Shown here: positions 1 to 64,000 of the stretch, piece by piece | How positions within the stretch are numbered: position 1 is the first letter of the stretch | How the letters are laid out: every line of letters begins with the position of its first letter | Origin: Bryobacterales bacterium | GTDB lineage: Bacteria; Acidobacteriota; Terriglobia; Bryobacterales; UBA6623 | DNA length: 64,000 bases | Assembly: GCA_965226435.1 (NCBI GenBank) | Contig: CBDDCY010000012.1 | Span: 553,138-617,137 of the forward strand | Direction of reading: 5' to 3' | The notes under the pieces: generated by a model | Told to the model about the DNA's origin: nothing | What the model saw: the letters and a program-made list of their open reading frames with translations, nothing else | Databases searched by the model: none | Made by a program: the position numbers and the translations under genes

Positions 1-3000
1 TTGACCGCCGTCGCATCGACGAACTCGAGCACGACGTTCGGGAACTGTACACGAATTGGGTGGGACGGGTTAAGCGCCTCGAAGACGACCTCAGAGCACT
101 CCGAGCGCGCTTGTCGGGCGTGGAACCGGTGGTGCCGGAAACCGCGACCGAAGCCGAGTCGGCACCCGAGCCGCCCGCGACGGAGCCCGGTTCCCCGGCC
201 GCCGCCGTTTCGGACGCCGGCCGCGAAGTTTCCGTCCCAGTTCCGGGCAGCGGACCGCGCCGCACAGTCGCCGGTGCGACCAACTTCTTCCGCTGAGCCG
301 GAGGAAGCTCCGGTTCCGGCAACCCCGCTTGCCGCTGCTTCATCCGCAACCGAGCCGGCCGCCGCGCCACCTCCGCCGCCACCCGCCGGCCCGCCCGTCG
401 AACCTCCCGGAATCAACTGGGAGCAGTGGCTCGGCATTCGCGGGGCCGCTGTGTTGGGCGGTATCGTCATGGCGCTGGCCGCCATTTTGTTTCTCAAGTA
501 TTCGATCGAGCAGGGACTCATCCCCCAATTGTTCGCGTCGCGATCGGGTTCTTGGCGGGAGTCGGTTGTCTGTTCGCCGGCGAGAAGCTGCGCGAGCGCG
601 ATTATGGCGTGACCGCGAACGCTTTGTCGGGCGCGGGCATCATCATTCTCTATGCCTCGGTGTGGGCGGCGCGCGTCCTTTATGAGCTGATCGGCACGAC
701 GCCGGCATACGGGCTGATGATCCTGATCACGATCGTCTGCGGTCTGCTCTCGTGGCGCTACCGAGGCCTCGACATCGCCATGCTGGGGATGATCGGCGGC
801 TTCCTGACGCCGCTGCTGCTTTCCACCGGACAAGACAACCCGATCGGCTTGTTCGCTTACATTTTGCTGCTCGACGTTGGGTTGTTGGTCTTGGCGCGGG
901 CTCGGCGATGGCCGCTGCTCGGCGCGCTGAGCCTGGGCGGAACTGTTCTATACCAGTTACTTTGGATCTTTGGGCGCATGGGGCCCGACCGCGCTCTTTT
1001 GGGGCTGGCGATCCTGGGCGTGTTCGCCGTGTTCTACGGTCTCGCGGGACATTGGGGCGCGCGGCGTGACGAGGAAGGCGATCCCGCCGAGGCCGCGCTT
1101 GAGCAACTGACCCGAGGGGCGGCCGTCCTGCTGCCGTTTGCGTTTGGGCTCTATTTCGCGGGCCGCGCCGATTTTGGGGCGCACCTCTATCCGATTGGGG
1201 TTCTGCTGTTGCTGCTCTCGGGGCCTGGCGGTTTGGCTGAGCCGCGTCGAAGCGGCGCCGGGCCTTGCGACCGGGGCGGCTTCGGGAAGCGTGGCGGTCG
1301 TTTTTGCGTGGATCATTCGCACGCGCTGGAGTACGGCTCTTGCCTGGGAAGCGGTGGGCATATCGCTGGCCTTGGCGCTGGTTTTCCACGCTCTGTGGGA
1401 ATGGATGCAACGAGACCTTGCCGAGGCTGAAGGTGAGCCTCGGCCGCGCTCAACAGCCTCGCTGATCGCCGCGGCTGGATTCTTCTTTCTGTTCGTCATT
1501 GGGGCGACGGTTGGCGGTACGCCATTGTTTATCCCCTGGTTTGTGGGCTGGCTCGGCGCGGCGGCACTGCTGATGAGGCAATCGGCCGAGCCGGGGGAGG
1601 AATACAGGAGCACCTTGGCGGCATTGGGCTTGGGGGCGGCTTTGGCGTTTTTCCTGGGAGCATTTCGAGGTGTGGAAGGCTTCCCGGCCTTCGAGATCTA
1701 CTTTGCCTGGGTGGGGCTCTGCGCGGCGGGCTTCCAGGTCTTTGCCGTTACTCGCGAAGCCGGCCCAAGGCGCAACTGGGCCGAACTCGCGGCGGCCACG
1801 ATGCCCGCCGTGGTGTTGATGTTCCTTTGCCTGGAGGGGTTTGAGCCGTTGATGTCGCCCTCGCTCTTCCATACGGCGACTATCCTTTTAGCGTTGCTGA
1901 TCGTTCTCGCGGCCACGCGGCTTTCTTCCGGAGAGATGTACTTGGGCGCGGTGCTGTTAGCTGTCTTCGCTCAGACGTTGTGGACCTCTTCGATGAGCGG
2001 ACGGCTAAACCAGGACGAGGCATTGCTCGTCTTTGCTTTTCAGCTTGCCGCCGTAGTGCTGTTTTCCTGGTGGCCGTTTCTAACGCGCTCGGCTCTTGCC
2101 GGAGAGACTTGGGCTTGGAGAGCGGCGGCCTTGGCGGGCCCGGCATGGTTCCTGTCTTTGAAGGAACTCTACGAAATGCGTTTCGGCTCCGAGACGATTG
2201 GTCTGTTACCGGTCGGGCTGGCCGCGCTGTCGCTCGGGGCCGCCTTTCAAGCCCGCGGTCTCGGTGTACTCGACGCAGCTATGCGCAAGCGCGGGCTGGT
2301 GTGGTTCTCGGCGATCGCGATGAGCTTTGTGAGCGTAGCCATTCCCCTACAGCTTGAGAACGAATGGGTCACGATCGGCTGGGCGTTGCAAGGCGTCGGG
2401 CTGGCGGCCCTTTGGAAGCGCCTCGACCACGCCGGGCTGAAATACTTCAGTTGGGCGCTGTTGGCGGCGGTGACGATTTCGCCTTGTCGCTAACGCCGAG
2501 CTTTTCGATTACCACCCCAGCGGCGGGTTCCCGATCGTCAATTGGCTGATGTACACCTATCTCGTGCCGGCCGCAGCCTTGTTGGGAGCGGCTTGGCACT
2601 TTTACGGCGTCGAAGTCGAGCGGCGTCTCGATTGGGAAGAGGGGCTTTATGCTTCGGGCAAACCGATCGGCGCCTTAGGGTGCGGCGTGGCGGCGATCGC
2701 CGTGATTTTCGTCTGGATCAACCTCACGATCTTCGATTTCTTCTCGGTTTCCACGCAGCTTACAATTTCGTTCGAACGCATGGCGGCGCGCGATCTGACA
2801 CAGTCGCTGGCTTGGGCGCTGTACGCTCTTGTCTTACTCACGATTGGCGTGGCTTGGAAGAGTGCCGGGCTGCGCTGGATCAGCCTCGGTTTCCTGATCC
2901 TGACGATCGGCAAGGTCTTCTTGCACGACCTGGGGGAACTCGAGGATCTCTACCGCGTAGCCTCGCTGGTCGGGCTGGCGCTGAGCCTGATTCTGGTTTC

Positions 3001-3055
3001 ACTGGGCTATCAACGCTTCGTCTTTCGGCGCGAAGAGCCCGAGGAGGGCGAATGA
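1..3055 (+). pseudogene. DUF2339-family polytopic membrane protein, 5' end outside the window, interrupted by at least 4 frameshifts
   Basis: The sensible reading hops between frames. Frame 3 (3-~290) gives DRRRIDELEHDVRELYTNWVGRVKRLEDDLRALRARL plus a Pro/Ala linker. Frame 1 (~300-525) gives INWEQWLGIRGAAVLGGIVMALAAILFLKYSIEQGLI. Frame 3 (~527-1220) gives VRVAIGFLAGVGCLFAGEKLRERDYG. Frame 1 runs ~1222-2478. Frame 2 (2480-3055) gives RLVANAELFDYHPSGGFPIVNWLMYTYLVP. The switches sit at C5 (522-526), G4 (1220-1223) and T3 (2477-2479). Many TM helices and a coiled N-terminus fit DUF2339. Confidence 0.6.
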
Positions 3056-5117
3056 AACTGCATCTGTCGGCGACAGCGGCCTTGATAGCCCTTCTGGTTG
3101 TCTCGACGGCGCCGCCCGCGCTTTCCCAACCCGCGGACCTGCGCCCCTTATTTCCGTCACGGGCTGATATCCATGTCTCCACCGGCCGGCTGGCTCGGAT
3201 CGAGTTGGCGCCCGAAGTGTTGTCGGCCTGTCGAGCCGATCTCTCCGACTTGAGGATCATCGACGCCGCCGGTCGCGAGGTCCCCTATCGCATCGACAGC
3301 AACTTCGCGGGCGGGGCCGAGCGCCAAGTCGAGCGAAGTTTTCCCGCCGAGCTGCTCGAGGTGGACCGCCAAACCATCGAGCGCGACGCGGGTCCGCCGT
3401 TGCGTCGCGAAACCTATGAACTCGCCGCGCCGCCGGAACCCTCGCGGACCGGCGCTTGGGACCTGGTCTTTGAAAGTCGCCGCCCGCGCTTCGTCCGCCG
3501 AGTGACTCTCGAGACCCGACGGAGCGACGGGGCCGTTGCGGTCTTACGTGGAGCGTCGATCTTTCGGCTGGGGTCCTCATCGCGGGAAAAAGCGTACCTC
3601 ACGATCGAGGGTGGTGGGCTCGATCGGGTGATCGTCACGCTCGAAGGCGAGGAAAATTTCTTTCTCGAACCCGACTTTCGATACGAAGAGTCACTGCTGA
3701 TTCCCGATGAGCGCGTTGCCGTCGAACTCATCGAGGTTGGCCGAAGCGAAACGGCCGGGCAAACGACGATTGAGTTGGCTCGTCCGCGGGGTCTGGTGCC
3801 CGCTGCTCTACAGGTCGCGACCTCGACGCGCACGTTCAACCGCCGCGCGCGGGTTCGAGACCAGGGCCCGGGCGGGGGCGATCGAGAGTTGGGTCGGCGA
3901 GCCGTCTACCGCGTACCCGGTTTTACCACCGCCGAGGAGCTCGAAGTGCCGATCTCGCCCGCCCGCGGCGATCGGCTCGCAGTGGTGATCGACAACGGCG
4001 ACAGTCCCCCACTCGAAGGTCTGCGTTTTCAGGCGATCGTTCGCCGTCCGGCGCTGGTCTTCGCGCTCGAAGGCACGGGCCCCCGACGAAGTCGCCGGGA
4101 CCCTCTACTTTGGCGGCGGCCGAGCGCACCGGCCTCGTTACGACATCGAGCAAACGATCCAAGCCGCCGCGCCGGCCAAGGGCGGCGAGGAGCGCTATGC
4201 AACCGGCTCGGTTGGGTCCGGTCGAGGCCAACCCGGTTTTTGATGCCGCCCCAATACTTGGCTTCGCGATGCGTCCCGGCGCGGAAATCGATCCTCGAGA
4301 ATTCACGCACCGTCGCCGTATCGAGGCCGACCCCTCTCGCCCGAGGGCCTTAACCGTTTGCGGCTCGGCCTGGATGATTTGGCGCACCTGCGCGGCGATT
4401 TGGCGGGACCTGCGCATCGTCGACGACGAATCGCGGCAATGGGCTTATCTCGTCGAGCGTGATGTCGACCACGAGTTTCACCCGCTGAATATCGGAGCTC
4501 GCGAATCGATCGACACCGCCTCCCATTACCATTTTTCTCCGCCCGTCGCGCCGGCCGTTGTCGACCGCATTATGCTTACGTCCGTCGTGCCTTATCTCGA
4601 TCGCCCCTACCAACTGCGTGCGAAGCGCGGCGAGCAAGAGATACTTCTCGGGCGAGGGCGACTCACCCGGGCGGCCATGGGGAGGGCGCCGGCCTCCGGC
4701 AATGGAGACGCGATTACCATCGAATTCTCTCCCGGTCCGGTGGATTCGTTGGAGCTGATCATTGAAGACGGCGACGACGCCCCGCTGGTGTTGAGCGAGG
4801 TCGTCGGGCGCTTCCCGGTGAGCGATGTCTATTTCGCGGCGCCGGCGGGCACGTACTATTTGCTCGTCGGGCACCCCGAAGCCACCGCGCCGCGTTATGA
4901 GCTGGCACGAGTGAGGGATTTGGTCCTAGCGGTCCCCAGCGCCGCCGCCGGCACAGCGCCCCTGACCGAAAACGAAGCGTTCTCCCCGGCCACCCGCCTA
5001 ACGTCGGGAAGCGGCGTGCAACAAACTCTGCTGTGGATCGCTTTAGGCCTGGCGGTCGTGTTTCTGACCGGCCTGACTCTGCGTTTGGCGCGGAAAGAGC
5101 AAGTGTCGGCCGATTAA
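3052..5117 (+). pseudogene. DUF3999-family secreted/anchored protein with about 4 frameshifts clustered in 4080-4410
   Basis: The ATG at 3052 overlaps the upstream stop (ATGA). Signal peptide MKLHLSATAALIALLVVSTAPPALS. Motif LSDLRIIDAAGREVPY and a C-terminal TM helix (LLWIALGLAVVFLTGL). The sensible reading goes frame 1 -> 2 at C5 (4080-4084, giving DEVAGTLYFGGGRAHRPRYDIEQ), then -> 3 near 4200 (ARLGPVEANPVFDAAP), -> 2 near 4338 (PEGLNRLRLGLDDLAHLRGDLA), and -> 3 at G3 (4405-4407, DLRIVDDESRQWAYLVE). DUF2339+DUF3999 is a known conserved gene pair. Confidence 0.55.
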
Positions 5118-5179
5118 TTCTCCGCCGACAAATCCGGCCCGGGTGCCGGTACGCGGATCGTCGTCCGAGCAGGGTATCT

Positions 5180-6445
5180 TCACGACAAGACAAACGAGGT
5201 CTCTCGCCCGGCGGCGCGCGCCACGGCTTCGGCCGCCTGATAGCCGCTCCGCACGGCTCCCTCCATCGTTGCCGGCCAGCCGGTTCGGGTCCAATCGCCG
5301 GCGAGAAAAACATTCGGGTACTTCGTCGCCGTAGGCGGGCGGTGCGCCTCCAGGCCCGGGGCAATCGAATACGTCGCTCGGGCTTCCTTGATCACATGGG
5401 CCTTGACCAATTTGGCGTCGTGGGCCGCGGGGAAAAACTCGACCAGCTCCCGCCGCGCCGTTTCGATGATCGCCTCTCGGGACAGCGGCACCAAAGACCG
5501 CGAAGCGCTGACGACGCATTGCACATAGTTCGCCGACTTGCGAAACATCCACTGCATCGTGCGGTCGAGCAGGACGGCGTGAGGCAGATCGGTCACTTCG
5601 CGGTCGAACCAAAGATGAATTCCCGTGATCGGCGAATGCTCGAATTTCTCGAGTGGCAGCGCAAGTTCGGGAACAAGCGCATTCACGCGCTCAAACGGGA
5701 CGGCGCTTATGTAAAAGTCCGCCGCGCGATCGTTTGGGTCGATGCGCTCGACCGGCGAGCGCAAGTGAAAACGAACCCGCTCGCCAAACCTCTCCGCCGA
5801 CCCCGCCGAGTAAAGCTCGCCGAGCGGCACGGCGGGGATGCCCATTTCGTAGCTCTCACGTGTCGCCATCAAACCTTCCAAGAAGACCTGAAACGCCGGG
5901 CGAGCCGAGGCGCGCTCGGGATCTTCATTCAGCGCGCTCACCAGAATCGGCCTCCAAAAACGCTCGACGGCATTCCCCGCGGCTCCCTTCGACGCCAACC
6001 AATCAGCCATCGTGACGGTGTCGAGATCGGCCCGGTTTCGCTCACGCCGCATGGCGCCCAGCGCTCTGAAGATCGAGCGTTTGTCAGCGAAAGTCAGCCC
6101 CTTGAAACCGAGCAACGATCCGAGAAGATGCGCCGGCGCGGGCAGCCGGCCCGGTTTCAGGATATCCGTCGCGCCGCCGGGACGAACGAAGTACAACCGA
6201 TCATAGAAGCGAATCTTTTCTTCCACCCCGCCGCGCCGGTAGAAATCCAATAGGTTCGTAAAGCAGCGCAGCAAGACATGCTGGCAGTTGTCGATGTGTT
6301 CGGAATCTTCCGCGGCGGGGTTGAGGGGAAACGACGTCGCGCGGCCCCCGAGAAAGGGGCGTGCTTCGTGGAGCTCGATCTCGAAACCGATCGATCCAAG
6401 AGCGGCCGCGGCGGCCAGCCCGGCAAGCCCGCCTCCGACGATCAC
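5180..6445 (-). CDS. hpnE: Hydroxysqualene dehydroxylase (FAD-dependent amine-oxidase/phytoene-desaturase fold)
   Basis: N-terminal dinucleotide-binding motif VVIVGGGLAGLAAAAAL..ELHEARPFLGGRA. It lies directly downstream of hpnD and hpnC. I place the start at the GTG at 6445, overlapping the hpnD stop; the ORF-track Met at 6688 would overlap hpnD by 240 nt. Confidence 0.8.
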   Translation of the reverse strand: MIVGGGLAGLAAAAALGSIGFEIELHEARPFLGGRATSFPLNPAAEDSEHIDNCQHVLLRCFTNLLDFYRRGGVEEKIRFYDRLYFVRPGGATDILKPGRLPAPAHLLGSLLGFKGLTFADKRSIFRALGAMRRERNRADLDTVTMADWLASKGAAGNAVERFWRPILVSALNEDPERASARPAFQVFLEGLMATRESYEMGIPAVPLGELYSAGSAERFGERVRFHLRSPVERIDPNDRAADFYISAVPFERVNALVPELALPLEKFEHSPITGIHLWFDREVTDLPHAVLLDRTMQWMFRKSANYVQCVVSASRSLVPLSREAIIETARRELVEFFPAAHDAKLVKAHVIKEARATYSIAPGLEAHRPPTATKYPNVFLAGDWTRTGWPATMEGAVRSGYQAAEAVARAAGRETSFVLS

Positions 6446-7326
6446 TACGCGGGGTATGGCGGCGCTCCTCCGGTCAATCGCAGCTTCAGCGCTTGGACGA
6501 CGATCCACACCTTTTCGAAATCGCTCAATCGGGCGCGGCTCGTGAAGACATCGTAGCCGCGGCCGCGAATGCGCCGCAAGATACCGTAGTAGATCGAAAT
6601 CATGGCCCACAGCGAGGGGCGCCCGGTCGGGCTGACCATGCCGAGCAGCGGCGCGGCTTCGGCGTAATATCGGTTGGCGCGCTCCCACTCGAAGGCCATC
6701 AACTTTTCAAACCCTTCTCCCGGACGGCCCGCGAGCAAATCCTCGGCGCTGACTCCGAACCTTGCGAGGTCTTCCTGGGGCAGATAGATGCGTCCCATGC
6801 GGGCGTCTTCGGGAATGTCTCGCAGGATGTTGGTGAGCTGAAAGGCCACGCCGCATTTTTCGGCCAAGCGAAGCGCGTCAGGCGAGTCGAACCCCCAGAC
6901 GTGAATACAAGTCATGCCGACGACCGAGGCGACCTGATAGCAATAGCGGTAGAGCTCGTCGAAGGTCTTGGGCTGTCGCGGAACCAAGTCCGAGCCCACG
7001 CCATCGATCAGTTCGAAAAAATATTCGGGCGGAATACGGTAGCGTTTGACCGTGTCGTGAAAGGCGGGCAGGATCGGGTTGTCGCCGTAACGCCCTTCGA
7101 GCGCTTGTTGGAGTCCGTGTTTCCAATCGGCAAGCGCCGCGCGGCGAGCCGCTACCGGCGGTTCGGTCTCGTCGCTGATGTCGTCGGCGTACCGCATGAA
7201 CGCATAGATGGCGCACATGGCGGTCTTTTGTTCGCGGGGAAGCAGCACAAAGGAGTAGTAGAAATTCCTTGCCCGGCGGCGAGCGATGCGCCGACAATGC
7301 TCGTACGATTCTTCGAGGGGAGGCAT
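6445..7326 (-). CDS. hpnD: Presqualene diphosphate synthase (squalene/phytoene synthase family)
   Basis: SQS/PSY family motifs YAFMRYADDISDE and YCYQVASVVG..NILRDIPEDARMGRIYLP. Position between hpnC and hpnE. Confidence 0.85.
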   Translation of the reverse strand: MPPLEESYEHCRRIARRRARNFYYSFVLLPREQKTAMCAIYAFMRYADDISDETEPPVAARRAALADWKHGLQQALEGRYGDNPILPAFHDTVKRYRIPPEYFFELIDGVGSDLVPRQPKTFDELYRYCYQVASVVGMTCIHVWGFDSPDALRLAEKCGVAFQLTNILRDIPEDARMGRIYLPQEDLARFGVSAEDLLAGRPGEGFEKLMAFEWERANRYYAEAAPLLGMVSPTGRPSLWAMISIYYGILRRIRGRGYDVFTSRARLSDFEKVWIVVQALKLRLTGGAPPYPA

Positions 7327-7339
7327 AAAACTGCCTGTC

Positions 7340-8320
7340 CTAGATAGGGCTGATTTCCCGCGCCCGGGCCGGGTGGGTCAACAGCCTGCGCGTCGCCACG
7401 CGGAGCAACAGCGATAGCCGACCGACTTTGCCGAGTTTGGGCCGCTGTCTTATGGTGTCGTAGTCTTGGCGGCGAATCAACTCCAGAATCGCCAAGCCGC
7501 CGCGGCTGAATAGTTCCAGGTCCACCGCCAAGCGACGGTCGACTTGATCGGCCAACGGGAGCCCCTTGCGGAACAGTCGCTCGGCGTCGTCGACGAGGCT
7601 TCGAGTTATTGCCCGGAACTCGGGACGAGCCTGCCCGCGCTGTAAATCCTCGTCGAGCATGTCGAGCGAGTAGTGATGTGATTCCATGCGGTCGAGCGGG
7701 ATGTAGACTCGGTCGATCGCCCGGTCGCACGCGACGTCTTGCCAAAAGTTGGTCAATTGCAAGGCGGTGCAAGTGAAGTCGGAGAGGCGTCGTCGGTCGT
7801 CGTCGGTGTAGCCGCAAAGGTGCAGCACGAGCCGGCCGACGGGGTTGGCCGAATAGCGGCAATATTCCAGAAGCTGTTCGTCATTGGCGTAGCGGGTTAC
7901 GGATTGGTCTTGGACAAAGGCGCTAATCAAATCGGCAAAGGGCTCTTCGGGGATGTCGTGTTTTTTGACGGTTTCGCGGAGCGCCACGTAAACGGGATGC
8001 TTGGCCCGGCCGCTATAGAGCGCGGCCAGCTCTTCACGCCACCACCCGAGCAAAACCAGACTGCGCTCGGTGTCGCCCATCTCGTCGCCCAGGTCGTCCG
8101 CCCAGCGGCAGAAGGCGTAGACGTTGAAGAAATCCTGATGGAGATGCGCGGGCAGCAGCCGACTGACGAGCTGAAAGTTTTCATAGTGGGAGCGAGCCAG
8201 CCGCCGCGTGTAGTCGAGAGAATCGTCGAGAGACCAGGCGGGAAATTCCGTACCCACGGCTGCGACAAAATCAGCGGGCTGAAGGAAGGGTTTCACGACC
8301 GGTGCGGCAACTGGGGACAT
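7340..8320 (-). CDS. hpnC: Hydroxysqualene synthase (squalene synthase-like)
   Basis: Motifs YAFCRWADDLGDE and QLTNFWQDVACDRAIDRVYIP. The start is taken at the Met of MSPVAAPVVKPF (8320); the upstream 117 codons of the ORF are Arg/Pro-rich and look non-coding. Confidence 0.8.
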   Translation of the reverse strand: MSPVAAPVVKPFLQPADFVAAVGTEFPAWSLDDSLDYTRRLARSHYENFQLVSRLLPAHLHQDFFNVYAFCRWADDLGDEMGDTERSLVLLGWWREELAALYSGRAKHPVYVALRETVKKHDIPEEPFADLISAFVQDQSVTRYANDEQLLEYCRYSANPVGRLVLHLCGYTDDDRRRLSDFTCTALQLTNFWQDVACDRAIDRVYIPLDRMESHHYSLDMLDEDLQRGQARPEFRAITRSLVDDAERLFRKGLPLADQVDRRLAVDLELFSRGGLAILELIRRQDYDTIRQRPKLGKVGRLSLLLRVATRRLLTHPARAREISPI

Positions 8321-8373
8321 TGGGTCGCGCAGGCGACGCCGCGATCCGACCAAGCAAGAGCGCTCTTCCACCG

Positions 8374-9435
8374 CTACGGCAGAATCGCTGTTTTCAGATG
8401 GCCGTTGTGGCTCATCATTTCGCGGAAAACCGAGAGCAGATCGGACAGCGGCGCTTCGTTGATGACGAAATCGGCCGAGCGCAGGTCGCGTCGGCGAATG
8501 ATTTCGAGGGCCTGGCGGATATGCCGCGGGGTGTGGTGGAAGCTCGACTTGAGCGTAACCTCGGAGTAGTGAATCAGCGAAGTGTCGATCGGTACGTGGC
8601 TGTTGCCGGGACAACCGCCGAAGAAGTTGACGGTCCCGCCGCCGCGCACCATCCCCATCGCCGCCTGCCAAGTATCGGGCGTGCCGACAGCTTCGATCAC
8701 GGCGTCCGCGCCGCGCCGCTCGTCGGTGAGGCCGCGCACTTGGGCCACCCAGTCGGCGCCGTCGGCGGCGATGACGAGTTCGTCGGCGCCCATGCGCTCG
8801 GCACGCTCAAGCTGCGTCGGGCGGCGGCCGATAGCAATCACGCGCGCGCCGCTGAGGTGCGCCAATCGCACGAACATCAGCCCGATCGGACCGAGCCCGA
8901 TCACCGCGACCGTGTCTCCTTCGTGAATCGCGGTTTCCTCAATGCCCCGCATTACGCACGCCAGCGGCTCGACCATCGCCGCGTCGCGATAGGCAACTCC
9001 GTCGGCGATCTCGTGGGTATTGCAAGCAACAATCGGTCCCGGAATGCGAACGTACTCCGCATAAGCGCCGTTATTGAACAGCAGGTTTTCACAAAGGTTT
9101 TGTTGATCCCGCGTGCAGGGATAGCACTGCCGGCAAGGCGCCGAATTGGCCGCGACCACTCGCTGCCCCACTTGGAAGTTTTCCACTTCCGAACCTACCG
9201 CCACGATGTCGCCCGCCAGCTCATGCCCCAGCACCGCCGGAGGCTGGATCATGCGCGCATGGTAACCCCGCCGAAACACCTTCAAGTCGGTGCCGCAGGT
9301 CAGAGCCACCTGAACCCTCACCAAGATGTCGTTGGGTCCCGCGGACGGCACGGGAACCGGCTCAATGCGGAGTTCCTCTTTGCCGTACAACATCGCGGCC
9401 ATCATGGTCTGTTTCACGTTCGAATTCCTCAACAA
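8374..9435 (-). CDS. Zn-dependent medium-chain alcohol/polyol dehydrogenase (MDR family), paralog 2
   Basis: Catalytic Zn ligand region CGTDLK...GHELAG, structural Zn cluster CRQCYPCTRDQQNLC, and Rossmann motif VIGLGPIGL. It is 12 nt downstream of paralog 1. The exact start is uncertain (MLRNSNV or MMAAMLYG). Confidence 0.8.
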   Translation of the reverse strand: MLRNSNVKQTMMAAMLYGKEELRIEPVPVPSAGPNDILVRVQVALTCGTDLKVFRRGYHARMIQPPAVLGHELAGDIVAVGSEVENFQVGQRVVAANSAPCRQCYPCTRDQQNLCENLLFNNGAYAEYVRIPGPIVACNTHEIADGVAYRDAAMVEPLACVMRGIEETAIHEGDTVAVIGLGPIGLMFVRLAHLSGARVIAIGRRPTQLERAERMGADELVIAADGADWVAQVRGLTDERRGADAVIEAVGTPDTWQAAMGMVRGGGTVNFFGGCPGNSHVPIDTSLIHYSEVTLKSSFHHTPRHIRQALEIIRRRDLRSADFVINEAPLSDLLSVFREMMSHNGHLKTAILP

Positions 9436-9447
9436 ACGCTTGCGCCG

Positions 9448-10530
9448 TCAATTCTGCGGATGCACCACCAGCTTCAGAGAACCATTGACGGGATGACGCG
9501 CCAACTCGATCCCATGCTCCAACTCGCCCAAGGGCAGACGATGCGATATCAGCTCTTCGACCGGGAAGTCGTCGCGCCACACGATTTCCGCCGACTCTTG
9601 CTGCAAATCAATCGCGGCGCTATAGGACCCGAAGACGGTGCGCTCCTGGGCGCAAATCGCCGCGCCCGACAACTCAAACGTTTCCCGCGACGAGGTCTGC
9701 GCGAAAAGCATCACGCGGCCTCCGGGCCGTGAAGCTTCGATCGCCTTCTCGACAATCCGGGGCGCCGAAGCGGCCACGATGACGAGATCGGCGCCGCGCC
9801 CCGCGGTCTTGGCGGCCAACTCCGCGGCCAGGTCGGTTTCCAGTGGATTCCAGCATTCGACGGCGCCCATCCGCCGCGAAGCCTTGATACGCGGCTTCAA
9901 GACGTCGGTCGCGAAAACCTGCTCCACGCCCGCCTGCCCGAGCAGCATCGTAAACAGCAGCCCGATCGGGCCCTGCCCCATGACAAGGACGGTCTCGTCG
10001 CGGGCGACGTCACACTGCCGCAAAGCTTTCAAGCAGGTATTCACTGGTTCCACGAAACTGGCGCGGTCGAAACTGATATCGTTGGGAATCTTCACGACGC
10101 CGCGCCGCGCGATCCAATCCATAACCTTGACGTACTGCGCGAAGCCGCCCCCGGCCGGCTCGAATCCGGCCGTCACGCCGACTTTCTTGTAGGTCGCGCA
10201 CTGTGCGTAGTTGCCGTGCTCGCAATAGAAACAATCGAGACACGGCACATGGTGGAACAAGCAAACCCTGTCGCCCGGCGCGAGATCCCGCACCTCATCA
10301 CCGGTGCGCGCGACCACGCCGGCGGTTTCATGCCCAAAGACGCGCGGCGGCGGAAGCAGGTCGTATTCAATCTTTTTCAAATCCGTATGACAAATGCCGC
10401 AGGACTCCACGCGCACCAACAACTCGCCGGATCCGATTTCGGGGACCGGAAGCTGTTCCAAATGGACACGACTCGAGCCTCGATAAACCGAAGCTCCCAT
10501 CGAATCCGGCACCGCTAAAGCACTCATCAT
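9448..10530 (-). CDS. Zn-dependent medium-chain alcohol/polyol dehydrogenase (MDR family), paralog 1
   Basis: Motifs CGICHTDLK...GHETAG, structural Zn cluster CLDCFYCEHGNYAQC, and VMGQGPIGL. The start codon at 10530 directly abuts the hpnG stop (10531-10533). Confidence 0.8.
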   Translation of the reverse strand: MMSALAVPDSMGASVYRGSSRVHLEQLPVPEIGSGELLVRVESCGICHTDLKKIEYDLLPPPRVFGHETAGVVARTGDEVRDLAPGDRVCLFHHVPCLDCFYCEHGNYAQCATYKKVGVTAGFEPAGGGFAQYVKVMDWIARRGVVKIPNDISFDRASFVEPVNTCLKALRQCDVARDETVLVMGQGPIGLLFTMLLGQAGVEQVFATDVLKPRIKASRRMGAVECWNPLETDLAAELAAKTAGRGADLVIVAASAPRIVEKAIEASRPGGRVMLFAQTSSRETFELSGAAICAQERTVFGSYSAAIDLQQESAEIVWRDDFPVEELISHRLPLGELEHGIELARHPVNGSLKLVVHPQN

Positions 10531-11250
10531 CTACACGTCAAATTTCGCGCGGCTGAAAAACGCCGCCAACGCAACGGCCGCCAGCTCGGAGTCGGCCTTG
10601 AGCCGTCGCAAGCTCTTCCAACAACGCGGGCGCGCTATGATTTGGGCCGCCACGCGCCAACCCGAAAACGTTCCGTCGGATCGTCGCGCCCGATTAAGGT
10701 CGATCGGGAATGACGCCTCGGCCTCATCACTGATCACGCGGACGCAGAAAAACGGCAATTTCCGTGCCGCGGCTTCCGCTGCAACCGCCGAGGCTTCCAT
10801 CTCGACGGCATCCGCCCTGAGTCTAAAAAGCTCCCTTTTTCCGCGAGCCGTTTGGACAACCTCATCGACGGTCAACAAAGAGCCGTGCGCAGGCTTCCGC
10901 CCTCCCGACCAAGTCGGTAACTTTACAGCATACTCCAGTCGCGGCTCGCGCTGTATGACACGTGTGGCAATGAAAACGTCCGCAAGAGAAAGTGTTTCAG
11001 CGAGGGCACCCGCGAATCCAGTCGAAATCACGGCTGCAACCGGCTGCTCGGCGCACGCGCGGCGCACAGCACACCCCGCGTTTTCTCGCCCCGGCCCGTG
11101 GGCGACGAGCAAGGCCGGACCCGCCCTCAAGGTAGTTCGCGCTTTCCAACGAAGCCCGGCTGGGGACGTCGACGGTTCGACGTCAGGGAACGCCGCGAAC
11201 TCCCGCCGGTCGGCCCCGACGACTAGCAATACCGGTTGTTCTGAAACCAT
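10531..11250 (-). CDS. hpnG: Hopanoid-associated nucleosidase/phosphorylase (PNP_UDP_1 family)
   Basis: About 240 aa phosphorylase-family protein (LLVVGADRREF..., EMEASAVAAEAA motif). It is flanked by hpnA and overlaps its 3' end by 28 nt. Confidence 0.7.
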   Translation of the reverse strand: MVSEQPVLLVVGADRREFAAFPDVEPSTSPAGLRWKARTTLRAGPALLVAHGPGRENAGCAVRRACAEQPVAAVISTGFAGALAETLSLADVFIATRVIQREPRLEYAVKLPTWSGGRKPAHGSLLTVDEVVQTARGKRELFRLRADAVEMEASAVAAEAAARKLPFFCVRVISDEAEASFPIDLNRARRSDGTFSGWRVAAQIIARPRCWKSLRRLKADSELAAVALAAFFSRAKFDV

Positions 11251-12272
11251 CGAATCGCTCGCTCGAGAGCTGCTTCCAGCGGCCCGCCCGCGAAGCCGAT
11301 TTCCCGCTCGGCCTTCGCGGACTCCACAAACATTTTCTTGCGGGCCATGCGGACGGCATCGAGCGGTGCGCGCGGCGGTCGGCCGGTGAGCCGGGCGGCG
11401 GCGGTCGAGACAGCCCCATAAGCATAGGCCGCGGCGTAGGGAATGCGGATCTTCGGCGCGGGCCGGCCGCTGATCGTCGACAACGCCTCGAAGATCTCCC
11501 GCAGCGTCATGTTTCGTCCGCCCAATATGTAACGCTCCCCGCTCACGCCTTGTTCCATGGCCGCCAAGTGACCGCGGGCAACATCACGAACATCGACCAT
11601 ATTCAAGCCGGTGTCGAGATAGGCCGGCATTGCGCCCCTGAGGAAATCGACGATGATTTGCCCCGTCGGCGTTGGCTTGCGGTCGCCCTCGCCAACCGGC
11701 GCCGTGGGGTTGACGACGACGACGGGCAATCCGTCGGCCGCGAATTCCAGCGCGACTTGCTCCGCTAGAAATTTGGAGCGCTTGTAGGCTCCTTCCATTT
11801 CCGATAGTGAGACAGGCGTGTCTTCGTTGCCCGATTCGGCGGTGCCCGGTACGCCGATGCAGCCGACCGTCGAGGTGTAGACGACGCGCTTGACGCCGGC
11901 GGCGCGGGCCGCCTGAAGAATGTTTCGGGTGCCCTGGACATTCGAGGCGTAAATTTCAGCCGGGTTCGGCGCCCACAACCGATAATCCGCGGCGACGTGG
12001 AATAGCTCGGTGCAGCCGTCGATCGCGGTTCGAAGCGACGCCGGGTCGCGCAGATCGCCGATCACCGGCTCGACCGCAAGATCCACGATACCCGCGCGGT
12101 CGCTCGACGGCCGCACCAAAGCTCGGACCGAGCGACCTTCGTCCACCAACAGGCGGGCGATGTGGGAGCCGAGGAATCCTGAAGCGCCGGTAAGGAACGT
12201 CACAATGCGCGGGAGCGGAACTGCCGGCACGCTGCATCCCGTACGCCGACCTAGGGATTGCGCGGCCTTCAA
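11223..12272 (-). CDS. hpnA: Hopanoid-associated NAD(P)-dependent sugar epimerase/dehydratase-family protein
   Basis: SDR extended-family motif FLTGASGFLGSHIARLL and catalytic YxxxK (YKRSKFLAE). Cluster position. An alternative downstream start is possible. Confidence 0.7.
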   Translation of the reverse strand: MKAAQSLGRRTGCSVPAVPLPRIVTFLTGASGFLGSHIARLLVDEGRSVRALVRPSSDRAGIVDLAVEPVIGDLRDPASLRTAIDGCTELFHVAADYRLWAPNPAEIYASNVQGTRNILQAARAAGVKRVVYTSTVGCIGVPGTAESGNEDTPVSLSEMEGAYKRSKFLAEQVALEFAADGLPVVVVNPTAPVGEGDRKPTPTGQIIVDFLRGAMPAYLDTGLNMVDVRDVARGHLAAMEQGVSGERYILGGRNMTLREIFEALSTISGRPAPKIRIPYAAAYAYGAVSTAAARLTGRPPRAPLDAVRMARKKMFVESAKAEREIGFAGGPLEAALERAIRWFQNNRYC

Positions 12273-12347
12273 CCATACGTTTTCAAACCTACCGGCCCCG
12301 GCGAGCGATAGAATCGAGCGAACTTTTTCCGCTCCAACCCGGATGTG

Positions 12348-12812
12348 CTAGCACGCACCAGGGTTCTCGTTGGGATTGATAACCTCGATACCCTCCGCCA
12401 TTGCCGCATCCAGTAACTCGTCATCAGCGCAAACGAAAGAGAATCCTTGAACGCCCACTCCGGTGCTTAGAGCGATGCAGCCGGCTAGTTGCATCGCGTC
12501 GTAGGCGCGAAGGGGATGACGGGCGATGATTGCAACCGCCTCTTCCAGGACCGACGCCGTCAAGGGCTGGACGAGAAACAAGCCTTGCAGGTCGGAATCC
12601 AGTTGTGTCAGAACATTGGCAGCTTCAGCACTCGAAACGTCTCCTCCCCGTTCCCGGCGGCGGACCGCCGAATGAAACTCCACTCGGGACACTTCGAGGA
12701 TCGCAAAGTGATCGCGCTCGGGGTCTCGCAACAAATCAGCAACCCGGCCCGACCCGATTTCTTGAATGTAGAGCTTTGCGAGCGCGCTTGTGTCCAAATA
12801 GTAGACCGCCAA
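12348..12812 (-). CDS. vapC: PIN-domain ribonuclease toxin (VapC-like)
   Basis: N-terminal YYLDTSAL (first acidic residue), plus ILEVSRVEF and RAYDAMQLA acidic positions. 154 aa. TTG start immediately after the TAA stop of the upstream ORF. Confidence 0.75.
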   Translation of the reverse strand: MAVYYLDTSALAKLYIQEIGSGRVADLLRDPERDHFAILEVSRVEFHSAVRRRERGGDVSSAEAANVLTQLDSDLQGLFLVQPLTASVLEEAVAIIARHPLRAYDAMQLAGCIALSTGVGVQGFSFVCADDELLDAAMAEGIEVINPNENPGAC

Positions 12813-13529
12813 TTACCGTCGCCCTTCAAGAATGGTTTCGGATAAGGGCCTGCCTTTGATTCGTATCGGACGGAATCGCTTTGGCTCCGGTCTCCGCGAG
12901 ACAAGGTTTGCGAAGTCGGGATGTCCCCGGTTGAGCCGTACGGTTGTGGTTGGATACATCGGCGCCTTGGGGTTATGAATCTTTGCGGTGAGTACGAGAC
13001 CGCAGTCGGTTGCCCGCCGCAGAATCCGGTTCCGTTCGGCGCCATCAACGGTCCAAGAGAAACCTCGGCCGGGGAGGTACGTGTCTCGGAACCATTTCAG
13101 AGCAACAAAGCGCCTTTCCGGGCTGCTTTCCGCTTCGTCCAGCGCCTCGATCAGATTCTTGATTCGGCTCTCGGATAGGTTTGGCGGACCCTCAACAAGG
13201 CTGTCGATTACTTCCCTCGAAAGCTCACTGTCGCCTGCCTCACGATCAGTGGTGGACGCGGCTTCATCTCTTCGTTCGTAACCAATCAATGCCTGGCACT
13301 CAGCCGGTTTCCAGTATTCAGCGGCTGCATTGCGTCGGATCCTGCGAACCCCGCGGTTTGTGCCCGGACGCACCAACAAAACTTGCGGTTCTAGGCCCTT
13401 CGGGGCCAAGTGACGAAGATCCGCCAACTCAGCCGGCAGGTCGCTGGTGTTACGCAGGGCCTTCAAGGCATTCTCAATATCCACTTGGATCTCCGCGATC
13501 GTTTTTTTCGGTTTGGGAATACGCTTCAT
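12813..13529 (-). CDS. Hypothetical 238-aa protein in the antitoxin position of the PIN module (atypically long)
   Basis: Its stop abuts the vapC start. The C-terminal tail is RPIRIKGRPLSETILEGRR. A central region (RFVALKWFRDTYLPGRGF...LVLTAKIHNP) could be a winged-helix-like fold. I recognise no family. It is preceded by an AT-rich promoter-like region. Confidence 0.5.
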   Translation of the reverse strand: MKRIPKPKKTIAEIQVDIENALKALRNTSDLPAELADLRHLAPKGLEPQVLLVRPGTNRGVRRIRRNAAAEYWKPAECQALIGYERRDEAASTTDREAGDSELSREVIDSLVEGPPNLSESRIKNLIEALDEAESSPERRFVALKWFRDTYLPGRGFSWTVDGAERNRILRRATDCGLVLTAKIHNPKAPMYPTTTVRLNRGHPDFANLVSRRPEPKRFRPIRIKGRPLSETILEGRR

Positions 13530-13660
13530 CTACATATCTCATTTAAATTAAGTCGTTTAGAGTATTAACTCAGTCGATCGGAGACTGCGACCGCCAGATA
13601 TTCTCTTATATTGTATATAAAGGTTTATAGAGTTAATATTTCGATCTTACCAGCCGCGCC
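13530..13660 (-). promoter_or_regulatory. AT-rich promoter/operator-like region upstream of the TA module
   Basis: A strikingly AT-rich stretch in a GC-rich genome (ttaaattaagtcgtttagagtattaactc ... ttgtatataaaggtttatagagttaatatttcg). It contains the direct repeat TAGAGT(A)TTAA at 13558-13569 and 13628-13639. Confidence 0.4.
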
Positions 13661-13800
13661 CAGCGGTCGTCAAGCCCAGCACGATAGAGAGATCCCGGCA
13701 GGTTCGCGGAATGGTTCGCGCGGCGGGGGCCCGGCATTCCGGCGGTATCGCCTTGGGCCGCGCAAAAAGCAGGGCCGAGCACCGGCCGCGAGGAGGAGTC

Positions 13801-14919
13801 CTACGACAGCACCCAGCTCAGCATTTTCAAACTGTCGCCGAGCCGTGCGTTCACGCCCAAGGCCGCCGAGGGCTCGTAGCCGCAATGCACCAAACAGTGC
13901 TCGCAACGTTCATCGTTGCCGCGGCCGTAGTTTTGCCACGGCGTTTGATTCATCAATTCGTCGAAGGTCTCCCAATGGGCGTCGGTGATCAGGTAACAGG
14001 GACCCTTCCAACCGCGGACGTTGTAGGTCGGGTTGCCCCAAGCGGTACAAGGCAACTCGCGCTCGCCTTTCAAGAATTCCAAATACGCCGGCGTCGAGGT
14101 CAGCCGAAAGCGCCGAAAGATACGATCGATGTCTCGAAACTTCTCGTGCACTTCTTCCCGCGTCAAGAAGATCTCACGGGTGCCCACGGCCGCGTAACCG
14201 TAGGCGGGCGACAGCATATGCCCGTCGACGCCGAGCGGTTCGAGAAATTCATAGAGCGCTTCGATCTCCTTCATGTCCGTCTCGCGGTAGACGGTCGTGT
14301 TGGTGCAAACCATGAAGCCGGCCTTCTTCGCCGCGCGGATACCCTCGATCGCCTCGTCGAATACGCCCTCGCGCTCCACGGCCAGATCGTGCGTTTCTCG
14401 TAATCCATCCAAGTGGACATTGAAAAATAATCGATTGCACGGCTGAAACTCGTGCAGCCGCTTGACCAGAAACATGCCGTTCGTACAAAGGTAGACGTGA
14501 CGTTTGCGTTCTAAAATACTCGCCGCTAACGGCCCGATTTGTGGATACATCATCGGCTCGCCGCCGCATATCGAAACAATTGGCGCGCCGCACTCATCCA
14601 CGGCGGCGAGGCATTTTTCAAGCGGAATGCGCTCGGTGATCGTCTCGTCGTATTCGCGAATGCGACCACAGCCGGTGCAGGTCAAGTTGCAGGCGTGCAG
14701 GGGCTCGAGCATCAGCACCAGCGGGAAGCGCCTTCGCAAGTAGGGATGCGGAACCGCGTCACCGGAAATCCGCGTCGGGGCCGAGCCGTTCGCCAGAATC
14801 GGAAACGGGCCGGCACCGGCCGCCGGCGTCGGATCGCCCTGCCAACGAGCCGGAGGTCGCAGCCTATTCTTGGTGATGTAGGCGCCAAGCCGCACGGCGG
14901 TTTCGAGGGGAATGCGCAT
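13801..14919 (-). CDS. hpnH: Adenosylhopane synthase (radical SAM)
   Basis: Radical-SAM cluster motif CNLTCTGC. 372 aa, with the C-terminal Cys-rich region (CEHCLVHCGYE) typical of HpnH. Adjacent to shc. Confidence 0.85.
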   Translation of the reverse strand: MRIPLETAVRLGAYITKNRLRPPARWQGDPTPAAGAGPFPILANGSAPTRISGDAVPHPYLRRRFPLVLMLEPLHACNLTCTGCGRIREYDETITERIPLEKCLAAVDECGAPIVSICGGEPMMYPQIGPLAASILERKRHVYLCTNGMFLVKRLHEFQPCNRLFFNVHLDGLRETHDLAVEREGVFDEAIEGIRAAKKAGFMVCTNTTVYRETDMKEIEALYEFLEPLGVDGHMLSPAYGYAAVGTREIFLTREEVHEKFRDIDRIFRRFRLTSTPAYLEFLKGERELPCTAWGNPTYNVRGWKGPCYLITDAHWETFDELMNQTPWQNYGRGNDERCEHCLVHCGYEPSAALGVNARLGDSLKMLSWVLS

Positions 14920-15042
14920 GATGTCCGTCGGTGAGCAGGTTCAATCGCCTGCCGCGGCTGTCCAAGTCGGAATCGTCGTTCGCGGCAGCCCCGATCCGTT
15001 GCCGCGTTCGTTGGCGTCGGTTGCCGTCCCGCGGGCCGGTCG

Positions 15043-16986
15043 CTACAGCGCCTTGGCGTACTCGGCCATGGCCAGTAACGGAAAATACTGCCGATAGAGA
15101 TCGTACTTCAAATAGAAAACGCCGGGGAAACCGGTTCCGGTGTAGTTCCATTCGCTCCACGAGCCGTCGGGACTCTGTGTTTCGAGCAAGTAACGGATCC
15201 CCGCCTCGACGCTGCCCGAGCGATTGTCTCCCGAGGCCAACAGTCCCAGCAACGCCCATGCCGTCTGTGAGGCCGTGCTCTCTCCCTCGGTCTTCTGTCT
15301 GGGATCATCGTACCCGGCGCAGCTTTCTCCCCAACCGCCGTCGGCGTTCTGGATCGAACGCAGCCATTCCCCGGCGCGGATGATGTAGGCCTCGCGGGGA
15401 TCCTCGCCCGCCGCCGCCAAACCCCGTAGAGCGAAACACGTGCCGTAGATATAGTTCACACCCCAACGCCCGAACCAGCCGCCGTCGTCTTCCTGCGTTC
15501 GTTTGAGAAACTCGACTCCCCGCCGCACGGCCGGATGGGACTCTCCCGGGCCGACCGTGCATAGCGCGTCCAAAACCCGCCCGGTCAAATCCGGGCAGGT
15601 CGGGTCGAGCATCGCGTTGTGGTCGGCGAAGGGAACATGGTTGAACAGGCGATTGTTGTTGTCCACGTCAAACGCGCCCCAACCGCCGTCCTTCGACTGC
15701 ATGCTGAGCAGCCATTTCACTCCGCGCCGTACGGCCGCGCGTTGAGCATCGAGGTTCGTCGCCTTGGCATGGCTCAACGCCAAAAGCACCTGCGCGGTGT
15801 CGTCGGTATCGGGATAAAACTCGTTCGCGAATTCGAAGTACCAGCCTCCCGGCTCGCCTGCTCGGTTTCTCACCGCCCAGTCGCCCGGCCGGCGCACTTC
15901 CTTCGTCAGCAACCAGTCGGCCGCGCGGCGCAAAGCCCCGCCGACCTCTTCGGAAGGATTCGGGAAAGCCGTTCCGACGGCGGCCGCCGCCAAGCCCGTG
16001 TCCCACACCGGCGACAGGCAGGGCTGTAGGCGCATCGTGCCGCTGTCGTCGTCGCCCTGCTCGATGATCAGCTCGTCGAACTTCTCGATCTGTCGCCGCA
16101 GCAACGGGTCGTCAAGCCCGTAGCCCAGCTCGGTCAGCGCCATGATGCAATTCATCATGGCCGGGAAGATCGCGCCCAGCCCGTCGGAATGCTCAAGCCT
16201 TTCGATCATCCAACGCGATGTGGCGCGAACCGCCTTGCGGCGCGCCCTTCGAATCCCAACGCGTTCCCAAACCTTGAGCGCGCGGTCGGCCAATAAGAAG
16301 AGATTGCCGGGGTCAAACAGATTGCCTTGCGCCCGCTGAGCATCCTTCGAAAGCTCATCCAAATCAATACCCGTCGGCATGGGGCGAGAAGCTCCCAACG
16401 CGCCCAAAATCGCCAACGGAGCGATAATGGCGCGCGTCCATGACGACATGTCATAGACGCTGAACTTGGCTTTGTCGGGAAGCAGGAATAGCTCGGGGGG
16501 GATCGTCGGCGTCTTGGCGCGGTCGTAGAGCCCGAAGAAACTTAGATAAATCTTGGTATAGCTGTTGGTCGCCTCGACGCCGCCCAACTGGAGAATCCGC
16601 CGCTTGGCGTGAACCAGCCGCTCGTCGTCGGCGCCGTACCCGGTTAGCCGCAGGGCCAGATAGGCCTTGACCGAAGCGCTGACATTCACCGGCCCGCCCG
16701 GATAGATGTTCCAACCGCCGTCGGGAAGCTGCCGGCTGAGAATGTAGCGGGCGGCCCGTGCGATTCGATCGACGGTCGGAGGCCCCCAAGACCCCGCTCG
16801 GGGCGGGTAGAGCCACAATTGCAGCAGGATGTAGTCGGATTCAAGCGAGGTGTCGGCTTCCAGTTCACCGATCCACCAGCCGCCGGGCGACTGGCGGGCG
16901 AGCAAGCAGCCGGCGGCCGCGCGCACGGCCGAGTGGATCTCGGAATGTCGATCCGGAGCGAGAGTTTGTACCGCCGCTGTACTCAA
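15043..16986 (-). CDS. shc: Squalene-hopene cyclase
   Basis: 647 aa. Catalytic DxDDTA motif (YPDTDDTAQVLLAL). Repeated QW-type motifs (QSPDGSWSEW, QNADGGWGES, QEDDGGWFGRWG, QSKDGGWGAF). Confidence 0.95.
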   Translation of the reverse strand: MSTAAVQTLAPDRHSEIHSAVRAAAGCLLARQSPGGWWIGELEADTSLESDYILLQLWLYPPRAGSWGPPTVDRIARAARYILSRQLPDGGWNIYPGGPVNVSASVKAYLALRLTGYGADDERLVHAKRRILQLGGVEATNSYTKIYLSFFGLYDRAKTPTIPPELFLLPDKAKFSVYDMSSWTRAIIAPLAILGALGASRPMPTGIDLDELSKDAQRAQGNLFDPGNLFLLADRALKVWERVGIRRARRKAVRATSRWMIERLEHSDGLGAIFPAMMNCIMALTELGYGLDDPLLRRQIEKFDELIIEQGDDDSGTMRLQPCLSPVWDTGLAAAAVGTAFPNPSEEVGGALRRAADWLLTKEVRRPGDWAVRNRAGEPGGWYFEFANEFYPDTDDTAQVLLALSHAKATNLDAQRAAVRRGVKWLLSMQSKDGGWGAFDVDNNNRLFNHVPFADHNAMLDPTCPDLTGRVLDALCTVGPGESHPAVRRGVEFLKRTQEDDGGWFGRWGVNYIYGTCFALRGLAAAGEDPREAYIIRAGEWLRSIQNADGGWGESCAGYDDPRQKTEGESTASQTAWALLGLLASGDNRSGSVEAGIRYLLETQSPDGSWSEWNYTGTGFPGVFYLKYDLYRQYFPLLAMAEYAKAL

Positions 16987-17084
16987 GTGCTCAACTCCCA
17001 GTTAACTCTACAGAAGAACGCGGGGCGTTTCGAGTCGCCTCGGGCGCCGCATGAACTCAAAGCCCTCGTCGCTCTTGCGCCGTT

Positions 17085-18083
17085 TCATAGATTAGCGATT
17101 TGAGTCAGTTCGCCTTGATGCCCGGCCAACTCCGAAGGCAGCGGAAAACTGACGTCTTCCTCAATCACTTCGACTTCCTCGACCCGCGAAAACCCGAATC
17201 GCGCAAGCTCGTCCACGATACCCCGAACCAGCACTTCCGGCGCCGACGCTCCGGCCGTCACCGCGACGCGCCTGACTCCGCTGAACCACTCCTCGTCGAG
17301 TTGCGACTTGTCGTCGATCAGATGTCCGAGCACGCCCAGGTTTTCACCCACTTCGACAAGCCTTCTCGAATTCGAGCTGTTTTGCGAGCCCACGACCAAT
17401 AGCAAGTCGGCTCGCGGCGCGACGCGCTTCACCGCTTGCTGACGGTTTTCGGTGGCGTAACAGATATCCTTCGCCGGCGGCCCCTGAATGTCGGGGAAGC
17501 GCCGCCGCAACACTTCGATGATGACCCCGGCCTCGTCGAGGCTCAGCGTCGTCTGCGTCAAATAATAGACGTTGGCCGGGTCGGGGACCTCGACCTGCCG
17601 CGCTTCCTCGGGCGACGAGACAACGATAGTGCGCTCCGGGGCCTCTCCCATCGTCCCGATCACTTCGTCATGGTCGCGGTGGCCGATCAGCAAAATCGTA
17701 CCCCGCGTCGCGGCGAAGCGGACGGCTTCCAAATGAACTTTCGTCACCAGCGGACAAGTCGCGTCGATCACTTGCAAGCGTCGCCGCTCGGCCTGTTCAC
17801 GGACCTCGGGCGCGACGCCGTGGGCGCTGTAAACCGCGCGTCCGCCTTCGGGAACCTCATCGAGTTCGTCCACGAAAACCGCGCCGCGCGAAGCCAGGTC
17901 GCTGACGACGTGGCGATTGTGGACGATCTCTTTGCGGACATAAATCGGCGGTCCGTAGACCTGTAGGGCCAGCTCGACAATGTCGATTGCGCGCACCACG
18001 CCGGCACAAAATCCGCGCGGCTTGAGCAGATAGACGATCTTTTCGCCACCGTTTACCCAAGTGGGGGAAACGTTTTCAGCCAT
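17085..18083 (-). CDS. ispH: 4-hydroxy-3-methylbut-2-enyl diphosphate reductase
   Basis: LytB family motifs: PRGFCAGVVRAI, SAHGV, ATCPLVTKVH, VVGSQNSSNS. The start is taken at MAENVSP (18083). Confidence 0.9.
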   Translation of the reverse strand: MAENVSPTWVNGGEKIVYLLKPRGFCAGVVRAIDIVELALQVYGPPIYVRKEIVHNRHVVSDLASRGAVFVDELDEVPEGGRAVYSAHGVAPEVREQAERRRLQVIDATCPLVTKVHLEAVRFAATRGTILLIGHRDHDEVIGTMGEAPERTIVVSSPEEARQVEVPDPANVYYLTQTTLSLDEAGVIIEVLRRRFPDIQGPPAKDICYATENRQQAVKRVAPRADLLLVVGSQNSSNSRRLVEVGENLGVLGHLIDDKSQLDEEWFSGVRRVAVTAGASAPEVLVRGIVDELARFGFSRVEEVEVIEEDVSFPLPSELAGHQGELTQIANL

Positions 18084-18216
18084 CGAATTTTCCGATCGAG
18101 AGCAATAGCAAAATATAGCCCGCCGCCCGCCGCATCGCAAAGGCGTCTCTATAGCTTACAGTAGCGGCTCGGGGGTTACGGCGGAAACCTTCAATAGCAA
18201 CCGACGATATCGCGAA

Positions 18217-19371
18217 TTAACCCCCGTTGTGCATCCGTCCCGCCCGGTCGAGACGGTATCGCCGCCCCGCCCACTCGACGCGGTTCCCGAGAAAACTCGC
18301 GCACCAAACCCCGAACGCGAAAAGGTCGGCCACGAAAATCCAATGACCCCGCCGATCGACCAATTCGGACCCTAGCGCCCCCCGACCGACCGACCAAGCC
18401 GCGACTCCCCGCAGCGCCAGGCAAATCAGCGCCGCGACCGCCGCCGGGGCCTGATTCCCCGCCAACCCGAGAGTCGCGAGGCTCCAGACCGTGCCGTGTG
18501 TGAAGAGCAGCCCCGCATGTCCCCAAGGCCGCGAAACGCGCACCGTGCGCGACCACCGCAGCCAATGCCGCCCGACGTCGCGCCACCCCGCATCCGGCAC
18601 AACGGTTTCCACCACGCGCCGGGCCAAGACAACGCGCCGACCTTGCGCGGCCAGCCGACTTCCCAATTGGTAGTCATCAGCCAAGAACGGCCGCAGCGCC
18701 TCGAAGCCGCCAAGGGCATCGAGGTCGGCGCGGCGAAGCGCCATCGTCGCGCCCAACGCAAAGCGCATCCCTTGGAAACCGCGCGCCGCCAGCACCTGCC
18801 CTTGAAACTCCGTCGACACCCACAGAGCTTCGAGCAATGACGCAAAGCCCTGGGCGGGGCGGGCGCGGTACAAGCAGCTCACCAGACCGACCGCGGGGTC
18901 ATCCAACTCGGCGACAACTTCCCGGAAATAACCCGACTCGACGGTGATATCGGCGTCGTTGACCAAAAATACGTCGTGGTGGGCGCGGCGCGCCAGTTCC
19001 TCGAGCCGCCATACCTTGGCGTTGCCCGCGGGCGCGGGTCCGCACACAACGATCTCGATCGGACGGTCGGAAAATTCGGCGGCCAAGCGAGAGACCACCG
19101 CAACGGCCGGGTCGTCAGCCGTCTCGACACCGAAAAGCAGCTCGAACTCGGGATAGTCCTGTGTAGCGTGCGCTCGGAGGTTTTCTTCCAACGACCCGCC
19201 GTTGCCCTGGAGAGGCTTGAGCACCGACAGCGCCGGAGTCGCTCCGCCGACACGCGGCCCGCCGCGCCAAAAGCGCCACGCAAGCCATGTGACCGCCAAG
19301 TAATGGAACGACGCGCAAACCGTCAAAGCGACGGCAACGAACGAGAGAGGATCGCTCACCAACTCCGTCAC
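18217..19371 (-). CDS. hpnI: Hopanoid glycosyltransferase (GT21/ceramide-glucosyltransferase-like)
   Basis: N-terminal TM helix, then SVLKPLQG...QDYPEFELLFGV, a D-x-D region (LVNDADI), and C-terminal TM helices. It lies directly downstream of ispH and shc. Confidence 0.65.
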   Translation of the reverse strand: MTELVSDPLSFVAVALTVCASFHYLAVTWLAWRFWRGGPRVGGATPALSVLKPLQGNGGSLEENLRAHATQDYPEFELLFGVETADDPAVAVVSRLAAEFSDRPIEIVVCGPAPAGNAKVWRLEELARRAHHDVFLVNDADITVESGYFREVVAELDDPAVGLVSCLYRARPAQGFASLLEALWVSTEFQGQVLAARGFQGMRFALGATMALRRADLDALGGFEALRPFLADDYQLGSRLAAQGRRVVLARRVVETVVPDAGWRDVGRHWLRWSRTVRVSRPWGHAGLLFTHGTVWSLATLGLAGNQAPAAVAALICLALRGVAAWSVGRGALGSELVDRRGHWIFVADLFAFGVWCASFLGNRVEWAGRRYRLDRAGRMHNGG

Positions 19372-19378
19372 CGGGTGC

Positions 19379-19741
19379 CTACGTGGAAACCAACATCACG
19401 CCGCAGGTTACCAACAACGCACCCGCCCAGCGCCGCCGGGAGATCGCTTCTCCCAAGACCGTTCTCGCCAGCAACATCTCGACCACGTAACCCGCCGCCG
19501 TCGCCGGTACGGCGAAGCTGACGTCGGCGATCGAAAGCAGCGCCATGAACGCAAAGAACGACAGGGCATAGCCGACCAGCGAAAGCCAAATCACCGCGGA
19601 GCCCCCGACGCGGCGCGCCTCGCGCGCCAGCGACCGCGGACGAAAATCGTCGATCAGTCCCAAGCGCCGCATCCCGGCGGCTTTCAGGAGATCGCCGGCG
19701 ACCGTCCCCCCGACAACCAACAGCAGCAAGAAGAACTTCAA
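19379..19741 (-). CDS. Small EamA/DMT half-transporter (4 TM), ArnE/ArnF-like
   Basis: 120 aa and hydrophobic, with 4 predicted helices. Its start overlaps the upstream paralog by 4 nt, and its stop is 7 nt from the hpnI start. Confidence 0.6.
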   Translation of the reverse strand: MKFFLLLLVVGGTVAGDLLKAAGMRRLGLIDDFRPRSLAREARRVGGSAVIWLSLVGYALSFFAFMALLSIADVSFAVPATAAGYVVEMLLARTVLGEAISRRRWAGALLVTCGVMLVST

Positions 19742-20145
19742 GCCGCGCCGCCTGGGGGTCGATCAGCCGTTGACGCCGGGGTCGATCCGACCACGCCCAC
19801 CCCGAAGGTAATCAGCACCGTCCCGGCCCAACGTGCGGCGGAAACGGTTTCTCCGAGCACCAACCAACCGAGCACCGCGACCAGTACGTACCCGATCGAC
19901 GTCACCAGCAAGACATAGCTGAGGTCGGCCCGACTCAGCACCAAGGCGTGAGCGACGAAGAAAATCAGCAGCAGGACGACGCCCGCCGTCACCCAGGGGT
20001 TGATGAACGCCCGCAGCCCCCCTTGAACCATGGCCAAGGGAGAGTAAGAGGCGATGTCACCCACCTGTTGCATGCCGTAACCGAGCACGATGTTGCCCGC
20101 GGCGTTCGTGACGATCACGATGAGCAGAAGGTAGGCGGTTTTCAT
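19738..20145 (-). CDS. Small EamA/DMT half-transporter (4 TM), ArnE/ArnF-like
   Basis: 135 aa with 4 predicted helices (MKTAYLLLIVIVTNAAGNIVLGYGMQ...). Paralog of the downstream gene. Confidence 0.6.
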   Translation of the reverse strand: MKTAYLLLIVIVTNAAGNIVLGYGMQQVGDIASYSPLAMVQGGLRAFINPWVTAGVVLLLIFFVAHALVLSRADLSYVLLVTSIGYVLVAVLGWLVLGETVSAARWAGTVLITFGVGVVGSTPASTADRPPGGAA

Positions 20146-20172
20146 GGTGACCGGATCGAGCCGCGGCTCCCA

Positions 20173-20276
20173 GGGGCTGTGAAAAAATGGGAGTCCACTT
20201 CGCGCCGGATGCGGTTACTGATTCAATGGAACTTATTCGGTCGGCGCTCGGGACAGCCCCATTTTTTCACAGCCCC
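20173..20276 (-). repeat. MITE-like palindromic repeat, copy 1 (inverted relative to copies 2 and 3)
   Basis: Termini ggggctgtgaaaaaatggg...cccattttttcacagcccc. Its reverse complement aligns along the full length with the copies at 46313-46421 and 48847-48954. Confidence 0.85.
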
Positions 20277-20329
20277 GAGGGCACGGCTTCAGAGGGTCGT
20301 TATTGTAGCGAGTCGCAAAGAGCCGCGGG

Positions 20330-21178
20330 CTACACCTCGTCCAAGCACGAAAGCCACCAGGGGTGCATGCCGTTGTATTGCAACTTTTCGGGGATATGCT
20401 CGAAACGGTCACAGGCCTGGGCGACTTCCTCTTTCGTGACGATCCCCTCTCGAATGGTCTCGAGCAAGGCGTCTTTCCAAACTCCCGTCAGAGGATGTTC
20501 CGGGTAGCGCCAGGGCTGCGTGCGTTGCCTCGTGTAGTGCAGCAGGCGCGTCTTCCCCGGCTCGTATTCGTTGAGGTGGTTCCAATAGTGCGTGATCTCT
20601 TGAGGACGAAACTTGAGCAGATACCCCACCTGGGCCGCGCCATACCGCTTGCGCTCCTCCTCTTGGGGGCCCGTCTTGATGAAGGTTCGGATTTCCTCGA
20701 CCGTGGGCCAGATCCCGCGGGCCTTCTCGCAATCGATCAGCATTACGGAAGCCTCGGGGTACCCCTTTCGATAGGTACACCACATGCAGCTTTCCTGATC
20801 GGGATATTGGCTGTCGATTTCCCAGGGTTCGCGAATATCACCGAAAACCATTTGGTCGGCATCGAGATAGATGGCCCAGCCCTGGTAGTCGCGGTACTCG
20901 GGGATGCGCCAGCGTTGAAACGAAAAGCCTGTCGCGGCGCCGAAGTCCCGAAGTTCCGGGCTATCGGTAAGGTGGTGAAATTCGATTTGCGCGGAATCCG
21001 CGGCGTGTTTGCGAATCGAATGCTCCAGAATTTTCCGAGGAATTTCGGCACACTCTTCGGTGCCGATGCAGACATGAATGGGCAATTCAACCACTCGCTT
21101 GGCCGCGCCCGCCGACTTCCGCCATTTTTTGATCAACGAGGAGAACACGGTAGAATTGTACCGTACAAAAACCAACAA
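20330..21178 (-). CDS. GT8-like glycosyltransferase
   Basis: DxD motif in IYLDADQMVFGDI, and LLHYTRQRTQPW resembling the GT8 C-terminal H..KPW region. 282 aa. It is the first gene of the minus-strand array. Confidence 0.55.
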   Translation of the reverse strand: MLVFVRYNSTVFSSLIKKWRKSAGAAKRVVELPIHVCIGTEECAEIPRKILEHSIRKHAADSAQIEFHHLTDSPELRDFGAATGFSFQRWRIPEYRDYQGWAIYLDADQMVFGDIREPWEIDSQYPDQESCMWCTYRKGYPEASVMLIDCEKARGIWPTVEEIRTFIKTGPQEEERKRYGAAQVGYLLKFRPQEITHYWNHLNEYEPGKTRLLHYTRQRTQPWRYPEHPLTGVWKDALLETIREGIVTKEEVAQACDRFEHIPEKLQYNGMHPWWLSCLDEV

Positions 21179-21396
21179 TTGAGCACGAAAACAACACTGT
21201 CACGCCGTCGCAACTCCGCGCGGCCGGCAGGTCGTGATTGGGCGGGTACGGCCGGAGTCGAAGGCGGCCCGCGCCGCGCCGCGGCCAAAGCAAACTATTA
21301 CCTTTGTCCTATGACCTTTCGGGAGTTGACGACGCGCCGAGGCGCAACCGGCGAGTCCGCCTGAAACCGCATGGTATTCTGTTGTTCATTGTTGTT

Positions 21397-22476
21397 ATGA
21401 ATTCGTGCATTTACTCCGGGTTTCAATGGCTGACACGCTCGGGAATTCAAAGATCGTCCGGCGGGACCTCACGCTTCTACCACACCGAGGCTGGCAAGTA
21501 CGCCAGCATTTCCACCGCCGCCACCAGCTACTTCGTCAGCGGCTTGCTGCAGAGCTCCGAAGTCGACCCGGACGCTGCTGTCGAATGCGCCCAGGCCGCG
21601 GGCCGCTTCTTGTTGGACCAAGCCTTCGACGAGGAAGCCGGTCTATTCCGTCACGAGGTGGTGGAAGAGGGAGACTTGCACCCTTGGTCCTATCTCCTCG
21701 ATTCAACCGCCGGCGTGCGGGCGTTGATCGACCTCTGGAAGGCGACCCAAGAGCCCGCTTATGCCGAGAAGGCCGAGCGTTGCGGGATTGCCATTAAGGA
21801 GAACCTATCCCGGATGGATGGGTCTTTCTTTCCGGTCTTTGACCTGGCGCGGCAAATGCCGTACGAAGCGGACGAGCCTTGGTGGCAGCAACCGGGGGTG
21901 TATCACCTCAAGTCGGCGCTGGCGTTCCGGGTGCTCGCCGATGCGGTGGGCTTACACGAGTTCAAGGCGATGTCGGATGATCTGTTGCAGTGGTGCCTCA
22001 AGCGGCATGAGGGCTTCGCCGAGCCCGAGTCGACCGCCGAAATGACGATGAGCCGTCTGCATGCCTATTGCTATTTCCTCGAAGGGCTGTTGCCCGAGGT
22101 GGGTCTGGAGCCCGACTGCAGCCGGGCGCTGCAATTTGGCATTCTCGAAATCAAAAACCTTTCCCAGGACGTGGGTCACGAGTTTCAGCGCTGCGACGTG
22201 CTGGCGCAACTGCTGCGTCTGCGTCTGTTCGCCGATCAGCTCGGGATCATGGAACTCGACCACCAGCAGGCGGGCAACGAAGCGGCCGCGATCGAAGAGT
22301 TTCAACGGCAATCCTCGACTCCCGAAATCGACGGCGGCTTCGCCTTCGCGCGGAAGGACAGCCAGCTGACGCCGGACGGAAACACGACGGCGACCATCTT
22401 TTCCCTGCAAGCCTTGCAAATGTGGGAACAAGCTTCCACCGGGACGTTCCGTCAAGGCTGGGAAACGCTTATCTAG
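21397..22476 (+). CDS. Hypothetical protein, possibly alpha/alpha-toroid (prenyltransferase/terpene-cyclase-like repeat) fold
   Basis: A clean 360-aa ORF from MNSCIYSGFQWL. The segment DGGFAFARKDSQLTPDGNTTATIFSLQALQMW resembles the DGGF...T..AL repeat of toroid proteins. No DxDD motif. Divergent from the GT8 gene. Confidence 0.4.
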   Translation: MNSCIYSGFQWLTRSGIQRSSGGTSRFYHTEAGKYASISTAATSYFVSGLLQSSEVDPDAAVECAQAAGRFLLDQAFDEEAGLFRHEVVEEGDLHPWSYLLDSTAGVRALIDLWKATQEPAYAEKAERCGIAIKENLSRMDGSFFPVFDLARQMPYEADEPWWQQPGVYHLKSALAFRVLADAVGLHEFKAMSDDLLQWCLKRHEGFAEPESTAEMTMSRLHAYCYFLEGLLPEVGLEPDCSRALQFGILEIKNLSQDVGHEFQRCDVLAQLLRLRLFADQLGIMELDHQQAGNEAAAIEEFQRQSSTPEIDGGFAFARKDSQLTPDGNTTATIFSLQALQMWEQASTGTFRQGWETLI

Positions 22477-22561
22477 CGCCCGTTCTTCTCACCGCCTGAC
22501 GGGCCAACCACACCTCGGGACCGCCACTTCGTTGCGCTTGCCCGCCACGCTCCCGATTCGC

Positions 22562-25012
22562 TTACTTGTTGCGGCCCTTGCCGTTGCCCGGTTTGTCGCC
22601 GCCACCGCCACCACCGCCGCCGCCGCCGCACTTCCCGAAGCCGGCCGAGATATCCATGCCGGTTGAGACGTTGACGGCACACGAAGTTTGCGCGGCGGGA
22701 TCGAGGCCGGCGCAGGCGCCGCCCCAGGAGAGCAGGCACTGCTTGTTCGCCGGTAGGGCCGTTACGGTGACGGTCTCGACCGGGCTTAGCGGATAGGTGT
22801 AGGTGCAATCGCCGCCGCAAGTCGCCGAGGGATTATCCAATTGGAATGATCCGCGGCCGCTGGTCTTGAAGACTCGCAAACTGACGGTCGGGGTCAAGAC
22901 GTTCAATGTGGCGGAATTCGAAACGTCGGAGAGCCCGGACGTTGTTTGTGTCGCGGTCACCGAGAGCCCCTGCGATGCCCCGCCGGCATCGGCCGCGGGT
23001 GTGATAGTCCAGGTGGCGCCGTCAGTCGCACCGGGTGCGATTCCCGTGATCGACGCCGCCAGGCTGGAGGTCCAACCAGCGGGCAGCGACGAGGGGGATA
23101 AGCTGAACGATTCGGGTGAACAGCCCTGGTTGTCGTGGTTAGTGACCGATACGCTGAAAGCCGCGGCCGAACCGGCGTCGGTACTCTGGCTCGAGGGCGA
23201 AAGCGTCAGGGTCGGGTCGGCGGGAATGCAGGCGATTGAACCGAACGTGACGCGGACTTCAAGGCGATTATCGCCGGTGAGCGAAAGGACCTCGATGGTC
23301 AAGTTACTGTAGGCGTCGCTCCAGGTCTCGCCGACGGCAAGCGCCGGGTCGCCAAAGGTTCCTGTTGCGGGGTGGAAGTCGAGCAGGTAGGTCTTGTGGC
23401 GGTGCGTACCCGAATCGTTGCGCGAGTCGTCGTAGCGAATCAAGGCGCCGCTCATGTCGGACGATGTGGTGGTCGTGGTGTCGAAATCGCCGCTGTTGTC
23501 GCGGTACTCAATCCACAGCCAGTTGTTGTTGGTCGTGTCGGTGCCGCGTTTGATCTTCAGCCCCTTTACTCCGGTGGCCGAGGATTCCGCCGGGTGCAAG
23601 TAAAACGTCCCGTTGGCATCGACCGTTTGCACGCTGTAGCTGCCCGAGTCGCTTGCGTACCAGCCCAGCTGGTTCTTTTGATAGGGCGTGAAATGACCTC
23701 TACTGCTGCCCATCACGGAGTACGGATCACCGTACTCACCGTGGCTGCCGCCGGTGGGATCGGGCGGACCCAATGGTTCGGCGCCAAAGTCGAGGGACCC
23801 CGAGTGGTGCAGCCACATGTTGTGGCCGACTTCGTGGGCGGCGACGCGAACGCCTTCGGCGCGGCTGTCCATTGCATTGGTGTGCAGCCAGGAATAGCCC
23901 GCCGGGGCGGAATTGTCGGGACGGGTGCCCCAGCAGCCGAGCGACCCGAGCCCATACCAGCACGAGGAGACTCCGGCCGGGGTGGGATGGACGAAGGCGA
24001 TGCGGTGATAGTTCTCGGGCACGAAACCGTCCGCGGAAGCCTTCTTGAGAGCGGCGTCGATGATTTGGTTGTAATCACCGGCGGCGGTCGAACAGCCGTA
24101 GGGGTTCGATTCGGGGGCGGGGTCCAATAGATAGGACGAACCGTCGAGCGGGTACACGTCCCCGGAAGCCGTGGTCGCCGAGGCGGTGTTGTAGGAGTTC
24201 TCGATGAAGTAGGTATTCACGGAGGCGGGCGCCGCGGAAAATCCGATGTCAAGTAGGCCTGGGCGTGTCACGTCCGTGGGGAATGGAGTGTCGGGGAACG
24301 TGATCATCAGAAACGCGATTTTCTGGTCGCCGGTCGTGTCGCTACAGGTGGCAGCAGCGGCCGAACTGGTGGTTTCCGTATCGACCCCGGCAATGGACCC
24401 TCCGGCGCGAACACCGGTCACGACTGCCTGGTCGCCGCTCTTGGCGTCGCCGGTTGCGTTGTCGGTGAAGTAGACCCGATACGATTCGCTGCCGACAACC
24501 AACTCGGTGACGGTGGTTTGCGTGTCGAGCGATTCCTGGTTGATGACGAGTTGTTGAAGCACTCCGCTCCAAGCGCCCTGCTCTTCCAGTAGGGCAGCCG
24601 AACTTGGGAAAGCGCCGCCAAGCTTCGTCAGTAAATCCTCGGAAAAGGCGTAGGACAAAGCGAGTTCAGGGTGCCTTTCGATCACGTACTCCAGGGCTTC
24701 AATCCGTGCCCCGAGAACTACGGCCGCGCGGCCTTGTAAAGCGGCTTGCTGCGCGGGGGAGGCGACGAGCTGTTCGCTCAGAATCTGAAGAACGGCGGAA
24801 TTGAGACTTCGCAGTTGCGCTTCTTCTTCCGCGACATGGTCGGCGGATAGGTTCGAAATCGCCGGACCGACCAGCACAAAAATGGCCCCAACAAGGACGG
24901 GGAGAGACGATACGACCTTGTTGATGATCCTGGTCGATAGGGGGCGCTGAGGCGATGAGACTTGTTTGAAACAAGCAGGCAAAAGGGCACTCATAACTCT
25001 GATCGTATTCAC
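22562..25012 (-). CDS. Secreted zinc metalloprotease (metzincin/gametolysin M11-like) with C-terminal beta-rich domains and a poly-Gly tail
   Basis: HEVGHNMWLHH fits HExxHxxxxxH. N-terminal signal-anchor. NEW3/CARDB-like segment (VTNHDNQGCSPESFSL). InlB-B-repeat-like Cys pattern. Ends with CGGGGGGGGGGDKPGNGKGRNK. Confidence 0.65.
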   Translation of the reverse strand: MNTIRVMSALLPACFKQVSSPQRPLSTRIINKVVSSLPVLVGAIFVLVGPAISNLSADHVAEEEAQLRSLNSAVLQILSEQLVASPAQQAALQGRAAVVLGARIEALEYVIERHPELALSYAFSEDLLTKLGGAFPSSAALLEEQGAWSGVLQQLVINQESLDTQTTVTELVVGSESYRVYFTDNATGDAKSGDQAVVTGVRAGGSIAGVDTETTSSAAAATCSDTTGDQKIAFLMITFPDTPFPTDVTRPGLLDIGFSAAPASVNTYFIENSYNTASATTASGDVYPLDGSSYLLDPAPESNPYGCSTAAGDYNQIIDAALKKASADGFVPENYHRIAFVHPTPAGVSSCWYGLGSLGCWGTRPDNSAPAGYSWLHTNAMDSRAEGVRVAAHEVGHNMWLHHSGSLDFGAEPLGPPDPTGGSHGEYGDPYSVMGSSRGHFTPYQKNQLGWYASDSGSYSVQTVDANGTFYLHPAESSATGVKGLKIKRGTDTTNNNWLWIEYRDNSGDFDTTTTTSSDMSGALIRYDDSRNDSGTHRHKTYLLDFHPATGTFGDPALAVGETWSDAYSNLTIEVLSLTGDNRLEVRVTFGSIACIPADPTLTLSPSSQSTDAGSAAAFSVSVTNHDNQGCSPESFSLSPSSLPAGWTSSLAASITGIAPGATDGATWTITPAADAGGASQGLSVTATQTTSGLSDVSNSATLNVLTPTVSLRVFKTSGRGSFQLDNPSATCGGDCTYTYPLSPVETVTVTALPANKQCLLSWGGACAGLDPAAQTSCAVNVSTGMDISAGFGKCGGGGGGGGGGDKPGNGKGRNK

Positions 25013-25282
25013 TTAAGTGGTTGAAAACAATGACCTGATTGTACTACAGCCCCCACGGGAAACGGCTTAGTGTAGTTCGGTACTCTGGCAATACGTCTGG
25101 GATTGCCGTGGGTGTATAGGACGAGAAGCCAGTAGGTGTTGAGCCCCGGCCCGGCTCGACGGCGCGTCTCGCGGTCGGCACCTATCCGGGGGTGGGGCAG
25201 TCGGGAGGGATGGGGTGGGCGGCGAAGATCGGGGCCTCGCCTCGGCGACGCGCGATCTACCCGGCAACAAAGGAGTTACGGG

Positions 25283-27124
25283 CTACCGCGCCGCCGTCCG
25301 AACTTTCTTGAGCAGGTCCCGCATGAAGGTGTCTTCAGGGAAAAGCTCGACGTATTTTTGCGTCGATTTGGCGGCTTCGCTGTACATCTTGAGGTTGATG
25401 TACTTTAGGGTTAGTTTCTTACGAAGCCTTGGATTAAAGGGAGATGCGTCGACGCCGGCGCGGAGAGTTTCGAGAGCTTCGAAATCGCGACCGGCGCGGG
25501 AAAAAGCTTCGGCGAGGTCTTCGAAGGTCGAGGCTGTTGACGACCCGGCATCGAGAGCCATCTCGAGATATTCGATCGTCTTGGGCGAGGGCGCGTCCCC
25601 TGCGTCGATCTTGGCCTTGCGGCCGAGCGCGGCCAGGACAAGCGCGTCGTCGGGGTGTTTTTCGGCGGCCTCGGCGAGCAAAGAGAGATATTTCGCGTTC
25701 AATTGCGGGTTCCTTGCCGAGAGTTCGCCGATGGCGCGGAAACGCGTGAGCAGGGGCAGCGATTCGGCGGCTTGTCCGGGCGGGCGGTTGACGTGGACGA
25801 GCTCGGGCAGGTCGGGGGTGGTTTTCTCAAAGGCCGCGTCGGGAAAAGGTTGGTCCTGGCGGCGGACGATGCGGTGATTCGTCAACGAAGAGTGCGAGAT
25901 GACCTCGACATCGCGTTGGGGCATGTGGCACCCGGAGCAGTTGTTGGCGGGCGATTGGCGCATACGCCGGTCGAGGGGCTGGGTGCAGCTTTCGTTGTCG
26001 TGGCACTGGAAACATTTCTCGCGATAGTGGGCGACTTTGGTTTCCGGCGTTGGCTGGTTGTGGATCTCGTGGCAAGTGAAGCAGCTTAGCTTGCCCGCGG
26101 TTTGGCGAAAGCAAGCGCTGAGTTCCATGGAAAATTGATGCTCGAGGAGATCGGATTCGCGGGGATTACCGCGTTCCATCGGGAGCTTGAAGATCGCCAG
26201 GGTATCGTTGAGGTGCGTGCCGGGACGGAAGTCTTGGTAGTTCTTGCCGGGTTGCAGGACCCGCGTGTCGCCGCCCTGATGGCAATTCATGCAGATGCCT
26301 TCGGCAATGCGCGCGGGCATTTTCAAGGGGTGAACGATAGTCGGGTCGAGAGCTTCGTCGGACTCGAGTTGCTCGAGGCGCTTGTCAACGTGCAGCTTGC
26401 CGGGCCCGTGGCAGTTTTCGCAACCGATGGCCAACTCCTCGAAAGGCGGGTCGCGAAAGAGGCCGTCGCGGTCTTTGACCGACATCGGGCGGCCGGCGTG
26501 GCAGACGATGCAACCGGCGCGAACCGGGCGGTTGAAACCGGCGTCGGCCAACTCGTAGCCGGGTGAGAGGTCCCACTTTTTGGCGCGCGAATAGAACGAG
26601 AGCGGAGCTTCAAACAAGTGATCGCCTCGGCGCACGATATAGGTGACGCCGTTGACGCCGGAGCCGACGGCGTATTCGACCTTGTGGATGTTTTCGAAGA
26701 TCTTCCGGCCGGATTTGGCGAGGGCGTATTCGGATTGATAGAGGGCTCCGTCTTCGCGGAAGACTTCGAAATAGCGGTCGAGTTTTTCGCTGCGAACGGT
26801 AATGCGCTCGGGGACGGGCGTGTGATGGGCGTCGGCCGCCGTCGCCATCGAACGACCCATCGCCATTTGGCGGTAGTTGTTGTAGACGTCTTCGTGGCAG
26901 CCTTGGCAGGCTTGGGAACCGACGTAGGGGACGTCGAGGGCGGTGTTGAGAAAGTTGGGCGGCGGGGAGGGCTTTTCGGCCCCATGCGCCGAGACGGCGA
27001 GGAGGAACAGGGCCGGGGCCAACCGAGCAGCAAGCGCGCTCGCGCGGCGAAAACTCCACCAACTCGCGGCGTGGGAGCGGCGCGAGACAGCGCAACTATC
27101 CGTCAATCTCACCGTACTCATCAT
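25283..27124 (-). CDS. Multiheme c-type cytochrome (7 CxxCH) fused to TPR repeats
   Basis: Heme motifs CQGCH, CIVCH, CENCH, CMNCH, CFTCH, CFQCH and CSGCH. Signal peptide. The C-terminal third is TPR-like (YLEMALDAGSSTASTFEDLAEAFSRAGR...). Confidence 0.85.
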   Translation of the reverse strand: MMSTVRLTDSCAVSRRSHAASWWSFRRASALAARLAPALFLLAVSAHGAEKPSPPPNFLNTALDVPYVGSQACQGCHEDVYNNYRQMAMGRSMATAADAHHTPVPERITVRSEKLDRYFEVFREDGALYQSEYALAKSGRKIFENIHKVEYAVGSGVNGVTYIVRRGDHLFEAPLSFYSRAKKWDLSPGYELADAGFNRPVRAGCIVCHAGRPMSVKDRDGLFRDPPFEELAIGCENCHGPGKLHVDKRLEQLESDEALDPTIVHPLKMPARIAEGICMNCHQGGDTRVLQPGKNYQDFRPGTHLNDTLAIFKLPMERGNPRESDLLEHQFSMELSACFRQTAGKLSCFTCHEIHNQPTPETKVAHYREKCFQCHDNESCTQPLDRRMRQSPANNCSGCHMPQRDVEVISHSSLTNHRIVRRQDQPFPDAAFEKTTPDLPELVHVNRPPGQAAESLPLLTRFRAIGELSARNPQLNAKYLSLLAEAAEKHPDDALVLAALGRKAKIDAGDAPSPKTIEYLEMALDAGSSTASTFEDLAEAFSRAGRDFEALETLRAGVDASPFNPRLRKKLTLKYINLKMYSEAAKSTQKYVELFPEDTFMRDLLKKVRTAAR

Positions 27125-27207
27125 CCGGTGTCGCCGCGCGTTGATGCAACCTGGGGTATTGCGTCACCAATCCCGCAACTTATCAATCGTTGGCGGCTAA
27201 ACGGGTA

Positions 27208-27336
27208 AGCCCGTTGAAACGGGCTGAAGGTTCGTGAGCCGCGTCACTAACCCGCCGTAAACGGCGGGCCTAACGGAACACAAAGCCGCGTGAACGCGGC
27301 TCAATGCACTCGTACGGGTCACTGACCTCGACCCGT
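27208..27336 (+). repeat. REP-like three-hairpin element (copy A) plus an extra hairpin
   Basis: Hairpins agcccgtTGAAacgggct (27208-27225), cccgccgTAAAcggcggg (27251-27268), agccgcgTGAAcgcggct (27284-27301) and acgggtc...gacccgt (27314-27336). The reverse complement aligns with 42857-42954. Confidence 0.75.
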
Positions 27337-27544
27337 GATCTTCAGATTGCTTTCCGGCGCCGCCTATAAGTTACGGTCTGACTGGCGCACTACACGAGGG
27401 CGGTGCAACCTCGCCCCGCCCGCGGCCGTCGTGCTGCCCCGCCGTGAACGACGACATTCGAGATGTTGAAGGGCGATGATAATGTCCCCTTGAGAGGGCG
27501 ATAGAAATGTCCCCTAATCTAAGGCTCCGAAGGAGGAGCCTAGA

Positions 27545-28825
27545 TTGGAGAGGACATGGATGAACGACAAGGAATTGAGACGGGGCGAGGTACTGGGCCG
27601 GGTGAAGCGAGGCGAGTTGAAGCTGAGCGAGGCGGCGCGGATACTCGATATCAGTTATCGCCAGACCAAGCGGATCTGGAGGCGCTACAGCGCGGGAGGG
27701 ACAAAAGCATTGAAGCACGGCAACGTGGGCCGGGTATCGAACCGCGCCAAGCCGGCGGAAGTTCGCAAGCGAGTGCTGCAACTGGTGCGCGAACACTACT
27801 CCGGCGAGCCGCACGAGCGCTTCGGGCCGACGCTGGCGGCCGAGCATTTGTGGACAGACCACGATCTGAAACTATCGGTGCGAACACTGCGGCTCTGGAT
27901 GCTCGCCGAGGGCCTGTGGAGCCGCCGCCGCAAGCGCCGGCCGCATCGCTCGCGGCGGCGGCGTAAAGCGCACTTGGGCGAGCTGATCCAGGTCGACGGT
28001 TCGCACCACGAGTGGCTCGAAGCGCGCGGGCGGAAAGGTTGCCTGATGAACTTCGTCGACGATGCGACCGGTCTGGCGCTGTGCCGTTTCTCGAGCGAGG
28101 AAACGACTTGGGCGGCGGCCGATCTGCTCGAAGCCTGGGTGCGTCAATACGGCGTTCCGAAGGCGTTGTATTGCGACTGGAAGAACGTCTACAAGCGCCG
28201 GCCAACGTCGCGTGAAGCGCTGGAAGGCATCGAGCCCGAGACGCAGTTCGGACGCATGTGCGCCAAGCTCGGCATTGGTATCATCGCCGCTTCGTCACCG
28301 CAAGCGAAGGGCCGCGTGGAGCGCCATCACGGCACCCATCAAGACCGCCTGATCAAGAAGATGCGGCTCAAAGGCATTGCCGATTACGAGGCGGCGAACC
28401 GCTATCTCGACGAGCAGTATCTGCCAGAGCACAACGCCAAGTTCGCCTCTGAGCCGTCAGCGGGAGCGGACTTTCATCGGCGCTTATCGAAGCGTTTGGA
28501 CTTGAAGTGGGTGTTTTGCTTGGAGGGAGAGCGGGTGGTGTCCAACGACCTGGTGGTACGTTTCGAGAACCGTTTTCCGCAGTTGAAACCGCAGCGCAAT
28601 CAGGCTCTGGGCGCAGGCGCGAGAGTAACCGTGCAGCAAGCGCGCGAGGGCGAGTTGCGGGTGGTGTTCGAGGGGAAAACGGTGGCGTTCGACGAGATCG
28701 CCAAGCCGCTCCCCAAGGTGCGGCCGGAGCCGAAACCGCGCCTGGCGCCGCAGCCGCGCACACCGCCGGCGAATCACCCTTGGCGCGCGCCGTTGAAGCC
28801 GAAAAAACGGGCGGCGACCGCGTGA
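27545..28825 (+). CDS. ISNCY-family (rve/DDE) transposase
   Basis: N-terminal HTH (LKLSEAARILDISYRQTKRIWRRY), then FGPTLAAEHL..., GELIQVDGSHHEWLE, and an rve core ending QAKGRVERHHGTHQDRL. A more likely start is MNDKELRRG at 27560. Confidence 0.8.
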   Translation: MERTWMNDKELRRGEVLGRVKRGELKLSEAARILDISYRQTKRIWRRYSAGGTKALKHGNVGRVSNRAKPAEVRKRVLQLVREHYSGEPHERFGPTLAAEHLWTDHDLKLSVRTLRLWMLAEGLWSRRRKRRPHRSRRRRKAHLGELIQVDGSHHEWLEARGRKGCLMNFVDDATGLALCRFSSEETTWAAADLLEAWVRQYGVPKALYCDWKNVYKRRPTSREALEGIEPETQFGRMCAKLGIGIIAASSPQAKGRVERHHGTHQDRLIKKMRLKGIADYEAANRYLDEQYLPEHNAKFASEPSAGADFHRRLSKRLDLKWVFCLEGERVVSNDLVVRFENRFPQLKPQRNQALGAGARVTVQQAREGELRVVFEGKTVAFDEIAKPLPKVRPEPKPRLAPQPRTPPANHPWRAPLKPKKRAATA

Positions 28826-28985
28826 AGAGGGCTGTGGAAATGACGGGGCCGTGGAAAACGAGGAAAACCCTCGGCAGCCGACGAGGAGCTTCGAACCTCA
28901 TCGCTCGGGTTTCCCACGTTTCCCCCAGCCCCTTGGAAATCGCTGTGCGATTCCCACATTCCCACAAGCCCCTACGACTACTATC
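28826..28985 (-). other. Conserved self-complementary non-coding module inside the IS (copy 1)
   Basis: Outer stem ctgtggaaatg (28832-28842) pairs with cattcccacaag (28957-28968). Hairpin 1: ggaaaacgaggaaaacc (28853-28869) with ggtttcccacgtttccc (28908-28924). Hairpin 2: ggaaatcgc (28935-28943) with gcgattccc (28947-28955). It is shared with 38812-38940. Strand is assigned because the A:C mismatches become G-U pairs on the minus strand. Confidence 0.55.
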
Positions 28986-29147
28986 CTTTTACTTAAAAGG
29001 GGACATTTCTATCGCCCTACCGAGGGGGACATTTCTATCGCCTCTTGACACTCTTCGCGCCGGCCGCTTGTGTCCGGCTTCACCGGGGGTTACACTGAAC
29101 CGCGAATCGAACAATCGACGGGCGGCGGCATTTAGGCCCGTCTCTGT

Positions 29148-31598
29148 ATGGGGCTCCGCATGATCATCGACGTTGAAGATTTCCGCCATCATTTGCAGTC
29201 GGCCTATGCCGAATCCGACACTTACGCACCGTTAGAGCGGTTTCTCGCCGGCGTGGATGACCCGCGTCCACTCCGAAAGCGACGAGTCTTACGGCTCGGC
29301 AACAACGTGGCCGAGGCCGTCGAGGCCCTGCTGACTCCCACGGACGGCCAAGCACGACCCGATCCCTTGACCGCCATGGCCGAGGAGGTCGAAACCCTTT
29401 ATCAGAAAGCCGGCGTGAAAGAACGCTTCCAAGAAACCCTATCGGCGTGGCGCCAAACCGCCCAACCGGCTACCCAAGGGACCCCGTCGTCAAAGAACGT
29501 TATTCGCCTGCTCAAAAAGGTCGTGACCGACGCCCAAGCGGACGGCAAAATCTTGGAGGCTTTCACGGAACGCCGCCAAGACAAGACGACGCCCTTCTTG
29601 CTCGACGATTGCCTTCGCCGCACTCGCCTGTCAACGGAAAAAGCCTCCGTGGTGCGGCAAGCCATTGTGTTGATCTCGCAATTCAATGCCCACCTACCGT
29701 TCAAACGCGCCCGATACGCGATTGACCCTCTACAGAGGCTGCGGCTGATTGCTGACCGCGTCCCAACCATGACCGAGCGCGAATTCCACGCCGAGATGAT
29801 CGAGACTTTCAAGGAGTTACGCGACGCCCACACGTTCTATTCCCTCCCCCGGCCCTACCGCGGGCACGTCGCCTTTCTCCCTTTCCTGATGGAAGATTGC
29901 GCCGGCGAGACTCCCAAAAGTGCCCGACGCTACTTGGTGACAAAGATCCTGTCGGACTTCCCGGAATCGCCGTTCGAGCCGGGTGCCGAGGTCACGCACT
30001 GGAACGGCATGCCCATGGAAAAGGCCGTGCTCGACAATGCCGACCGCGAGCCGGGCAACAATCCCGCGTCCCGGCTGGCCCGGGGGCTGGCTCGTTCGAC
30101 GATCCGACCGCTCGCCTTTTCCCTTCCCCCCGACGAAGACTGGATCACCATCACCTATCTGCCCGCCCGCGAAGCCGAGTCCTCCGACCCGCCGCGCCCG
30201 CGCCGCATCATGCTTCCGTGGGGAGTTTGGCGAGGCCGCTCGCGCGAGCTTTTCGGCCGCGCGACGCATTCCTCGAGCGTCTGTGAATCCGTCGCGGAAA
30301 CTCACATCGCGCGCAAAGCGTTGTGGTGCGGCGACAAGAACGTCGCTGACGAAAAAGTGCGCCAATTCCGCGCGGGTCTGGAAACCAAGGGCGGCACCTT
30401 ACATGAAGCCGCCGCCGCCCAAGCGGACGAAGACGCGGATATCGATCTGTCGTCAACATCGATTTTCCCCGAAATATTTCAGTTCCGCGTCCCACTGCCT
30501 TTCTCAAACGCCGCCGGTCAACGCTTCGGATACGTCCGCATTCGCAATTTCGATCACGCGGGCGAGCATTCCGTGCCGGATTTCGTGGAGGAGTTTCGCC
30601 GTATTCTCACCATGGCCGCTCGGCTCGCGCCCGATGGGCTGATCGTCGATATTCGCGGCAATCCGGGCGGCTCGGTCCCCGCCGCCGAGCGGATTCTCCA
30701 GATGTTGACGCCTGGAACCGTCACCCCCGAGCGCTTCCACTGCATCAATACCCCCCTCATGCGGCGCATCGCGACAAAGGGTCCCCTCGATTTCATGGAT
30801 ATGCGTTTCGAGTTCGGTCGCGTCCTTTCCAACGGAAAACACCTGACTCGGCCCGATCAGGCTAACGACGTGGGGCAGGTCTATCACGGCCCCTCGGTGC
30901 TGATTACCGACGCCCTGTGCTACAGCGCCGCCGACATTTTCGCCGCCGGGTTCCAAGACCACGCCATCGGTCCGGTCATCGGAGTCGACACCAACACGGG
31001 CGCCGGCGGGGCGAACCGATGGATGCACCACGAACTCGTGAGCCGCTTGCGGAACCTTTCTCCCAATCCGCTCGAGCCCCTACCCGAAGGCACCGCGATG
31101 GGCGTGGCTCTGCGGCGCTCGCTGCGAGTGGGACGCCAAGCCGGCGAGCCGATCGAGGACGTCGGCGTCATGCCCGAAATCGTCTGTCCGCTGACCGCAA
31201 CCGACCTGCTCGAAGGAAACAGCGACTTGATCAATTTCGCTTGCGAAAACCTGGCCGGCCGACCGTCCTACCGGCTCGGCATCGAAGAAATTCTGGGCCG
31301 AATTCGCGCCGCGGGTTCCAAGGATTCGAAGCTCCGCTTGACCGTGGCCACGCGCGGCGTTACGCGGCTTGAGGCCCATATTCACGACCGCCCTCAGATC
31401 GCGGTTTCCGTGGACCCCGGCGAGTCGACGACAACGTTGGACGTCCCCCTGCCGAGCGAATTCACGCCGTTCAGCCTAGAGCTGAAAGGCTTCCTGTTTC
31501 AGAACTCGGAATGGGTCCTGGTCGCGTCGAGAAAACGAGAACTTACCACGGCGGATCGACGGATCCGCCCGCGGGCCGCCTCGGCGGCGGGCGCTTGA
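29148..31598 (+). CDS. S41-family (tail-specific/tricorn-core-like) serine peptidase with a long N-terminal extension
   Basis: IVDIRGNPGGS (nucleophile region) and LITDALCYSAADIFAAGFQD. The first ~450 aa are an uncharacterised region. Confidence 0.6.
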   Translation: MGLRMIIDVEDFRHHLQSAYAESDTYAPLERFLAGVDDPRPLRKRRVLRLGNNVAEAVEALLTPTDGQARPDPLTAMAEEVETLYQKAGVKERFQETLSAWRQTAQPATQGTPSSKNVIRLLKKVVTDAQADGKILEAFTERRQDKTTPFLLDDCLRRTRLSTEKASVVRQAIVLISQFNAHLPFKRARYAIDPLQRLRLIADRVPTMTEREFHAEMIETFKELRDAHTFYSLPRPYRGHVAFLPFLMEDCAGETPKSARRYLVTKILSDFPESPFEPGAEVTHWNGMPMEKAVLDNADREPGNNPASRLARGLARSTIRPLAFSLPPDEDWITITYLPAREAESSDPPRPRRIMLPWGVWRGRSRELFGRATHSSSVCESVAETHIARKALWCGDKNVADEKVRQFRAGLETKGGTLHEAAAAQADEDADIDLSSTSIFPEIFQFRVPLPFSNAAGQRFGYVRIRNFDHAGEHSVPDFVEEFRRILTMAARLAPDGLIVDIRGNPGGSVPAAERILQMLTPGTVTPERFHCINTPLMRRIATKGPLDFMDMRFEFGRVLSNGKHLTRPDQANDVGQVYHGPSVLITDALCYSAADIFAAGFQDHAIGPVIGVDTNTGAGGANRWMHHELVSRLRNLSPNPLEPLPEGTAMGVALRRSLRVGRQAGEPIEDVGVMPEIVCPLTATDLLEGNSDLINFACENLAGRPSYRLGIEEILGRIRAAGSKDSKLRLTVATRGVTRLEAHIHDRPQIAVSVDPGESTTTLDVPLPSEFTPFSLELKGFLFQNSEWVLVASRKRELTTADRRIRPRAASAAGA

Positions 31599-31646
31599 GA
31601 AGCACTGATTCCCAAAGGCGTAAGTCCTGACGTCACCCACCAAACA

Positions 31647-32747
31647 TTAGGCCCCGGCCGCCTTTGCGGCCCCCGCCTTGGCCAGGGCGTCGAGGATGTG
31701 TTGCACCGTCGCCTGAATACCGCCGCTGGCGGGGTCTTCGAGGCCGAAGCGCGGTTGCACGGCATCGTAGGCCGCCAATCGGTCGGCCAAGTGCGCGGCC
31801 AAAGTCTCGCTGTCGAGCTCGGCGGCCTTGGCCGTGATATTGTTGTCGAGCTTCACGCTGCGCATGTCATCAATGCGGTTGAGCCCGTGCGTGACGGTCA
31901 CCGAGGGAATCCCCAGCGCGGCCAATTCCAGAACCAGATTGCGGTTGCCTTTCGTAATTGCCACGTCGGTCGCGGCCATCAGCAGCGCGCCGCGGGGATC
32001 TTCGTTGAGAATCATCACGTCGCTTCGATCCGCCGTTCGTTCGACCATGGCCTCATAATCTTCCGACGTGTTGATGACTAACAATTTGTTCGGCGCGTCC
32101 AGCGCGTCGAAAGCCGGCATTAGCAAATCGAAGATCGGCGCAACCTCTTCCGAGCGTCGCCCGGGATAGATCAACATCGCCACGACCGTTGCGTCCTGGG
32201 CGATGCCGAGTTCTCCGCGAGCCTTGGCGCGGTCGGCACGCGTGTAGTCGAATTCCGGCAAGACCGGCCCAACGTAGGTCACTTTGCCTTGCAGTTCCGG
32301 GGGCTCCTCGAATACACCCGCCTCGTCGATAAACACTACCTGATCGGTGAATTTGATCATCTGCATCGCGGGCTGCCAACCTTCCGAAAACCAATCGGTA
32401 ATGAAAAGCGTGGGGGCGCCGAAGATCCGCGCCGCCGTGATCGCCGAAAATTCTTCGTGCGAAACCACCAGATCCGGCTCCATCGAACCAATCAGTTGCG
32501 CCGACATGATGAGCGTCTCGTAAATGGGATTGCGCTCGGGAAGCTCGATATCAAAAGGCTTGTAGCCCAATTCGATCAACGTCTTCGCGCCGGTCGAGTA
32601 CGAGATGAACTGAATATCGATATCGTCACGCCGCGCAAGAATCTCGTCGGCGATTTGCGCGTCGGGAATGGCGTGCCCTCTCCCGCGCCCACGCGAAAAA
32701 AAGAGAATCTTCTTTTTTTGGGGATCAAACTGGGGAACGTCCGACAT
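31647..32747 (-). CDS. GT-B fold glycosyltransferase (MurG/MGT-like)
   Basis: N-terminal KILFFSRGRGRGHAIPD Gly-rich loop. 366 aa. A two-domain pattern typical of GT1/GT28. Confidence 0.5.
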   Translation of the reverse strand: MSDVPQFDPQKKKILFFSRGRGRGHAIPDAQIADEILARRDDIDIQFISYSTGAKTLIELGYKPFDIELPERNPIYETLIMSAQLIGSMEPDLVVSHEEFSAITAARIFGAPTLFITDWFSEGWQPAMQMIKFTDQVVFIDEAGVFEEPPELQGKVTYVGPVLPEFDYTRADRAKARGELGIAQDATVVAMLIYPGRRSEEVAPIFDLLMPAFDALDAPNKLLVINTSEDYEAMVERTADRSDVMILNEDPRGALLMAATDVAITKGNRNLVLELAALGIPSVTVTHGLNRIDDMRSVKLDNNITAKAAELDSETLAAHLADRLAAYDAVQPRFGLEDPASGGIQATVQHILDALAKAGAAKAAGA

Positions 32748-32989
32748 GTCCCGAGAATCTCAGAACGGCGCACCCACTCGCAACACCCTCCAAGGACCAG
32801 AATCAGAGCCCCGAGCGCAAGCGACGGGCCAAGGGCACGAAGCCGCCAGGCACTACTGAACCGCGTTTCCCCGAACTGTCGCGCATTCGGGATAGTCTTG
32901 GTTCTACTCGAAACCGTTGCGCCCCGGCCCGTCGCTTGCGCTCTGGGCGCTGATTCTGCCTTATGAATACAGCGCCTCGCGGCGGCCGG

Positions 32990-34492
32990 CTACCGCAAGC
33001 TTCGCAGCAGCTTCGATGCCGCCTCGATAATTTCGCCCGCCGCCTTGGGGCCGTAGGGAGTCCGTTCGACCTCATAACCGCCGAAAGCGAATTCCTCGGA
33101 AGTGGGAACATAGTCGCCCCCCGCTCCGTCCGAGTAGCCGCAAAACATCGTAACCGCGAAGGGCGAGGCCTTACGCACAGCCACCCCAATCTCGGCGAAA
33201 GGCTCGCCCGGCATGGCCACGATCGCCAGTTCGCCGATCCGCAAAGCCTGCACTTCGACGACGACCGGAGAGGGATCGACGGCCCTTCGTCGTTGCGCCA
33301 ACAAGTCGGCGAAGCGCCGAACGCGTGCCTTGACCTGATGCCGCTCCCAGGGTTCAGCCGTGCTTCCCAGCGACGTCAATTGGCCTTCGGCTCGGCGCAG
33401 GCGTTCCTCCATGCCCCGGACTTCCTCGTCCGAGTAAGTACGCCGCGGAACTTCCACCTTGACCTCGGCGAATCGAAGACCCGCCGGGCGCGGCCCCTTG
33501 ACACGCCAGTGCTGTTTGGCTTGGTAGGCCGTCGATTCGACGAACCCTTCAAACGTTGGTTCGCGGCGAACGGTTTCGATCTTATGAGCGATGGCGGCGA
33601 CTTCATGTCCCAGGATCTTGCCCAACCGATGGGCCACCCCGAGATCGCCGCTGAAGCCTTCGATCGGCCCTTGGTTTCCCGCCGCGCCTTGAAAGAAAAG
33701 GCAGAGAGCACCGGGCATGGCGTCCTCAACGGTTGTGCGCACGGTCCCGACAAAGTCGGGCGAGATGAACTTGTTCTCGTAAGCCAGCACGGTCCCGTGG
33801 CAAGGGTAGTTGGCCAACACGGCGAGCGGATTGCCGCGGGCGTCGTCAATTCGAAAGACGACCAACTCGCGGTCGTTGAAACCGGCCGGGTTGCGCCCGA
33901 CCGCGGGCGGATTCCCGTCACGCGCGCGGACGCGGCGGTTGATATTGATCGACCCGGTTCCCCTCCCCGCGTGCATGTGAGCCGGTTGCAATCGACGGTC
34001 GGCTTCGACGATGGCGCCGACGACCTTGTCGATGATCTGTAGACGATACCGCTCCGCCATCTCGACCAGAGGAGACAGGTCCAGCCCCGCCGGGCCCTTC
34101 GCTCCGTTCACGAGCACGCCCGCGTGCGTGTGCGTCGCGGCCAGTCGAATATTCGTCGCGGGAATGCCGGTCAGCTTCGAGGCTCGTTCGATAGCCGGTT
34201 CGAGCCCCTGAACGAAAATCCGGTCGATATCGACCATCGCGAATTTTTGGTCGCCGTGGGAGAGAACCAGCGCTGTCGCCTTCATGCCGATCGGGTCGTT
34301 GCCGACCGCCCGCACATGCGTCTGCGAACCCCAGTTCATTTGCGCCACGCCGACCGGGGGAGTGATGTCGGCGCGAGCGACGCCCGCCGATAGACCGGAG
34401 GGCGCGGAATCCTTGGGACCCTGTTCCACCACGTCGGACCACGCCGTCGACGACAGCGTCAGAGCAACAACAATCCAAGTGAGCAATCGCAA
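32990..34492 (-). CDS. Neutral/alkaline ceramidase-like N-terminal-domain hydrolase, secreted
   Basis: Signal peptide, then ARADITPPVGVAQMNWGSQ...ATALVLSHGDQKFAMVDIDRIFV, which resembles the ceramidase_alk N-terminal pattern. Confidence 0.5.
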   Translation of the reverse strand: MRLLTWIVVALTLSSTAWSDVVEQGPKDSAPSGLSAGVARADITPPVGVAQMNWGSQTHVRAVGNDPIGMKATALVLSHGDQKFAMVDIDRIFVQGLEPAIERASKLTGIPATNIRLAATHTHAGVLVNGAKGPAGLDLSPLVEMAERYRLQIIDKVVGAIVEADRRLQPAHMHAGRGTGSININRRVRARDGNPPAVGRNPAGFNDRELVVFRIDDARGNPLAVLANYPCHGTVLAYENKFISPDFVGTVRTTVEDAMPGALCLFFQGAAGNQGPIEGFSGDLGVAHRLGKILGHEVAAIAHKIETVRREPTFEGFVESTAYQAKQHWRVKGPRPAGLRFAEVKVEVPRRTYSDEEVRGMEERLRRAEGQLTSLGSTAEPWERHQVKARVRRFADLLAQRRRAVDPSPVVVEVQALRIGELAIVAMPGEPFAEIGVAVRKASPFAVTMFCGYSDGAGGDYVPTSEEFAFGGYEVERTPYGPKAAGEIIEAASKLLRSLR

Positions 34493-34533
34493 AAGGTCAC
34501 CTCCTATCGCGGCGTCAAGGCCGGCCGCCTCGT

Positions 34534-35037
34534 CTAACCGAACGGGCTTTCGTCGGCGCTGGGCCCGTAGACTGGCGGCACCGGGACGTTCAGCAGCCGC
34601 AAATAAACGGTGAGTTGACCGCGGTGGTGATACCAGTGATTGAACATGAGGGAGCGAATGACGGTCACTCGCGGCATCGCCATCAATTGCTTGCCGTCCA
34701 TCGTGAGCGTCCAGGTGGCCATCGCGGACTCGTCGTCCAGCAACGCCAGGTACTCTTTCGCCTTGGCAACGCTACTGACCGCGGCGTCAAGTATCTCCCG
34801 CACCGAACCGAGCACCAGGGGCTTAAAGGATTCGGGAGTGAGCTTCATCTCTTCGGGGGATATAAAGTCAGCGACATCTCCGGTGACCATCGCCGTGTGA
34901 GTCGCCAACCGGGCCAGCGACATGGATTTCTCGTGCGGCTTCCAGGTCAACTTGTCTTCAGGGACGCGTTCGAGCACGCGACGCGTGGTGGCAGCTTCTT
35001 TTTCAAGCTCAGGTAGGAAGCTTTCCGCGATAGACAT
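34534..35037 (-). CDS. DinB-family (four-helix bundle, metal-binding) protein
   Basis: 167 aa. LARLATHTA... and HWYHHRGQLTVYLR His motifs typical of DinB_2. Confidence 0.7.
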   Translation of the reverse strand: MSIAESFLPELEKEAATTRRVLERVPEDKLTWKPHEKSMSLARLATHTAMVTGDVADFISPEEMKLTPESFKPLVLGSVREILDAAVSSVAKAKEYLALLDDESAMATWTLTMDGKQLMAMPRVTVIRSLMFNHWYHHRGQLTVYLRLLNVPVPPVYGPSADESPFG

Positions 35038-35165
35038 AGGAGCGGCTCCTTAAGGACAACGGATTAGATCGCACGGATATTGTATCAGCCCGCCAAGGTG
35101 CGTTTGTTCGCGCGGAGCCGAGAAGGTACGAAGGAGAATAAAGCTCCGAGCGCCGTCAACGTCGA

Positions 35166-36383
35166 TCACGCAAGCTTCAACTGATTCGCCCGAATCTTGT
35201 CTTCGGGGACGTGAATCCCCAGGCCCGGAGCGTCGGGGACCTTCACCGTCACCCCGTCCATTTCGATGCCGTCCACCATCATGTCGGTCAGGAATTGGGG
35301 ACCGTTCAACTCCGGCGGCAGCAGCAAATCAAGAACGGAATAGAGGTGAATCGACGCCATGAAGCTGACCCCGGCGTCGGTCAACCCGCTCCCCAACAGC
35401 CCAAGGCCGTTCGCCTCGGCCACGACGGCGCTTTTCGCGCAGTTGGTCACGCCCGCGCTCTTGGAAACTTTCAAAACGACCAGGTCGGCCGCGTCGAGCC
35501 GCGCCATACGCGCCACGTCAAACGACGAAAAACACCCCTCGTCGATGGCAATCGGGTAAGGGCTTTTCTCGCGGGCCCGCCGCATTCCCAGCCAGTCTTC
35601 GCTGCGAACCGGCTGCTCAAAGCAGCGAATATTCTTGAAACGCGGCAGGGCGGTGAAAAACCGATCCAGCTCGATCGGTTGATACGACTGATTGGCGTCG
35701 AGCCAGATCACAGCGTCCGGGCGAGCCTCCGAAATCGCATCCAGCCGGTCGAGGTCCTTGTCGGTGTCGCCGGAAACCTTCACCTTGAAACACTTACACG
35801 CAGGCCAACGCTTGACTTCTTCCCCCATCGCATCAGGCTCGGCGATGCTCACCGCATAGCAGAGATCGATCGTGTCATGAACCTTGCCTCCCAGCAAAGC
35901 GTGTACCGGCTGTCCCGCGATCTTCCCGGCTAGGTCAAGAAACGCGATTTCCAGAGCGCTCTTGGCGAAAGGCGCGCCGTTACTCACCGCCGGGCGTATC
36001 TTGATGTCCATCTCATTCTTGAGCGCGTTCAATTGAAACGGCGTCTTCCCCACCGCTAAGGGAACCAAATAGTGCCGCAGAGTGGCCGTCACGGCTTCGA
36101 CCGTTTCATAGCTCCAATTGGGAATCGTATTGGTCGCCCCCCAGCCCACCTGCCCGTCTTCCGTCTCGGCGCGGACGAACACATGTTTGCCCGGAACACC
36201 TTTGCCCCCAACATTGCCCACCCCGATATTGAAGGCCGAACGGAACTCGACTGCGGTCGGCAAGACTTCCACTTTTCGAATACGATGTCGTTTTTCGCTC
36301 GCGGCCGGAACCGCCGCGGCACCTGCGGGAGCAAGAGCGGCGGCGGCGAAGGTTTGCGCGAATCGGCGTCGGTTGGTGTTCAT
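35166..36383 (-). CDS. Enolase-superfamily enzyme (mandelate racemase/muconate lactonizing/dipeptide epimerase-like) with a Tat-type signal
   Basis: KVKVSG (KxK), WLDANQ, FEQP and AIDEG metal/base motifs. The N-terminus MNTNRRRFAQTFAAAALAPAGAAA has a twin-arginine motif. Start at 36383. Confidence 0.7.
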   Translation of the reverse strand: MNTNRRRFAQTFAAAALAPAGAAAVPAASEKRHRIRKVEVLPTAVEFRSAFNIGVGNVGGKGVPGKHVFVRAETEDGQVGWGATNTIPNWSYETVEAVTATLRHYLVPLAVGKTPFQLNALKNEMDIKIRPAVSNGAPFAKSALEIAFLDLAGKIAGQPVHALLGGKVHDTIDLCYAVSIAEPDAMGEEVKRWPACKCFKVKVSGDTDKDLDRLDAISEARPDAVIWLDANQSYQPIELDRFFTALPRFKNIRCFEQPVRSEDWLGMRRAREKSPYPIAIDEGCFSSFDVARMARLDAADLVVLKVSKSAGVTNCAKSAVVAEANGLGLLGSGLTDAGVSFMASIHLYSVLDLLLPPELNGPQFLTDMMVDGIEMDGVTVKVPDAPGLGIHVPEDKIRANQLKLA

Positions 36384-36519
36384 GCAGGCATCCTCTCGCG
36401 GGTAGCGTCCCACAAGAGAGGATACTACGCGAGGCCGAGGTCGATCAAAGTAACCCCCGCGAAACCAGAGACGGATCAAAGCCGCGGCGGACACCGCGAA
36501 AGGGAGAGGAAAGCGGAAC

Positions 36520-37407
36520 CTAATCTTGGATGCGCGTAAAAATGGTCCGAGCCGAGGCTCCGGGCATGTGGGAAAGAACCGGCATCGCCGTCGCGGTGGC
36601 CACTGCCGCGGCAGGCGGACGGGGAGGCGCCACGATCTCCATCCCCGAAGGTGTAAGCACGACGCGCCGCACCTGACCGCGTTCGCCGATCGGCGGTTGA
36701 ACCCTGCCGTTTAGAACTATGGCCACCCCACCGGCGTTTCCAACCAATAATTGCACCGATTCGCTGGCGGCGATGTTGCGCTTCTCGCCCACCCGCAACG
36801 TGCGTTCAAAAACGCGACGACCGTCGGCGACGGCGCGAATCCAAACGGTGTCGACGATCTCGATACCGACGCGCACCGGCTCCGTGCCGACCTCCTCAGG
36901 CGCGGCGGTCGCGGCGAGGGTTTCAGTAGCGTTGTCTTCCGCGCCCGCCGTCAACTGCGGCGTCTCGCCCGGCGAGGACCCCAAACTCTCGGGCCAAATC
37001 GAGTACAGGGTTAGACCGACGGTAAACAGCAGACACGCAACGCCCACCGTGGAGAGAAGACCTCGATTGCGGCGACAAAACTCCGTGAATTCTTCCGCTA
37101 AACGCGCCGCCACAAGCTGACGAGTGTTGGTCGCCGCCGCCACTCCGAAGTGTTCCTCGAGTTTCAGTTCAAAAGGCGGGCAGACTTTTTGGAAGGCTGC
37201 GACGGTTTCCTCGGGGTCCAACGCAACCGCCGTCGCGTATTGGCGGACGAAGTTTACTTTGAACACTCCGCCCGGAAGTGCATGGAACTCCTCACGTTCG
37301 ATCGCTTTGAGAAATCGAACACCAATATTGGTCGCCCGGGAGATCTGCTCCAGCGTGACACCCCGTGCTAACCGCTCTGCCCTAAGGTTTTTGCCGAACC
37401 CAGACAT
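36520..37407 (-). CDS. rodZ: RodZ-like HTH/transmembrane cytoskeleton-associated protein
   Basis: N-terminal XRE HTH (LRAERLARGVTLEQISRATNIGVRFLKAIE), a single TM helix, and a C-terminal DUF4115-like segment (VWIRAVADGRRVFERTL..GNAGGV). Confidence 0.65.
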   Translation of the reverse strand: MSGFGKNLRAERLARGVTLEQISRATNIGVRFLKAIEREEFHALPGGVFKVNFVRQYATAVALDPEETVAAFQKVCPPFELKLEEHFGVAAATNTRQLVAARLAEEFTEFCRRNRGLLSTVGVACLLFTVGLTLYSIWPESLGSSPGETPQLTAGAEDNATETLAATAAPEEVGTEPVRVGIEIVDTVWIRAVADGRRVFERTLRVGEKRNIAASESVQLLVGNAGGVAIVLNGRVQPPIGERGQVRRVVLTPSGMEIVAPPRPPAAAVATATAMPVLSHMPGASARTIFTRIQD

Positions 37408-37556
37408 CAGTGTCCTAGTACTGAACAGTCTCAGGGTATACTATTCTTCACCGCACCACAAGGGCCAGTCTTGTCTCATGCAAGATGAGCCTGAACGAGG
37501 AGTTTGTTTCTCACACAAGATGAGCCTGCAGGATCGGGGAGTGGGCATGCTGGGGA

Positions 37557-38802
37557 TTGACTATCCAAGTGCAAAACGCCGGCAAGTTGAATCCGCAACA
37601 GATCCGGCAGTTTCTCCACTCCAGCCAGGAGATTCGATTCAAAGGCAAAGGGCGGGCCGAGATTTACGCTTGGGTGGCGCGCACGCTTGGCCGGCACGGC
37701 TACAGCCGCCAGAACCGCGCCGACAAAGGGCTGCTGCGGCAGTATCTGGTCAAGATGACCGGACTGAGCCGGGCGCAAATCACGCGGCTGATCCAGCAGT
37801 ACCGGCAGGGCGGAGAACTCCAACCCGCCCGCTACCGGCGGCATCGCTTTGCCCGCAAGTACACGCCCGCCGACGTCGAACTGCTGGCGGCGGTGGACGA
37901 GGCCCACGAAACCCTCAGCGGCCCGGCCACGCGCAAGATCCTCGAGCGGGAATACCAGCAGTACCAGCAGCGCGAATACGAGCGGTTGGCGGGGATCTCG
38001 GTGGCCCAGATCTATCGCCTGCGGCGGCGCAGTGCCTACCGCCGGCGGCGGCTGCATTTCACCAAGACCCGGCCCACAGCGGTGTCGATCGGCGAGCGGC
38101 GCCGGCCCGACCCGCAAGGCCGACCCGGCTTTCTGCGAGTGGATACGGTGCATCAAGGGGATCGCGATGGCGTCAAGGGCGTCTACCACATCAATGCCGT
38201 GGATGAAGTCACCCAGTGGCAAGTGGTCGGCGCCACAGCCGCGATCAGTGAAGCCTGGCTGGAGCCGTTGCTGAAAGCCATGATCGAGCAGTTTCCCTTT
38301 CGTATCCGCGGCTTCCATTCCGACAACGGCAGCGAGTTCCTCAATCGCACGGTGGAGAAGTTATTGAACAAGCTGCTGATCGAACAGACCAAGTCGCGTC
38401 CGCGGCACTCCAATGACAACGGCTTGGTGGAATCGAAAAACGGCGCGGTGATCCGCAAACACATGGGATATACGCACATCGCGGCGCCGCACGCGGGGCG
38501 CATCCAGCGCTTCTACCAACAGCACTTCAATCCCTATTTGAATTTCCACCGGCCCTGCGGACAGCCCGAGATCAAGACCGACGCCAAAGGCAAGCAGAAG
38601 CGGGTGTATCGCCACTACCAGACGCCTTGGGAATCTTTCGAGCAGTTGCCCGAGGCCGCCCGGCTACCTCAAGCCAGGGCACACGCTTGAGGCTCTGGGC
38701 CGCATTGCCCAGGCGGAAAGCGACACTGCGGCGGCGCGCCGGATGCAGCGAGCCAAGCACAAGCTGTTTGCCAGTTTCCGGTCCGCGAACACGCCGTGCT
38801 GA
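37557..38802 (+). pseudogene. rve/DDE transposase with one frameshift near 38655-38661
   Basis: Core motifs RVDTVHQGD, GFHSDNGSEF and SNDNGLVESKNG. The frame-3 ORF stops at 38690, but the family-typical C-terminus (GYLKPGHTLEALGRIAQAESDTAAARRMQRAKHKLF) continues in frame 1 to the TGA at 38800-38802. Confidence 0.7.
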
Positions 38803-38811
38803 ACAGCAGGA

Positions 38812-38940
38812 AGAGGGCTGTGGAAATGGCGGGCGGTGGAAAACGAGGAAAACCAAAACCAGGTTTCCCTTCGTTTCCCACCGCCCTTGGAAATCGCTCC
38901 GCGATTCCCCCATTCCCACAACCCCGACGACGATTCTCCC
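38812..38940 (-). other. Conserved self-complementary non-coding module inside the IS (copy 2)
   Basis: It has the same three stems as 28826-28985: outer 38818-38828 with 38911-38921, hairpin 1 38838-38854 with 38862-38879, hairpin 2 38889-38897 with 38901-38909. The hairpin-1 loop is 7 nt instead of 38 nt, and the hairpin-2 loop is tcc instead of tgt. Confidence 0.55.
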
Positions 38941-39057
38941 CTTCCCAAATCAAAACCAAAAAACCAGAAAGGAGCCCCAGCTACTCAAAAAGCCCCAACC
39001 CCCGTCTTCAGGCTCATCCTTCGATGAGAAAATGCTGGGCCTCGACGGAAAAAAAAT

Positions 39058-40113
39058 TTGCATTGCTTGCAACAAGTTAGCGCGCCGGACGCCCCCTTGG
39101 TCTCGGTCATCGTCGTCAATTGCAGCCGCCGTGATCTACTCGATGATTGCCTGGGCTCGTTGCAATGTCAGTACTACCAGCCGTTCGAAGTGATCGTCGT
39201 GGATAACGGCTCGACCGACGGCTCGACCACCCTGTTAAAGGACTTTCCGCTTTCGAGTCTTCAAACCATTGAAAATAAAACGAATGTCGGCTTCTGCGTG
39301 GCCAACAACCAAGCTCTGACTTTGTGCCGCGGAACCTACGTCGCCCTGCTCAACAACGACGCCGTAGCCGACCCGGCGTGGCTCGGCGAACTGGTCAAGA
39401 CCCTAGAAGATCGGCCCGAATTCGGCATGGCCGCGTCGAAAGTACTGGCGTATGACTCGCCCGACGTGATTGACAAATCGGGCCACCTGATCTATCTCGA
39501 CGGTCAGAATCGCGGCCGAGGGTCCGGCGAAATCGACCGCGGACAGTACGACCACGTCGAGGAAATCGCCTGGCCCGACGGCTGCGCGGCCTTCTATCGC
39601 CGCTCTCTTTTGGAACAACTCGGAGGCTTCGACGAAGACTTCTTCGCCTACGCCGACGACGCCGAGCTGGGCTTGCGCGCCCGCATCGCGGGTTGGCGTT
39701 GCCTGTCCGTCCCGACCGCCGTCGTTCGACATCGCCTGGGAGCGACTCTCGGACGCCATTCCGAGCAACGCCTGTTTCTCATCGAGCGCAATCGAATTTG
39801 GTTGGCGGTGAAGTTGTTCCCTCTACGCCTGCTGATCCTCAACCCGCTCTACACGGCGGCCCGCTTCCTCGCCATGGCGGCGGCCTGGGCGGGGGGCCGC
39901 GGCGAGATCTCGCGCGCCGTCTCGTCGACTTCGCCGGCGCGACTGCTACAATGCCTCGTCAGGGCGCATTGGGCGGCGCTGCGGGGGCTTCCAACGATGC
40001 TGAGAAAGCGTCGAGAAACTCGAAGCCACCGTAAGCTGTCCGCTTCGGAAACCGCCCGCATGATTCGGCGTTTTCGAATCCCCCTCGCCGACCTCGTTGG
40101 GAAGGCTCGATAA
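39058..40113 (+). CDS. GT2-family glycosyltransferase
   Basis: VSVIVVNCSRRDLLDDCLGSL...VIVVDNGSTDGS, then LLNNDA and a DxD-like YADDAEL. The start is 29 nt from the IS right end. Confidence 0.8.
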   Translation: MHCLQQVSAPDAPLVSVIVVNCSRRDLLDDCLGSLQCQYYQPFEVIVVDNGSTDGSTTLLKDFPLSSLQTIENKTNVGFCVANNQALTLCRGTYVALLNNDAVADPAWLGELVKTLEDRPEFGMAASKVLAYDSPDVIDKSGHLIYLDGQNRGRGSGEIDRGQYDHVEEIAWPDGCAAFYRRSLLEQLGGFDEDFFAYADDAELGLRARIAGWRCLSVPTAVVRHRLGATLGRHSEQRLFLIERNRIWLAVKLFPLRLLILNPLYTAARFLAMAAAWAGGRGEISRAVSSTSPARLLQCLVRAHWAALRGLPTMLRKRRETRSHRKLSASETARMIRRFRIPLADLVGKAR

Positions 40114-41079
40114 GTGTACGACCCGTCGCCGGACACAGGTTTCGCGTGTCCCCGCTGCGAAAGTCAGTCCTACGTCATCTTGTTGCAGGACTCCGACGCG
40201 CTCTACCGCACGACCCGCAAAACATTTTCGGTGATCGAGTGCGCCGGCTGCGCTCTGATTCGGCTGTTTCCCCAACCCACGCTCTCCGAACTCGCGTCCT
40301 TCTACCCCGATGAATATTGGTGGCAAGCCGACGATTCACCGGCCGGCCGGCTGACGGAAGCGTACCGCCGCTTCGTCATGTGGGACCACGTTCACTTCAT
40401 TGCCGCTTCCGCGATGCCGCCGGGGCCGATTCTTGATGTCGGCTCGGGCGGCGGGTCGCTGGTGGCGGCGTTGCGGCGCCGCGGCTTGCGCGCGGCCGGA
40501 CTAGATGTCTCGCCGCGAGCCGCCAAGATTACCGGCGCGTCCGGAGCACCGGCGGTTTGCGCATCCCTTCCCGACGCCCCCATCGCGGCCGGGTCGCTTG
40601 CCGCGGTGTCGCTGTTGCACGTCCTCGAACACGTACCCGATCCGGTGGAGTTTCTCTTGGCGGCGCGGCAACTTCTGCAGCCCGGCGGCAGACTCTTCGT
40701 CCAAGTCCCCAATGCGGCGTCGTGGCAATTCCTGTTGCTGGGCCGACGCTGGAGCGCGCTCGATATCCCTCGCCATCTCTTCCACTTCCGAGCAGACGAC
40801 TTGGAAGATCTGCTCGCCGGGTGCGGTTTCCGCGTTGTGCGCCGCAAGTATTTTTCGTTGCGCGATAATCCGGCTGCTCTAGCTACGAGCCTATTCCCTG
40901 GTTGGGAACCCGTCGTTCGCCGCGTCCGAAAGGTGAGGGAGCCGGCGTTGGTCGGCACCTTCAAGAGCCTCCTCTATTTCGGGCTGGTTGTCCTTTCGCT
41001 GCCTTTCGCGCTTTGGGAATCCGCCGCCAAGGCCGGCTCGACTATCTTCGTGGAGGCCGCCTTGGTTGAGGACGAATAG
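40114..41079 (+). CDS. Class I SAM-dependent methyltransferase with an N-terminal zinc-ribbon
   Basis: CPRCES...CAGCAL, the SAM motif ILDVGSGGGS, and LLQPGGRLFVQVPN. The GTG start abuts the upstream stop. Confidence 0.7.
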   Translation: MYDPSPDTGFACPRCESQSYVILLQDSDALYRTTRKTFSVIECAGCALIRLFPQPTLSELASFYPDEYWWQADDSPAGRLTEAYRRFVMWDHVHFIAASAMPPGPILDVGSGGGSLVAALRRRGLRAAGLDVSPRAAKITGASGAPAVCASLPDAPIAAGSLAAVSLLHVLEHVPDPVEFLLAARQLLQPGGRLFVQVPNAASWQFLLLGRRWSALDIPRHLFHFRADDLEDLLAGCGFRVVRRKYFSLRDNPAALATSLFPGWEPVVRRVRKVREPALVGTFKSLLYFGLVVLSLPFALWESAAKAGSTIFVEAALVEDE

Positions 41080-41777
41080 TGTCCCCCGCGCGCCTGCTCC
41101 GAATCCTGCCCGCTTTCCTCGCTCGACGTTTGCTGACCGTCGAGTCCCGGATCGATAACGCGGTCGAGACGTTCGCCGCCTCCCTCCCTTCGCGTGCAAC
41201 GGTTCTCGACGCGGGTTGCGGGCAAGCCGCCTACCGCGGCCGTTTCGACAGTTGCGCGTACATCGGCGTCGACCATGCGCTCGGTGATCCGAGTTGGGAC
41301 TATTCCGGGATCGACGCCCGGGCCAACTTGGCGGCGCTGCCGTTCAAGGACGCTTCCTTTGAAGCCGCGCTCAACATCGTCGTACTCGAGCATGCGGCCG
41401 ACCCCGCGCGGGTGCTGCGTGAAATCGCCCGGGTCCTCGAGCCCGGCGGCCGTCTGCTGCTGGTTGTTCCACAACAATGGGAAGTGCATCAGGCGCCCCA
41501 CGACTATTTTCGATTCACCCGGTTCGGGCTCGAAAGCCTGCTTGGGCAAGCCGGTTTCGCCGCGCCCCGTATCGAACCACTGGGAGGCTTTTTCACACTG
41601 GCCGCCCGACGCTGCCTCAATGCCACGACGTTTTTCATGCGGGGGTTCGGTTGGATCCTTTTCCCTTTCGTCGCGGCGGCGGCAACGGTATTGGCCCTGG
41701 TGCTGCCGTTCTTCGACCGTCTGGATCGCGAGAAGAACTTTACACTGGGTTATCTATGCCGCGTCGAAAAGTTGTAA
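41079..41777 (+). CDS. Class I SAM-dependent methyltransferase
   Basis: SAM motif VLDAGCGQAAY, then VLEHAADP and LEPGGRLLLVVP. The GTG start overlaps the upstream stop by 1 nt. Confidence 0.7.
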   Translation: MSPARLLRILPAFLARRLLTVESRIDNAVETFAASLPSRATVLDAGCGQAAYRGRFDSCAYIGVDHALGDPSWDYSGIDARANLAALPFKDASFEAALNIVVLEHAADPARVLREIARVLEPGGRLLLVVPQQWEVHQAPHDYFRFTRFGLESLLGQAGFAAPRIEPLGGFFTLAARRCLNATTFFMRGFGWILFPFVAAAATVLALVLPFFDRLDREKNFTLGYLCRVEKL

Positions 41778-42760
41778 TCGCCGGACTGCTTCTTGCCGCA
41801 TGGCCTTTCGGGGCCGGCTCTCGGGAAGCGGTCGTCCCGGCGCCGTTTCCGGAAGCAGGCCGCCGCGCTCTTGAGTGGACCCGGCGGGTCGTCGAGCTGG
41901 GTCCGCGGCCGCCGGGGTCCCCCGCTCACCAACAGCAGAAGCAACTCATCACCGGCGCTGTTCGACCGCTCGTCGAGGCTTCCGGCGGCTCGCTCCACTT
42001 TCTTAATTTCACGGCCGAAACACCAAAAGGCCCGGTCCCAATGAGCAACATCATCGCCAGGTTCCCGGGAACTTCCGAGCGGACCGTTGTTGTCTCGGGG
42101 CATTACGACACCTATCATCGCGACGGCCTCCGCTTCGTGGGAGCCAACGACGGCGGCTCCTCCACCGGGTTTTTATTGGCTCTGGCCGAGCTATTGGCCG
42201 CCGAAGCAAAGGGGAAAGCGGGCGCCGCGGAACCCATCGATGCAACCGACTCCCCATCCAATCCCCAAAAAACACCAGCACCGCGCAAGCGCCGTAACAG
42301 CATCTGGCTCGTGTTTTTCGACGGCGAGGAATCCTTCGTTCGCTGGAGCGACGCCGACGGCACCTACGGCAGTCGACAATTAGCGGCAACCTGGGTGCGG
42401 GACGGAACGGCGGCCCGCATCCAAGCCTTCATCAACGTCGATATGATCGGCGACCGTGACTTGCGAATTCTACCGGAAGGCGGCTCAACGTCTTGGCTGC
42501 GGCAGTTGATTTGGCAAGCCGCCGCGCGGCTTGGGCACGGCGCGATGTTCCCTTCGCGGCCGCTTCGTTACGTGGCCGACGACCATATTCCCTTCGTCGA
42601 AGCCGGCATCCCCGCCGCCGACCTCATCGATTTTAGGTACGGCCCGGCCAATCGCTACTGGCATACCGAAGAAGACACTCTCGACAAACTCAGCGCCCAA
42701 AGCTTCGCCATCGTGATGCACGTCGTCGTTCAGACGCTCGCGGAATTGGAAATGCGCTGA
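41756..42760 (+). CDS. M28-family metallopeptidase/glutaminyl-cyclase-like, secreted
   Basis: Signal peptide MPRRKVVIAGLLLAAWPFGAGS. Motifs VVVSGHYDT, GANDGGSSTG, FFDGEE and DHIPFVEAGIPA. Confidence 0.75.
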   Translation: MPRRKVVIAGLLLAAWPFGAGSREAVVPAPFPEAGRRALEWTRRVVELGPRPPGSPAHQQQKQLITGAVRPLVEASGGSLHFLNFTAETPKGPVPMSNIIARFPGTSERTVVVSGHYDTYHRDGLRFVGANDGGSSTGFLLALAELLAAEAKGKAGAAEPIDATDSPSNPQKTPAPRKRRNSIWLVFFDGEESFVRWSDADGTYGSRQLAATWVRDGTAARIQAFINVDMIGDRDLRILPEGGSTSWLRQLIWQAAARLGHGAMFPSRPLRYVADDHIPFVEAGIPAADLIDFRYGPANRYWHTEEDTLDKLSAQSFAIVMHVVVQTLAELEMR

Positions 42761-42856
42761 CTCTGTGAAGCGCCCGCGAGTACTCTAATCCGAACAGTCC
42801 CCGCTCACGTCTCGTGCGAGGGTGCGACGCACATACGCGGGTGTGACACGATCGTG

Positions 42857-42954
42857 AGCCCGCTTCAGCGGGCTTGCCACTTCATCTAGGCCGGCCGTTT
42901 TACGGCCGGTGGAAAAACACCAGCCGACCACCCGTCAGCCCGTTTCAACGGGCT
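42857..42954 (-). repeat. REP-like three-hairpin element (copy B), between convergent genes
   Basis: Hairpins agcccgcTTCAgcgggct (42857-42874), ccggccgTTTTAcggccgg (42891-42909) and agcccgtTTCAacgggct (42937-42954). It aligns with the reverse complement of 27208-27301. Confidence 0.75.
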
Positions 42955-43040
42955 TCCCACTCCCTCGCCGCGCCGCCTTTCATCCTCACCGGGAACCGCG
43001 TGATAGCGCGTGTCCGGCCCCGCGCCTGCAAACCAAAACA

Positions 43041-44225
43041 TCACACCGCTTCGCCCGTCCAGGCCTCGAACTCCTCAATCGCCCCCACCAGAGGGCAGAG
43101 ATACTCCTCGAAAGCCGGCGCAATCCTTTCCTCGCTAAACGGCGCCCACTCCGGCGGCATCGTTCGCTCCACGCCCGCCACTTCGTCCAGCCCAACCAAC
43201 TCGACGCCGCACCGATACGCCCCGCCCGCTTCACGCCGCAACCCGACCATCACCGCCTTCCGCCCCTCCGCGGCGGCATCGACCGCGGCGCGTCCCAACA
43301 GGGCGGACTCCTCGAAATCGATCTCCGACGCCGCCATGGAAAACGAGCGCCCCACCAGACCCGGCCGTTCCGCGCGGGCGCGCAACCCCGTCTCGGAGGC
43401 AACCCGCCGCGCCAGCGTATCGGCCAGGTTGCGGGCCAACTCATGATGTCGGTCCCCGGCCCGATCCAATTCCGCTCCAAACGGCTCGCCCCGCGCATCC
43501 CGCAAGCCTTCGCACACCGCGATCACGCAACGGCCGCGCCTCTCAACCGAGGTCCGCGCTGCTGCGACGATCTCCCGCAACTCCGGCGGCCTCTCCGGAA
43601 CGTAGATCAGATGCGGCGCTCCGGCGGCGCTCTTTCGCGCAAGTGCCGTCGCGGCCGTTACCCAGCCGACATTACGGCCGATAATTTCGACAACAGTGAT
43701 CGGCGAAGGCAGTGAGCGGTTGTCCTCTCCGACATCCCGCAGCGCATTCGCATAAAAGCGCGCCGCTGAAGCAAACCCCGGCGTATGGTCCGTGCCCGCG
43801 ACATCGTTATCGACGGTGTTGGGAATGCCAACGACCAGCAGCTCGGGGTGACCCTCGACGGCAACCTCGGCCAATCGCCGGGCCGTGCCCATCGAGCCGT
43901 TGCCGCCGGTGTAGACGACACAGTCCACACCCCGTTCGGCAAGCAGCGCGACCGCTCGGTCGGCCTCCACCGACCCGATAGCCCGGCGACTCGAACCAAT
44001 CGCCGACCCCGGCGCTCGTCGAATCGCTTCAACGCGTTCCCGCGGCACCTCACCAAGGTCGATCCAGTCGCCGCTCAGCAAGCCCTCGGGACCGTGGCGG
44101 GCGCCGTACAGCCGCGCCCCGGGAAACAGTTCCCGCCAACGTTCGATCACTCCGACCAGCGACGCGTTCAGGCAAACGCTCGGCCCGCCGCTGTGAACAA
44201 CGAGGGCGGAGCGAAGACCGGCCAT
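43041..44225 (-). CDS. 6-phosphofructokinase family enzyme (ATP- or PPi-dependent, not resolved)
   Basis: PFK family motifs: HSGGPSVCLNAS, YTGGNGSMGTA, GIPNTVDNDV, TDHTPGFASAA. Confidence 0.75.
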   Translation of the reverse strand: MAGLRSALVVHSGGPSVCLNASLVGVIERWRELFPGARLYGARHGPEGLLSGDWIDLGEVPRERVEAIRRAPGSAIGSSRRAIGSVEADRAVALLAERGVDCVVYTGGNGSMGTARRLAEVAVEGHPELLVVGIPNTVDNDVAGTDHTPGFASAARFYANALRDVGEDNRSLPSPITVVEIIGRNVGWVTAATALARKSAAGAPHLIYVPERPPELREIVAAARTSVERRGRCVIAVCEGLRDARGEPFGAELDRAGDRHHELARNLADTLARRVASETGLRARAERPGLVGRSFSMAASEIDFEESALLGRAAVDAAAEGRKAVMVGLRREAGGAYRCGVELVGLDEVAGVERTMPPEWAPFSEERIAPAFEEYLCPLVGAIEEFEAWTGEAV

Positions 44226-44238
44226 TCAGCTTTTCCCC

Positions 44239-45534
44239 TCACGCATTCCTGGCTTCATCAACCTCTTCGGGCCTAACCAACAGCAGCAGAAACAGCGGCA
44301 GGATCACCGCCACGCCCGCGAACGCGAATGTCAGCTCATAGGAGAAACCAAGATCCTCCCGCAGCAGCCCCACCATCCAATTACCCGCCACATGGCCGAT
44401 ATTCGCCGTGGTCAGGTAGATCGTGAACATCGTCGCCGCCGCCTTCGTCCAGGAAAGGCGCATCGACATCGCCAAGAAACCCACCGACCCCACCGCGAGA
44501 AGTCCGGGGTTTAAGAACAGATAACCCGTTGCGAACCAGCTCTCGCCCCAACGGCCCGCAAACGCGGCGAAGATGAGCGCCAGCAACCCGTAACCGCCCA
44601 GGCCGACCGCCATCACCTTCCTGCGGGAGAAATGGTCGGCGAAATGTCCGCCCACCAGCGCCCCGAACATTTCGACAAAAACAGCCATTCCCGCCACTTG
44701 AGAAACCTCGACAAAACTCCACCCGAGTTGCTGCGTGTAAAGCGTCTTCGTCGCGACCTCGACAATGCCCCAGGCAACCAAGGCAATCACGCCGAAGACA
44801 AAGAACACCGACGTCGTCACCATCGCAAACGCTCGCCGCAAGTCGCCGATCACCTCGCCCAGCCCGCGCAGACCGGCAACGTCATCGCGGGCGCCCGGCG
44901 CCCCCGCGGCGCCCCGCGCACGGCTCCACGGCAACCGCCGTTCACCGGGCCTCTCGAGAAGCATCAACGGGAAAAGCATGATCAGCAACAACGTCACGAA
45001 CTGAATGAAGACCGCCGACGGCAGCCCCCAAGCGTCGATCACCATCGCCAAACCGGCCCCGCCAATTCCCTTCCCCACCAGCTTCGAACCCCACATCAGC
45101 CCATTCGCCCGACCTTGCTCGCCGGGCGGCAGCACGTCGAGCGCGAGAGCGTCCGTTGCAACGTCTTGCAACGAAGCGAAGCAATTGTGAATGAAGAACA
45201 TCCACCCCAGCAGCCTGAGGTTGTCTGTCAGATCACCCATCGTGAGCAAGCCCAACAGCGAGACGGCCATCAGAAACTCCGCCAAGATGATCCACGGACG
45301 CCGTCTCCCCATCGACGGAATCGCCATCGTGTCGATCAACGGCCCCCAGACAATCTTGAATGTCCAGGGCAAAAGAACCAAAGCCGTGAGTTCCCCCGCC
45401 TGAGCATCCCCAACGCCGCGATCAGTCAGATAGCTGATCAGCGCGATCGTCATGAAACCCCAGGGGACCCCCTGGGCGACGTAGAGGGCGCAAAGAAGGG
45501 TTATGCGTTGCTTGCGATTATCGACGAGGGCCAT
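44239..45534 (-). CDS. MFS transporter (AmpG/muropeptide permease-like)
   Basis: 431 aa with about 12 TM helices. The AmpG-like N-terminus reads LLCALYVAQGVPWGFMTIALISYL...GRRRPWI. Confidence 0.65.
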   Translation of the reverse strand: MALVDNRKQRITLLCALYVAQGVPWGFMTIALISYLTDRGVGDAQAGELTALVLLPWTFKIVWGPLIDTMAIPSMGRRRPWIILAEFLMAVSLLGLLTMGDLTDNLRLLGWMFFIHNCFASLQDVATDALALDVLPPGEQGRANGLMWGSKLVGKGIGGAGLAMVIDAWGLPSAVFIQFVTLLLIMLFPLMLLERPGERRLPWSRARGAAGAPGARDDVAGLRGLGEVIGDLRRAFAMVTTSVFFVFGVIALVAWGIVEVATKTLYTQQLGWSFVEVSQVAGMAVFVEMFGALVGGHFADHFSRRKVMAVGLGGYGLLALIFAAFAGRWGESWFATGYLFLNPGLLAVGSVGFLAMSMRLSWTKAAATMFTIYLTTANIGHVAGNWMVGLLREDLGFSYELTFAFAGVAVILPLFLLLLVRPEEVDEARNA

Positions 45535-45866
45535 GGCAATCCGCTAGAGTGTTGCACATTCCGAGGCGAAACCGACCTCGCCGACACCACACTCCTGTTC
45601 GGCCGCCGCCGACCAGGAGCAATGAAACGACGGGCCAGTGGAGCCACCGGCCGCGCCGGCTCATCCAGGCAAGAAACTTGGCGGCACGATTGAATTTCAA
45701 ACAGCCACGTCCCCGGTAGCGACCGGCACTCTTGCCGGTCCTAGGCACGGGTCATACCCGCGGCGAAGTCTTGGTGATCGGGGAGGCTGTTGCAGGCGCC
45801 CAGAGGGCGGACCGCCGCGACGATGAGAAAGAGGCGCATCCACGGAGTCCGATTCCCTGACGGCGC

Positions 45867-46232
45867 CTACTCAATATCCTGACCGAAGACGATGCGATGA
45901 CCCTCGGGTGTAACGATTCCGAACTCGCGCAGCCCCCAGGGCTTGTCTCGCACAGGCTGCGTAAACGTGGCGCCGCTCGATTGGTATTCGTCGTAGAGCG
46001 CATCGACGTCATCGACGATCACTTGCGCGAAATACGAGTGATTGTTGGTCTCCGCGGCCGGCACGTCGAGGGGGCATTCTCCCAGCATCACACTGAACTC
46101 GCCCCGAGAGAGAAACTCCCAACCCTCGACCGAAAAATCGCGCGAGAAACGGCGAACATTCATAAAGTGCTCGGCCGAACTCTTGAGGTCTTTGACGGCC
46201 GGAACGTGTCTAGTTTCCTTGAATCGTGACAT
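45867..46232 (-). CDS. VOC/glyoxalase-bleomycin resistance family protein
   Basis: 121 aa, with the C-terminal region DKPWGLREFGIVTPEGHRIVFGQ typical of bleomycin-resistance-like VOC proteins. Confidence 0.7.
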   Translation of the reverse strand: MSRFKETRHVPAVKDLKSSAEHFMNVRRFSRDFSVEGWEFLSRGEFSVMLGECPLDVPAAETNNHSYFAQVIVDDVDALYDEYQSSGATFTQPVRDKPWGLREFGIVTPEGHRIVFGQDIE

Positions 46233-46312
46233 AGCTTAAGTGAGGGCGAGCTGTTTCTGACCTGAAACTCCAAATCGGATTCAATTTTGAACCCCCCGAG
46301 CCGCGCCTCCTC

Positions 46313-46421
46313 GGGGCTGTGAAAAATTGGGGACTGTACCGAGCGCCGACCGAATCAGTTCCATCAAATCAACAATTTCCCCTGGCGCGAAGTGGACTGT
46401 CCCCCATTTTTTCACAGCCCC
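46313..46421 (+). repeat. MITE-like palindromic repeat, copy 2
   Basis: ggggctgtgaaaaattggggactgt...ggactgtcccccattttttcacagcccc, flanked by CTC on both sides. Confidence 0.85.
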
Positions 46422-46663
46422 CTCGCGGCGCGGCCCCCTCCCGAGCCGCTCGCCCGGTTTCTCGTTTCAACGAGCCGGCGCGGCCTTTGGCCCCACTAGT
46501 ACTTAGACCACCTGAAAAGACACCTTTCCGCGACCTTGTTGAGAAGGCTTCGATCCGCCATTGCGGAGGAAACCACTGCCAACCAGAGCCGCATCGCCAC
46601 GCGATGCGGTCACTCAGGAATGGTGCTTTGCAGCCAAACAAACTTTTTCACGCGGTCGTGGCA

Positions 46664-47101
46664 CTAGCCGGCTTCGGACAATGAAGCTAAAGCCGACAAC
46701 CACCACACCAGGGTGCCGCCGTAGAGCAAACGGATCGCCACCCCCGAGCGCAATACACGACTCTCGGGGCGCTCGAGATAGGAATGAAAGTGCAGAATGC
46801 GCTCGAGCGATTGAGCTCGCCGCGGCATATGAATGTACTGTTGGCCCGCGCGCACGTCCATCAACCAAAACAGAATGGTGACGAAACAACCGAAGGCCCG
46901 CGCCGTCAGCAGTCCCGTTTCCGAGACCGCCGCGCGGTGGTCGGATAAGTACGCCGGCAACCCGCCCATCACCACGAAAAAGATCAGAAGCTGCCCCAGA
47001 CGAAAACCCGAAAAATGCCGGATCGACGACAGCACGTGAGAGTATTCGACCGACGGCTCAAAGCGCTGTCCCGGGTCGACTTGGAGATCACTCACTACCA
47101 T
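46664..47101 (-). CDS. Hypothetical membrane protein
   Basis: 145 aa with 3-4 hydrophobic helices (LLIFFVVMGGLPAYL, FGCFVTILFWLM, LLYGGTLVWWLSALA). No recognised family. Confidence 0.45.
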   Translation of the reverse strand: MVVSDLQVDPGQRFEPSVEYSHVLSSIRHFSGFRLGQLLIFFVVMGGLPAYLSDHRAAVSETGLLTARAFGCFVTILFWLMDVRAGQQYIHMPRRAQSLERILHFHSYLERPESRVLRSGVAIRLLYGGTLVWWLSALASLSEAG

Positions 47102-47113
47102 CGGCCGAGGTTT

Positions 47114-48754
47114 TCACCCACTACCTTGAACTTGTTTCTCGCGCCCTTCCCAGTAAGGGTCTCTCAACACACGTTTGAGGATCTTGCCGGTAGCGCCCTT
47201 CGGCAACTCGTCGCGAAACTCGACGGTTTGGGGGACCTTGAATCCCGCCAGGTGCTCGCGCACGAACGAGCGAATGTCATCTTCGGAAGCCGTCTCGCCA
47301 GGTTTCAAAACCACAAAGGCCTTGGGAACTTCACCCCATTTATCGTCGGGGACGCCGACCACGGCGTTTTCGTAAATCGCCGAATGGGAAGCAAGCACGT
47401 TCTCGATTTCAACGGATGAGATGTTTTCGCCGCCGCTAACAATGATGTCCTTCTTGCGGTCCACGATGAGCAGGAAATTCTCGTCGTCCCAGACGGCCAT
47501 ATCGCCGGTGTGCAGCCAGTTGTCCACGACGGCTCGCGCGGTGGCCTCGGGTTCTTGCCAATAGCCGTCCATGACGACGTCGCCCCGGAAGAGGATTTCG
47601 CCGACGCTTTCGAGATCCTTGGGCACATCGGCGCCCGAGTCGTCGACGACGCGCGTCTCGACGCCGGGGATCGGATTTCCGGTCATGGCTTGACGACGCA
47701 AGCGCTCTTCATCGGAAAGTTCGCCCATTGTGCTTTTCGGGTGCGCCATGGCGGCCACCGGCGAAGTCTCGGTCAAGCCATACCCGGCGAAAGCACGGCA
47801 GCCGAATTTCTCTTCCACTTGGGCCATCAGGGTTGCCGAGGGCGCCGCGCCGCCGATCATAAGCTCCTCGAGACTGCTGAGGTCGTATTTGTCGAGGTCG
47901 GCGAAATGAATCATCGCGGTCGCCATCGTCGGGACCATCGAAAACGCCGTTGCACGCTCTTTCTCGACGAGTCGACAGACTTCCTCGGGATCGAAGCGCT
48001 TGACGATGATGTGCCTGCCTCCCGCGAAGGTGACGGTGTGGGGCCGTCCCCAGCCATTGGCGTGAAAAAGGGGGATGGTGTGTATTTCGCACATCTCGTC
48101 CGCCGCGATTCCGATCGCGCGGCGGCGGCCGGCCAGCAGCGTGTAGACGCAGTGCAGGTAGAGTGTGCGGTGCGACAGCATCACGCCCTTGGGCCGGCCG
48201 GTGCTGCCGCTGGTGTAAAACAGTTCGGCGATAGCAGTCTCGTCGTAGGTAGTGAAGTCGATCGGTTGCGGGTCGGCGGCGGCCAACAACTCTTCGTAGT
48301 TATTGGGGTGAACCCAGTCGGGGAGGCCCTCCGCGTCGCTGAGCGCGACCCAGATCAGGTCCGCGCGTTGTTCGTGCAACGCCGCGCAGAGATCGGCGAA
48401 CTCCGGATCGAACAGGACGATCTTCGACCCGGAATGATCCAGGATATAGGCTTGTTCCTCGACCGAAAGCCGCACGTTGAGCGACAGCAACACGCCGCGG
48501 GCGATCGGGACCCCGTAATAGGCTTCGAGCAATTGATGACAGTTGAAGCTGAGGGTTGCGACGCGCCCGCCGGGTTCGAGTCCGAGCGACTGCAAGGCAG
48601 CGCCCAAGCGGACGGCGCGGTCGAGAACTTCCTTGTACGTAAGCCGGCGGTCTCCATCGACAATGCCGACTTTGTTGCCGTATTCCTCGGCGGCGCGCAG
48701 CAGAAAACGTACCGGAGTGAGCGGAAGAATCATGGCGGAACTCAGCCTCCCCAA
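47114..48754 (-). CDS. AMP-dependent acyl-CoA synthetase/ligase (FadD-like)
   Basis: AMP-binding motif YTSGSTGRPKGV, plus GYGLTE, TGDMAV and SGGENISS. Confidence 0.85.
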   Translation of the reverse strand: MGRLSSAMILPLTPVRFLLRAAEEYGNKVGIVDGDRRLTYKEVLDRAVRLGAALQSLGLEPGGRVATLSFNCHQLLEAYYGVPIARGVLLSLNVRLSVEEQAYILDHSGSKIVLFDPEFADLCAALHEQRADLIWVALSDAEGLPDWVHPNNYEELLAAADPQPIDFTTYDETAIAELFYTSGSTGRPKGVMLSHRTLYLHCVYTLLAGRRRAIGIAADEMCEIHTIPLFHANGWGRPHTVTFAGGRHIIVKRFDPEEVCRLVEKERATAFSMVPTMATAMIHFADLDKYDLSSLEELMIGGAAPSATLMAQVEEKFGCRAFAGYGLTETSPVAAMAHPKSTMGELSDEERLRRQAMTGNPIPGVETRVVDDSGADVPKDLESVGEILFRGDVVMDGYWQEPEATARAVVDNWLHTGDMAVWDDENFLLIVDRKKDIIVSGGENISSVEIENVLASHSAIYENAVVGVPDDKWGEVPKAFVVLKPGETASEDDIRSFVREHLAGFKVPQTVEFRDELPKGATGKILKRVLRDPYWEGREKQVQGSG

Positions 48755-48846
48755 AAAGTTAATTCACCAGTGTGGCCGGGGCGAGGGCGGACGTCAAGGA
48801 CAAGGCCGTGTCATCGTAAACCGTGAGCCGTAAGCCGCGAACCGAT

Positions 48847-48954
48847 GGGCCGTGAAAAAATGGGGACTGTCCCAAGCGCCGACCGAATAAGTTCCATCGA
48901 ACGAATAGCCGCCTCCGGCGCGAAGCGGACTGTCCCCCAATTTTTCACGGCCCC
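48847..48954 (+). repeat. MITE-like palindromic repeat, copy 3
   Basis: gggccgtgaaaaaatggggactgtccc...ggactgtcccccaatttttcacggcccc, flanked by GAT on both sides. Confidence 0.85.
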
Positions 48955-49070
48955 GATCCCGCGCGGCACCGCATCTCGGCGGCTTGGCGCTTCTTGCTTT
49001 CTTTTGATGAAGTCCACACGCGAAGCGTTCACGCCCCACGGTTCACGGCTCACGGCTCACGCCCCACGCC

Positions 49071-49832
49071 TCACGCCGCGGGCATACCGATCATCTCGGG
49101 GAGCACCTTACCGATTTCGTCATTGACGACCAAGTCGGCGACCTCGTCAAGGGGTGTCTCGGTGCGATTGATGATGATCAACTTCGCTCCCGCCCGTTTG
49201 GCGACCAGCGGCAGCCCGGCGGCCGGATGCACGACCAACGAAGAGCCTACCGCCAGGAACACTTCGCAAGAGCGTGCCGCGGTCTCGGCCTCGCGCATAA
49301 CCTCTTGCGGCATGGCCTGCCCGAACGAAACTGTCGCGGCCTTCAGGATTCCGCCGCAAAGTCGGCATTTCGGCGCCTGCTCGCCCGCCTTGATGCGATC
49401 CACGGCCTCGTCCATCGGAACGCGGTGGGAGCAAGAAAGGCAAGCGGCCTCCACGGTCGTTCCGTGTAATTCGAGAACCTGTGACGGCTTCAGGCCCGAG
49501 CGCTGATGCAGGCCGTCGATATTTTGCGTGATCATTGCCGTCAGTTTCCCCGAGCGAGCCAGTTCCACGAACGCCAGGTGGCCTGGATTCGGCTTGGCAT
49601 CACGCATCTCCGGCCAGCTTTCCACCTTTTGACGCCAAGCTTCAACCCGAGCCGATTCATCTCGAACAAACTCGTCGAAATAAATCATGCGATTGCGCGC
49701 CCACACGCCGTTGGGGCTTCGAAAGTCGGGAATGCCTGATTCAGTGGATATGCCCGCGCCGGTGAAACCGACCACGCGCCGCGCCGCCTTGATCCAGCCA
49801 CGCGCCTGTTCGATGCCCATGAGTGGGACCAT
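49071..49832 (-). CDS. cobB: NAD-dependent protein deacylase (Sir2 family)
   Basis: GAGISTESGIPDFRS, TQNIDGLH, the zinc ribbon CLSC...CRLCGG, and the VVHPAA region. Confidence 0.85.
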   Translation of the reverse strand: MVPLMGIEQARGWIKAARRVVGFTGAGISTESGIPDFRSPNGVWARNRMIYFDEFVRDESARVEAWRQKVESWPEMRDAKPNPGHLAFVELARSGKLTAMITQNIDGLHQRSGLKPSQVLELHGTTVEAACLSCSHRVPMDEAVDRIKAGEQAPKCRLCGGILKAATVSFGQAMPQEVMREAETAARSCEVFLAVGSSLVVHPAAGLPLVAKRAGAKLIIINRTETPLDEVADLVVNDEIGKVLPEMIGMPAA

Positions 49833-50101
49833 CGTATCAGACAGCAGGATTCAGCTGGAACAGGTCAAGGGAACTAGGCCAAAGAATCGAAACGGCAGCC
49901 TGCCGGAAACGGCGGGCCGGCCCGCTTTTTTCATCGCGTGGCGAGGCAAAGTGCATGAGAGGCTCGTCGGTACAAGGCGCGTGCCGCTTGGCGCGCGGAG
50001 GTGTACGTGAACAGTACAGTGAGCACGGCGAGCAAACGCAACGAAGTAATGGCGGGGCTATCGTGTGCTTTGCCCGTCAGGCGATGAGAAATGCGGGCCT
50101 A

Positions 50102-51194
50102 CTGAGTCTCGCATAATATACTGTCAATCGAGACAAAGAGAAGACTGTTTCCAGAAAGCGGTAATCAAGCGCGGTTTGCGGCGCATTCGCCGCAGCGCTT
50201 TGCGGGCGCGCTCGTCGAGTTCCCAGTAGTCCTTCGGGCAGACGTTGGGCAACTCGTGCTGCTTCCAGTACGCCCAAATGTATTCCACCGGGTTCAACTC
50301 CGGCGCATAGGGCGGCAAGTACTCCGTTGCGATGTGATCCTCGGAGAGCTGGATGAACTCCCGCACCAGGCGGCTGCGGTGCGCCGGCAGCCGGTCCCAG
50401 ACGATCAGCAGTGGGCCGTCGATGTGGCGCAGCAAAGCCTTCAGGAAGTCGATGACCTCCAACTCGCCGATCGCGCCGGGATAGAGCCGGAAGTAAAAGT
50501 TGCGCAACGTCAGCCCGGCCGACACCGACAGCTTGTCCCAGTTGAAGTTGAACTCCAACACCGGTGTCTCGCCGCGCGGCGCCCAGGTGCGGCAACGATG
50601 CGGCTTCTGACTCAATCCGCTTTCGTCGATGAAGACGATCGTACGTTCTTCTTTGCGGGCTTTTTTTTAATGGCCGGCCAAGTCTTGCGCTGCCAGCCGC
50701 GGATGGCCTCTTCGTTGCGCTCCCGCGCTTTGCCGACGGGCCGTTGCGGGCTCCAACCGAGCGCCCGCGGGATCTTCCAGACATGGCCCTCGTGATAGCG
50801 CACGCCGAACTCGTCTCCGATCAGACGAGCGACCCGCGGACAGCTCCACAGCGGCGTCGGGAAGCCGTGCGCCTCGGGGCCTTCCAGCAGCAACGCCTCG
50901 AGGCGTTCGAGCTGCGCGGCGTCCAACAGCGGCTTACGGCCGGCGCGGCCGGCCTGGCGCAACCCGGCTTCGCCGTCACGCCGGTATCGTCGCAGCCACT
51001 CGCTGACGCTTTGCCGCGCGACCTTCAATCGCCTCGCTGTCTCGGACTGACTACAGCCTTGCTCGACCAACCGGATCGCTTTGAAACGGCGCTTCTCCAG
51101 GGCCTCGAAATCCCGCCGTACGCCTTTTGTATTTCCCATACATACAAAGACGTACGTACCCCAAAAAGGTGTCACTTTATTTTGCGAGACTCAA
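50102..51194 (-). mobile_element. IS630-family insertion sequence (1093 bp) with TA target duplication
   Basis: IR cores ctgagtctcgca (50102-) and tgcgagactcaa (-51194). TA is present at 50100-50101 and 51195-51196. Confidence 0.85.
50124..51175 (-). CDS. IS630-family transposase, two ORFs joined by a -1 frameshift at A_AAA_AAG
   Basis: ORF A (51175-50612) carries the HTH region. ORF B (50615-50124) carries the DDE region. A slip on the minus-strand A8-G run (plus-strand T8 at 50661-50668) yields ...WPAIKKKARKEERTIVFIDESGLSQKPHRCRTWAPRGETPV, which is the IS630 consensus junction. Confidence 0.8.
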
Positions 51195-51335
51195 TAGATG
51201 TCGCGGGCATCCAATCCATGGAGAATAGCCCGATTTATCTTGATCTATTGGTGGGGACTCGGAAGGTGGGTCCAGGCGGGAGCCGTTGCTCGGAACCGGG
51301 ACGTCAATGTCGGCGCTTGTCCCGGTCGTGGCTTG

Positions 51336-51893
51336 CTAAGGACGACGAATGCTTCCGAGCGCGGCTCGGGCGGCCTGGGCCGCGTCGCTGTCGTCGCCGC
51401 GGATGATTTTGGCTAAGGCATCGAGGGCCTCGGGGTCTTTGCGGCGACCGACGGAATTGATCACGCCGATCAATAGATTCCCCTTTAGCTTTCCGAGCGC
51501 TTGGCGCAGGGCCCGGTCGACGGCGGGGGCGGGGATCGGCTCGAGAGCGAAGCGGGCGTAGTGCGCCAACTTCGGATCGCCGAGCAGCGCCGCCAATGCC
51601 GGCACGGCGGCGGCATTCCCCACGATTGCCAGGCGTTGGCAAGCTTTGGCCTTGGCGAACTCCGAGGCTTGCGGGTCTCCGAGTAAGGCAAGCAGTTTGG
51701 CCTGAGGCGAGGCGGTGATCTCGGCGGCTTTGTGGGGCGTGGCGGCTCTTGCCTTGGCTTCCTTTGCGAAAAGCGCTTCCCTTGCCTGGCGCCGGCGGGC
51801 GGCGGCGGCTGGATCAGGTTGTGCCTGTGCCGGAGCGAGCGCCGGTGCGATCAACAGGGGAATGATGAATACGAGCTGATGACGTCGGGACAT
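51336..51893 (-). CDS. Secreted HEAT-repeat protein
   Basis: Signal peptide MSRRHQLVFIIPLLIAPALAPAQA. HEAT-like repeats (AVPALAALLGDPKLAHYARFALE, ALDALAKIIRGDDSDAAQAARAAL). Confidence 0.55.
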   Translation of the reverse strand: MSRRHQLVFIIPLLIAPALAPAQAQPDPAAAARRRQAREALFAKEAKARAATPHKAAEITASPQAKLLALLGDPQASEFAKAKACQRLAIVGNAAAVPALAALLGDPKLAHYARFALEPIPAPAVDRALRQALGKLKGNLLIGVINSVGRRKDPEALDALAKIIRGDDSDAAQAARAALGSIRRP

Positions 51894-51998
51894 TTCTCTG
51901 CTCCGTGGATGGGCGGCCCATGTCCGCCGCCCTTGCGGGGTTCCATTGTATTGGATCGTTACCTTTTTCACTATTACTCACGTTGGCGGCTTGGTTTC

Positions 51999-53306
51999 TT
52001 ACGTCAGGCGCCAGGGTTCCCGCATGGCTCTTGAGCACATGCGGTTGGCTTCGTCGTCACCGACAAACCGATCGGTGGACGGATCGAATTTCAGCTTCCT
52101 TCCCAGCTGAAAAGCGATGTAGGCGGCGTGGCAGCCGATGTGTGTCTGCGCCGCGGCCAATGCGTTGGCGCGGGGTTGTTTCCGTGATTTCACCGAATCG
52201 AGGAAGTTGCGCACGTGGTAGGTCGTGGCCTGCCTTGAGTCGCTGAACCGCCGCCGATACTCGCTCAGGTTGTCCGACGTCTGGACGATTCCGCGGTCAC
52301 CGGTTTGCACCCAGCCGTCGGCGCCTTCCAGGCGAATCGCGCAGGGCCCCAAACCGTCGAAACCCTTGTCGCGCATGACCAGCTTGAGCCCGTTGGCATA
52401 GCGGCACAAGATCGAATACGGCGTATCCACATCGACGCCGCGCGGATCGAATTCGATGGGCGTCGTTTCATCGGCGTCGGCGACCCACTGACATAGGTCA
52501 ACCGTGTGTGAACCCCATTCGAGAATCCCGCCGCCGTGGAAATCGAAGTAACCGCGCCAACGGCCTTGCACATAGAGCGAGTTGTAAGGCCGCCAGGGGC
52601 AGGGTCCCAACCAGCGGTCCCAGTCGACGACTTGCTTGGGCGGCAAGGGCTCGGCGGGCAACCAGTCGTGGGAAGTCTTGGGAGGCCAGCGGTCGCCCGG
52701 ACCCACGTTGGCGTGCAGGGTATGCAGCTTGCCGAGCTTGCCGGTCTTGGCGAGATCGATGATGTATTGGAAATTGGACCCGCTGCGCCGTTGCGTGCCG
52801 GCTTGATAGATGCGGCCCAGCCGCTGATAAGAGTCGGCCAACGCGCGGCTCTGGCGAACGGTCATCGAGCAGGGCTTTTCGCAATAGACGTCCTTGCCCG
52901 ATCGCGCGGTCATGATCGAAAGCAAGGTGTGCCAACGGTCGCCGGTGGCGATCAAGACGGCATCGATGTCGTCGCGGGCCCACAGATCGTTCATGTCGCT
53001 ATACATCACGCAGTCTTTGTTGCCGTGGTGTTTATCGGCTCTTGATTTGACGGCCTCGCGACGCTCGTTGCGGACGTCGCAAATAGCCCTGAACTGGACG
53101 CTTTTTTGAGCGAGAAACGACTCGAGATCGCGCGCCCCGCGGCTGCCGATGCCGAGTCCGGCGACCGAGACGCGGTCGCTGGGCGGGGTTGCTCCGCCGA
53201 GTCCCAGGGCCGAACCGGGGACGATGTGGGGCACCGCGACGGCGGTGCCGGCTTGTAGCGTGCTCTTCAGCAGGCGGCGTCTGGAAAAAGTGTTCTTGTA
53301 TGCCAT
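51999..53306 (-). CDS. Gfo/Idh/MocA-family oxidoreductase with a Tat signal
   Basis: MAYKNTFSRRRLLKSTLQAGTAVAV twin-arginine signal. Rossmann VSVAGLGIGSRG. EKP motif (VYCEKP). Confidence 0.8.
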   Translation of the reverse strand: MAYKNTFSRRRLLKSTLQAGTAVAVPHIVPGSALGLGGATPPSDRVSVAGLGIGSRGARDLESFLAQKSVQFRAICDVRNERREAVKSRADKHHGNKDCVMYSDMNDLWARDDIDAVLIATGDRWHTLLSIMTARSGKDVYCEKPCSMTVRQSRALADSYQRLGRIYQAGTQRRSGSNFQYIIDLAKTGKLGKLHTLHANVGPGDRWPPKTSHDWLPAEPLPPKQVVDWDRWLGPCPWRPYNSLYVQGRWRGYFDFHGGGILEWGSHTVDLCQWVADADETTPIEFDPRGVDVDTPYSILCRYANGLKLVMRDKGFDGLGPCAIRLEGADGWVQTGDRGIVQTSDNLSEYRRRFSDSRQATTYHVRNFLDSVKSRKQPRANALAAAQTHIGCHAAYIAFQLGRKLKFDPSTDRFVGDDEANRMCSRAMREPWRLT

Positions 53307-53399
53307 GGTGTTCTCGGCGCTTGGCCTTGCGCTTGGTCGGTCGCTTGCAACTGGCCCGTCGCTTGCGCTCTGGGCTCTGTTTCGGGTTGTGACGCTGGG

Positions 53400-53876
53400 T
53401 TAGTAGAAGGCGATCCAGCGGCCTGAGAATCCTACTCCGAACCACAGGCCCAGTGAAATAAGCGCGACTAGTTTACCCCAAATCGGTCCAACGCGAAGCG
53501 CATCCGCCGCGGCGGCTTTGCGGCGAACCGTAAAAGTGAACAAGATCGCGGTGGCGAGAAAGCTCATCTTGTACCAAAACGGCGGGCTGTAGTAGCACTT
53601 GATCGACTCGGAGGCGAATAGCAGCACGCCGGTCAGCAGCATCGTCGTTAAACTTCCAATCAGCCAGGGCTGGGCTTGGCGCGCGATTTGGATTGTTGAC
53701 TGACGCCGCAACCCGAGATTCAACATCCGCAAGTCCAATACCAGGACTGCCCCGCCCAGCAGCCCGAGAGCCAGCAAATGGACCGACTCGATGACGGGAA
53801 ACAACCACAGCGAATCACGAATCGCCAGACCCAGCGCCGTCGTTTCGCACCACTCGAAGAAAGGCAACCAAGACAT
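53400..53876 (-). CDS. Hypothetical 4-5 TM membrane protein (paralog A)
   Basis: Begins MSWLPFFEWCETTALGLAIRDSLWLFPVIESVHLLALGLLGG. Paralogous to the upstream gene. Confidence 0.5.
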   Translation of the reverse strand: MSWLPFFEWCETTALGLAIRDSLWLFPVIESVHLLALGLLGGAVLVLDLRMLNLGLRRQSTIQIARQAQPWLIGSLTTMLLTGVLLFASESIKCYYSPPFWYKMSFLATAILFTFTVRRKAAAADALRVGPIWGKLVALISLGLWFGVGFSGRWIAFY

Positions 53877-53887
53877 TTGGCAATCCG

Positions 53888-54385
53888 CTAGTCGAACCAG
53901 TTATACGCTTGCATTCTTCCGCACACGACGACGCCCGCCCACAGCACGAGAGAGAAAAACCCCGCCACCCGTGCCCGCCGCGGGGTGGGCGTTTCATAAT
54001 CCCACTCGGCCACTCCGCGGTAGATCGTCTTGTGAAACACCAGGGCGTTCACGCCGGCCAACACGAGCATGCCCATCTTGACTTGGAAGAAGATGTTCCC
54101 CGCCGCTCGAACGGGACCGGAATAAAACAGCAACCCGCCGCTGATCACCATGATCACAAAGCCCGCCAGAGCCCAAGGCAACAGACGATCGCCGATCTCG
54201 GAGACGGGAACACGCGGGAAAGCCCATCCCACCAAACGCAGGTCCCAGAGCGCAATCATCCCCAGGAATAGACAGAGAGTGAGAACGTGGGTGGTTTCGA
54301 CATACGGGTAGAGGAGGATCGACTCGCGAATCCCGATGCTGCCGGGGGTGTTTTCGAGCCATTCGAGGAAAGAAACTATGGACAT
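53888..54385 (-). CDS. Hypothetical 4-5 TM membrane protein (paralog B)
   Basis: Begins MSIVSFLEWLENTPGSIGIRESILLYPYVETTHVLTLCLFLG. The start is taken at 54385 rather than the ORF-track 54508. Confidence 0.5.
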   Translation of the reverse strand: MSIVSFLEWLENTPGSIGIRESILLYPYVETTHVLTLCLFLGMIALWDLRLVGWAFPRVPVSEIGDRLLPWALAGFVIMVISGGLLFYSGPVRAAGNIFFQVKMGMLVLAGVNALVFHKTIYRGVAEWDYETPTPRRARVAGFFSLVLWAGVVVCGRMQAYNWFD

Positions 54386-54588
54386 GGATGCGGAACTTGA
54401 GAAGCTCGCAAGAGCAAGCTTCCAAAAACTGTAGCAAATCGGCCCTTGACCGTGGGCGGAGAGACGGTTGTCTACTGACCGAAAACCTGGCGATGCCGGG
54501 TTTGTCAAATCAGCGAGAAAGCGGTTCGGCGGCGCCCCTTGTCAAGACAGATATATCAGCGTTGGTGGGTGCGCTGATGAGGGTGAGT

Positions 54589-55203
54589 CTATTGCGGCGC
54601 CTGCGCGATGCCTTCGCGCACTCCGTCGAAGCTGTAGTCAACGCCTAACCAGGAGTTGTCCCAGGGGTGATCGAGCGGCGCCGCGTCCGGCCCCGGGCCA
54701 ACCCTGTCCGCGGGGGTTCCGATCATGGATCGAACACCCTCGACGTCGAGCGTGGGATCCGCTTGGAGGATCCGGGCGGCAATACCCGCCACCAGCGGAG
54801 CCGCGAAGGTGGTTCCGCGGGCCTCCATCCAGCCCAGCGGCGCCGGGATCTTCCTCAGGTACATCCCGCTAATTTCGTCCTGCTGGGGCGGGTCGGTTGA
54901 CGGAGATGTCGTGGAGAGCGTTCCATAGAAGAGCCCGGTGCAGAAACCGATGGCATCCGAGCGCTCGGCCCCCGGCGCGGAAATGGTGACACCTGGCCCG
55001 TCGGTTGTGAAGGAGGCGGCGGTGTCCGCCAGCACCTGAGTGTCACCCGGAGCGGCAGCTGAGGGGCAAACGCCCAGACCGTCGGAGGCCACCGTGGCCG
55101 CGACGGGGAGTGTCTCGGGCCAGGCCGCCGGCATCAGATCCGAAACTTCCAGCGACGGGGTATTTCCCGCGGAAACCACCACGACAATGCCTAGGTTGTA
55201 CAG
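54589..55203 (-). pseudogene. S8 subtilisin-like protease, C-terminal fragment (separated by the IS256 insertion)
   Basis: LYNLGIVVVVSAGN (oxyanion Asn region) and the GTTFAAPLVAGIAA Ser-motif region. It is contiguous with 56619-58448 once the IS and one TSD copy are removed. Confidence 0.85.
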
Positions 55204-56618
55204 GAGCTATAACCATAAGTTGTGGATGAGCCTCTGAGGGGAGGCGGCGTATCCTGACGATTGAGGAAGCAACTCAATCGTTTTCTGGAAAGGAACAAGG
55301 AGGATACGCCATGAGTCAGTGTGAAGCTGCTGAGAGCAGCAGTCAAGTCAACCCCCAAGTCATTGATGGAAAGGAACGCTCGCCCTTGGATGAGGTGCTG
55401 CGCCAAGGAGCGCGCCAGATGCTCGTCAAGGCCGTGGAAGCCGAAGTGACCGCCTACATCGAAACGCATCAGCACGAAGTCGACCAGGACGGCCGGCGGC
55501 TGGTGGTGCGCAACGGTCACGCCCGCGAGCGCACCATCGTCAGCGGCGTGGGGCAGCTGAAGATCCAGGCGCCGCGGGTCGACGATCGCCGAGTCGATGA
55601 GCAGGGCCGGCGCTTTCGTTTCACTTCCCAGATCCTGCCGCCGTATCTGCGGCGCACGAAGAGTGTGGAGGAGTTGATCCCCTGGTTGTACCTGAAAGGG
55701 ATCTCGACGGGCGATTTCAGCGAAGCGCTGGAGGCCTTGCTGGGGCCCGACGCTCCGGGCCTGTCGGCGACGACGGTGGTGCGTCTCAAAGACGTCTGGC
55801 GCCGCGAGTACGAGGCTTGGTCAAAGCGTGACCTCAGCGGCCAGCGGTTTGTTTACATTTGGGCCGATGGCATCTACTCGAATGTTCGTCTGGACGATGA
55901 ACGGCAGTGTTTGCTGGTTGTGATGGGAGCACTCGAAGACGGTCGCAAGCAACTGCTGGCGGTGCACGACGGCTTTCGCGAAAGCGAACTGTCGTGGCAG
56001 GAGTTGCTGGAGGACTTGAAACGGCAGGGGCTCGAGCTGCCGCCGAAGTTGGCGGTGGGCGACGGAGCGATGGGGTTTTGGGCGGCACTGCGGAAAGTCT
56101 ATCCGGCGACCGGTGAGCAACGCTGCTGGCTCCACAAGACGGCCAACGTGCTCAATAAGCTGCCGCAGAGCATGCAGGGCAAAGCCAAGCAGGCGCTGCG
56201 CGACATCTATCTTGCCGAGAGTCGGCAGACGGCGGAGGCCGCTCTGGACCGTTTCAAGAACCTATACGAGAAGAAGTTTCCCAAAGCGGTCGAGTGCCTG
56301 GAAAAAGACCGCCAAGTGCTGCTGGCTTTCTACGACTTTCCGGCCGAGCACTGGGGGCACTTGCGGACGACGAACCCGATCGAGTCCACCTTTGCGACGG
56401 TCCGTTTGCGGCAGCGACGAACGAAGGGTTGTGGCAGCCGCGAAGCGTCGTTAACGATGGTCTTCATGCTGGCCCGCCAAGCCGAGCGCCACTGGCGACG
56501 CCTGAACGGTTCGGAAGTGATTGTTCATGTCTTAGAGGGAAAGGTTTTCTAAGGATGGATTGATGGTTCAGGAAAACGCCGCCTGACCTCGCCCATCCAC
56601 AACATTTGACAATATCTC
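55204..56618 (+). mobile_element. IS256-family insertion sequence (1415 bp) with a 9-bp target site duplication
   Basis: IRs gagctataaccataagttgtggatgagc and gcccatccacaacatttgacaatatctc. Direct repeat gttgtacag at 55195-55203 and 56619-56627. Confidence 0.9.
55311..56552 (+). CDS. IS256-family (mutator-type) transposase
   Basis: 413 aa. Family motifs LDEVLRQGARQMLVKAVEAEV, YIWADGIY, AVGDGAMGFW, RCWLHKTANVL and TTNPIESTF. Confidence 0.9.
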   Translation: MSQCEAAESSSQVNPQVIDGKERSPLDEVLRQGARQMLVKAVEAEVTAYIETHQHEVDQDGRRLVVRNGHARERTIVSGVGQLKIQAPRVDDRRVDEQGRRFRFTSQILPPYLRRTKSVEELIPWLYLKGISTGDFSEALEALLGPDAPGLSATTVVRLKDVWRREYEAWSKRDLSGQRFVYIWADGIYSNVRLDDERQCLLVVMGALEDGRKQLLAVHDGFRESELSWQELLEDLKRQGLELPPKLAVGDGAMGFWAALRKVYPATGEQRCWLHKTANVLNKLPQSMQGKAKQALRDIYLAESRQTAEAALDRFKNLYEKKFPKAVECLEKDRQVLLAFYDFPAEHWGHLRTTNPIESTFATVRLRQRRTKGCGSREASLTMVFMLARQAERHWRRLNGSEVIVHVLEGKVF

Positions 56619-58448
56619 GTTGTACAGATCGATGATGCGGTCGTGGAACATCTGATCGATCACAGGGTCCTCGAAGGGGCCTCCGAGGCTCATATTGACG
56701 ACCCGGATGGGAGGATCCATCGCGAGCGCCTTGGCGACCAGCCACTCCAGACCCTTGATGACGTCGGTGGTGGCGATCGCGCCGTTGTCAGCTGCGTCGA
56801 CCTTGACGGCATAAAGGGTCGCGTGAGAAGCGACGCCAAGAACGCCGTAGTTGTTGTCCAGGGCGGCGATACGCCCGGCGACGTGGGTTCCGTGCCCCCA
56901 TACGTCGTTCGCCGACGCTCCCTCGACAGAGCCGTTATAGGACGTTCCGTTGTTGTAGACGCCGGGCGCCGTTTGGAACGCGGGCACGTCCGGCGCCGGA
57001 TTGAGGTCTTCGTGGGCGAAGTAAATTCCTGTATCCAGAACGGCAACGGCGATCCCCAGGCCGTTCGATGTGGCCGTCGGAATCCCGACTCGAATGACGC
57101 CGTCGGCGGGTTGTTGCCTGGTACCGCGTTCATTGGGTGGAGGCGGCAGAGGGGGGCCGGGCGGGGGAGCGGTCGTCACATCGCCGACGTTCGAGAAAAT
57201 AGAGCTTCCGTCGACGTTGGTGGCTTTCACGCGATAACTGTAGGCCGTGGAAGCGCTCAGACCGGTATTCGAATAGAGCACGGTGTCCGCGGCGAGAGTG
57301 ACGATCGGGCTAAACGAATCGCATCCGCCCCCGGTGCAGCGCTCGAGTTCGAAGTTGTCTTCGTTGTCCGCATTGTCGACCCACCCGACGCTTACCGAAG
57401 TATCGGAAGTGGAGCCGGCGGCAAGGCCGGTGGGCGCGGCGGGCGGCAGACTGCTTCCGATGACGACCACTTCGATGTTGGACCAATCAGACGCCGGCCC
57501 GGCGGCGGCATTGGTCGCGCGGACGCGATAACCGTGGCTGCCCGCGCCCGGGTCGGCGTCGTTGTAGACGGTCACGTCCGGGTCCGTCACGAAAATCTGA
57601 CCGAAATTGCCGCAGTTGACTCCAGTGCAGCGCGCAATCTCGAAGCCGCCTTCCTGACCGGGACCGCTGGAGTTGTCCGCCCACGTCAGATCGACATCAG
57701 GGTCGTTCAAGAGGGCGGACAGGTTCGTCGGGGCCGCCGGTGGCGGGTCCCCCACTTCGACCGTGTCGATGTTGGACCACTGCGATGACGCACCATTCCC
57801 GCTATTCGTGGCACGGACACGATAACTGTGGTTGCCGTCACCCGGGGCTACGTCGAGGTAGTCTGTCGCATCCTGCAGCGTTGTGGAAAGCCACGCGAAA
57901 TCGCCGCAGCCGACACCCGTACAGCGCTGAATTTCGAAGCCGCCTTCCTGTGCGTTGCCGCCAGCGTTGTCTTCCCAACTCAGATTGACGTCCGAGACGC
58001 TGAGAGCGGCCATCAGATTTGTCGGTGCGTCCGGTTTCCTTGCAAACAGGTAGAGTACGCCCTCGGGACTGACGGTGGCGACCGAGCGGTTATTGCGCAA
58101 AGCGTTCAGCGCACCCTCACTGGGAACGATGACTGTGGCGGCGTTGGCGAGGTTGAAATTGTGCCGCACGAATGCGCCGGCTTGCGCCGCGATCTCCGCT
58201 CTTTGGGAATGGCCGGTTCCGGGGGAAAAGGTGATCAGGAAGCGGTTGCTGAAGGGGTTCCCGCCGTTGGCGCCGGGCTCGGGGCTCACGGCGGGCTGCT
58301 GGTCCGACGGCACAATGTCCTGTGCAACGGCCGATGGATGCGCAAGGAGCATTGCGCCGATAGCGAAAACGAAGTTGACGAAACCCGCGTGAGTCCGGAT
58401 CTTGAGAGCACGCTTCCAGGTGGGGGGCGACCCATGTTTTGTTAGCAT
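56619..58448 (-). pseudogene. S8 subtilisin-like protease, N-terminal fragment: signal, I9-like propeptide, 3 FN3-like repeats, Asp/His catalytic region
   Basis: Signal peptide. Three ~95-aa repeats each carry a C-T-G-x-x-C pair. VAVLDTGI (Asp) and HGTHVAGRIAA (His). The reading frame runs into the IS at 56618. Confidence 0.85.
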
Positions 58449-58622
58449 CGGTCTGAATCCTTATACACTATATACACTATCGTCCTTAACAACCTGTACA
58501 CCCTTCGGTAACGAAGTCAATAACACCAGAGATGTGTTTTTCAATAGGACTATGGTACTAGGGCTAAGGTTCGGGCGGCGTCGGAGAAATCAGGGATGCA
58601 TCCAGAGCCGCCTCAGCGGCTG

Positions 58623-59975
58623 TTAGAGCACCCACGGCTTGCGGTACTCGCGGCTCAGCATGGCCGAGGCGCCGGGGTCGTCGAGGATCTCTTCCTTCGC
58701 GGGGTCCCAGCGCAGCTCGCGCCCGGTCCGCAAGGCGATATTGCCTAGGTGAGCGACAGTCACCGAACGGTGGCCGGTCTCGGCCGAGACAATGGTTTTC
58801 TCTCCGGAGAAGACGCAGTCAACGAAATTCGTGACGTGGTTTTCACTGTGGTAGAGGCGGATTTCGTTCTCACCGATTTCGGAGTTGTAGATTTCTTGTG
58901 AACTGGCCCAGTGGAAACCTCGGGTAACCCCGAGCCAACCATCGTCTCCGCCGAACGTCACTCCCTGACACTCCGGAAATTCCCGGCCCCGCATGGGTTC
59001 ATAGTTGACGATGACGCGCACGCCGCTCTGGTAGCGACACTCAAAGGAAAATTCGCTCGCCGTGTCGTAAACGGGGTGATCAGAGAACTTGGCTTTGGGC
59101 CGTTTGATCGCGACCGGGCCGCTGTGATCCATATCCATGGCCCATTGAGCGATGTCGAATTCATGGGCGCCCCAGTCGGTAACTTGCCCGCCGGAGTAGT
59201 CGTAGTTCCACCGGAAATTGACGCCGACGCGGGCCGCTGCATAGGCGGCCTCGGGCGCGGGCCCGAGCCACATGTCGAAGTTGAAGCCGTCGGGAACCGG
59301 CGCGGGTTCGGTGAGGTGGGCGGTTTTGCCGTAGTCGGGCGTGCCGCCCGGCAGCACGCAGCGGACCGTGTGCAGCTTGCCGATACGGCCGTTTCGCACG
59401 AGTTCGCAGACGCGGCGGTATTCGGGCGAGGAGCGTTGCTGGCTGCCGGTTTGCCAAACAATGCCCGCGCGCTCGACCTCGGTGACGATGCGGCGGCCCT
59501 CGGCGACGGTAAGCGCCAGCGGCTTTTGGCAATAGATATGTTTCCCGGCCCGCGCCGCCGCAATCGCGATGTAGGCGTGCCAGTGGTCGGGCGTGCCGAT
59601 GTAAACCGCGTCGAGGTCTTTCGAGGCCAGGACGTCGCGGAAGTCTTCATAGGCGGCACAGCCTGTTCCGCCGTAATGCTCGTCGACCAACAGGCGAGCG
59701 GGCTCGCGACCCCGCACCGACCCCAGCCAATAGCCCGAGCTTTCGCGGTTGACGTCACAGACGGAGACGATGCGAACCCGCTCGTCCTTGAGGAACCGCT
59801 TGATCCAGCCCGTTCCGTTATTGCCGGTGCCGATGAACCCGATAGTCATCTTGTTGCTCGGCGCGTCCTTGCCGAGCACCGAGCTGGGGACGATGGCGGG
59901 AAAAGCCAAGGCCGCAGATGATGCCAGGAATTTGCGACGAGTAGGTTGGGAGAGGGTCGATTTTTTTGCCGTCAT
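58623..59975 (-). CDS. Gfo/Idh/MocA-family oxidoreductase with a Tat signal
   Basis: MTAKKSTLSQPTRRKFLASSAALAFPAIV signal, Rossmann GFIGTGNNG, and IYCQKP. The ORF-track extension up to 60731 is judged spurious (Arg/Pro-rich, with no family signal). Confidence 0.8.
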   Translation of the reverse strand: MTAKKSTLSQPTRRKFLASSAALAFPAIVPSSVLGKDAPSNKMTIGFIGTGNNGTGWIKRFLKDERVRIVSVCDVNRESSGYWLGSVRGREPARLLVDEHYGGTGCAAYEDFRDVLASKDLDAVYIGTPDHWHAYIAIAAARAGKHIYCQKPLALTVAEGRRIVTEVERAGIVWQTGSQQRSSPEYRRVCELVRNGRIGKLHTVRCVLPGGTPDYGKTAHLTEPAPVPDGFNFDMWLGPAPEAAYAAARVGVNFRWNYDYSGGQVTDWGAHEFDIAQWAMDMDHSGPVAIKRPKAKFSDHPVYDTASEFSFECRYQSGVRVIVNYEPMRGREFPECQGVTFGGDDGWLGVTRGFHWASSQEIYNSEIGENEIRLYHSENHVTNFVDCVFSGEKTIVSAETGHRSVTVAHLGNIALRTGRELRWDPAKEEILDDPGASAMLSREYRKPWVL

Positions 59976-60191
59976 CACGGCACAAGTATAGACCTGATGT
60001 TGATGGCGGGGCAATCCGTTTGCACTCGTGTACGGGTCACGTGCCATGAGACAACCCCGCTCAATCATTTCAATGGCCGCGGCATATGAGCGGCAAAGCA
60101 CGACGGGGTTGGATTGAAAACCGGATGTCGCGATTTGCCGCTTGAATAGGGTGAGGGGTTCGCTTAAGCTTCGAATCTGGAGGGCTATGGG

Positions 60192-62299
60192 ATGCCGGAA
60201 CGAGATCATCAAGCGAGCGAACCAACCGCTGAAACCCCTTTGCAGGGTTGGAAAGAGATCTCCGGGTTTCTGGGGCGAGACGTACGGACTGCCCAGCGCT
60301 GGGAGACCTCGCTCGGACTGCCCGTGCGCCGCCATGGCGGCTTGGGTGGGAGCGTCTATGCGTATCCCAGTGAAATTGAGGCCTGGAGGGCATCGTACCC
60401 GACCAATACGGACTCGAAAGCGGAAGAGCAAACTCGTGACGCCCCGTTTCGGCGGGTCCGATCGATATTTTCCGGGCTTGCGGCCGCCGGGGTCATCGTT
60501 GCGGTGTTTCTCGCGATTCGCTTTGGCCCCGTCCTCAACCCTCCCTCTCCTTTCGTACAGGCCGCGCAAGACGAGCTTCGCAACGAATTGCTTTGGCCGG
60601 AGGCCGCGGCCGTCAGCCCGCAGGGTTCCGTGTCCTCGGACGGGAAGCTCGTGACTTACGTCGACTGGGGAGATGAAGGGAATCTGGCGATAAGGAACCT
60701 CGAAACAGGGGAGAGCCGGAGGCTCACCCACACCGCAAACGCGGTCAGCGGGAGCGGGGACGACAGTCCCACCTTCGCTATGAATTCGAGGATCTCACCC
60801 GACGGCAAACGGGTTGTTTACACTTGGGCCTACCCCAGCCCGTCCGGTGAGACCGGCGAGATCCGGCTGCTGAGTTTGGGCGACGACTCCGCGGAGCCTC
60901 GGATTCTATGGAGCCCCACGGACGGCGATTTTGCCTCCGTTCAGGGCTGGTTCCCCGGCGGTGACCGCGTTGCCGCCGTAGTTATCAGGGCTGATAGGAG
61001 CCAACAGATTGTCACTGTGTCATTGGCGGACGGCGCGGTACGGCAGATCCGTTCCATTGATTGGGTCCCATGGCCGGGTTCCGTTGTGCGAGTCTCCCCG
61101 GACGGGCGGTATCTGGCCTACAGCCGTACTCATTCAACCGAAGGCACACAAAAGGACATCTACCTGTTGGCGGTGGACGGCCAATCCGAATCCGCGATCG
61201 TGAAACATGCCGCCCGTGACGAAGTGGTGAGTTGGAGCGCGGCCGGCACACATCTTCTCTTCAACAGCGACCGGAGCGGACAGCCCGGGCTGTGGGCGCA
61301 GCAGGTCGACCAGGGGACGGCCGTGGGTGAACCGATGCTGGTCATGTCCAACCTGGACGTCGGCAGTGGAATGGGCATCACTCCCGAAGGCACGCTTCAC
61401 TACGCGGTGCACGTGTCCCGCCGTCGGCTGAAACTTGCGAGATTGACATGCAAACCGGCAAGCTCTTGCGGCAGCCCGTCAACCTGATCGAACGATTCGT
61501 CGGCGGCAACAGCAGAGGCATCTTCTCTCCCGAGGGCGGCAAGCTGGCTTACGTCTCCGAGCGCGGGGGCAGGAACCGGCATGTGATTGTCATCCGCTCG
61601 CTCGCAACCGGAGAAGAGCGAGACCTGCCGCGCCGATTGGATCTGGCTTGGCGGCTTAGTTGGCAGCGGGACGGAGCACGTCTGCGCGTCGGGGGCCGTG
61701 ACCTCAACGGCCGATACGGCGTTTACGGCGTGGACGAGGCAACCGGCGAGACCAAGCTCATCGTTGCTAACCAGCCTGACATGGGGCACGCCGTATGGAC
61801 ACCGGACGGGAAGGGTATCTTGCACCGCAACCACCAGGCCGAGGGACCGTCGCTTCATTTCTATAGCTTGGCCGACGGATCGGTCCGGACCGTCCCGGGC
61901 AAGTTCGGAGGATACAGTTTCAGTCTGTCTCCGGATGGTCGCTGGATCGCCACCATCGATGAAAGTAAGGAGATCCGGGTGCATCCCGCGGAAGGCGGCG
62001 ACGGACGCGTTTTGGCGAGCGCCGAAGAGGGTCGGCGCTTTGGGCGTTGGACGGTTTGGACGCCCGACGGCAAGGCGCTGCTGGTGCTCGAGGGTGCGTC
62101 GGGAGAGGGCAACGATCCGTGGACGCTTTGGATTGTTCCGGTGGACGGCTCAACTCCGATCGAGACCGAGCTGCGGCATAAGCTTGCTAATGCCGGTGCC
62201 TGGCCGCTTAGGATCCACCCGGATGGAAAGACCGTGGTCTACGGCGCGGGCGGATCTTTTCGGCAGTTCTGGGCGCTGCATGACCTCACGTTTGAATAG
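60192..62299 (+). pseudogene. HTH - TM - TolB-like beta-propeller protein with one frameshift near 61440
   Basis: N-terminal LQGWKEISGFLGRDVRTAQRWETSLGLPV (HTH), a TM helix (IFSGLAAAGVIVAVFLAI), and repeated SPDG(K/R)xxxY propeller blades. The reading continues from the 60192 frame into the 61448 frame (LKLA|EIDMQTGKLL) if one G is restored. Confidence 0.65.
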
Positions 62300-62541
62300 C
62301 TCAAAGCAGCCGCGGAGTAACTTGTTATGCGGAGACGCCTGCTGATCGAAGCTGTGGTCGTTATGGTGCAGACGGCGATTCTGATCGGTCTGAACGCGAC
62401 GATTGGGCTGTCGGGTTCCGACCGCGAGACGAAGGCGGAAACCGCTGAGCCTCTTCGGGCTGTGCAGGTGGAGCCGACTAAACAGGACCCGCGTCCACGC
62501 AAGCGGTAATCGATGCGGATTTCGTTGACGCCGGATTCGCC

Positions 62542-63051
62542 CTACAGCAGCGACTGAAGGTAATTCACGATTTCGGGGCGCTCCCAATCTTCCGCGCCCA
62601 CGTATTTCTGAATGACCTGGCCCTGGCCGTTGATGAGATAGCTTTCGGGGTATTTCATGGTCCCGTAGCGTGAGCTGACAATGCGCTCGGGGTCGCGGAC
62701 GGTGGGAAACTTCACGCCGTAGCGGTCAAGAAACCGCCGGTAGACGTCCTCTTGCTCATCCACGCTGACCGCCAGGATAACCAACCCGTCCTCTCGAAAT
62801 CGCCCGTAGAGACGATTGAGCGAGGGGACTTCGGCGACGCAGGGCGGGCACCAGGTGGCCCAAAAGTTGAGCAGCACCAACTTGCCGCGGTAATCGGCCA
62901 GACGCACCCCACCGGCCAACTCGAATTCAGGGGCTTCGTCGCCGACCTCGACGTTGTGAATTTCAAAATAGGGAACGATGCGGTAGAGCAAAACGCTCAT
63001 CAGCGCGACGGCCGTCGCGGCAATGCAAATCTCGCGTTTTGCCCATGCCAT
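62542..63051 (-). CDS. TlpA/ResA-like periplasmic thiol-disulfide oxidoreductase
   Basis: Signal-anchor and the WATWCPPC active site. Start at MAWAKREIC (63051). Confidence 0.8.
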   Translation of the reverse strand: MAWAKREICIAATAVALMSVLLYRIVPYFEIHNVEVGDEAPEFELAGGVRLADYRGKLVLLNFWATWCPPCVAEVPSLNRLYGRFREDGLVILAVSVDEQEDVYRRFLDRYGVKFPTVRDPERIVSSRYGTMKYPESYLINGQGQVIQKYVGAEDWERPEIVNYLQSLL

Positions 63052-63097
63052 AATGAGGTTCCGATCCCACTGTAGCAAGCGTCGGGAACCTTGGCAA

Positions 63098-63520
63098 ATG
63101 GTGACGATTACGCGCAAGGCCGAGTTTTCCGCATCCCATTATTGCGCCGTTCCCGACCTTTCGGACGAGGAAAACGAGGCGCTTTTCGGCAAGGCGGCGC
63201 GCCCGGCCGGCCATGGGCACAACTACGTGCTGGAAGTCACGGTCGCCGGAGAGGTCGACCCGGTCAACGGCATGATCATGGACCTGAAGGTACTCAAAGG
63301 CCTGATCAACGAACATGTCGTCGAGGTGTACGATCACCGCTTCCTTAACAAGGAAGTGCCGCCGTTTGACCGCGTCGTGCCGACGCCGGAGAACATCGCC
63401 GCCGATATATGGACCCGCATCGAAGGGGCTGTCGCCGGCGAGCGGCACAAGCTGCACCAGGTGCGTCTCTGGGAGACGCCCGATCTGTGTGTCGACTATT
63501 TCGGACCCGGAGGCGAATAA
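63098..63520 (+). CDS. 6-pyruvoyl-tetrahydropterin synthase/QueD-family protein, divergent paralog
   Basis: SASHY...GHGHNYVLEV, and the E/H region WETP. The canonical GKC Cys is replaced (GKAARPAGHGH). Confidence 0.7.
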   Translation: MVTITRKAEFSASHYCAVPDLSDEENEALFGKAARPAGHGHNYVLEVTVAGEVDPVNGMIMDLKVLKGLINEHVVEVYDHRFLNKEVPPFDRVVPTPENIAADIWTRIEGAVAGERHKLHQVRLWETPDLCVDYFGPGGE

Positions 63521-63534
63521 CGCCCCGAAACTCC

Positions 63535-63957
63535 ATGCCGCGACTGACCAAACGCTACCCCTTCAGCGCCTCGCACCGGCTGCACGCGGCCGAACTGAGC
63601 GCGGAGGAAAATTTGCGCTTATTCGGTAAGTGCAACAACCCCCACGGGCACGGCCACAATTACACCTTGGAGGTGAGCGTCAGCGGCCCGGTCGACCCGG
63701 GTTCGGGCATGGTGATCCCGCGGGCGCGGCTGGACGACGTTGTCGAGCGGCACGTGCTTTCGGAAATCGATCACGTCGATCTCAACCGCGATGTCGAGGA
63801 GTTGCGCGACACGGTGCCAACCACGGAGAATTTAGCGTTACTCATTGCCGCGCGGCTGGGGCGGGCGTGGCGTCGGGAATTCGGCGCGGAGGGCCCGCGG
63901 GTAGAGCGGGTCCGCGTTGAGGAAACAGCGCGCAACAGCTTCGAAGTCGTTGTATAG
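63535..63957 (+). CDS. queD: 6-carboxy-5,6,7,8-tetrahydropterin synthase
   Basis: FSASHRL...FGKCNNPHGHGHNYTLEV is the canonical QueD/PTPS motif. 140 aa. Confidence 0.8.
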   Translation: MPRLTKRYPFSASHRLHAAELSAEENLRLFGKCNNPHGHGHNYTLEVSVSGPVDPGSGMVIPRARLDDVVERHVLSEIDHVDLNRDVEELRDTVPTTENLALLIAARLGRAWRREFGAEGPRVERVRVEETARNSFEVVV

Positions 63958-64000
63958 AGTCTCCGTTTGCCGTCGGTGTTGAAATTATGGCGAGTCATAC

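Follow-up and report, generated by a model that had tools for sequence, protein, structure and literature searches.

Paired SMR-like half-transporters encoded next to hpnI as candidate flippase of glycosylated hopanoids

The window analyzed here, a stretch of 64,000 nucleotides from a Bryobacterales (Acidobacteriota) genome, contains a hopanoid gene cluster of the order hpnI-ispH-shc-hpnH, continued by further hpn genes, which is opened by two genes for small membrane proteins (DMT-A and DMT-B, A and B in the following). The features of this region are:

20330 to 21178, minus strand: 282-aa, weakly GT8-like ORF directly upstream of DMT-A (Glyco_transf_8 25.2 bits, cutoff 24.3)
19738 to 20145, minus strand: DMT-A, 135 aa, ATG start, 4-TM SMR/EamA-like half-transporter, first gene of the operon
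19379 to 19741, minus strand: DMT-B, 120 aa, TTG start, paralogue of A and translationally coupled to it
18217 to 19371, minus strand: hpnI, 384 aa, GTG start, glycosyltransferase (GT2/GT21) of the bacteriohopanetetrol glucosamine pathway
17085 to 18140, minus strand: ispH (HMBPP reductase), same operon (NF002189 451 bits, LYTB 301 bits)
15043 to 16986, minus strand: shc, squalene-hopene cyclase (TIGR01507 657 bits)
13801 to 14919, minus strand: hpnH, adenosyl-hopene transferase (TIGR03470 421 bits)
10531 to 12272, minus strand: hpnA and hpnG, hopanoid-associated epimerase and phosphorylase (TIGR03466 471 bits; TIGR03468 111 bits, below the cutoff of 187)
5180 to 8671, minus strand: hpnC, probable hpnD, and hpnE, squalene synthesis (TIGR03464 322 bits, TIGR03467 452 bits)

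Because all of these genes lie on the minus strand, the pair is located 5′ (upstream) of hpnI; the position downstream of hpnI given in an earlier, sequence-only reading of this DNA holds only in plus-strand coordinates. The hpnI product scored 321.8 bits with the HpnI model TIGR03472 (cutoff 310) and 157 bits with Glyco_transf_21. Within the squalene synthesis genes, the ORF at 6445–7326 matched SQS_PSY with 277 bits. A tblastn search showed hpnJ to be absent from the 64-kb window, and no HpnK match was obtained among the cluster ORFs scanned in it. Whether the GT8-like ORF belongs to the A/B unit is uncertain; among close relatives, it is conserved in a single lineage (L001). A homology of this gene to an ORF of about 283 aa located upstream of fused A-B genes in Cyanobacteria was considered and rejected (17–18% identity).

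The genes of A and B overlap by 4 nt, TTGA on the coding strand, in which TTG starts B and TGA terminates A; 7 nt separate the end of B from the GTG start of hpnI. The overlap and the distance to the neighboring HpnI-like glycosyltransferase gene had been noted before and were confirmed, with HpnI scoring above its cutoff. The description of the pair as two paralogous, small EamA-like 4-TM proteins of 120 and 135 aa also agrees with the ORFs, with hydropathy and AlphaFold2 (AF2) modeling, and with the 33% identity of A and B over 117 aa (E = 1e-17), by which the two proteins are paralogues. B scored 34.7 bits with Pfam EamA (PF00892), above the cutoff of 28.2 bits, and A 26.8 bits, just under it; a related A-like protein from a metagenomic lineage (L087) reached 30.0 bits. 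One database protein (P0121) is 100% identical to B, the nearest relative of A in the database is 94% identical, and 45–70% identity is kept in both families across hundreds of genomes. Given these near-identical proteins and the conservation of both families, A and B are real genes and no chance ORFs. Their relatives carry database names such as "EamA family transporter," "DMT-like permease," and "small multidrug resistance protein." None of the Hpn-named models (HpnA to HpnR) matched A or B in an NCBIfam scan, and the family is unnamed. Scans for promoters and terminators in the vicinity of A and B gave counts no higher than those in shuffled sequence.

The gene neighborhood of the pair was compared among 80 related genome loci. 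A is followed by B in all of them, and the 4-nt start/stop overlap is kept in most. The gene immediately upstream of the pair is hpnJ in 45 of the 80 loci (TIGR03471 777 bits), and HpnI is encoded immediately downstream of B in about 48 (TIGR03472 at or near the cutoff). The complete order hpnJ-A-B-hpnI, found in about 42 loci, is the ancestral one. No hpn gene is adjacent to the pair in 29 loci. Since 28 of these unlinked pairs form a single clade in the tree of A and B, the other case being one separate locus, the linkage was lost no more than once or twice. In the unlinked Bryobacterales clade, the pair is intact at 56–69% identity, apart from the hpn genes. The arrangement hpnJ-hpnK-A-B-hpnI occurs in independent, unassigned metagenomic lineages (L092, L093, L099, and L101). 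No hpn gene adjoins the corresponding genes in Crocosphaera and Chroococcopsis. An EamA-like transporter is reportedly also listed in the hopanoid cluster of Leptospirillum, together with a glycosyltransferase, a B12 radical-SAM enzyme, IspH, and SHC (PMC12654047).

Taken from the side of HpnI, the picture is different. The synteny survey that the sequence-only reading had proposed bore out the linkage to hpnI, hpnJ, and hpnK in loci centered on A and B, but the pair was present in only 1 of 47 HpnI-centered metagenome loci for which 900 nt or more of upstream sequence were available. In many HpnI-centered metagenome loci, hpnJ is directly adjacent to hpnI. For these reasons, the pair is confined to some lineages and is no general requirement of the pathway.

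In addition to gene order, two kinds of gene fusion connect the family to hopanoid glycosylation. In three metagenomic lineages (L087, L088, and L089), B and HpnI are fused in frame in a single ORF (B::HpnI, 59–66% identity to the L087 query), the HpnI part of which scored 390 bits with TIGR03472. In the arrangement hpnK-A-B::hpnI, 4-nt overlaps indicate tight translational coupling. In Cyanobacteria, A and B are fused in one gene (A::B). This gene directly adjoins HpnK in Woronichinia (286 bits) and HpnI in Synechocystis LKSZ1 (320 bits); in Gloeothece, a distance of about 5.5 kb separates it from hpnJ-hpnI. A-B fusions were not found among the 80 genome loci; long ORFs that had been considered as such proved to be upstream extensions of the B frame and were rejected. 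The coupling of the pair to a lipid glycosyltransferase, which had been claimed for the present locus, is thus conserved in Acidobacteriota, Cyanobacteria, and unassigned metagenomic lineages together with the hpn neighborhood and includes the B::HpnI fusions. As judged from this pattern, the coupling to HpnI is not accidental, and the sequence data argue strongly for a link of the pair to hopanoid glycosylation.

Hydropathy analysis and the AlphaFold2 model of A (pLDDT 86.9) displayed four long helices and a short amphipathic helix in loop 1. The best PDB folds for the A model were EmrE and Gdx-Clo (Foldseek, probability 1.0, TM-score 0.6–0.74 on the target); a sequence search of the PDB yielded only marginal matches to EmrE, SLC35, and CST. 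The residues N14, H66, D74, Y77, E99, R105, and W106 are invariant in the alignment of the A family. In profile alignments, Y77 of A corresponds to Y60 of EmrE, the tyrosine switch, and S83-I-G85 to G65-V-G67, the glycine fulcrum of TM3. The column of the central TM1 glutamate of EmrE (E14) is occupied by the invariant N14 in A and by T13 in B, with D17 of B one turn later. Lipid-transporting SMRs often contain asparagine at the central glutamate position and retain the tyrosine switch (SMR review, PMC9574504). Besides D17 in TM1, acidic residues of B amount on average to about one D/E in each of TM1 and TM3. Based on fold and sequence, A and B may be described as remote relatives of ArnE/ArnF with an SMR-like fold.

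The charge distribution of B fixes its topology, with loops 1 and 3 in the cytoplasm and the C-terminus outside: in all 80 of 80 homologues, K and R are strongly biased toward these two loops (7.6 K+R vs. 0.7 in the remainder). With its C-terminus outside, B could be joined directly to HpnI, which begins with a TM helix. The K+R distribution of A is neutral (2.65 vs. 2.71), so the antiparallel arrangement of the two halves, which we consider probable, rests on the fused homologues. The cyanobacterial fusion proteins consist of 4 TM helices, one short hydrophobic segment, and 4 further TM helices. The additional segment is rich in proline, and K/R-rich stretches border it on either side, namely the linker (5.1 K+R) and loop 1′ (4.7 K+R), which implies an added membrane crossing and antiparallel halves. 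In the AF2 model of a fused homologue, the linker segment was of low confidence, and the superposition of this model on 10-TM DMT structures was poor (TM-score 0.3–0.45).

We consider it somewhat more probable than all other explanations together (roughly 0.55) that A and B form a heterodimeric, SMR-like (4+4 TM) DMT transporter, which is part of hopanoid side-chain synthesis in its hpnI/hpnJ/hpnK branch and flips a glycosylated hopanoid. A biological need for such a protein arises from the action of HpnI, HpnK, and HpnJ on the cytoplasmic side. In the proposed scheme, HpnI, a membrane-bound GT2 enzyme with a cytoplasmic active site, would add GlcNAc to bacteriohopanetetrol (BHT) in the cytoplasmic leaflet. 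Deacetylation of the head group would follow, catalyzed by HpnK where this enzyme is present, and lineages with HpnJ would go on to form the cyclitol ether. A/B would accommodate the bulky head group with its amine in a polar cavity that has a lateral opening toward the bilayer, leaving the hopanoid rings among the membrane lipids, and alternating access would move the head group to the periplasmic leaflet, from where export systems could carry the lipid to the outer membrane. Flipping of lipids of the BHT-glucosamine type is the best-supported mechanism for the pair, although flipping, like the heterodimer, its antiparallel arrangement, and its substrate, is an inference. Because the family adjoins or is fused to enzymes of hopanoid amino-sugar synthesis in several phyla, it is the best current candidate for the inner-membrane mover of amino-sugar hopanoids. 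The sequence-only reading had stated that no flippase is known to be assigned to hopanoid glycolipids; in the literature searched, we likewise found none, nor any function assigned to the A/B family. We give even odds to the wider claim that A/B, together with the A::B and B::HpnI forms, represents a new hpn family and the first flippase of the inner membrane that is devoted to a hopanoid glycolipid, for which BHT-glucosamine, BHT-N-acetylglucosamine, or the BHT cyclitol ether would be candidate cargoes.

The B::HpnI fusion fits the hand-off of a product to a flippase and fits equally well a role of A and B as accessory subunits of HpnI. As such, they would present BHT to the enzyme or stabilize and organize an HpnI-HpnK-HpnJ metabolon with no transbilayer movement involved. 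In-frame fusion and the hpnK-A-B::hpnI coupling demonstrate proximity to the enzyme rather than transport, and Acidobacteria of SD1 and SD3 possess hpnI and hpnJ but lack hpnK (PMC5462960), so the pathway may be organized differently there. We nevertheless regard this explanation as unlikely. The fold and the conserved residues, namely the tyrosine switch and the polar residue in the center of TM1, are those of alternating-access SMR/DMT transporters; the preservation of the pair throughout a clade in which it is unlinked from hpnI is more easily explained by an autonomous transporter; and many HpnI enzymes function without such partners.

Transport of a soluble molecule related to the pathway (an amino-sugar, a cyclitol, a polyamine-like cation, or a by-product) in place of a lipid is less likely still. 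SMR/DMT relatives do mostly carry small charged metabolites (PMC9574504), the acidic residues of B in TM1 and TM3 resemble those of cation-coupled SMRs, and the weak profile matches include families of nucleotide-sugar and triose-phosphate transporters. However, the known substrates of HpnI, HpnK, and HpnJ are all cytoplasmic or membrane-bound and require no import or export of a soluble compound (PMC12583986), the fusion to a lipid glycosyltransferase points to a lipid product, and A has asparagine where the proton- or cation-binding glutamate would be located.

The sequence-only reading had also offered a lipid-linked sugar donor as cargo, which the pair would flip in the manner of ArnE/ArnF for glycosylation in the periplasm. 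The remote homology to ArnE, the weak NCBIfam matches to ArnE and ArnF, and the weakly GT8-like gene directly upstream in the window are in line with this proposal. It is highly improbable all the same: HpnI is a GT2/GT21 transferase which uses nucleotide sugars, the annotated neighbors in the window and at the other annotated loci include neither a GT-C/ArnT-like transferase nor a polyprenyl-phosphate glycosyltransferase, and the conserved partners of the pair are hpnI, hpnJ, and hpnK only. A generic drug/metabolite or SMR-type efflux pair located beside hopanoid genes by chance, as the database names and the 29 unlinked loci might suggest, has very little probability left, since the synteny data already refute it for the most part. 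The linkage to hpnI, hpnJ, and hpnK recurs across phyla at 43–94% protein identity along with two kinds of fusion, and the exceptions are confined to one clade and one locus. The sequence-only reading had named, as an outcome speaking against a flippase, that the proteins group with generic exporters lacking a link to glycosyltransferase genes; this was looked for and not found. The Pfam SMR model PF00893 (Multi_Drug_Res) matched neither A nor B at E ≤ 0.01.

Composite bacteriohopanepolyols carry bulky, charged head groups, which are built on the cytoplasmic face, and act largely in the outer membrane. A flippase function of A/B would fill the missing step between head-group synthesis in the cytoplasm and export to the outer membrane, and it would add polycyclic triterpenoid lipids to the polyprenyl-phosphate carriers as cargo of SMR-like flippases, as a second, independent example of the recruitment of such proteins for lipid flipping. 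The pair is a compact, easily deleted, and concrete candidate for the inner-membrane crossing of these lipids and may serve as a new marker for the prediction of BHT-glucosamine and cyclitol-ether producers among Acidobacteria and Cyanobacteria. The A::B and B::GT fusions that occur in nature are informative about the evolution of small dual-domain transporters and about a possible coupling of synthesis and translocation.

The paired SMRs (EmrE/Gdx fold; EbrAB and MdtIJ) share the 4-TM fold and the organization in gene pairs with A and B. SMR halves stay antiparallel in a fusion only if a TM segment is inserted between them (PMC9574504), and the cyanobacterial A::B proteins appear to follow the same principle. 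The halves of A/B differ from SMRs in the additional amphipathic helix in loop 1, in their length, which is greater by about 20–30 aa, in the asparagine of A that replaces the proton-coupling glutamate, and in a genomic context of lipid biosynthesis instead of resistance. With the 10-TM DMT/SLC35 proteins (YddG, LicB, and nucleotide-sugar transporters), A and B have the EamA sequence family in common, and weak profile or fold matches of the family include SLC35B1, CST, LicB, TPT, and YddG. These transporters are single polypeptides with a 5+5 TM inverted repeat, whereas the halves of A/B are separate polypeptides of 4 TM helices. [quoted passage not shown] HpnN and the proposed HpnM/S/T route convey hopanoids from the inner to the outer membrane, and for none of these proteins has an inner-membrane flipping of glycosylated hopanoids been proposed; the most recent microsynteny study names only HpnL, HpnM, HpnS, and HpnT, for periplasmic trafficking only, and DMT, EamA, or flippase genes go unmentioned in it (10.1101/2025.07.29.667474).

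The closest comparison is that with ArnE/ArnF, the flippase of undecaprenyl-phosphate-L-Ara4N and a lipid-transporting SMR subtype. The likeness to it, on which the sequence-only reading was built, persists in size, pairing, translational coupling, and remote homology (26.5 bits for the B-HMM and 23.7 bits for the A-HMM to ArnE), but the ArnE and ArnF models were missed by a wide margin. B scored 28.9 bits with ArnF (NF002816) and 23.3 bits with ArnE (NF011625), and A scored 16.9 bits with ArnF, compared to NCBIfam equivalog cutoffs of 99 bits for ArnF and 92 bits for ArnE; A and B should accordingly not be taken for ArnE/ArnF orthologues. The presumed lipid of A/B is a hopanoid polyol glycoside instead of a polyprenyl phosphate, and the genetic context is formed by hpnI, ispH, shc, and hpnH (with hpnJ and hpnK in relatives), unlike that of the Arn system with arnBCADT; an ArnT-like (GT-C) gene was not seen among the annotated neighbors. 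The charge bias that a partner of the ArnF type should show is missing from A, and fused A::B and B::GT forms occur in the A/B family. Both systems consist of adjacent, overlapping genes (1 nt in E. coli arnE/arnF vs. 4 nt in A/B) for 4-TM proteins of about 110–135 aa, which share their operon with the genes of a lipid glycosyltransferase (GT2) and of a de-N-acylase, the latter in many lineages in the case of A/B. The TM1 motif TVAGDLLK of B resembles SVAGQLCQK of ArnE, loops 1 and 3 are rich in K/R in B and, as judged by eye from the sequence, in ArnE, and both pairs combine a non-acidic residue at the central glutamate position with a conserved tyrosine switch. The proposed cargo would be similar in kind, namely a lipid of isoprenoid origin that bears an amino-sugar and is produced at the cytoplasmic face, and the succession of HpnI, deacetylation, and A/B would parallel that of ArnC (GT2), ArnD (de-acylase), and ArnE/ArnF (flippase).

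The two small genes at the head of the hopanoid operon, A (DMT-A) and B (DMT-B), and the adjoining glycosyltransferase gene were delimited as follows.

20145..19738, minus strand: A, 135 aa, ATG start
19741..19379, minus strand: B, 120 aa, TTG start
19371..18217, minus strand: hpnI, 384 aa (TIGR03472 321.8 bits, cutoff 310; Glyco_transf_21 157 bits)

A and B overlap by the tetranucleotide TTGA, and a gap of 7 nt separates the end of B from the hpnI-encoding open reading frame (ORF). The deduced proteins are paralogous (33% identity across 117 residues, E=1e-17) and score 34.7 bits (B) and 26.8 bits (A) with the EamA model of Pfam (cutoff 28.2). These ORFs and scores bear out the sequence-only reading as far as the genes are concerned (two small paralogues, 4-nt overlap, 7 nt from hpnI). 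Its placement of the pair downstream of hpnI was in the wrong direction; the minus-strand pair is located 5′ of hpnI and is first in the operon. On the 3′ side, hpnI is followed by ispH, shc, hpnH, two small inserted genes, hpnA, hpnG, a pair of Zn-dependent dehydrogenase genes, hpnC, a probable hpnD, and hpnE. The insert (12348-13529, minus strand) comprises a gene for a PIN-domain protein (154 aa) and a 238-aa ORF without annotation, which has the same position in the related locus L002 and is missing from L001, suggesting a variable insert within the hopanoid cluster. The dehydrogenase genes (8374-10530, minus strand) are tandem Zn-dependent alcohol dehydrogenase paralogues, kept in L001-L009, and match an "unknown gene" tied to hpnCDE in acidobacterial hopanoid work (PMC5462960). 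Directly 5′ of A on the same strand (20330-21178), a 282-aa ORF, also present in L001, gave a borderline match to Glyco_transf_8 (25.2 bits, cutoff 24.3) and may encode a second glycosyltransferase working with the hopanoid cluster.

MAGs of Bryobacterales (Acidobacteriota) provide the loci nearest to the window, with 94% identity of A in L001. Among the best 80 genome loci, A is followed by B in all 80, and the 4-nt start/stop overlap is retained in most. The HpnI homologues of six sampled loci reach 306-367 bits with TIGR03472, and HpnJ (TIGR03471 777 bits, cutoff 578) is encoded upstream of A in 45 loci. Corrected for small overlaps, the order hpnJ-A-B-hpnI is found in about 42 of the 80 loci, and hpnI and/or hpnJ adjoin the pair in about 51. 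Pairs without an hpn neighbor form one clade of 28 in a neighbor-joining tree of A and B, plus the single locus L059, so the linkage was lost once or twice and not 29 times. Their flanking genes, as read from the cluster sequences, are convergent rluB-, scpB-, and scpA-like housekeeping genes. In two Bryobacterales genomes of this unlinked clade, a 1.9-kb insertion separates A from B (L037:10360-12229) and A carries a premature stop at about codon 50 (L022:10001-10150); decay may thus be under way there. The clade of the window has lost the upstream hpnJ and is joined directly to ispH-shc-hpnH. No hpnJ was found in the window; in L001 it is encoded on the strand opposite to that of the pair, about 8.5 kb 5′ of it. 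In the window, about 7 kb separate the operon start from an ISNCY-family transposase gene (27545-28825, plus strand, 384 bits), and a rearrangement in this region is possible. The complete hpnJ-A-B-hpnI module of L065 (contig JBLNCW010000130.1, binned as Rhodospirillales) is nested among acidobacterial sequences in the tree, a placement due to horizontal transfer or else to mis-binning.

Twenty-one of the 80 genome loci (L020, L023, L025, L032, L035, L052-L057, L062, L064, L065, L067, L072, L074, L076-L078, and L080) share a further conserved protein, of about 242 aa, encoded directly upstream of hpnJ-A-B-hpnI in the roughly 700 nt that precede hpnJ. It has an apparent N-terminal signal peptide-like hydrophobic stretch (judged by eye), no NCBIfam match, and only a faint match to LolA_like of Pfam (E 0.039), and may serve the module as a periplasmic lipid carrier.

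The association extends beyond Acidobacteria. A search of representative proteins retrieved proteins of about 275 aa consisting of an A-like and a B-like half. This A::B family (188 matches) is cyanobacterial wherever the source names the organism. The A::B gene is followed by hpnI (320 bits) in Synechocystis sp. LKSZ1 and preceded by hpnK (TIGR03473 286 bits, cutoff 233) in Woronichinia. In Gloeothece verrucosa, about 5.5 kb separate it from hpnJ (812 bits) and a gene of family GT21; no hpn gene adjoins it in Crocosphaera and Chroococcopsis. An ORF of about 283 aa lies immediately 5′ of the A::B gene in three cyanobacterial genera (L081:6988-7836, L083:9198-10052, L085:9134-9988). With two E-x-x-H motifs and faint matches to Ferritin_2 and Rubrerythrin, it is diiron oxygenase-like, and it is unrelated to the 282-aa upstream gene of the window. 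The gene directly 3′ of hpnI in strain LKSZ1 (L085:12154-12966) is creatininase/MftE-like, matches the 3-dehydro-scyllo-inosose hydrolase IolN more weakly, and may encode a head group-modifying amidohydrolase replacing HpnK.

A second kind of fusion was reached from P0257, an unfused A-like representative. Its metagenome contigs carry hpnK (301 bits), A, and a 541-aa ORF, with a 4-nt overlap at each junction; in this ORF, residues 1-120 form a B-like half and residues 160-536 a full-length HpnI (390 bits). A metagenome scan with this B::HpnI fusion as query gave 14 loci with (hpnJ)-(hpnK)-A-B-hpnI, all in A-then-B order according to HMMs of A and B built here. The fused frame is unbroken in three sequences (L087, L088, and L089; 59-66% identity to the L087 query). 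The scan matched 66 further loci through the HpnI part alone. At least 900 nt upstream of hpnI were available in 47 of these, and the pair was present in just one (L110), 4.5 kb from hpnI on the other strand. The two genes hpnJ and hpnI are neighbors in 29 loci, many of which leave no space between them. Hence A and B are not a universal component of the hpnI/J/K module but an addition restricted to some of the lineages that carry hpnI.

The A model (AlphaFold2, pLDDT 86.9) has four long helices and a short amphipathic helix in loop 1. Its best PDB folds are the SMR monomers EmrE and Gdx-Clo (probability 1.0, target-normalized TM-score 0.6-0.74), followed by SLC35B1 halves; the profile match to EmrE has an E of about 0.006-0.01. 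In the profile alignment, the invariant Y77 of A corresponds to the EmrE tyrosine switch Y60, and S83-I-G85 to the GVG fulcrum. The EmrE E14 column of the multiple alignment holds N14 in A and T13 in B, and B has D17 one turn later. In the lipid-transporting SMR subtype (ArnE/ArnF), Asn often replaces the central Glu and the Tyr switch is kept (PMC9574504). TM1 of B (TVAGDLLK) resembles TM1 of ArnE (SVAGQLCQK). E. coli ArnE scores 23.7 bits (A) and 26.5 bits (B) with the family HMMs, ArnF about 6 bits, and EmrE 17.0 (A) and 10.6 bits (B); conversely, the NCBIfam ArnE/ArnF models give only 17-29 bits on the pair (cutoffs 92 and 99). Given these weak scores both ways, the proposed ArnE/ArnF likeness holds as remote homology to ArnE and as analogy, not as family membership. 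Each of the two proteins falls into a tightly conserved family. That of A has a mean column identity of 62% in 23 diverse members, with N14, H66, D74, Y77, E99, R105, and W106 invariant. Among 1.84 billion representative proteins, a profile search returned 3124 relatives at E<=1e-3 and only 20 at E<=1e-30, which marks a distinct subfamily within the broad small-EamA space.

In all 80 B homologues, loops 1 and 3 are enriched in K+R (7.6 vs. 0.7 elsewhere), so that these loops are cytoplasmic and the N- and C-termini lie outside; A shows no such bias (2.65 vs. 2.71). Joining even-numbered halves needs an inserted helix to keep an antiparallel topology (PMC9574504). In the cyanobacterial A::B fusions, the post-TM4 linker (5.1 K+R) and loop 1′ (4.7 K+R) are both strongly positive, with a conserved, Pro-rich hydrophobic segment (13-15 residues) and TM1′ lying between them. 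By positive-inside logic the segment would have to cross the membrane, and we infer an antiparallel arrangement of the halves. AlphaFold2 confidence is low in the linker, and superposition of the whole-protein model on 10-TM DMT structures is poor. An outside C-terminus agrees with the way B is joined in the B::HpnI fusions, directly onto the N-terminal TM helix that precedes the cytoplasmic catalytic domain of HpnI.

The gene pair is real, conserved, and so far without a name. Full-text searches of open-access papers (hopanoid with flippase, EamA, or small multidrug resistance; hpnI/J/K; cyclitol ether) yielded no function assigned to the A/B family, although it may be described elsewhere. 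A microsynteny study from 2025-26 on hopanoid loci lists hpnL, hpnM, hpnS, and hpnT, and the words flippase, EamA, and DMT are absent from it (10.1101/2025.07.29.667474). Acidobacterial genotyping reported hpnI and hpnJ without hpnK in SD1 and SD3 and does not describe the A/B genes (PMC5462960). A listing of the Leptospirillum ferriphilum hopanoid cluster has, uncommented, an EamA-like transporter beside a GT, a B12 radical-SAM enzyme, IspH, and SHC (PMC12654047).

It is very likely that the pair belongs to the hpnI/J/K functional module. A dedicated flippase for a glycosylated hopanoid or a lipid-linked sugar donor had been proposed before. A and B do not cluster with generic exporters unlinked to GT genes, the outcome that was to count against this idea, and the cross-phylum synteny together with two kinds of gene fusion considerably strengthens it. 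HpnI, HpnK, and HpnJ act, to judge from their enzyme classes, on the cytoplasmic side. HpnI forms bacteriohopanetetrol-N-acetylglucosamine, from which HpnK removes the acetyl group; ring contraction by HpnJ yields the cyclitol ether (PMC12583986). A and B would form a heterodimeric SMR-like transporter that flips the amino-sugar hopanoid product to the periplasmic leaflet; in B, the conserved acidic residues D17 and a Glu of TM3 are candidate binding sites for the protonated amine. We assign a probability of roughly 0.55 to the flipping of an HpnI-pathway product. Among the other explanations, an accessory or scaffold role for HpnI, to which B is fused in some sequences, is unlikely, and transport of a soluble pathway-related solute is more doubtful still. 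Flipping of a polyprenyl-linked donor, the second substrate named by the sequence-only reading, is very improbable, and so is an unrelated efflux pair. Flipping of the HpnI-pathway product would give the hopanoid route a course parallel to that of the Arn operon, in which ArnC is followed by ArnD and then by ArnE/ArnF.

Follow-up and report, generated by a model that had tools for sequence, protein, structure and literature searches.

A structured antisense-strand module common to several insertion sequence families of Acidobacteriota

Between the last gene and the right end of an insertion sequence (IS) in a Bryobacterales genome lies one copy of a portable structured module that is carried by several unrelated IS families of Acidobacteriota (Bryobacterales, Terriglobales). 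The stretch of DNA analysed here, hereafter the window, is 64,000 nucleotides long, and the module occupies positions 28828..28972 on its minus strand. It follows the transposase stop codon (28823-28825) and precedes the inner right terminal repeat that begins at 28998, which is where a preliminary description of the same DNA had placed it. The segment folds into a three-way junction to an extent far beyond chance, and the modules found in other elements, 74-160 nt in size, usually form the same junction. Our confidence in the existence of a conserved antisense-strand fold common to several IS families is much higher than our confidence in any function proposed for it.

Structure of the module

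The preliminary description had drawn an outer stem that encloses two hairpins, and each of these helices was recovered. The outer stem (28832-28842 with 28957-28968) carries one A·C mismatch and one bulged A and extends to 28828-28842 with 28957-28972; in this form, designated P1, it closes the module. Hairpin 1 (28853-28869 with 28908-28924), with 14 of 17 pairs formed, two A·C mismatches and one A·A, corresponds to P3 (28845-28886 with 28896-28932), which has a conserved basal portion (28845-28871 with 28907-28932) and a variable apex. Hairpin 2 (28935-28943 with 28947-28955; 8 of 9 pairs, one A·C) can be lengthened by one T-A pair and corresponds to P2 (28934-28943 with 28947-28956). As had been claimed, A·C accounts for four of the five mismatches on the plus strand: one in the outer stem, two in hairpin 1 and one in hairpin 2. 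P1, P2 and P3 are all assigned to the minus strand.

P2 is a 10-bp hairpin of conserved sequence, UGGGAAUCGC-N3-4-GCGAUUUCCA, with a conserved G·U pair and a loop of 3 or 4 nt whose sequence is free to vary. P3 ranges from absent (locus L044) to about 90 nt in length and is an optional part of the module. Toward the right IS end, P1 is followed by a short (NGU)n tail and an A+T-rich patch. In the window this 5′ flank of the module on the minus strand (28973..28997) is made up of (N-G-T) triplet repeats that read GTAGTAGTCGTA, where most relatives have CGTCGTCG, and then the patch; A+T content on that strand reaches 60-67% at -25 to -11 from P1, compared with a background of 42-47%.

When folded as RNA, the minus strand of the window module reached -89.7 kcal/mol (z -7.18), a value equalled by 0 of 200 shuffles, compared with -63.5 kcal/mol (z -3.56) for the plus strand. 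The asymmetry was kept under DNA parameters, with -46.1 for the minus strand (z -6.8) and -34.6 for the plus strand (z -4.0). Two open reading frames overlap the segment, at 28774-28965 on the minus strand and 28851-29048 on the plus strand. A protein-coding reading of either was rejected because the insertions and deletions that separate variants are not multiples of three in length and both the loop and the apex vary freely.

Conservation among IS1202-type elements

The host element, IS#1 (27464-29050), had been described as ISNCY-like. A match to NCBIfam NF033594 (E 7.9e-115; 383.9 bits against a cut-off of 250) confirmed this and places the element more precisely in the IS1202 family. Its DDE transposase is encoded at 27560..28825 on the plus strand; the ORF finder began the frame at a TTG at 27545 (426 aa), and the ATG at 27560 fits the N-termini of homologues. 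Each end of IS#1 carries a doubled 21-nt repeat whose copies are spaced 25 bp apart. On the plus strand, the TGT terminus and outer repeat of the left end lie at 27464..27490, a boundary set by comparing many copies with different flanks, and the inner left repeat lies at 27495..27515; the inner and outer right repeats lie at 28998..29018 and 29023..29050. The left terminus at 27464 reads TGTTGAAG and the right terminus at 29050 reads CTTGACA, an outward -35-like sequence whose reverse complement is TGTCAAG, such that both ends start with 5′-TGT.

About 80 related IS1202-type copies were drawn from Bryobacterales (Acidobacteriota) assemblies, and the module was found 3′ of the transposase stop codon in nearly all of these loci. 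The exceptions were L009 and L039, which had no module match, L039 matching transposase residues 1-354 only, and L044, which retains just P1 and P2. Thirty-nine distinct variants, with transposases that are 70-98% identical, were aligned on the minus strand. RNAalifold returned an identical three-way junction for this alignment, and the fold is adopted by 39/39 variants, at -72 to -94 kcal/mol on the minus strand and -60 to -79 kcal/mol on the plus strand. Paired cells amounted to 98.9% on the minus strand, where 165 cells at 10 pair positions were G·U wobbles possible on that strand only; just 3 were wobbles on the plus strand only.

Relative to the window copy, stem columns were ~90% identical where transposase codon positions 1 and 2 were 82% identical and position 3 ~60%; identity in unpaired columns was ~32%. 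The stems are therefore more constrained than the transposase gene, a difference for which gene conversion between IS copies in the same cell could account in part. The P3 apex is free to vary in the IS1202 set and is the sole hypervariable part of the module, missing from most versions. The IS copies at loci L046-L081, all from one Bryobacterales genome, had identical stems and differed mostly at a few P3-apex positions (GGAUCCUCGA, GGUUCCCCGA, GGAUCCGCGA and others). By eye, 7 nt of the P3 apex match the 5′ UTR (GAGGAGC), a similarity set aside because it is insignificant and can have no bearing on versions without an apex.

A second copy in the window

The same window contains a second module copy, missed by the preliminary description, at 38813..38929 on the minus strand (106.6 bits). 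Its P1 and P2 are like those of the first copy, its P3 is short with a 7-nt loop, and it folds at -83.0 kcal/mol on the minus strand versus -59.8 kcal/mol on the plus strand. The host, IS#2 (37467..39036, plus strand), is an IS481-like element that has terminal repeats of its own and is flanked by a 5-bp GGGCC repeat, its right end having been placed by comparison. The IS#2 transposase has an rve core with a weak IS481-like match, and similarity to the IS#1 transposase was not detectable. Homologues down to 69% amino acid identity all have the module with a short P3. The transposase ORF spans 37557-38690 and homologues are ~410 aa long (region 37557-38803), a length that suggests a possible break in the frame close to the 3′ end.

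Occurrence in unrelated IS families

Metagenome contigs were scanned with the P2 hairpin pattern, which yielded at least 120 loci, and a covariance model built from the IS1202 alignment was run on the first 100 of them, giving 97 matching places. Module lengths among the matches listed clustered near 74, 92-101, 110 and 143 nt. An ORF of at least 120 aa on the same strand ended near the module start in 73 of the 97 matches listed, and the gap between stop codon and module was mostly 0-26 nt, with a few longer gaps of up to 386 nt. The other matches listed were mostly truncated contigs or degenerate copies of the same families.

The upstream proteins were clustered and representatives were checked by Pfam. 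Among the matches listed, the upstream gene belonged to the IS481-like transposase family of IS#2 at 21 loci (rve), encoded an IS110-type recombinase at another 21 (DEDD_Tnp_IS110 and Transposase_20) and was the IstB gene of IS21 at 20 (IstB_IS21). IS3 OrfB was found at 4 loci (HTH_21, rve, rve_2, rve_3), another IS481-like group at 2 (HTH_28, rve, rve_3) and the IS1202 type at 1 (NF033594). Upstream genes thus fall into at least six unrelated protein clusters, namely IS1202, two IS481-like, IS110, IstB and IS3. One frameshifted copy that carries the module looked IS630-like by eye, and an IS4-type gene lies 295 nt upstream of one module copy, a doubtful link.

The orientation of the module relative to the upstream gene was the same in every IS family. 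In each family conserved IS sequence runs on past the module to the right end, which places the module inside the elements. Homologues of the IS110-type protein carry the source names Terriglobales and Acidobacteriaceae. No solitary copy outside an IS was found in ~1.7 Mb of Bryobacterales DNA and the 64-kb window, and the metagenome matches listed were almost all IS-borne. PLSDB plasmids gave no module match and viral contigs gave one only.

Covariation and strand asymmetry

Covariance modelling had been named in the preliminary description as a check on the fold. Across the 91 distinct metagenome variants listed, 26 of 44 pairs changed on both sides, in 377 cells, with P1 and P3 covarying extensively. 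This alignment was fitted to the covariance model, and the invariance of P2 within it is by construction, P2 being the scan pattern. Paired cells made up 95.8% in the metagenome variants listed, compared with 82% in shuffles and ~50% when partners were slid by one to three columns. In the IS110 versions, P1 and P3 stay paired though their sequences are entirely different.

Wobbles were again confined largely to one strand. All metagenome variants listed together held 295 minus-only and 24 plus-only wobble cells, and among the variants listed the counts were 60 and 1 in the IS110 subset, 82 and 11 in the IS21 subset, and 13 and 0 in the IS3 subset. The earlier statement that the structure is better on the minus strand was therefore upheld both in the 39 IS1202 variants and across families. 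Taken together, the covariation, the free P2 loop, the variable P3, the sequence replacements in IS110 versions and the strand asymmetry argue for a folded single strand, as opposed to a double-stranded operator or a set of protein-binding repeats.

Transcription signals and strand exposure

Among 73 IS copies, the GC skew of the flank was positive for 41 and negative for 32, which amounts to no bias. An orientation that is fixed relative to the gene and unbiased relative to GC skew fits a transcription-linked role better than exposure of one strand during replication. In scans around four elements, no sigma-70 consensus promoter was found on the minus strand by the module and no consensus terminator was found on the minus strand adjoining it. 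The A+T-rich patch, 10-25 nt before P1 on the minus strand, occupies the -10 position for a start in the (NGU)n tail. Hexamers resembling a -10 element were present in the patch in 49% of cases, compared with 40% in composition-matched shuffles and 40% on the other strand, a difference that is not significant; only its A+T richness sets the patch apart.

A run of U residues (at least 5 U in 8 nt) followed P1 on the minus strand in 22% of variants, mostly of the IS1202 (11/25) and IS21 (7/21) types, compared with 19% in a control window. On the plus strand such a run followed P1 in 8% of variants, with 8-10 nt of CGACGACG in between. As to the nature of the folded strand, G·T wobbles are tolerated in single-stranded DNA too, where DNA parameters give the same asymmetry, and the tight spacing to the stop codon would equally suit a role in the sense mRNA.

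Comparison with known systems

The usual view of the non-coding parts of insertion sequences, among them terminal repeats, 5′ UTR hairpins, antisense RNAs and guide RNAs, is that each belongs to a particular family. A comparison with Rfam, also named in the preliminary description, gave only chance-level matches for the window module (Rfam 15, permissive thresholds; E 0.01-10), far below gathering scores, and the same was true of six loci from other IS families. Literature searches on the sequence, on RNAs of IS1202/ISNCY elements, on RNAs of acidobacterial IS and on stem-loops common to IS families returned no description of the module.

In known antisense pairs the antisense fold is more stable than its sense complement, and the module resembles them in this respect. 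RNA-OUT of IS10/Tn10 and Asr9/Ssr9 of ISPpu9 are small, very stable structured RNAs encoded inside an IS opposite the transposase, as the product of the module would be. RNAs of the RNA-OUT type base-pair at the start or 5′ UTR of the transposase mRNA and belong to one IS each, whereas the module recurs in several unrelated families. An RNA-OUT-type regulator would be complementary to the ribosome-binding site or 5′ end of that mRNA, but the module lies wholly past the stop codon at 28823-28825. In ISPpu9, the sRNA genes Asr9 and Ssr9 flank tnp, one of them downstream (PMC8450116).

Repetitive extragenic palindromes (REPs) offer a different comparison. They too are imperfect palindromes found just 3′ of coding regions. 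REPs carry an unpaired GTAG or CGTC by the stem on the better-folding strand; in the module such a tetranucleotide by P1 is part of (NGT)n repeats and lies at a varying distance from the stem. The REP super-families are defined by GTAG and CGTC tags, and REPs are thought to act as RNA elements or as single-stranded DNA substrates (PMC3733652). REPs are, however, single hairpins of 20-40 bp that are scattered outside genes in many copies and associated with RAYT genes, whereas the module is 74-160 nt long and was found inside insertion sequences only. Membership of the REPs was rejected on grounds of size and distribution.

The IS110 bridge RNA and the IS200/IS605 omega RNA resemble the module in being structured non-coding regions at an IS end by the recombinase gene. 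They differ in that they are read from the sense strand, are specific to a family and contain guide segments, whereas the module is an antisense-strand fold that crosses families and whose variable segment is dispensable. Rolling-circle plasmids have single-strand origins (sso), folded cassettes of about 100-200 nt that are strand- and orientation-specific, host-dependent and exchangeable between replicons, features that the module may share; no sso-like signal is known in insertion sequences.

Proposed role and alternative explanations

We propose, at slightly less than an even chance, that the module is a portable antisense-strand structured RNA and affects transcripts where the last IS gene ends; we infer its RNA nature, its ends and its role from the fold and its position. 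Such an RNA would arise from weak initiation within the A+T-rich patch or by read-in across the right end. The minus-strand transcript would form a very stable junction that abuts the stop codon, and the complement in the 3′ UTR of the transposase mRNA would fold far less well because the wobbles become A·C mismatches. The stable RNA would then stop or insulate antisense transcription before it reaches the IS gene, or would pair with the 3′ end of the mRNA and set its fate. P2 and the junction would probably be recognised by a host factor, and such a factor would account for the compatibility of the module with any transposase and its confinement to one phylum. A classical antisense regulator of the transposase, one of three roles suggested in the preliminary description, found no direct support, since the module starts after the stop codon and lies outside both the coding region and the 5′ UTR.

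A broader proposal, which we regard as speculative and more probably wrong than right, is that the module is a transposase-independent cassette, exchanged and retained by unrelated acidobacterial IS because it attracts, or acts as a decoy for, a single host factor, for example an RNA-binding protein, an RNase, the replication or priming machinery, or a defence system. The module follows genes for a DDE transposase, a DEDD recombinase or an AAA+ helper alike, which points to a host-dependent function as opposed to transposition chemistry. Its presence across families is a further indication, namely that IS families trade non-coding parts as modules. If the host-factor proposal is true, an accessory function would be shared by a whole mobilome, not by one element.

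The same fold can be read as an element of single-stranded DNA from the minus strand, either a REP-like palindrome tagged with GTAG or CGTC and recognised by an HUH/Y1 enzyme, or an sso-like, strand-specific priming signal that would aid conversion of the displaced strand in copy-out transposition. The strand asymmetry is equally strong with DNA parameters, the unpaired minus-strand tail by P1 has GTAG in the window but CGTC in the majority of relatives, and a cassette that is mobile or dependent on host machinery would explain the spread among IS families of one host lineage; a distinct group of Y1 transposases has been reported in Acidobacteria (PMC3733652). We nevertheless consider this reading unlikely. 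The ~1.7 Mb of Bryobacterales DNA and the 64-kb window held no solitary copy and the metagenome matches listed were almost all IS-borne, a three-way junction of 74-160 nt is far from a REP of 20-40 bp, and the tags arise from (NGT)n triplets at a varying distance from P1. The lack of GC-skew bias speaks against dependence on the lagging strand, though not against single-stranded DNA made during transposition. Quite unlikely, in our estimate, is an element of the sense transcript, in which the 3′ UTR would act as a terminator, a block to 3′ exonucleases or a stop-proximal structure that tunes translation, and would guard the right end from transcription. REP sequences near stop codons have been reported to tune translation. 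In every family the distance from stop codon to module is 0-26 nt (in most matches listed), the plus strand also folds better than chance (z -3.6; -60 to -79 kcal/mol), and all IS families need their transcript to end before the right end, which would explain portability. It is the other strand, however, on which pairing is kept: ~10% of cells are A·C in the sense RNA, at conserved positions, whereas the converse holds for 3 and 24 cells in the two alignments, and P1 on the plus strand is followed by a U-tract in only 8% of variants.

Two further explanations were considered. That the module is an array of double-stranded DNA sites (GTGGAAA / TTCCCAC units) bound by the transposase or by a host protein, with the fold as a by-product, would suit the eight TGG(G/A)AA units present in both orientations in the window copy and the high conservation of stem sequence within the IS1202 lineage. 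The units are unlike the terminal repeats of IS#1 or IS#2, however, and the module is common to unrelated transposases and also follows a non-transposase gene; IS110 versions swap the sequences of P1 and P3 entirely while keeping them paired, the spacing of the P2 half-sites is 3 or 4 nt, and strand-specific wobbles are meaningless for duplex DNA. We regard this array as very improbable. The transposase-binding scaffold suggested in the preliminary description is disfavoured by the position of the module after genes as unrelated as those for the IS110 DEDD recombinase and the IS21 IstB ATPase, and by its dissimilarity to the terminal repeats. The third earlier suggestion, a guide-like RNA that programs target or donor recognition in the manner of bridge or omega RNAs, draws on the location of a structured non-coding region with one hypervariable segment, the P3 apex, at an IS end, and on the few apex positions at which copies in the same genome differ. 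The module serves families of different chemistries (DDE, DEDD) and accompanies IstB in IS21, however, and the apex is missing in most versions. Moreover, the 72 insertion sites of IS#1-type elements have in common just a position-specific TTGAC, the duplicated 17 bp looking unrelated, and IS110-type elements keep more than 170 nt of conserved non-coding DNA of their own past the module. A guide role is thus extremely improbable, and it is the sharing of the module by several IS families that leads us to reject both it and the transposase scaffold.

Whatever the function proves to be, whether in antisense transcription, mRNA fate, priming or host evasion, it would apply to much of the mobilome of a dominant soil phylum. 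The module could also supply a compact, portable and strand-specific regulatory part, and it can already serve as a convenient marker in the annotation of right IS ends in Acidobacteriota.

Ends, insertion sites and neighbouring sequences

Relatives of IS#1 are flanked by target duplications of 17 bp at loci L003, L044 and L073 and of about 15-17 bp at L008. The ISTde1 subgroup of the IS1202 family is defined by TGT ends and a target duplication of 16-17 bp (10.1101/2022.12.17.520857), and, as judged from sequence, the TGT ends of IS#1 and the 17-bp duplications of its relatives match this subgroup. The window copy of IS#1 has no 17-bp duplication, since 27447-27463 differs from 29051-29067. 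The absence of a duplication that relatives possess suggests a past rearrangement between copies.

IS#1 holds the parts of a junction promoter. In the outer left repeat (27464-27490), TGATAAT takes the place of the TAGAAAT found in the other three copies, which creates an inward -10-like sequence, and an outward TTGACA lies at the right tip (29044-29050). Joined through a spacer of ~3 bp, the two ends would give TTGACA-17-GATAAT, as in copy-out-paste-in elements.

A target preference was apparent in 72 distinct right flanks (L001-L081; 29051-29075 in the window). TTGAC begins 16-18 nt past the IS end in 28 of these flanks, and TTG does so in 51; within 40 nt, TTGAC was seen at no other offset. 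Lying just past the 17-bp duplication, the motif is the same as that in the IS#1 terminus, CTTGACA. Its fixed offset indicates that IS1202-type elements tend to land, in one orientation, just upstream of sequences that resemble a -35 element or their own end.

Additional conserved sequences were seen past the module in two other families. In the IS110-type loci (L092-L182; for example L097, 1942-2150), more than 170 nt of strongly conserved non-coding DNA follow the 74-nt module; this stretch had no Rfam match and may be the elements' own 3′ non-coding RNA of the bridge or seek type. At four IS21-type loci (L125, L140, L153 and L154), a second small hairpin lies 15-45 nt past the module, with a TATATA-like tract on one side and the right-end IstA-binding repeats on the other, and its arms appear by eye to covary (for example GGTGAGGC...GCCTTAC).

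The IS region of the window is flanked by two ORFs of 816 aa each, one at 22562-25012 on the minus strand with an NPCBM-associated domain and one at 29148-31598 on the plus strand with a Peptidase_S41 domain. Because their domains differ, the equal length is a coincidence and not the result of a duplication.

Follow-up and report, generated by a model that had tools for sequence, protein, structure and literature searches.

The window analysed here (the whole 64-kb stretch of DNA) contains two insertion sequences (ISs), named IS-A and IS-B, whose features are collected in Table 1. IS-A belongs to the ISNCY family, its transposase scoring 384 bits against the NCBIfam ISNCY model (NF033594, cutoff 250). 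Its terminal repeats are doubled, reading GGCGAT(A/G)A(A/T)AATGTCCCC, and its right terminus, which ends in TTGACA, is kept in relatives. The IS-B transposase reaches 79.5 bits against NCBIfam IS481 (NF033577), below the cutoff of 224, and its Pfam rve match lies just under the gathering score; the most fitting label for IS-B is that of an unclassified rve-type IS with ties to IS481 and IS3. Its right boundary was set by six independent insertions, which agree up to ...GAGAAAATGCT and then run into different flanks. Homologues of its transposase are 410 aa long, and the last 50 residues of an intact one (P0125) align in another frame and end at the TGA at 38800–38802, so that the window copy is frameshifted near 38655–38668. 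The first-pass annotation had assigned IS-B a corrected stop codon, rightly so, and the element described below begins 10–13 nt after this TGA. It had also regarded IS-B as a second rve-type IS with its own transposase and its own ends. Indeed, the transposases of IS-A and IS-B cannot be aligned (BLASTP E = 1.6) and are unrelated at the sequence level, and the terminal inverted repeats of the two elements differ. The BLASTP result and the NCBIfam scores thus rule out the explanation that the sequence shared by these two ISs merely reflects close relationship.

The shared sequence lies behind the transposase gene in both ISs. The roughly 130 nt originally flagged in IS-B are one copy (copy 2) of a Y-shaped non-coding folding element, here called the module, a three-way junction of 120–150 nt built from a closing stem (P1), a hairpin of variable length (P2), a short 10-bp hairpin (P3) and a (GTC)n tail. 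Our covariance model R1 detected two full copies only and no third one in the 64-kb window, copy 2 with 125 bits (E = 6e-28) and copy 1, in IS-A, with 93 bits (E = 3e-20). Alignment and the covariance model both place them at the coordinates given by the first-pass annotation, and its description of conserved stems with divergent loops proved accurate: a single 31-nt gap, located within P2, separates two copies that are near-identical elsewhere, the P2 loop having 7 nt in copy 2 against a 38-nt insert in copy 1 and the P3 loop being TCC against TGT. Pairing the arms by hand reproduced the reported A·A mismatch of copy 1, whose place in copy 2 is taken by an A-T pair and a bulged T. The single-stranded period-3 tail at the 5′ end of the folding strand usually reads (G/A)UCGUCGUCG, and it shows position-specific conservation of T-C-G-T-C-G-T-C-G (model positions 1–10) across IS families.

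Table 1. Coordinates of the two insertion sequences and of the module copies that they carry
Feature	Position in the window	Strand	Remarks
IS-A (ISNCY family), host of copy 1	27464–29050	+	about 1587 bp
IS-A ISNCY transposase	27560–28825	+	421 aa; stop codon 3 nt before the module
Module copy 1	28829–28981	-	R1 match, folds, alignment with copy 2
Copy 1, P1 arms	28829–28843 and 28956–28972	-	pair with each other
Copy 1, P2	28846–28931	-	38-nt apical insert
Copy 1, P3	28935–28955	-	loop TGT
Copy 1, tail	28973–28981	-	beside P1
IS-B, host of copy 2	37467–39036	+	1570 bp
IS-B target duplication	37462–37466 and 39037–39041		GGGCC, 5 bp, read from the sequence
IS-B left inverted repeat (IRL)	37467–37493		second subterminal repeat at 37509–37530
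IS-B right inverted repeat (IRR)	39009–39036		inverted-repeat search
IS-B transposase	37557–38802	+	rve domain, only distantly IS481-like; frameshifted in the window copy
Module copy 2	38815–38934	-	three-way junction plus 5′ tail on the folding strand; R1 match, RNA and DNA folds
Copy 2, P1 arm near the transposase stop	38815–38829	-	plus strand GGGCTGTGGAAATGG; partner 38910–38925
Copy 2, P2 (long hairpin)	38831–38886	-	7-nt loop AAAACCA; both P2 helices covary
Copy 2, P3 hairpin	38889–38909	-	plus strand GGAAATCGC-TCC-GCGATTCCC; minus strand GGGAAUCGC GGA GCGAUUUCC
Copy 2, P1 arm near the IS right end	38910–38925	-	plus strand CCATTCCCACAACCCC
Copy 2, single-stranded period-3 tail	38926–38934	-	folding strand AUCGUCGUC; plus strand GACGACGAT
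A+T-enriched flank directly 5′ of the tail	38935–38960	-	tentative candidate for a promoter or recognition region

A coding role for the module was rejected, in agreement with the first-pass annotation: the 31-nt indel between the window copies is not a multiple of three, other copies also carry non-triplet indels in P2, which can be as short as 4 bp or exceed 25 bp and have insertions as well (one of 35 nt), and no reading frame is kept. Gene callers extend transposase ORFs through the module, and they do so inconsistently. At gathering thresholds, Rfam 15 gave no match over the whole window, and a search of 38700–39100 at E ≤ 10 returned only generic hairpins of the miRNA type, at 13–23 bits against thresholds of 39–168. 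A full-text literature search found no published description of the motif.

What is conserved in the module is its fold, and the fold belongs to the strand opposite to the one first described. The z-scores of the two copies are -6.0 and -3.9 on the plus strand and -9.8 and -7.8 on the minus strand, with none of 200 shuffles as good in fold energy; for copy 2, the minus-strand RNA fold has -83.4 kcal/mol (z = -9.8) and the DNA fold -42.9 kcal/mol (z = -8.2). Compensatory changes, which the first-pass annotation had proposed to look for, were found in 16 of the 42 pairs among 25 diverse copies (97.3% of cells paired) and in 26 of the 42 among 93 distinct metagenomic sequences (96.4% paired), while none of 500 shuffles was as good and slid controls paired at 36–57% with the 25 copies and at up to 62% overall. 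All three stems contribute. P1 has compensatory changes in 7 of its 12 pairs in the 25-copy set, both P2 helices covary in both sets (helices 3 and 4 in the smaller, 5 and 6 in the larger), and in P3 6 of the 10 pairs covary in the 93-sequence set, retrieved with a pattern that left P3 unconstrained; compensatory P3 variants occur in Granulicella and Acidisarcina. By these compensatory changes the module qualifies as a structured single-strand element, RNA or ssDNA, under selection.

Each helical segment contains the same box, 5′-GGGAA/UUUCC-3′, with a conserved G·U, giving four boxes in all. In the 25-copy set the minus strand has 96 G·U cells and the plus strand 5; the corresponding figures for the second set are 335 and 35, or 95 and 35 when the four boxes are left out. 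The second alignment was fitted to the minus-strand model, so that its pairing counts are somewhat inflated. The consensus fold likewise has -56.3 kcal/mol on the minus strand and -26.9 kcal/mol on the plus strand. The plus-strand mismatches of the first description are minus-strand G·U (or G·T) pairs. Interchanges of G·U with A-U and of G·U with G-C are frequent in the helices and are typical of RNA helices. However, the strand evidence cannot separate RNA from ssDNA, since ssDNA also accommodates G·T pairs and the module, folded as DNA, is again more stable on the minus strand (-42.9 against -34.1 kcal/mol).

The strand bias bears directly on the possibility that the module is a plus-strand 3′-UTR element of the transposase mRNA, acting after the stop codon as a stabiliser, a terminator or a stalling hairpin. 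Such an element would not need its own promoter, most modules start 0–40 nt after the stop, and the plus strand also folds significantly, as the z-scores above indicate. Yet the conserved A·C mismatches of the plus strand fall exactly where the minus strand has G·U, the plus-strand consensus energy is half that of the minus strand, and no U-tract is present. Moreover, in two elements (L096 and L135) the module lies upstream of the gene, in the opposite relation to the mRNA. We consider this explanation very improbable.

The usual site of the module is just inside one IS end, 0–40 nt after the transposase stop in most elements, and it adjoins the 3′ end of a convergent gene in 107 contexts. At the usual right-end site the folding strand is opposite to the transposase gene, that is, the minus strand of the window. 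Inward polarity is strict in about 150 contexts. In L096, an IS481-like element with inverted repeats at 1637–1661 and 2845–2869, and in L135, an IS6-like element with inverted repeats at 591 and 2590, the module is located within the left end and runs in the same direction as the gene. Because these two left-end ISs carry it in sense, polarity appears to follow the nearest IS end and to read inward, a rule that is told apart from a plain "antisense to the gene" by these two cases only. Other apparent sense orientations were discarded: those of L095, L225 and L212 are artefacts of spurious antisense ORFs, and that of L163 arises because an IS256 has landed 12 nt past the module that belongs to an IS-B element.

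The first-pass annotation had pointed to a cassette common to distinct ISs. The sharing by unrelated ISs stands, whereas the restriction to two types does not: judging by their sequences, the carriers comprise at least six IS families and a type IV secretion/conjugation operon. They include ISNCY (transposase identity 37–98%), IS481, IS3 (a carrier identified at 352 bits), IS21 (with IstB), IS110, IS6-like and unclassified rve elements, the IS-B type having transposase identities of 60–96%; the conjugation operon, which encodes a coupling protein and VirB11, is represented by L037 and L070. In a genome scan with at least 110 loci, all titles were from Acidobacteriota except one Dormibacterota metagenome-assembled genome, and the module appears to be confined to one phylum among the matches listed. 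At least 14 of the 110 listed loci come from a single chromosome (OZ253444.1). Plasmid matches were only 2 among 72,556 records, in Granulicella tundricola MP5ACTX9 (pACIX903, NC_015058.1, about 3912–4033) and Acidisarcina polymorpha SBC82 (pACPOL4, NZ_CP030843.1, about 88304–88403), and no match was obtained in 50,697 phage records. The module is absent from a Klebsiella (enterobacterial) ISNCY relative and from two IS256-family elements, one in L005 and one at 55311–56552 of the window, the latter with only about 50 nt between its stop codon and inverted repeat.

Module sequences group for the most part by the IS lineage that carries them, although some mixing occurs, and the modules therefore seem largely to co-evolve with it. 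This weighs on the idea of an independent selfish repeat, REP-like or MITE-like and mobilised for instance by a Y1/HUH enzyme, which would prefer sites behind transposase genes and be functionless for the IS. Its layout is suggestive, since a tag and a palindrome lie on one strand, with GTAGTCGTAG or GTCGTCGTCG directly 5′ of P1; the GTAG- and CGTC-tagged REP superfamilies offer a parallel (PMC3733652). The P1 arms resemble terminal inverted repeats, and no IS gene adjoins a few of the copies (L061 and L121). Against such a repeat, no target-site duplication was found at either window copy or at relatives, where homology ends at P1 and the tail; position and polarity are fixed relative to the IS end; the length of 120–150 nt far exceeds the 20–40 bp of REPs; and nearly all copies lie inside ISs rather than being spread through intergenic DNA. 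An arrangement of the REPtron kind was discarded: in L182, the one pair of convergent modules examined, two IS3 right ends face each other as an inverted duplication and enclose no gene for a Y1 transposase. As for the suggestion that the module may occur free-standing as a MITE, MITE-like transposase-less derivatives that retain it do exist (L049 and L182), but both are deletion products of ISs, namely IS ends containing the module, and the module itself has no flanking duplication and cannot be classed as a MITE. We therefore regard a selfish repeat as improbable. That the module might be a chance fragment of a third element inserted in both ISs is likewise contradicted by its co-evolution with each IS lineage and its fixed place and polarity, and the transposases are no close relatives. 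The evidence supports a non-coding, structure-conserved cassette in two unrelated ISs that is neither a by-product of overall similarity nor a chance fragment.

A guide RNA of the transposon (omega, bridge or seek RNA) was also rejected: the loops are the same in ISNCY, IS-B, IS21 and IS481 elements, and the folding strand is usually antisense. Complementarity of the loops to the inverted repeats was judged by eye only.

We then considered the flanks, where signals of transcription could be expected. A consensus scan detected no sigma-70-like promoter on either strand around both copies, acidobacterial promoter rules being possibly different, and no U-tract (Rho-independent) terminator was found at the modules on either strand, the only terminator-like sites being internal, as expected by chance, or in an inverted repeat. 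On the folding strand of 142 distinct instances, the A+T fraction rises to 0.6–0.7 at -24 to -5 against a background of about 0.42, without a fixed -10 box upstream of the tail in 105 non-redundant flanks, the best -10-like hexamers being scattered. Directly after P1 the folding strand has a pyrimidine run, UYYU, at +1 to +4, and the first 8 nt after P1 contain on average 2.9 T against 2.0 further on. An A+T-rich 5′ flank and a short 3′ pyrimidine run would suit a self-contained sRNA gene carried by mobile elements and acting in trans, as a protein sponge or an anti-defence decoy, for which the site would only be available non-coding space. The four repeated G·U boxes resemble multimeric protein-binding sites, loops and boxes are generic rather than IS-specific, the module is found in ISs and in a conjugative operon, i.e. 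in mobile DNA generally, and copies per genome are many, as on OZ253444.1. Nonetheless, a free-standing gene would not require such strict inward polarity, and the scans showed no recognisable promoter or terminator, which makes this reading distinctly unlikely.

The explanation that we favour, tentatively and as somewhat short of probable, is a protein-bound RNA made by inward transcription, which would insulate or regulate the transposase. The cassette would act as RNA, with transcription entering or starting at the adjacent IS end; the RNA would be antisense to the transposase at the usual right-end site and form the transposase leader at the rare left-end site. A host protein may bind the folded junction at its four G·U boxes, and the complex may stop, process or stabilise the inward transcript, so that transposase expression would be insulated or tuned whatever the insertion site. 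Such a function would be independent of transposition chemistry, and for this reason ISs that are unrelated but live in one phylum of hosts might each have acquired and retained it. Covariation, the G·U strand bias, the breadth of carriers, the host restriction, polarity and the flanks, all features of sequence, are what we count in favour of an RNA. On the other hand, four conserved boxes, a near-invariant P3 and a period-3 tail would be superfluous in a simple insulator or terminator, the promoter and terminator searches just described were negative, and an antisense insulator would have no obvious use in the conjugation operon.

Perhaps the module works as DNA instead. The inward-reading strand, once folded, might be an ssDNA initiation signal (of the sso kind known from rolling-circle plasmids and ICEs, or of the G4-type ssi kind) that recruits the host primase or RNA polymerase, priming the complement of a strand that is displaced or circularised during copy-out/paste-in transposition, or transferred by conjugation; we hold this to be possible, if rather unlikely. 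It could be a host-specific, cis-acting single-strand initiation signal for the circle-forming copy-out/paste-in ISs and conjugative elements of Acidobacteriota, a more specific proposal that we consider unlikely. Elements of the sso type are host-specific and interchangeable among unrelated replicons, and they are structured, orientation-specific, noncoding and located beside a replication or relaxase gene. The sso1 of ICEBs1, for example, has three stem-loops, begins 6 bp after nicK and functions in one orientation only (PMC4595007). The module, too, folds on one strand, is common to unrelated elements and is phylum-restricted among the matches listed; it is, as sso/ssi elements are, strand- and orientation-specific folded noncoding DNA common to unrelated replicons. 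Its carriers are rve-type (ISNCY, IS481, IS3 and IS21), DEDD-type (IS110) or a T4SS operon. IS3, IS21 and IS110 form circular intermediates. A figure-eight intermediate requires replication to become a dsDNA circle (PMC7780238). For a fork coming in from the neighbouring IS end, the folding strand is the template of lagging-strand synthesis, and the transposase-less derivatives (L049 and L182) still carry the module. Furthermore, a GTC repeat beside hairpins recalls the trinucleotides recognised by primases. Several points speak against an ssDNA signal. The two IS256-family elements lack the module although IS256 also transposes by copy-out/paste-in, the consensus, when read through, shows neither of the sso motifs RS_B and CS-6 (TAGCGT), and so many G·U-type pairs are more usual in RNA. 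In IS2 the donor end is IRR, so that the other strand would be circularised, and we know of no IS that has been shown to need a priming site.

An IS is usually described as a transposase gene and two ends, to which family-specific RNAs are a recent addition. Here, at least six IS families, with non-alignable transposases and two catalytic folds, retain one module whose boxes are almost unchanged. This pattern points to a strong selective need tied to the host rather than to transposition chemistry, a need that mobile DNA of Acidobacteria would satisfy by sharing one cassette. The mechanism, be it an RNA insulator, a protein sponge or an ssDNA priming site, would expose a new host-transposon interface, and the module could mark mobile DNA specifically in a major, poorly studied group of soil bacteria. 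If the ssDNA-priming reading were true, this would be the first replication-priming element in ISs, swapped between families like the sso cassettes of rolling-circle plasmids. In practical terms, the module misleads gene callers on the ends of transposase ORFs and is a candidate for RNA and repeat libraries.

Among known systems, the sso and ssi elements (ICEBs1 sso1, the sso of pBAA1/pTA1060 and primosome-assembly sites) resemble the module as noncoding stretches of ~100–300 nt with several stem-loops, and sso elements further act on one strand and in one orientation, depend on structure over sequence and lie immediately behind one of the mobile element's genes (PMC4595007). Unlike them, the module has a consensus without known sso motifs, and two IS256-family elements of the same genomes do without it. 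To our knowledge, sso-type elements have not been described in insertion sequences. The fold-back inhibition and RNA-OUT of IS10 and the antisense RNAs of IS30 and IS200 resemble the role proposed here, being structured, IS-encoded RNAs that limit or insulate transposase expression, with an orientation fixed relative to the IS end. These controls, however, are family-specific and overlap the 5′ end or the ribosome-binding site of the transposase gene, while the module, which is found in at least six families and lacks a defined promoter, usually lies past the 3′ end of the gene and clear of its coding sequence. The omega RNA of IS200/IS605, the bridge RNA of IS110 and the seekRNA of IS1111 are likewise structured, non-coding and located beside the transposase gene, but each serves one transposase family, is in sense, includes the element end and has variable guide loops that match target or donor; the module has generic loops across families, is usually antisense and is carried by both rve DDE and DEDD elements.

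Outside transposase control, REP/BIME sequences with their RAYTs share with the module a strand-specific palindrome, a 5′ tetranucleotide tag and a multicopy state (PMC3733652), and both GTAG-like and CGTC-like tails occur at the tag position of the module. REPs are single hairpins of 20–40 bp, extragenic, distributed chromosome-wide and tied to Y1 transposase genes, in contrast to a three-way junction of 120–150 nt inside ISs where no RAYT was seen, so that the module is neither a REP nor a REPtron. The attC sites of integrons are comparable as strand-selective, structure-conserved folds in unrelated units with a length-variable centre; their R′/R″ core sites (GTTRRRY), extrahelical bases and cassette ORFs beside an integron integrase are absent from the module. 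Finally, the "mobile/repeat sequence candidates" (PMC11109978) are similar in being multicopy, covarying, near transposase genes and undecided between RNA and DNA; the example given there has one long stem, UYCCGG repeats and no consistent orientation, whereas the module is a three-way junction with a fixed polarity, found in one phylum among the matches listed.

The first-pass annotation had described one structured module in two different insertion sequences (IS) of the window; this observation is confirmed here, and its interpretation is supported and extended. On the plus strand, i.e. the transposase coding strand, copy 2 reads GGGCTGTGGAAATGG / C / GGGCGGTGGAAAACGAGGAAAACC-AAAACCA-GGTTTCCCTTCGTTTCCCACCGCCC / TT / GGAAATCGC-TCC-GCGATTCCC / CCATTCCCACAACCCC / GACGACGAT. 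Its alignment with copy 1 is near-identical except for one 31-nt gap within the long hairpin. The finer details hold as well: the hairpin-1 loop is 7 nt in copy 2 versus 38 nt in copy 1, the hairpin-2 loop is TCC versus TGT, and the A·A of copy 1 is A-T plus a bulge in copy 2. Both copies folded much better than shuffled sequence and scored 125 bits (copy 2) and 93 bits (copy 1) with a covariance model, which detected no further complete copy in the 64 kb. In a pattern search of the same 64-kb window, the outer arm together with the short hairpin matched only at ~38815-38925 and ~28829-28972, the match counts of both parts being far above shuffled-sequence expectation.

The host elements, IS-A for copy 1 and IS-B for copy 2, are unrelated. 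IS-A encodes an ISNCY-family transposase of 421 aa (384 bits, cutoff 250); the rve transposase of IS-B, whose boundary was set by six independent insertions, scores only 79.5 bits with the IS481 model, below its cutoff of 224. The terminal repeats differ too. Since the two transposases give no BLASTP alignment (E = 1.6), the objection that the shared region is trivial similarity between close transposases fails. Aligning the out-of-frame C-terminus of IS-B to an intact 410-aa homologue placed the true stop at TGA 38800-38802, and copy 2 begins 10-13 nt past it, as had been proposed. The window copy of IS-B is probably inactive, owing to a frameshift at 38655-38668 relative to intact 410-aa homologues that leaves its last 46 codons in another frame.

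Coordinates of host elements and related features (in the window or in the named locus)
Feature	Coordinates	Characteristics
IS-A	27464-29050 (~1587 bp)	hosts copy 1; doubled terminal repeats
IS-B	37467-39036 (1570 bp)	hosts copy 2; repeats unlike those of IS-A; 5-bp GGGCC target duplication
Window IS256-family element	55220-56603 (also cited as 55311-56552)	intact-looking; Transposase_mut 215 bits
L096, IS481-like	inverted repeats 1637-1661 and 2845-2869	module inside left end, upstream of transposase, in sense
L135, IS6-like	inverted repeats 591-604 and 2577-2590	module inside left end, upstream of transposase, in sense
L049	~3190-3520	transposase-less; layout IR-module-IR
L182	1835-2745	inverted duplication of two IS3 right ends, module in each; no transposase
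L163	9282-9430	IS256 element inserted ~12 nt from module of an IS-B element, beside end of P1
L105	4838-4957	GTC tail replaced by ISNCY end

Both elements carry outward-facing signals. A Shine-Dalgarno-like GAAAGGAGC at 38967-38975 (+), reading GCTCCTTTC on the other strand, lies ~60 nt inside the right end of IS-B, and over 15 IS-B relatives conserve it at the same place; since IS-B has no start codon downstream of it, translational fusions with flanking genes might arise. The terminus of IS-A is TTGACA (29045-29050, +), a perfect outward-facing -35 hexamer common to the relatives L001, L014, L027 and L053, which is what one would expect of a junction or hybrid promoter. Gene callers ran on through the module, which is poor in stops, and so lengthened the IS-B transposases P0121-P0131 to 470-519 aa; similarly, an IS481 transposase ORF spans the whole module in L059 and a coupling-protein ORF enters its start in L037. 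These extensions are an annotation artefact.

Several identities were considered and rejected. The module is not coding, as the first reading had argued, because its indels are not multiples of three; neither a canonical terminator nor a sigma-70 promoter unit was recognised at it, no Rfam 15 family matched it, and a REPtron was dismissed. A family-specific guide RNA is rejected because the loops are common to several IS families. As for a free-standing MITE, transposase-less forms do exist (L049 and L182, both IS deletion derivatives retaining the module), but the module itself is not a MITE because no target duplication flanks it. A literature search found no published description.

The three-way junction was supported by RNAalifold and by pair counting over 25 diverse copies, in which 97.3% of cells were paired and 16 of 42 pairs changed on both sides; none of 500 shuffles was as good, and sliding the partners by 1-3 columns left 36-57% paired. 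The 10-bp helix P3 was invariant in this set because the search pattern had fixed it. In 93 distinct copies obtained by a search that left P3 free, pairing was 96.4% and covariation reached 26/42 pairs overall, including 6/10 in P3, whose compensatory changes also appear in plasmids of cultured strains (Granulicella, Acidisarcina). P2 is the variable arm, with 4-6 bp in some IS21 copies, usually ~25 bp, and a ~35-nt extension in ISNCY copies; one IS21 lineage has a P2-like hairpin outside P1. The closing helix P1 is immediately preceded on its 5' side by a period-3 tail that usually reads GUCGUCGUCG. A box, GGGAA/UUUCC, recurs in every helical segment with G·U at the third G in ~45-80% of sequences and mostly A-U otherwise. 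We consider it quite unlikely that the module is a protein-sponge RNA acting in trans.

Some variants deserve mention. The IS21-type loci L031, L034, L052 and L115 have a short P2 in the junction and, just outside P1, a second, long P2-like hairpin (GCGGATGGAAAAGTGGAAAACC...GGTTTCCCACTTTCCCACCGC); the hairpin modules appear shuffled. In six IS3-type loci (L131, L165, L166, L177, L205, L211) the GTC tail is directly preceded on the folding strand by a further small hairpin whose loop is A/T-rich, for example GAGGAT-TAAATTC-ATCCTC. The intergenic DNA at 20173-20277 (+) of the window contains a perfect inverted repeat of 20 bp, GGGGCTGTGAAAAAATGGG...CCCCATTTTTTCACAGCCCC, whose arms are 66 nt apart and resemble P1 (GGGGCTGTGGGAATG); it scores just 13 bits (E = 0.5) with the covariance model, and as DNA it folds at -31 kcal/mol (z = -6).

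It is the strand opposite to the transposase that folds. The first set had 96 cells with A·C on the plus strand and G·U on the minus strand, versus 5 of the reverse kind, and consensus energy was -56.3 versus -26.9 kcal/mol in favour of minus; single-sequence folds agreed, both as RNA and as DNA. The second set gave 335 versus 35 (95 versus 35 outside the four boxes), counts that lean to minus because a minus-strand model guided the alignment. The stem mismatches first noted on the plus strand are therefore wobble pairs on the other strand. A 3'-UTR element acting on the plus strand is hardly credible. In 107 non-redundant contexts the module's neighbour is a convergent gene, whose 3' end it adjoins. 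Six apparent exceptions were checked: L095, L225 and L212 are artefacts of spurious antisense ORFs, L163 reflects the IS256 insertion, and L096 and L135 are real. The constant rule is that, starting from whichever IS end is nearest, the folding strand runs inward in the 5'→3' direction, and just these two cases separate it from a rule of antisense to the gene. Judging by L163 and L105, other ISs may insert preferentially at the edge of the module.

Searches beyond the window found the module in many more IS lineages than these two. ISNCY relatives with 80% and 71% transposase identity carry the module at the same place with altered yet pairing stems; it is also present in L095 (37%) and in IS-B relatives from 96% to ~60% identity, and absent from a Klebsiella ISNCY relative (37%). 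Scanning one genome per species for the P3 core gave at least 110 loci; among the matches listed, all were Acidobacteriota (Bryobacterales, Terriglobia, Acidobacteriaceae, Vicinamibacterales and others) except one Dormibacterota MAG. About a third of the copies listed follow neither an IS-A- nor an IS-B-type transposase; some come after an IS21 IstB ATPase or after a transposase of IS481 or IS110, others separate the genes for a type-IV coupling protein and a VirB11-like ATPase. A metagenome scan with P3 unconstrained added IS3-family carriers (352 bits) and one IS6-like element. Only two of 72,556 plasmid records (Granulicella and Acidisarcina) and none of 50,697 phage records matched. That the module is a selfish REP-like repeat seems very unlikely to us.

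Structure, strand, polarity, portability and host restriction together point to a function on the inward-reading single strand that would be independent of transposition chemistry and need something Acidobacteriota-specific. We tentatively rank a role at the RNA level first. Inward transcription from the A+T-rich flank or neighbouring host promoters would produce the folded junction, a host protein would bind its four G·U boxes, and the complex would end, process or stabilise the inward transcript. At a right end this would protect or tune the transposase gene against antisense transcription; at a left end it would guard against read-in. The abundant neutral exchange of G·U with A-U and G-C favours RNA. 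Against it, no promoter or terminator is recognisable, sequence conservation exceeds the need of an insulator, and use within a conjugation operon is not obvious. The main rival, though unlikely, is that the module would serve as a priming signal on ssDNA, as do the single-strand origins of rolling-circle plasmids and ICEs; these consist of several hairpins, are orientation-specific and directly follow a gene of their mobile element (PMC4595007). In keeping with priming, the module is carried by elements of the rve and DEDD types, and a fork that enters at the neighbouring IS end would have the folding strand as its lagging-strand template. IS3, IS21 and IS110 form circular intermediates, and primases recognise triplets, which the repeated GTC beside the hairpins may recall. 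The figure-eight intermediate, in addition, requires replication (PMC7780238). Yet no sso motif was recognised in the module consensus, and the module is absent from two IS256-family elements, one in L005 and one in the window, the latter with inverted repeats GTTGTGGATGAGCC / GGCGAGGTCAGG...CATCCACAAC and only ~50 nt from stop codon to right end.

Whichever of these applies, the module is non-coding, structured and carried on mobile DNA. Four of its properties are unusual: it is shared by at least six IS families, apparently confined to one phylum, fixed in inward polarity, and has its G·U box four times. The closest known kinds are sso cassettes, IS antisense or fold-back controls, REPs, transposon guide RNAs, attC sites and candidates from ncRNA screens, in which ‘mobile/repeat sequence candidates’ were reported (PMC11109978); where testable, the module lacks the defining features of each of them.
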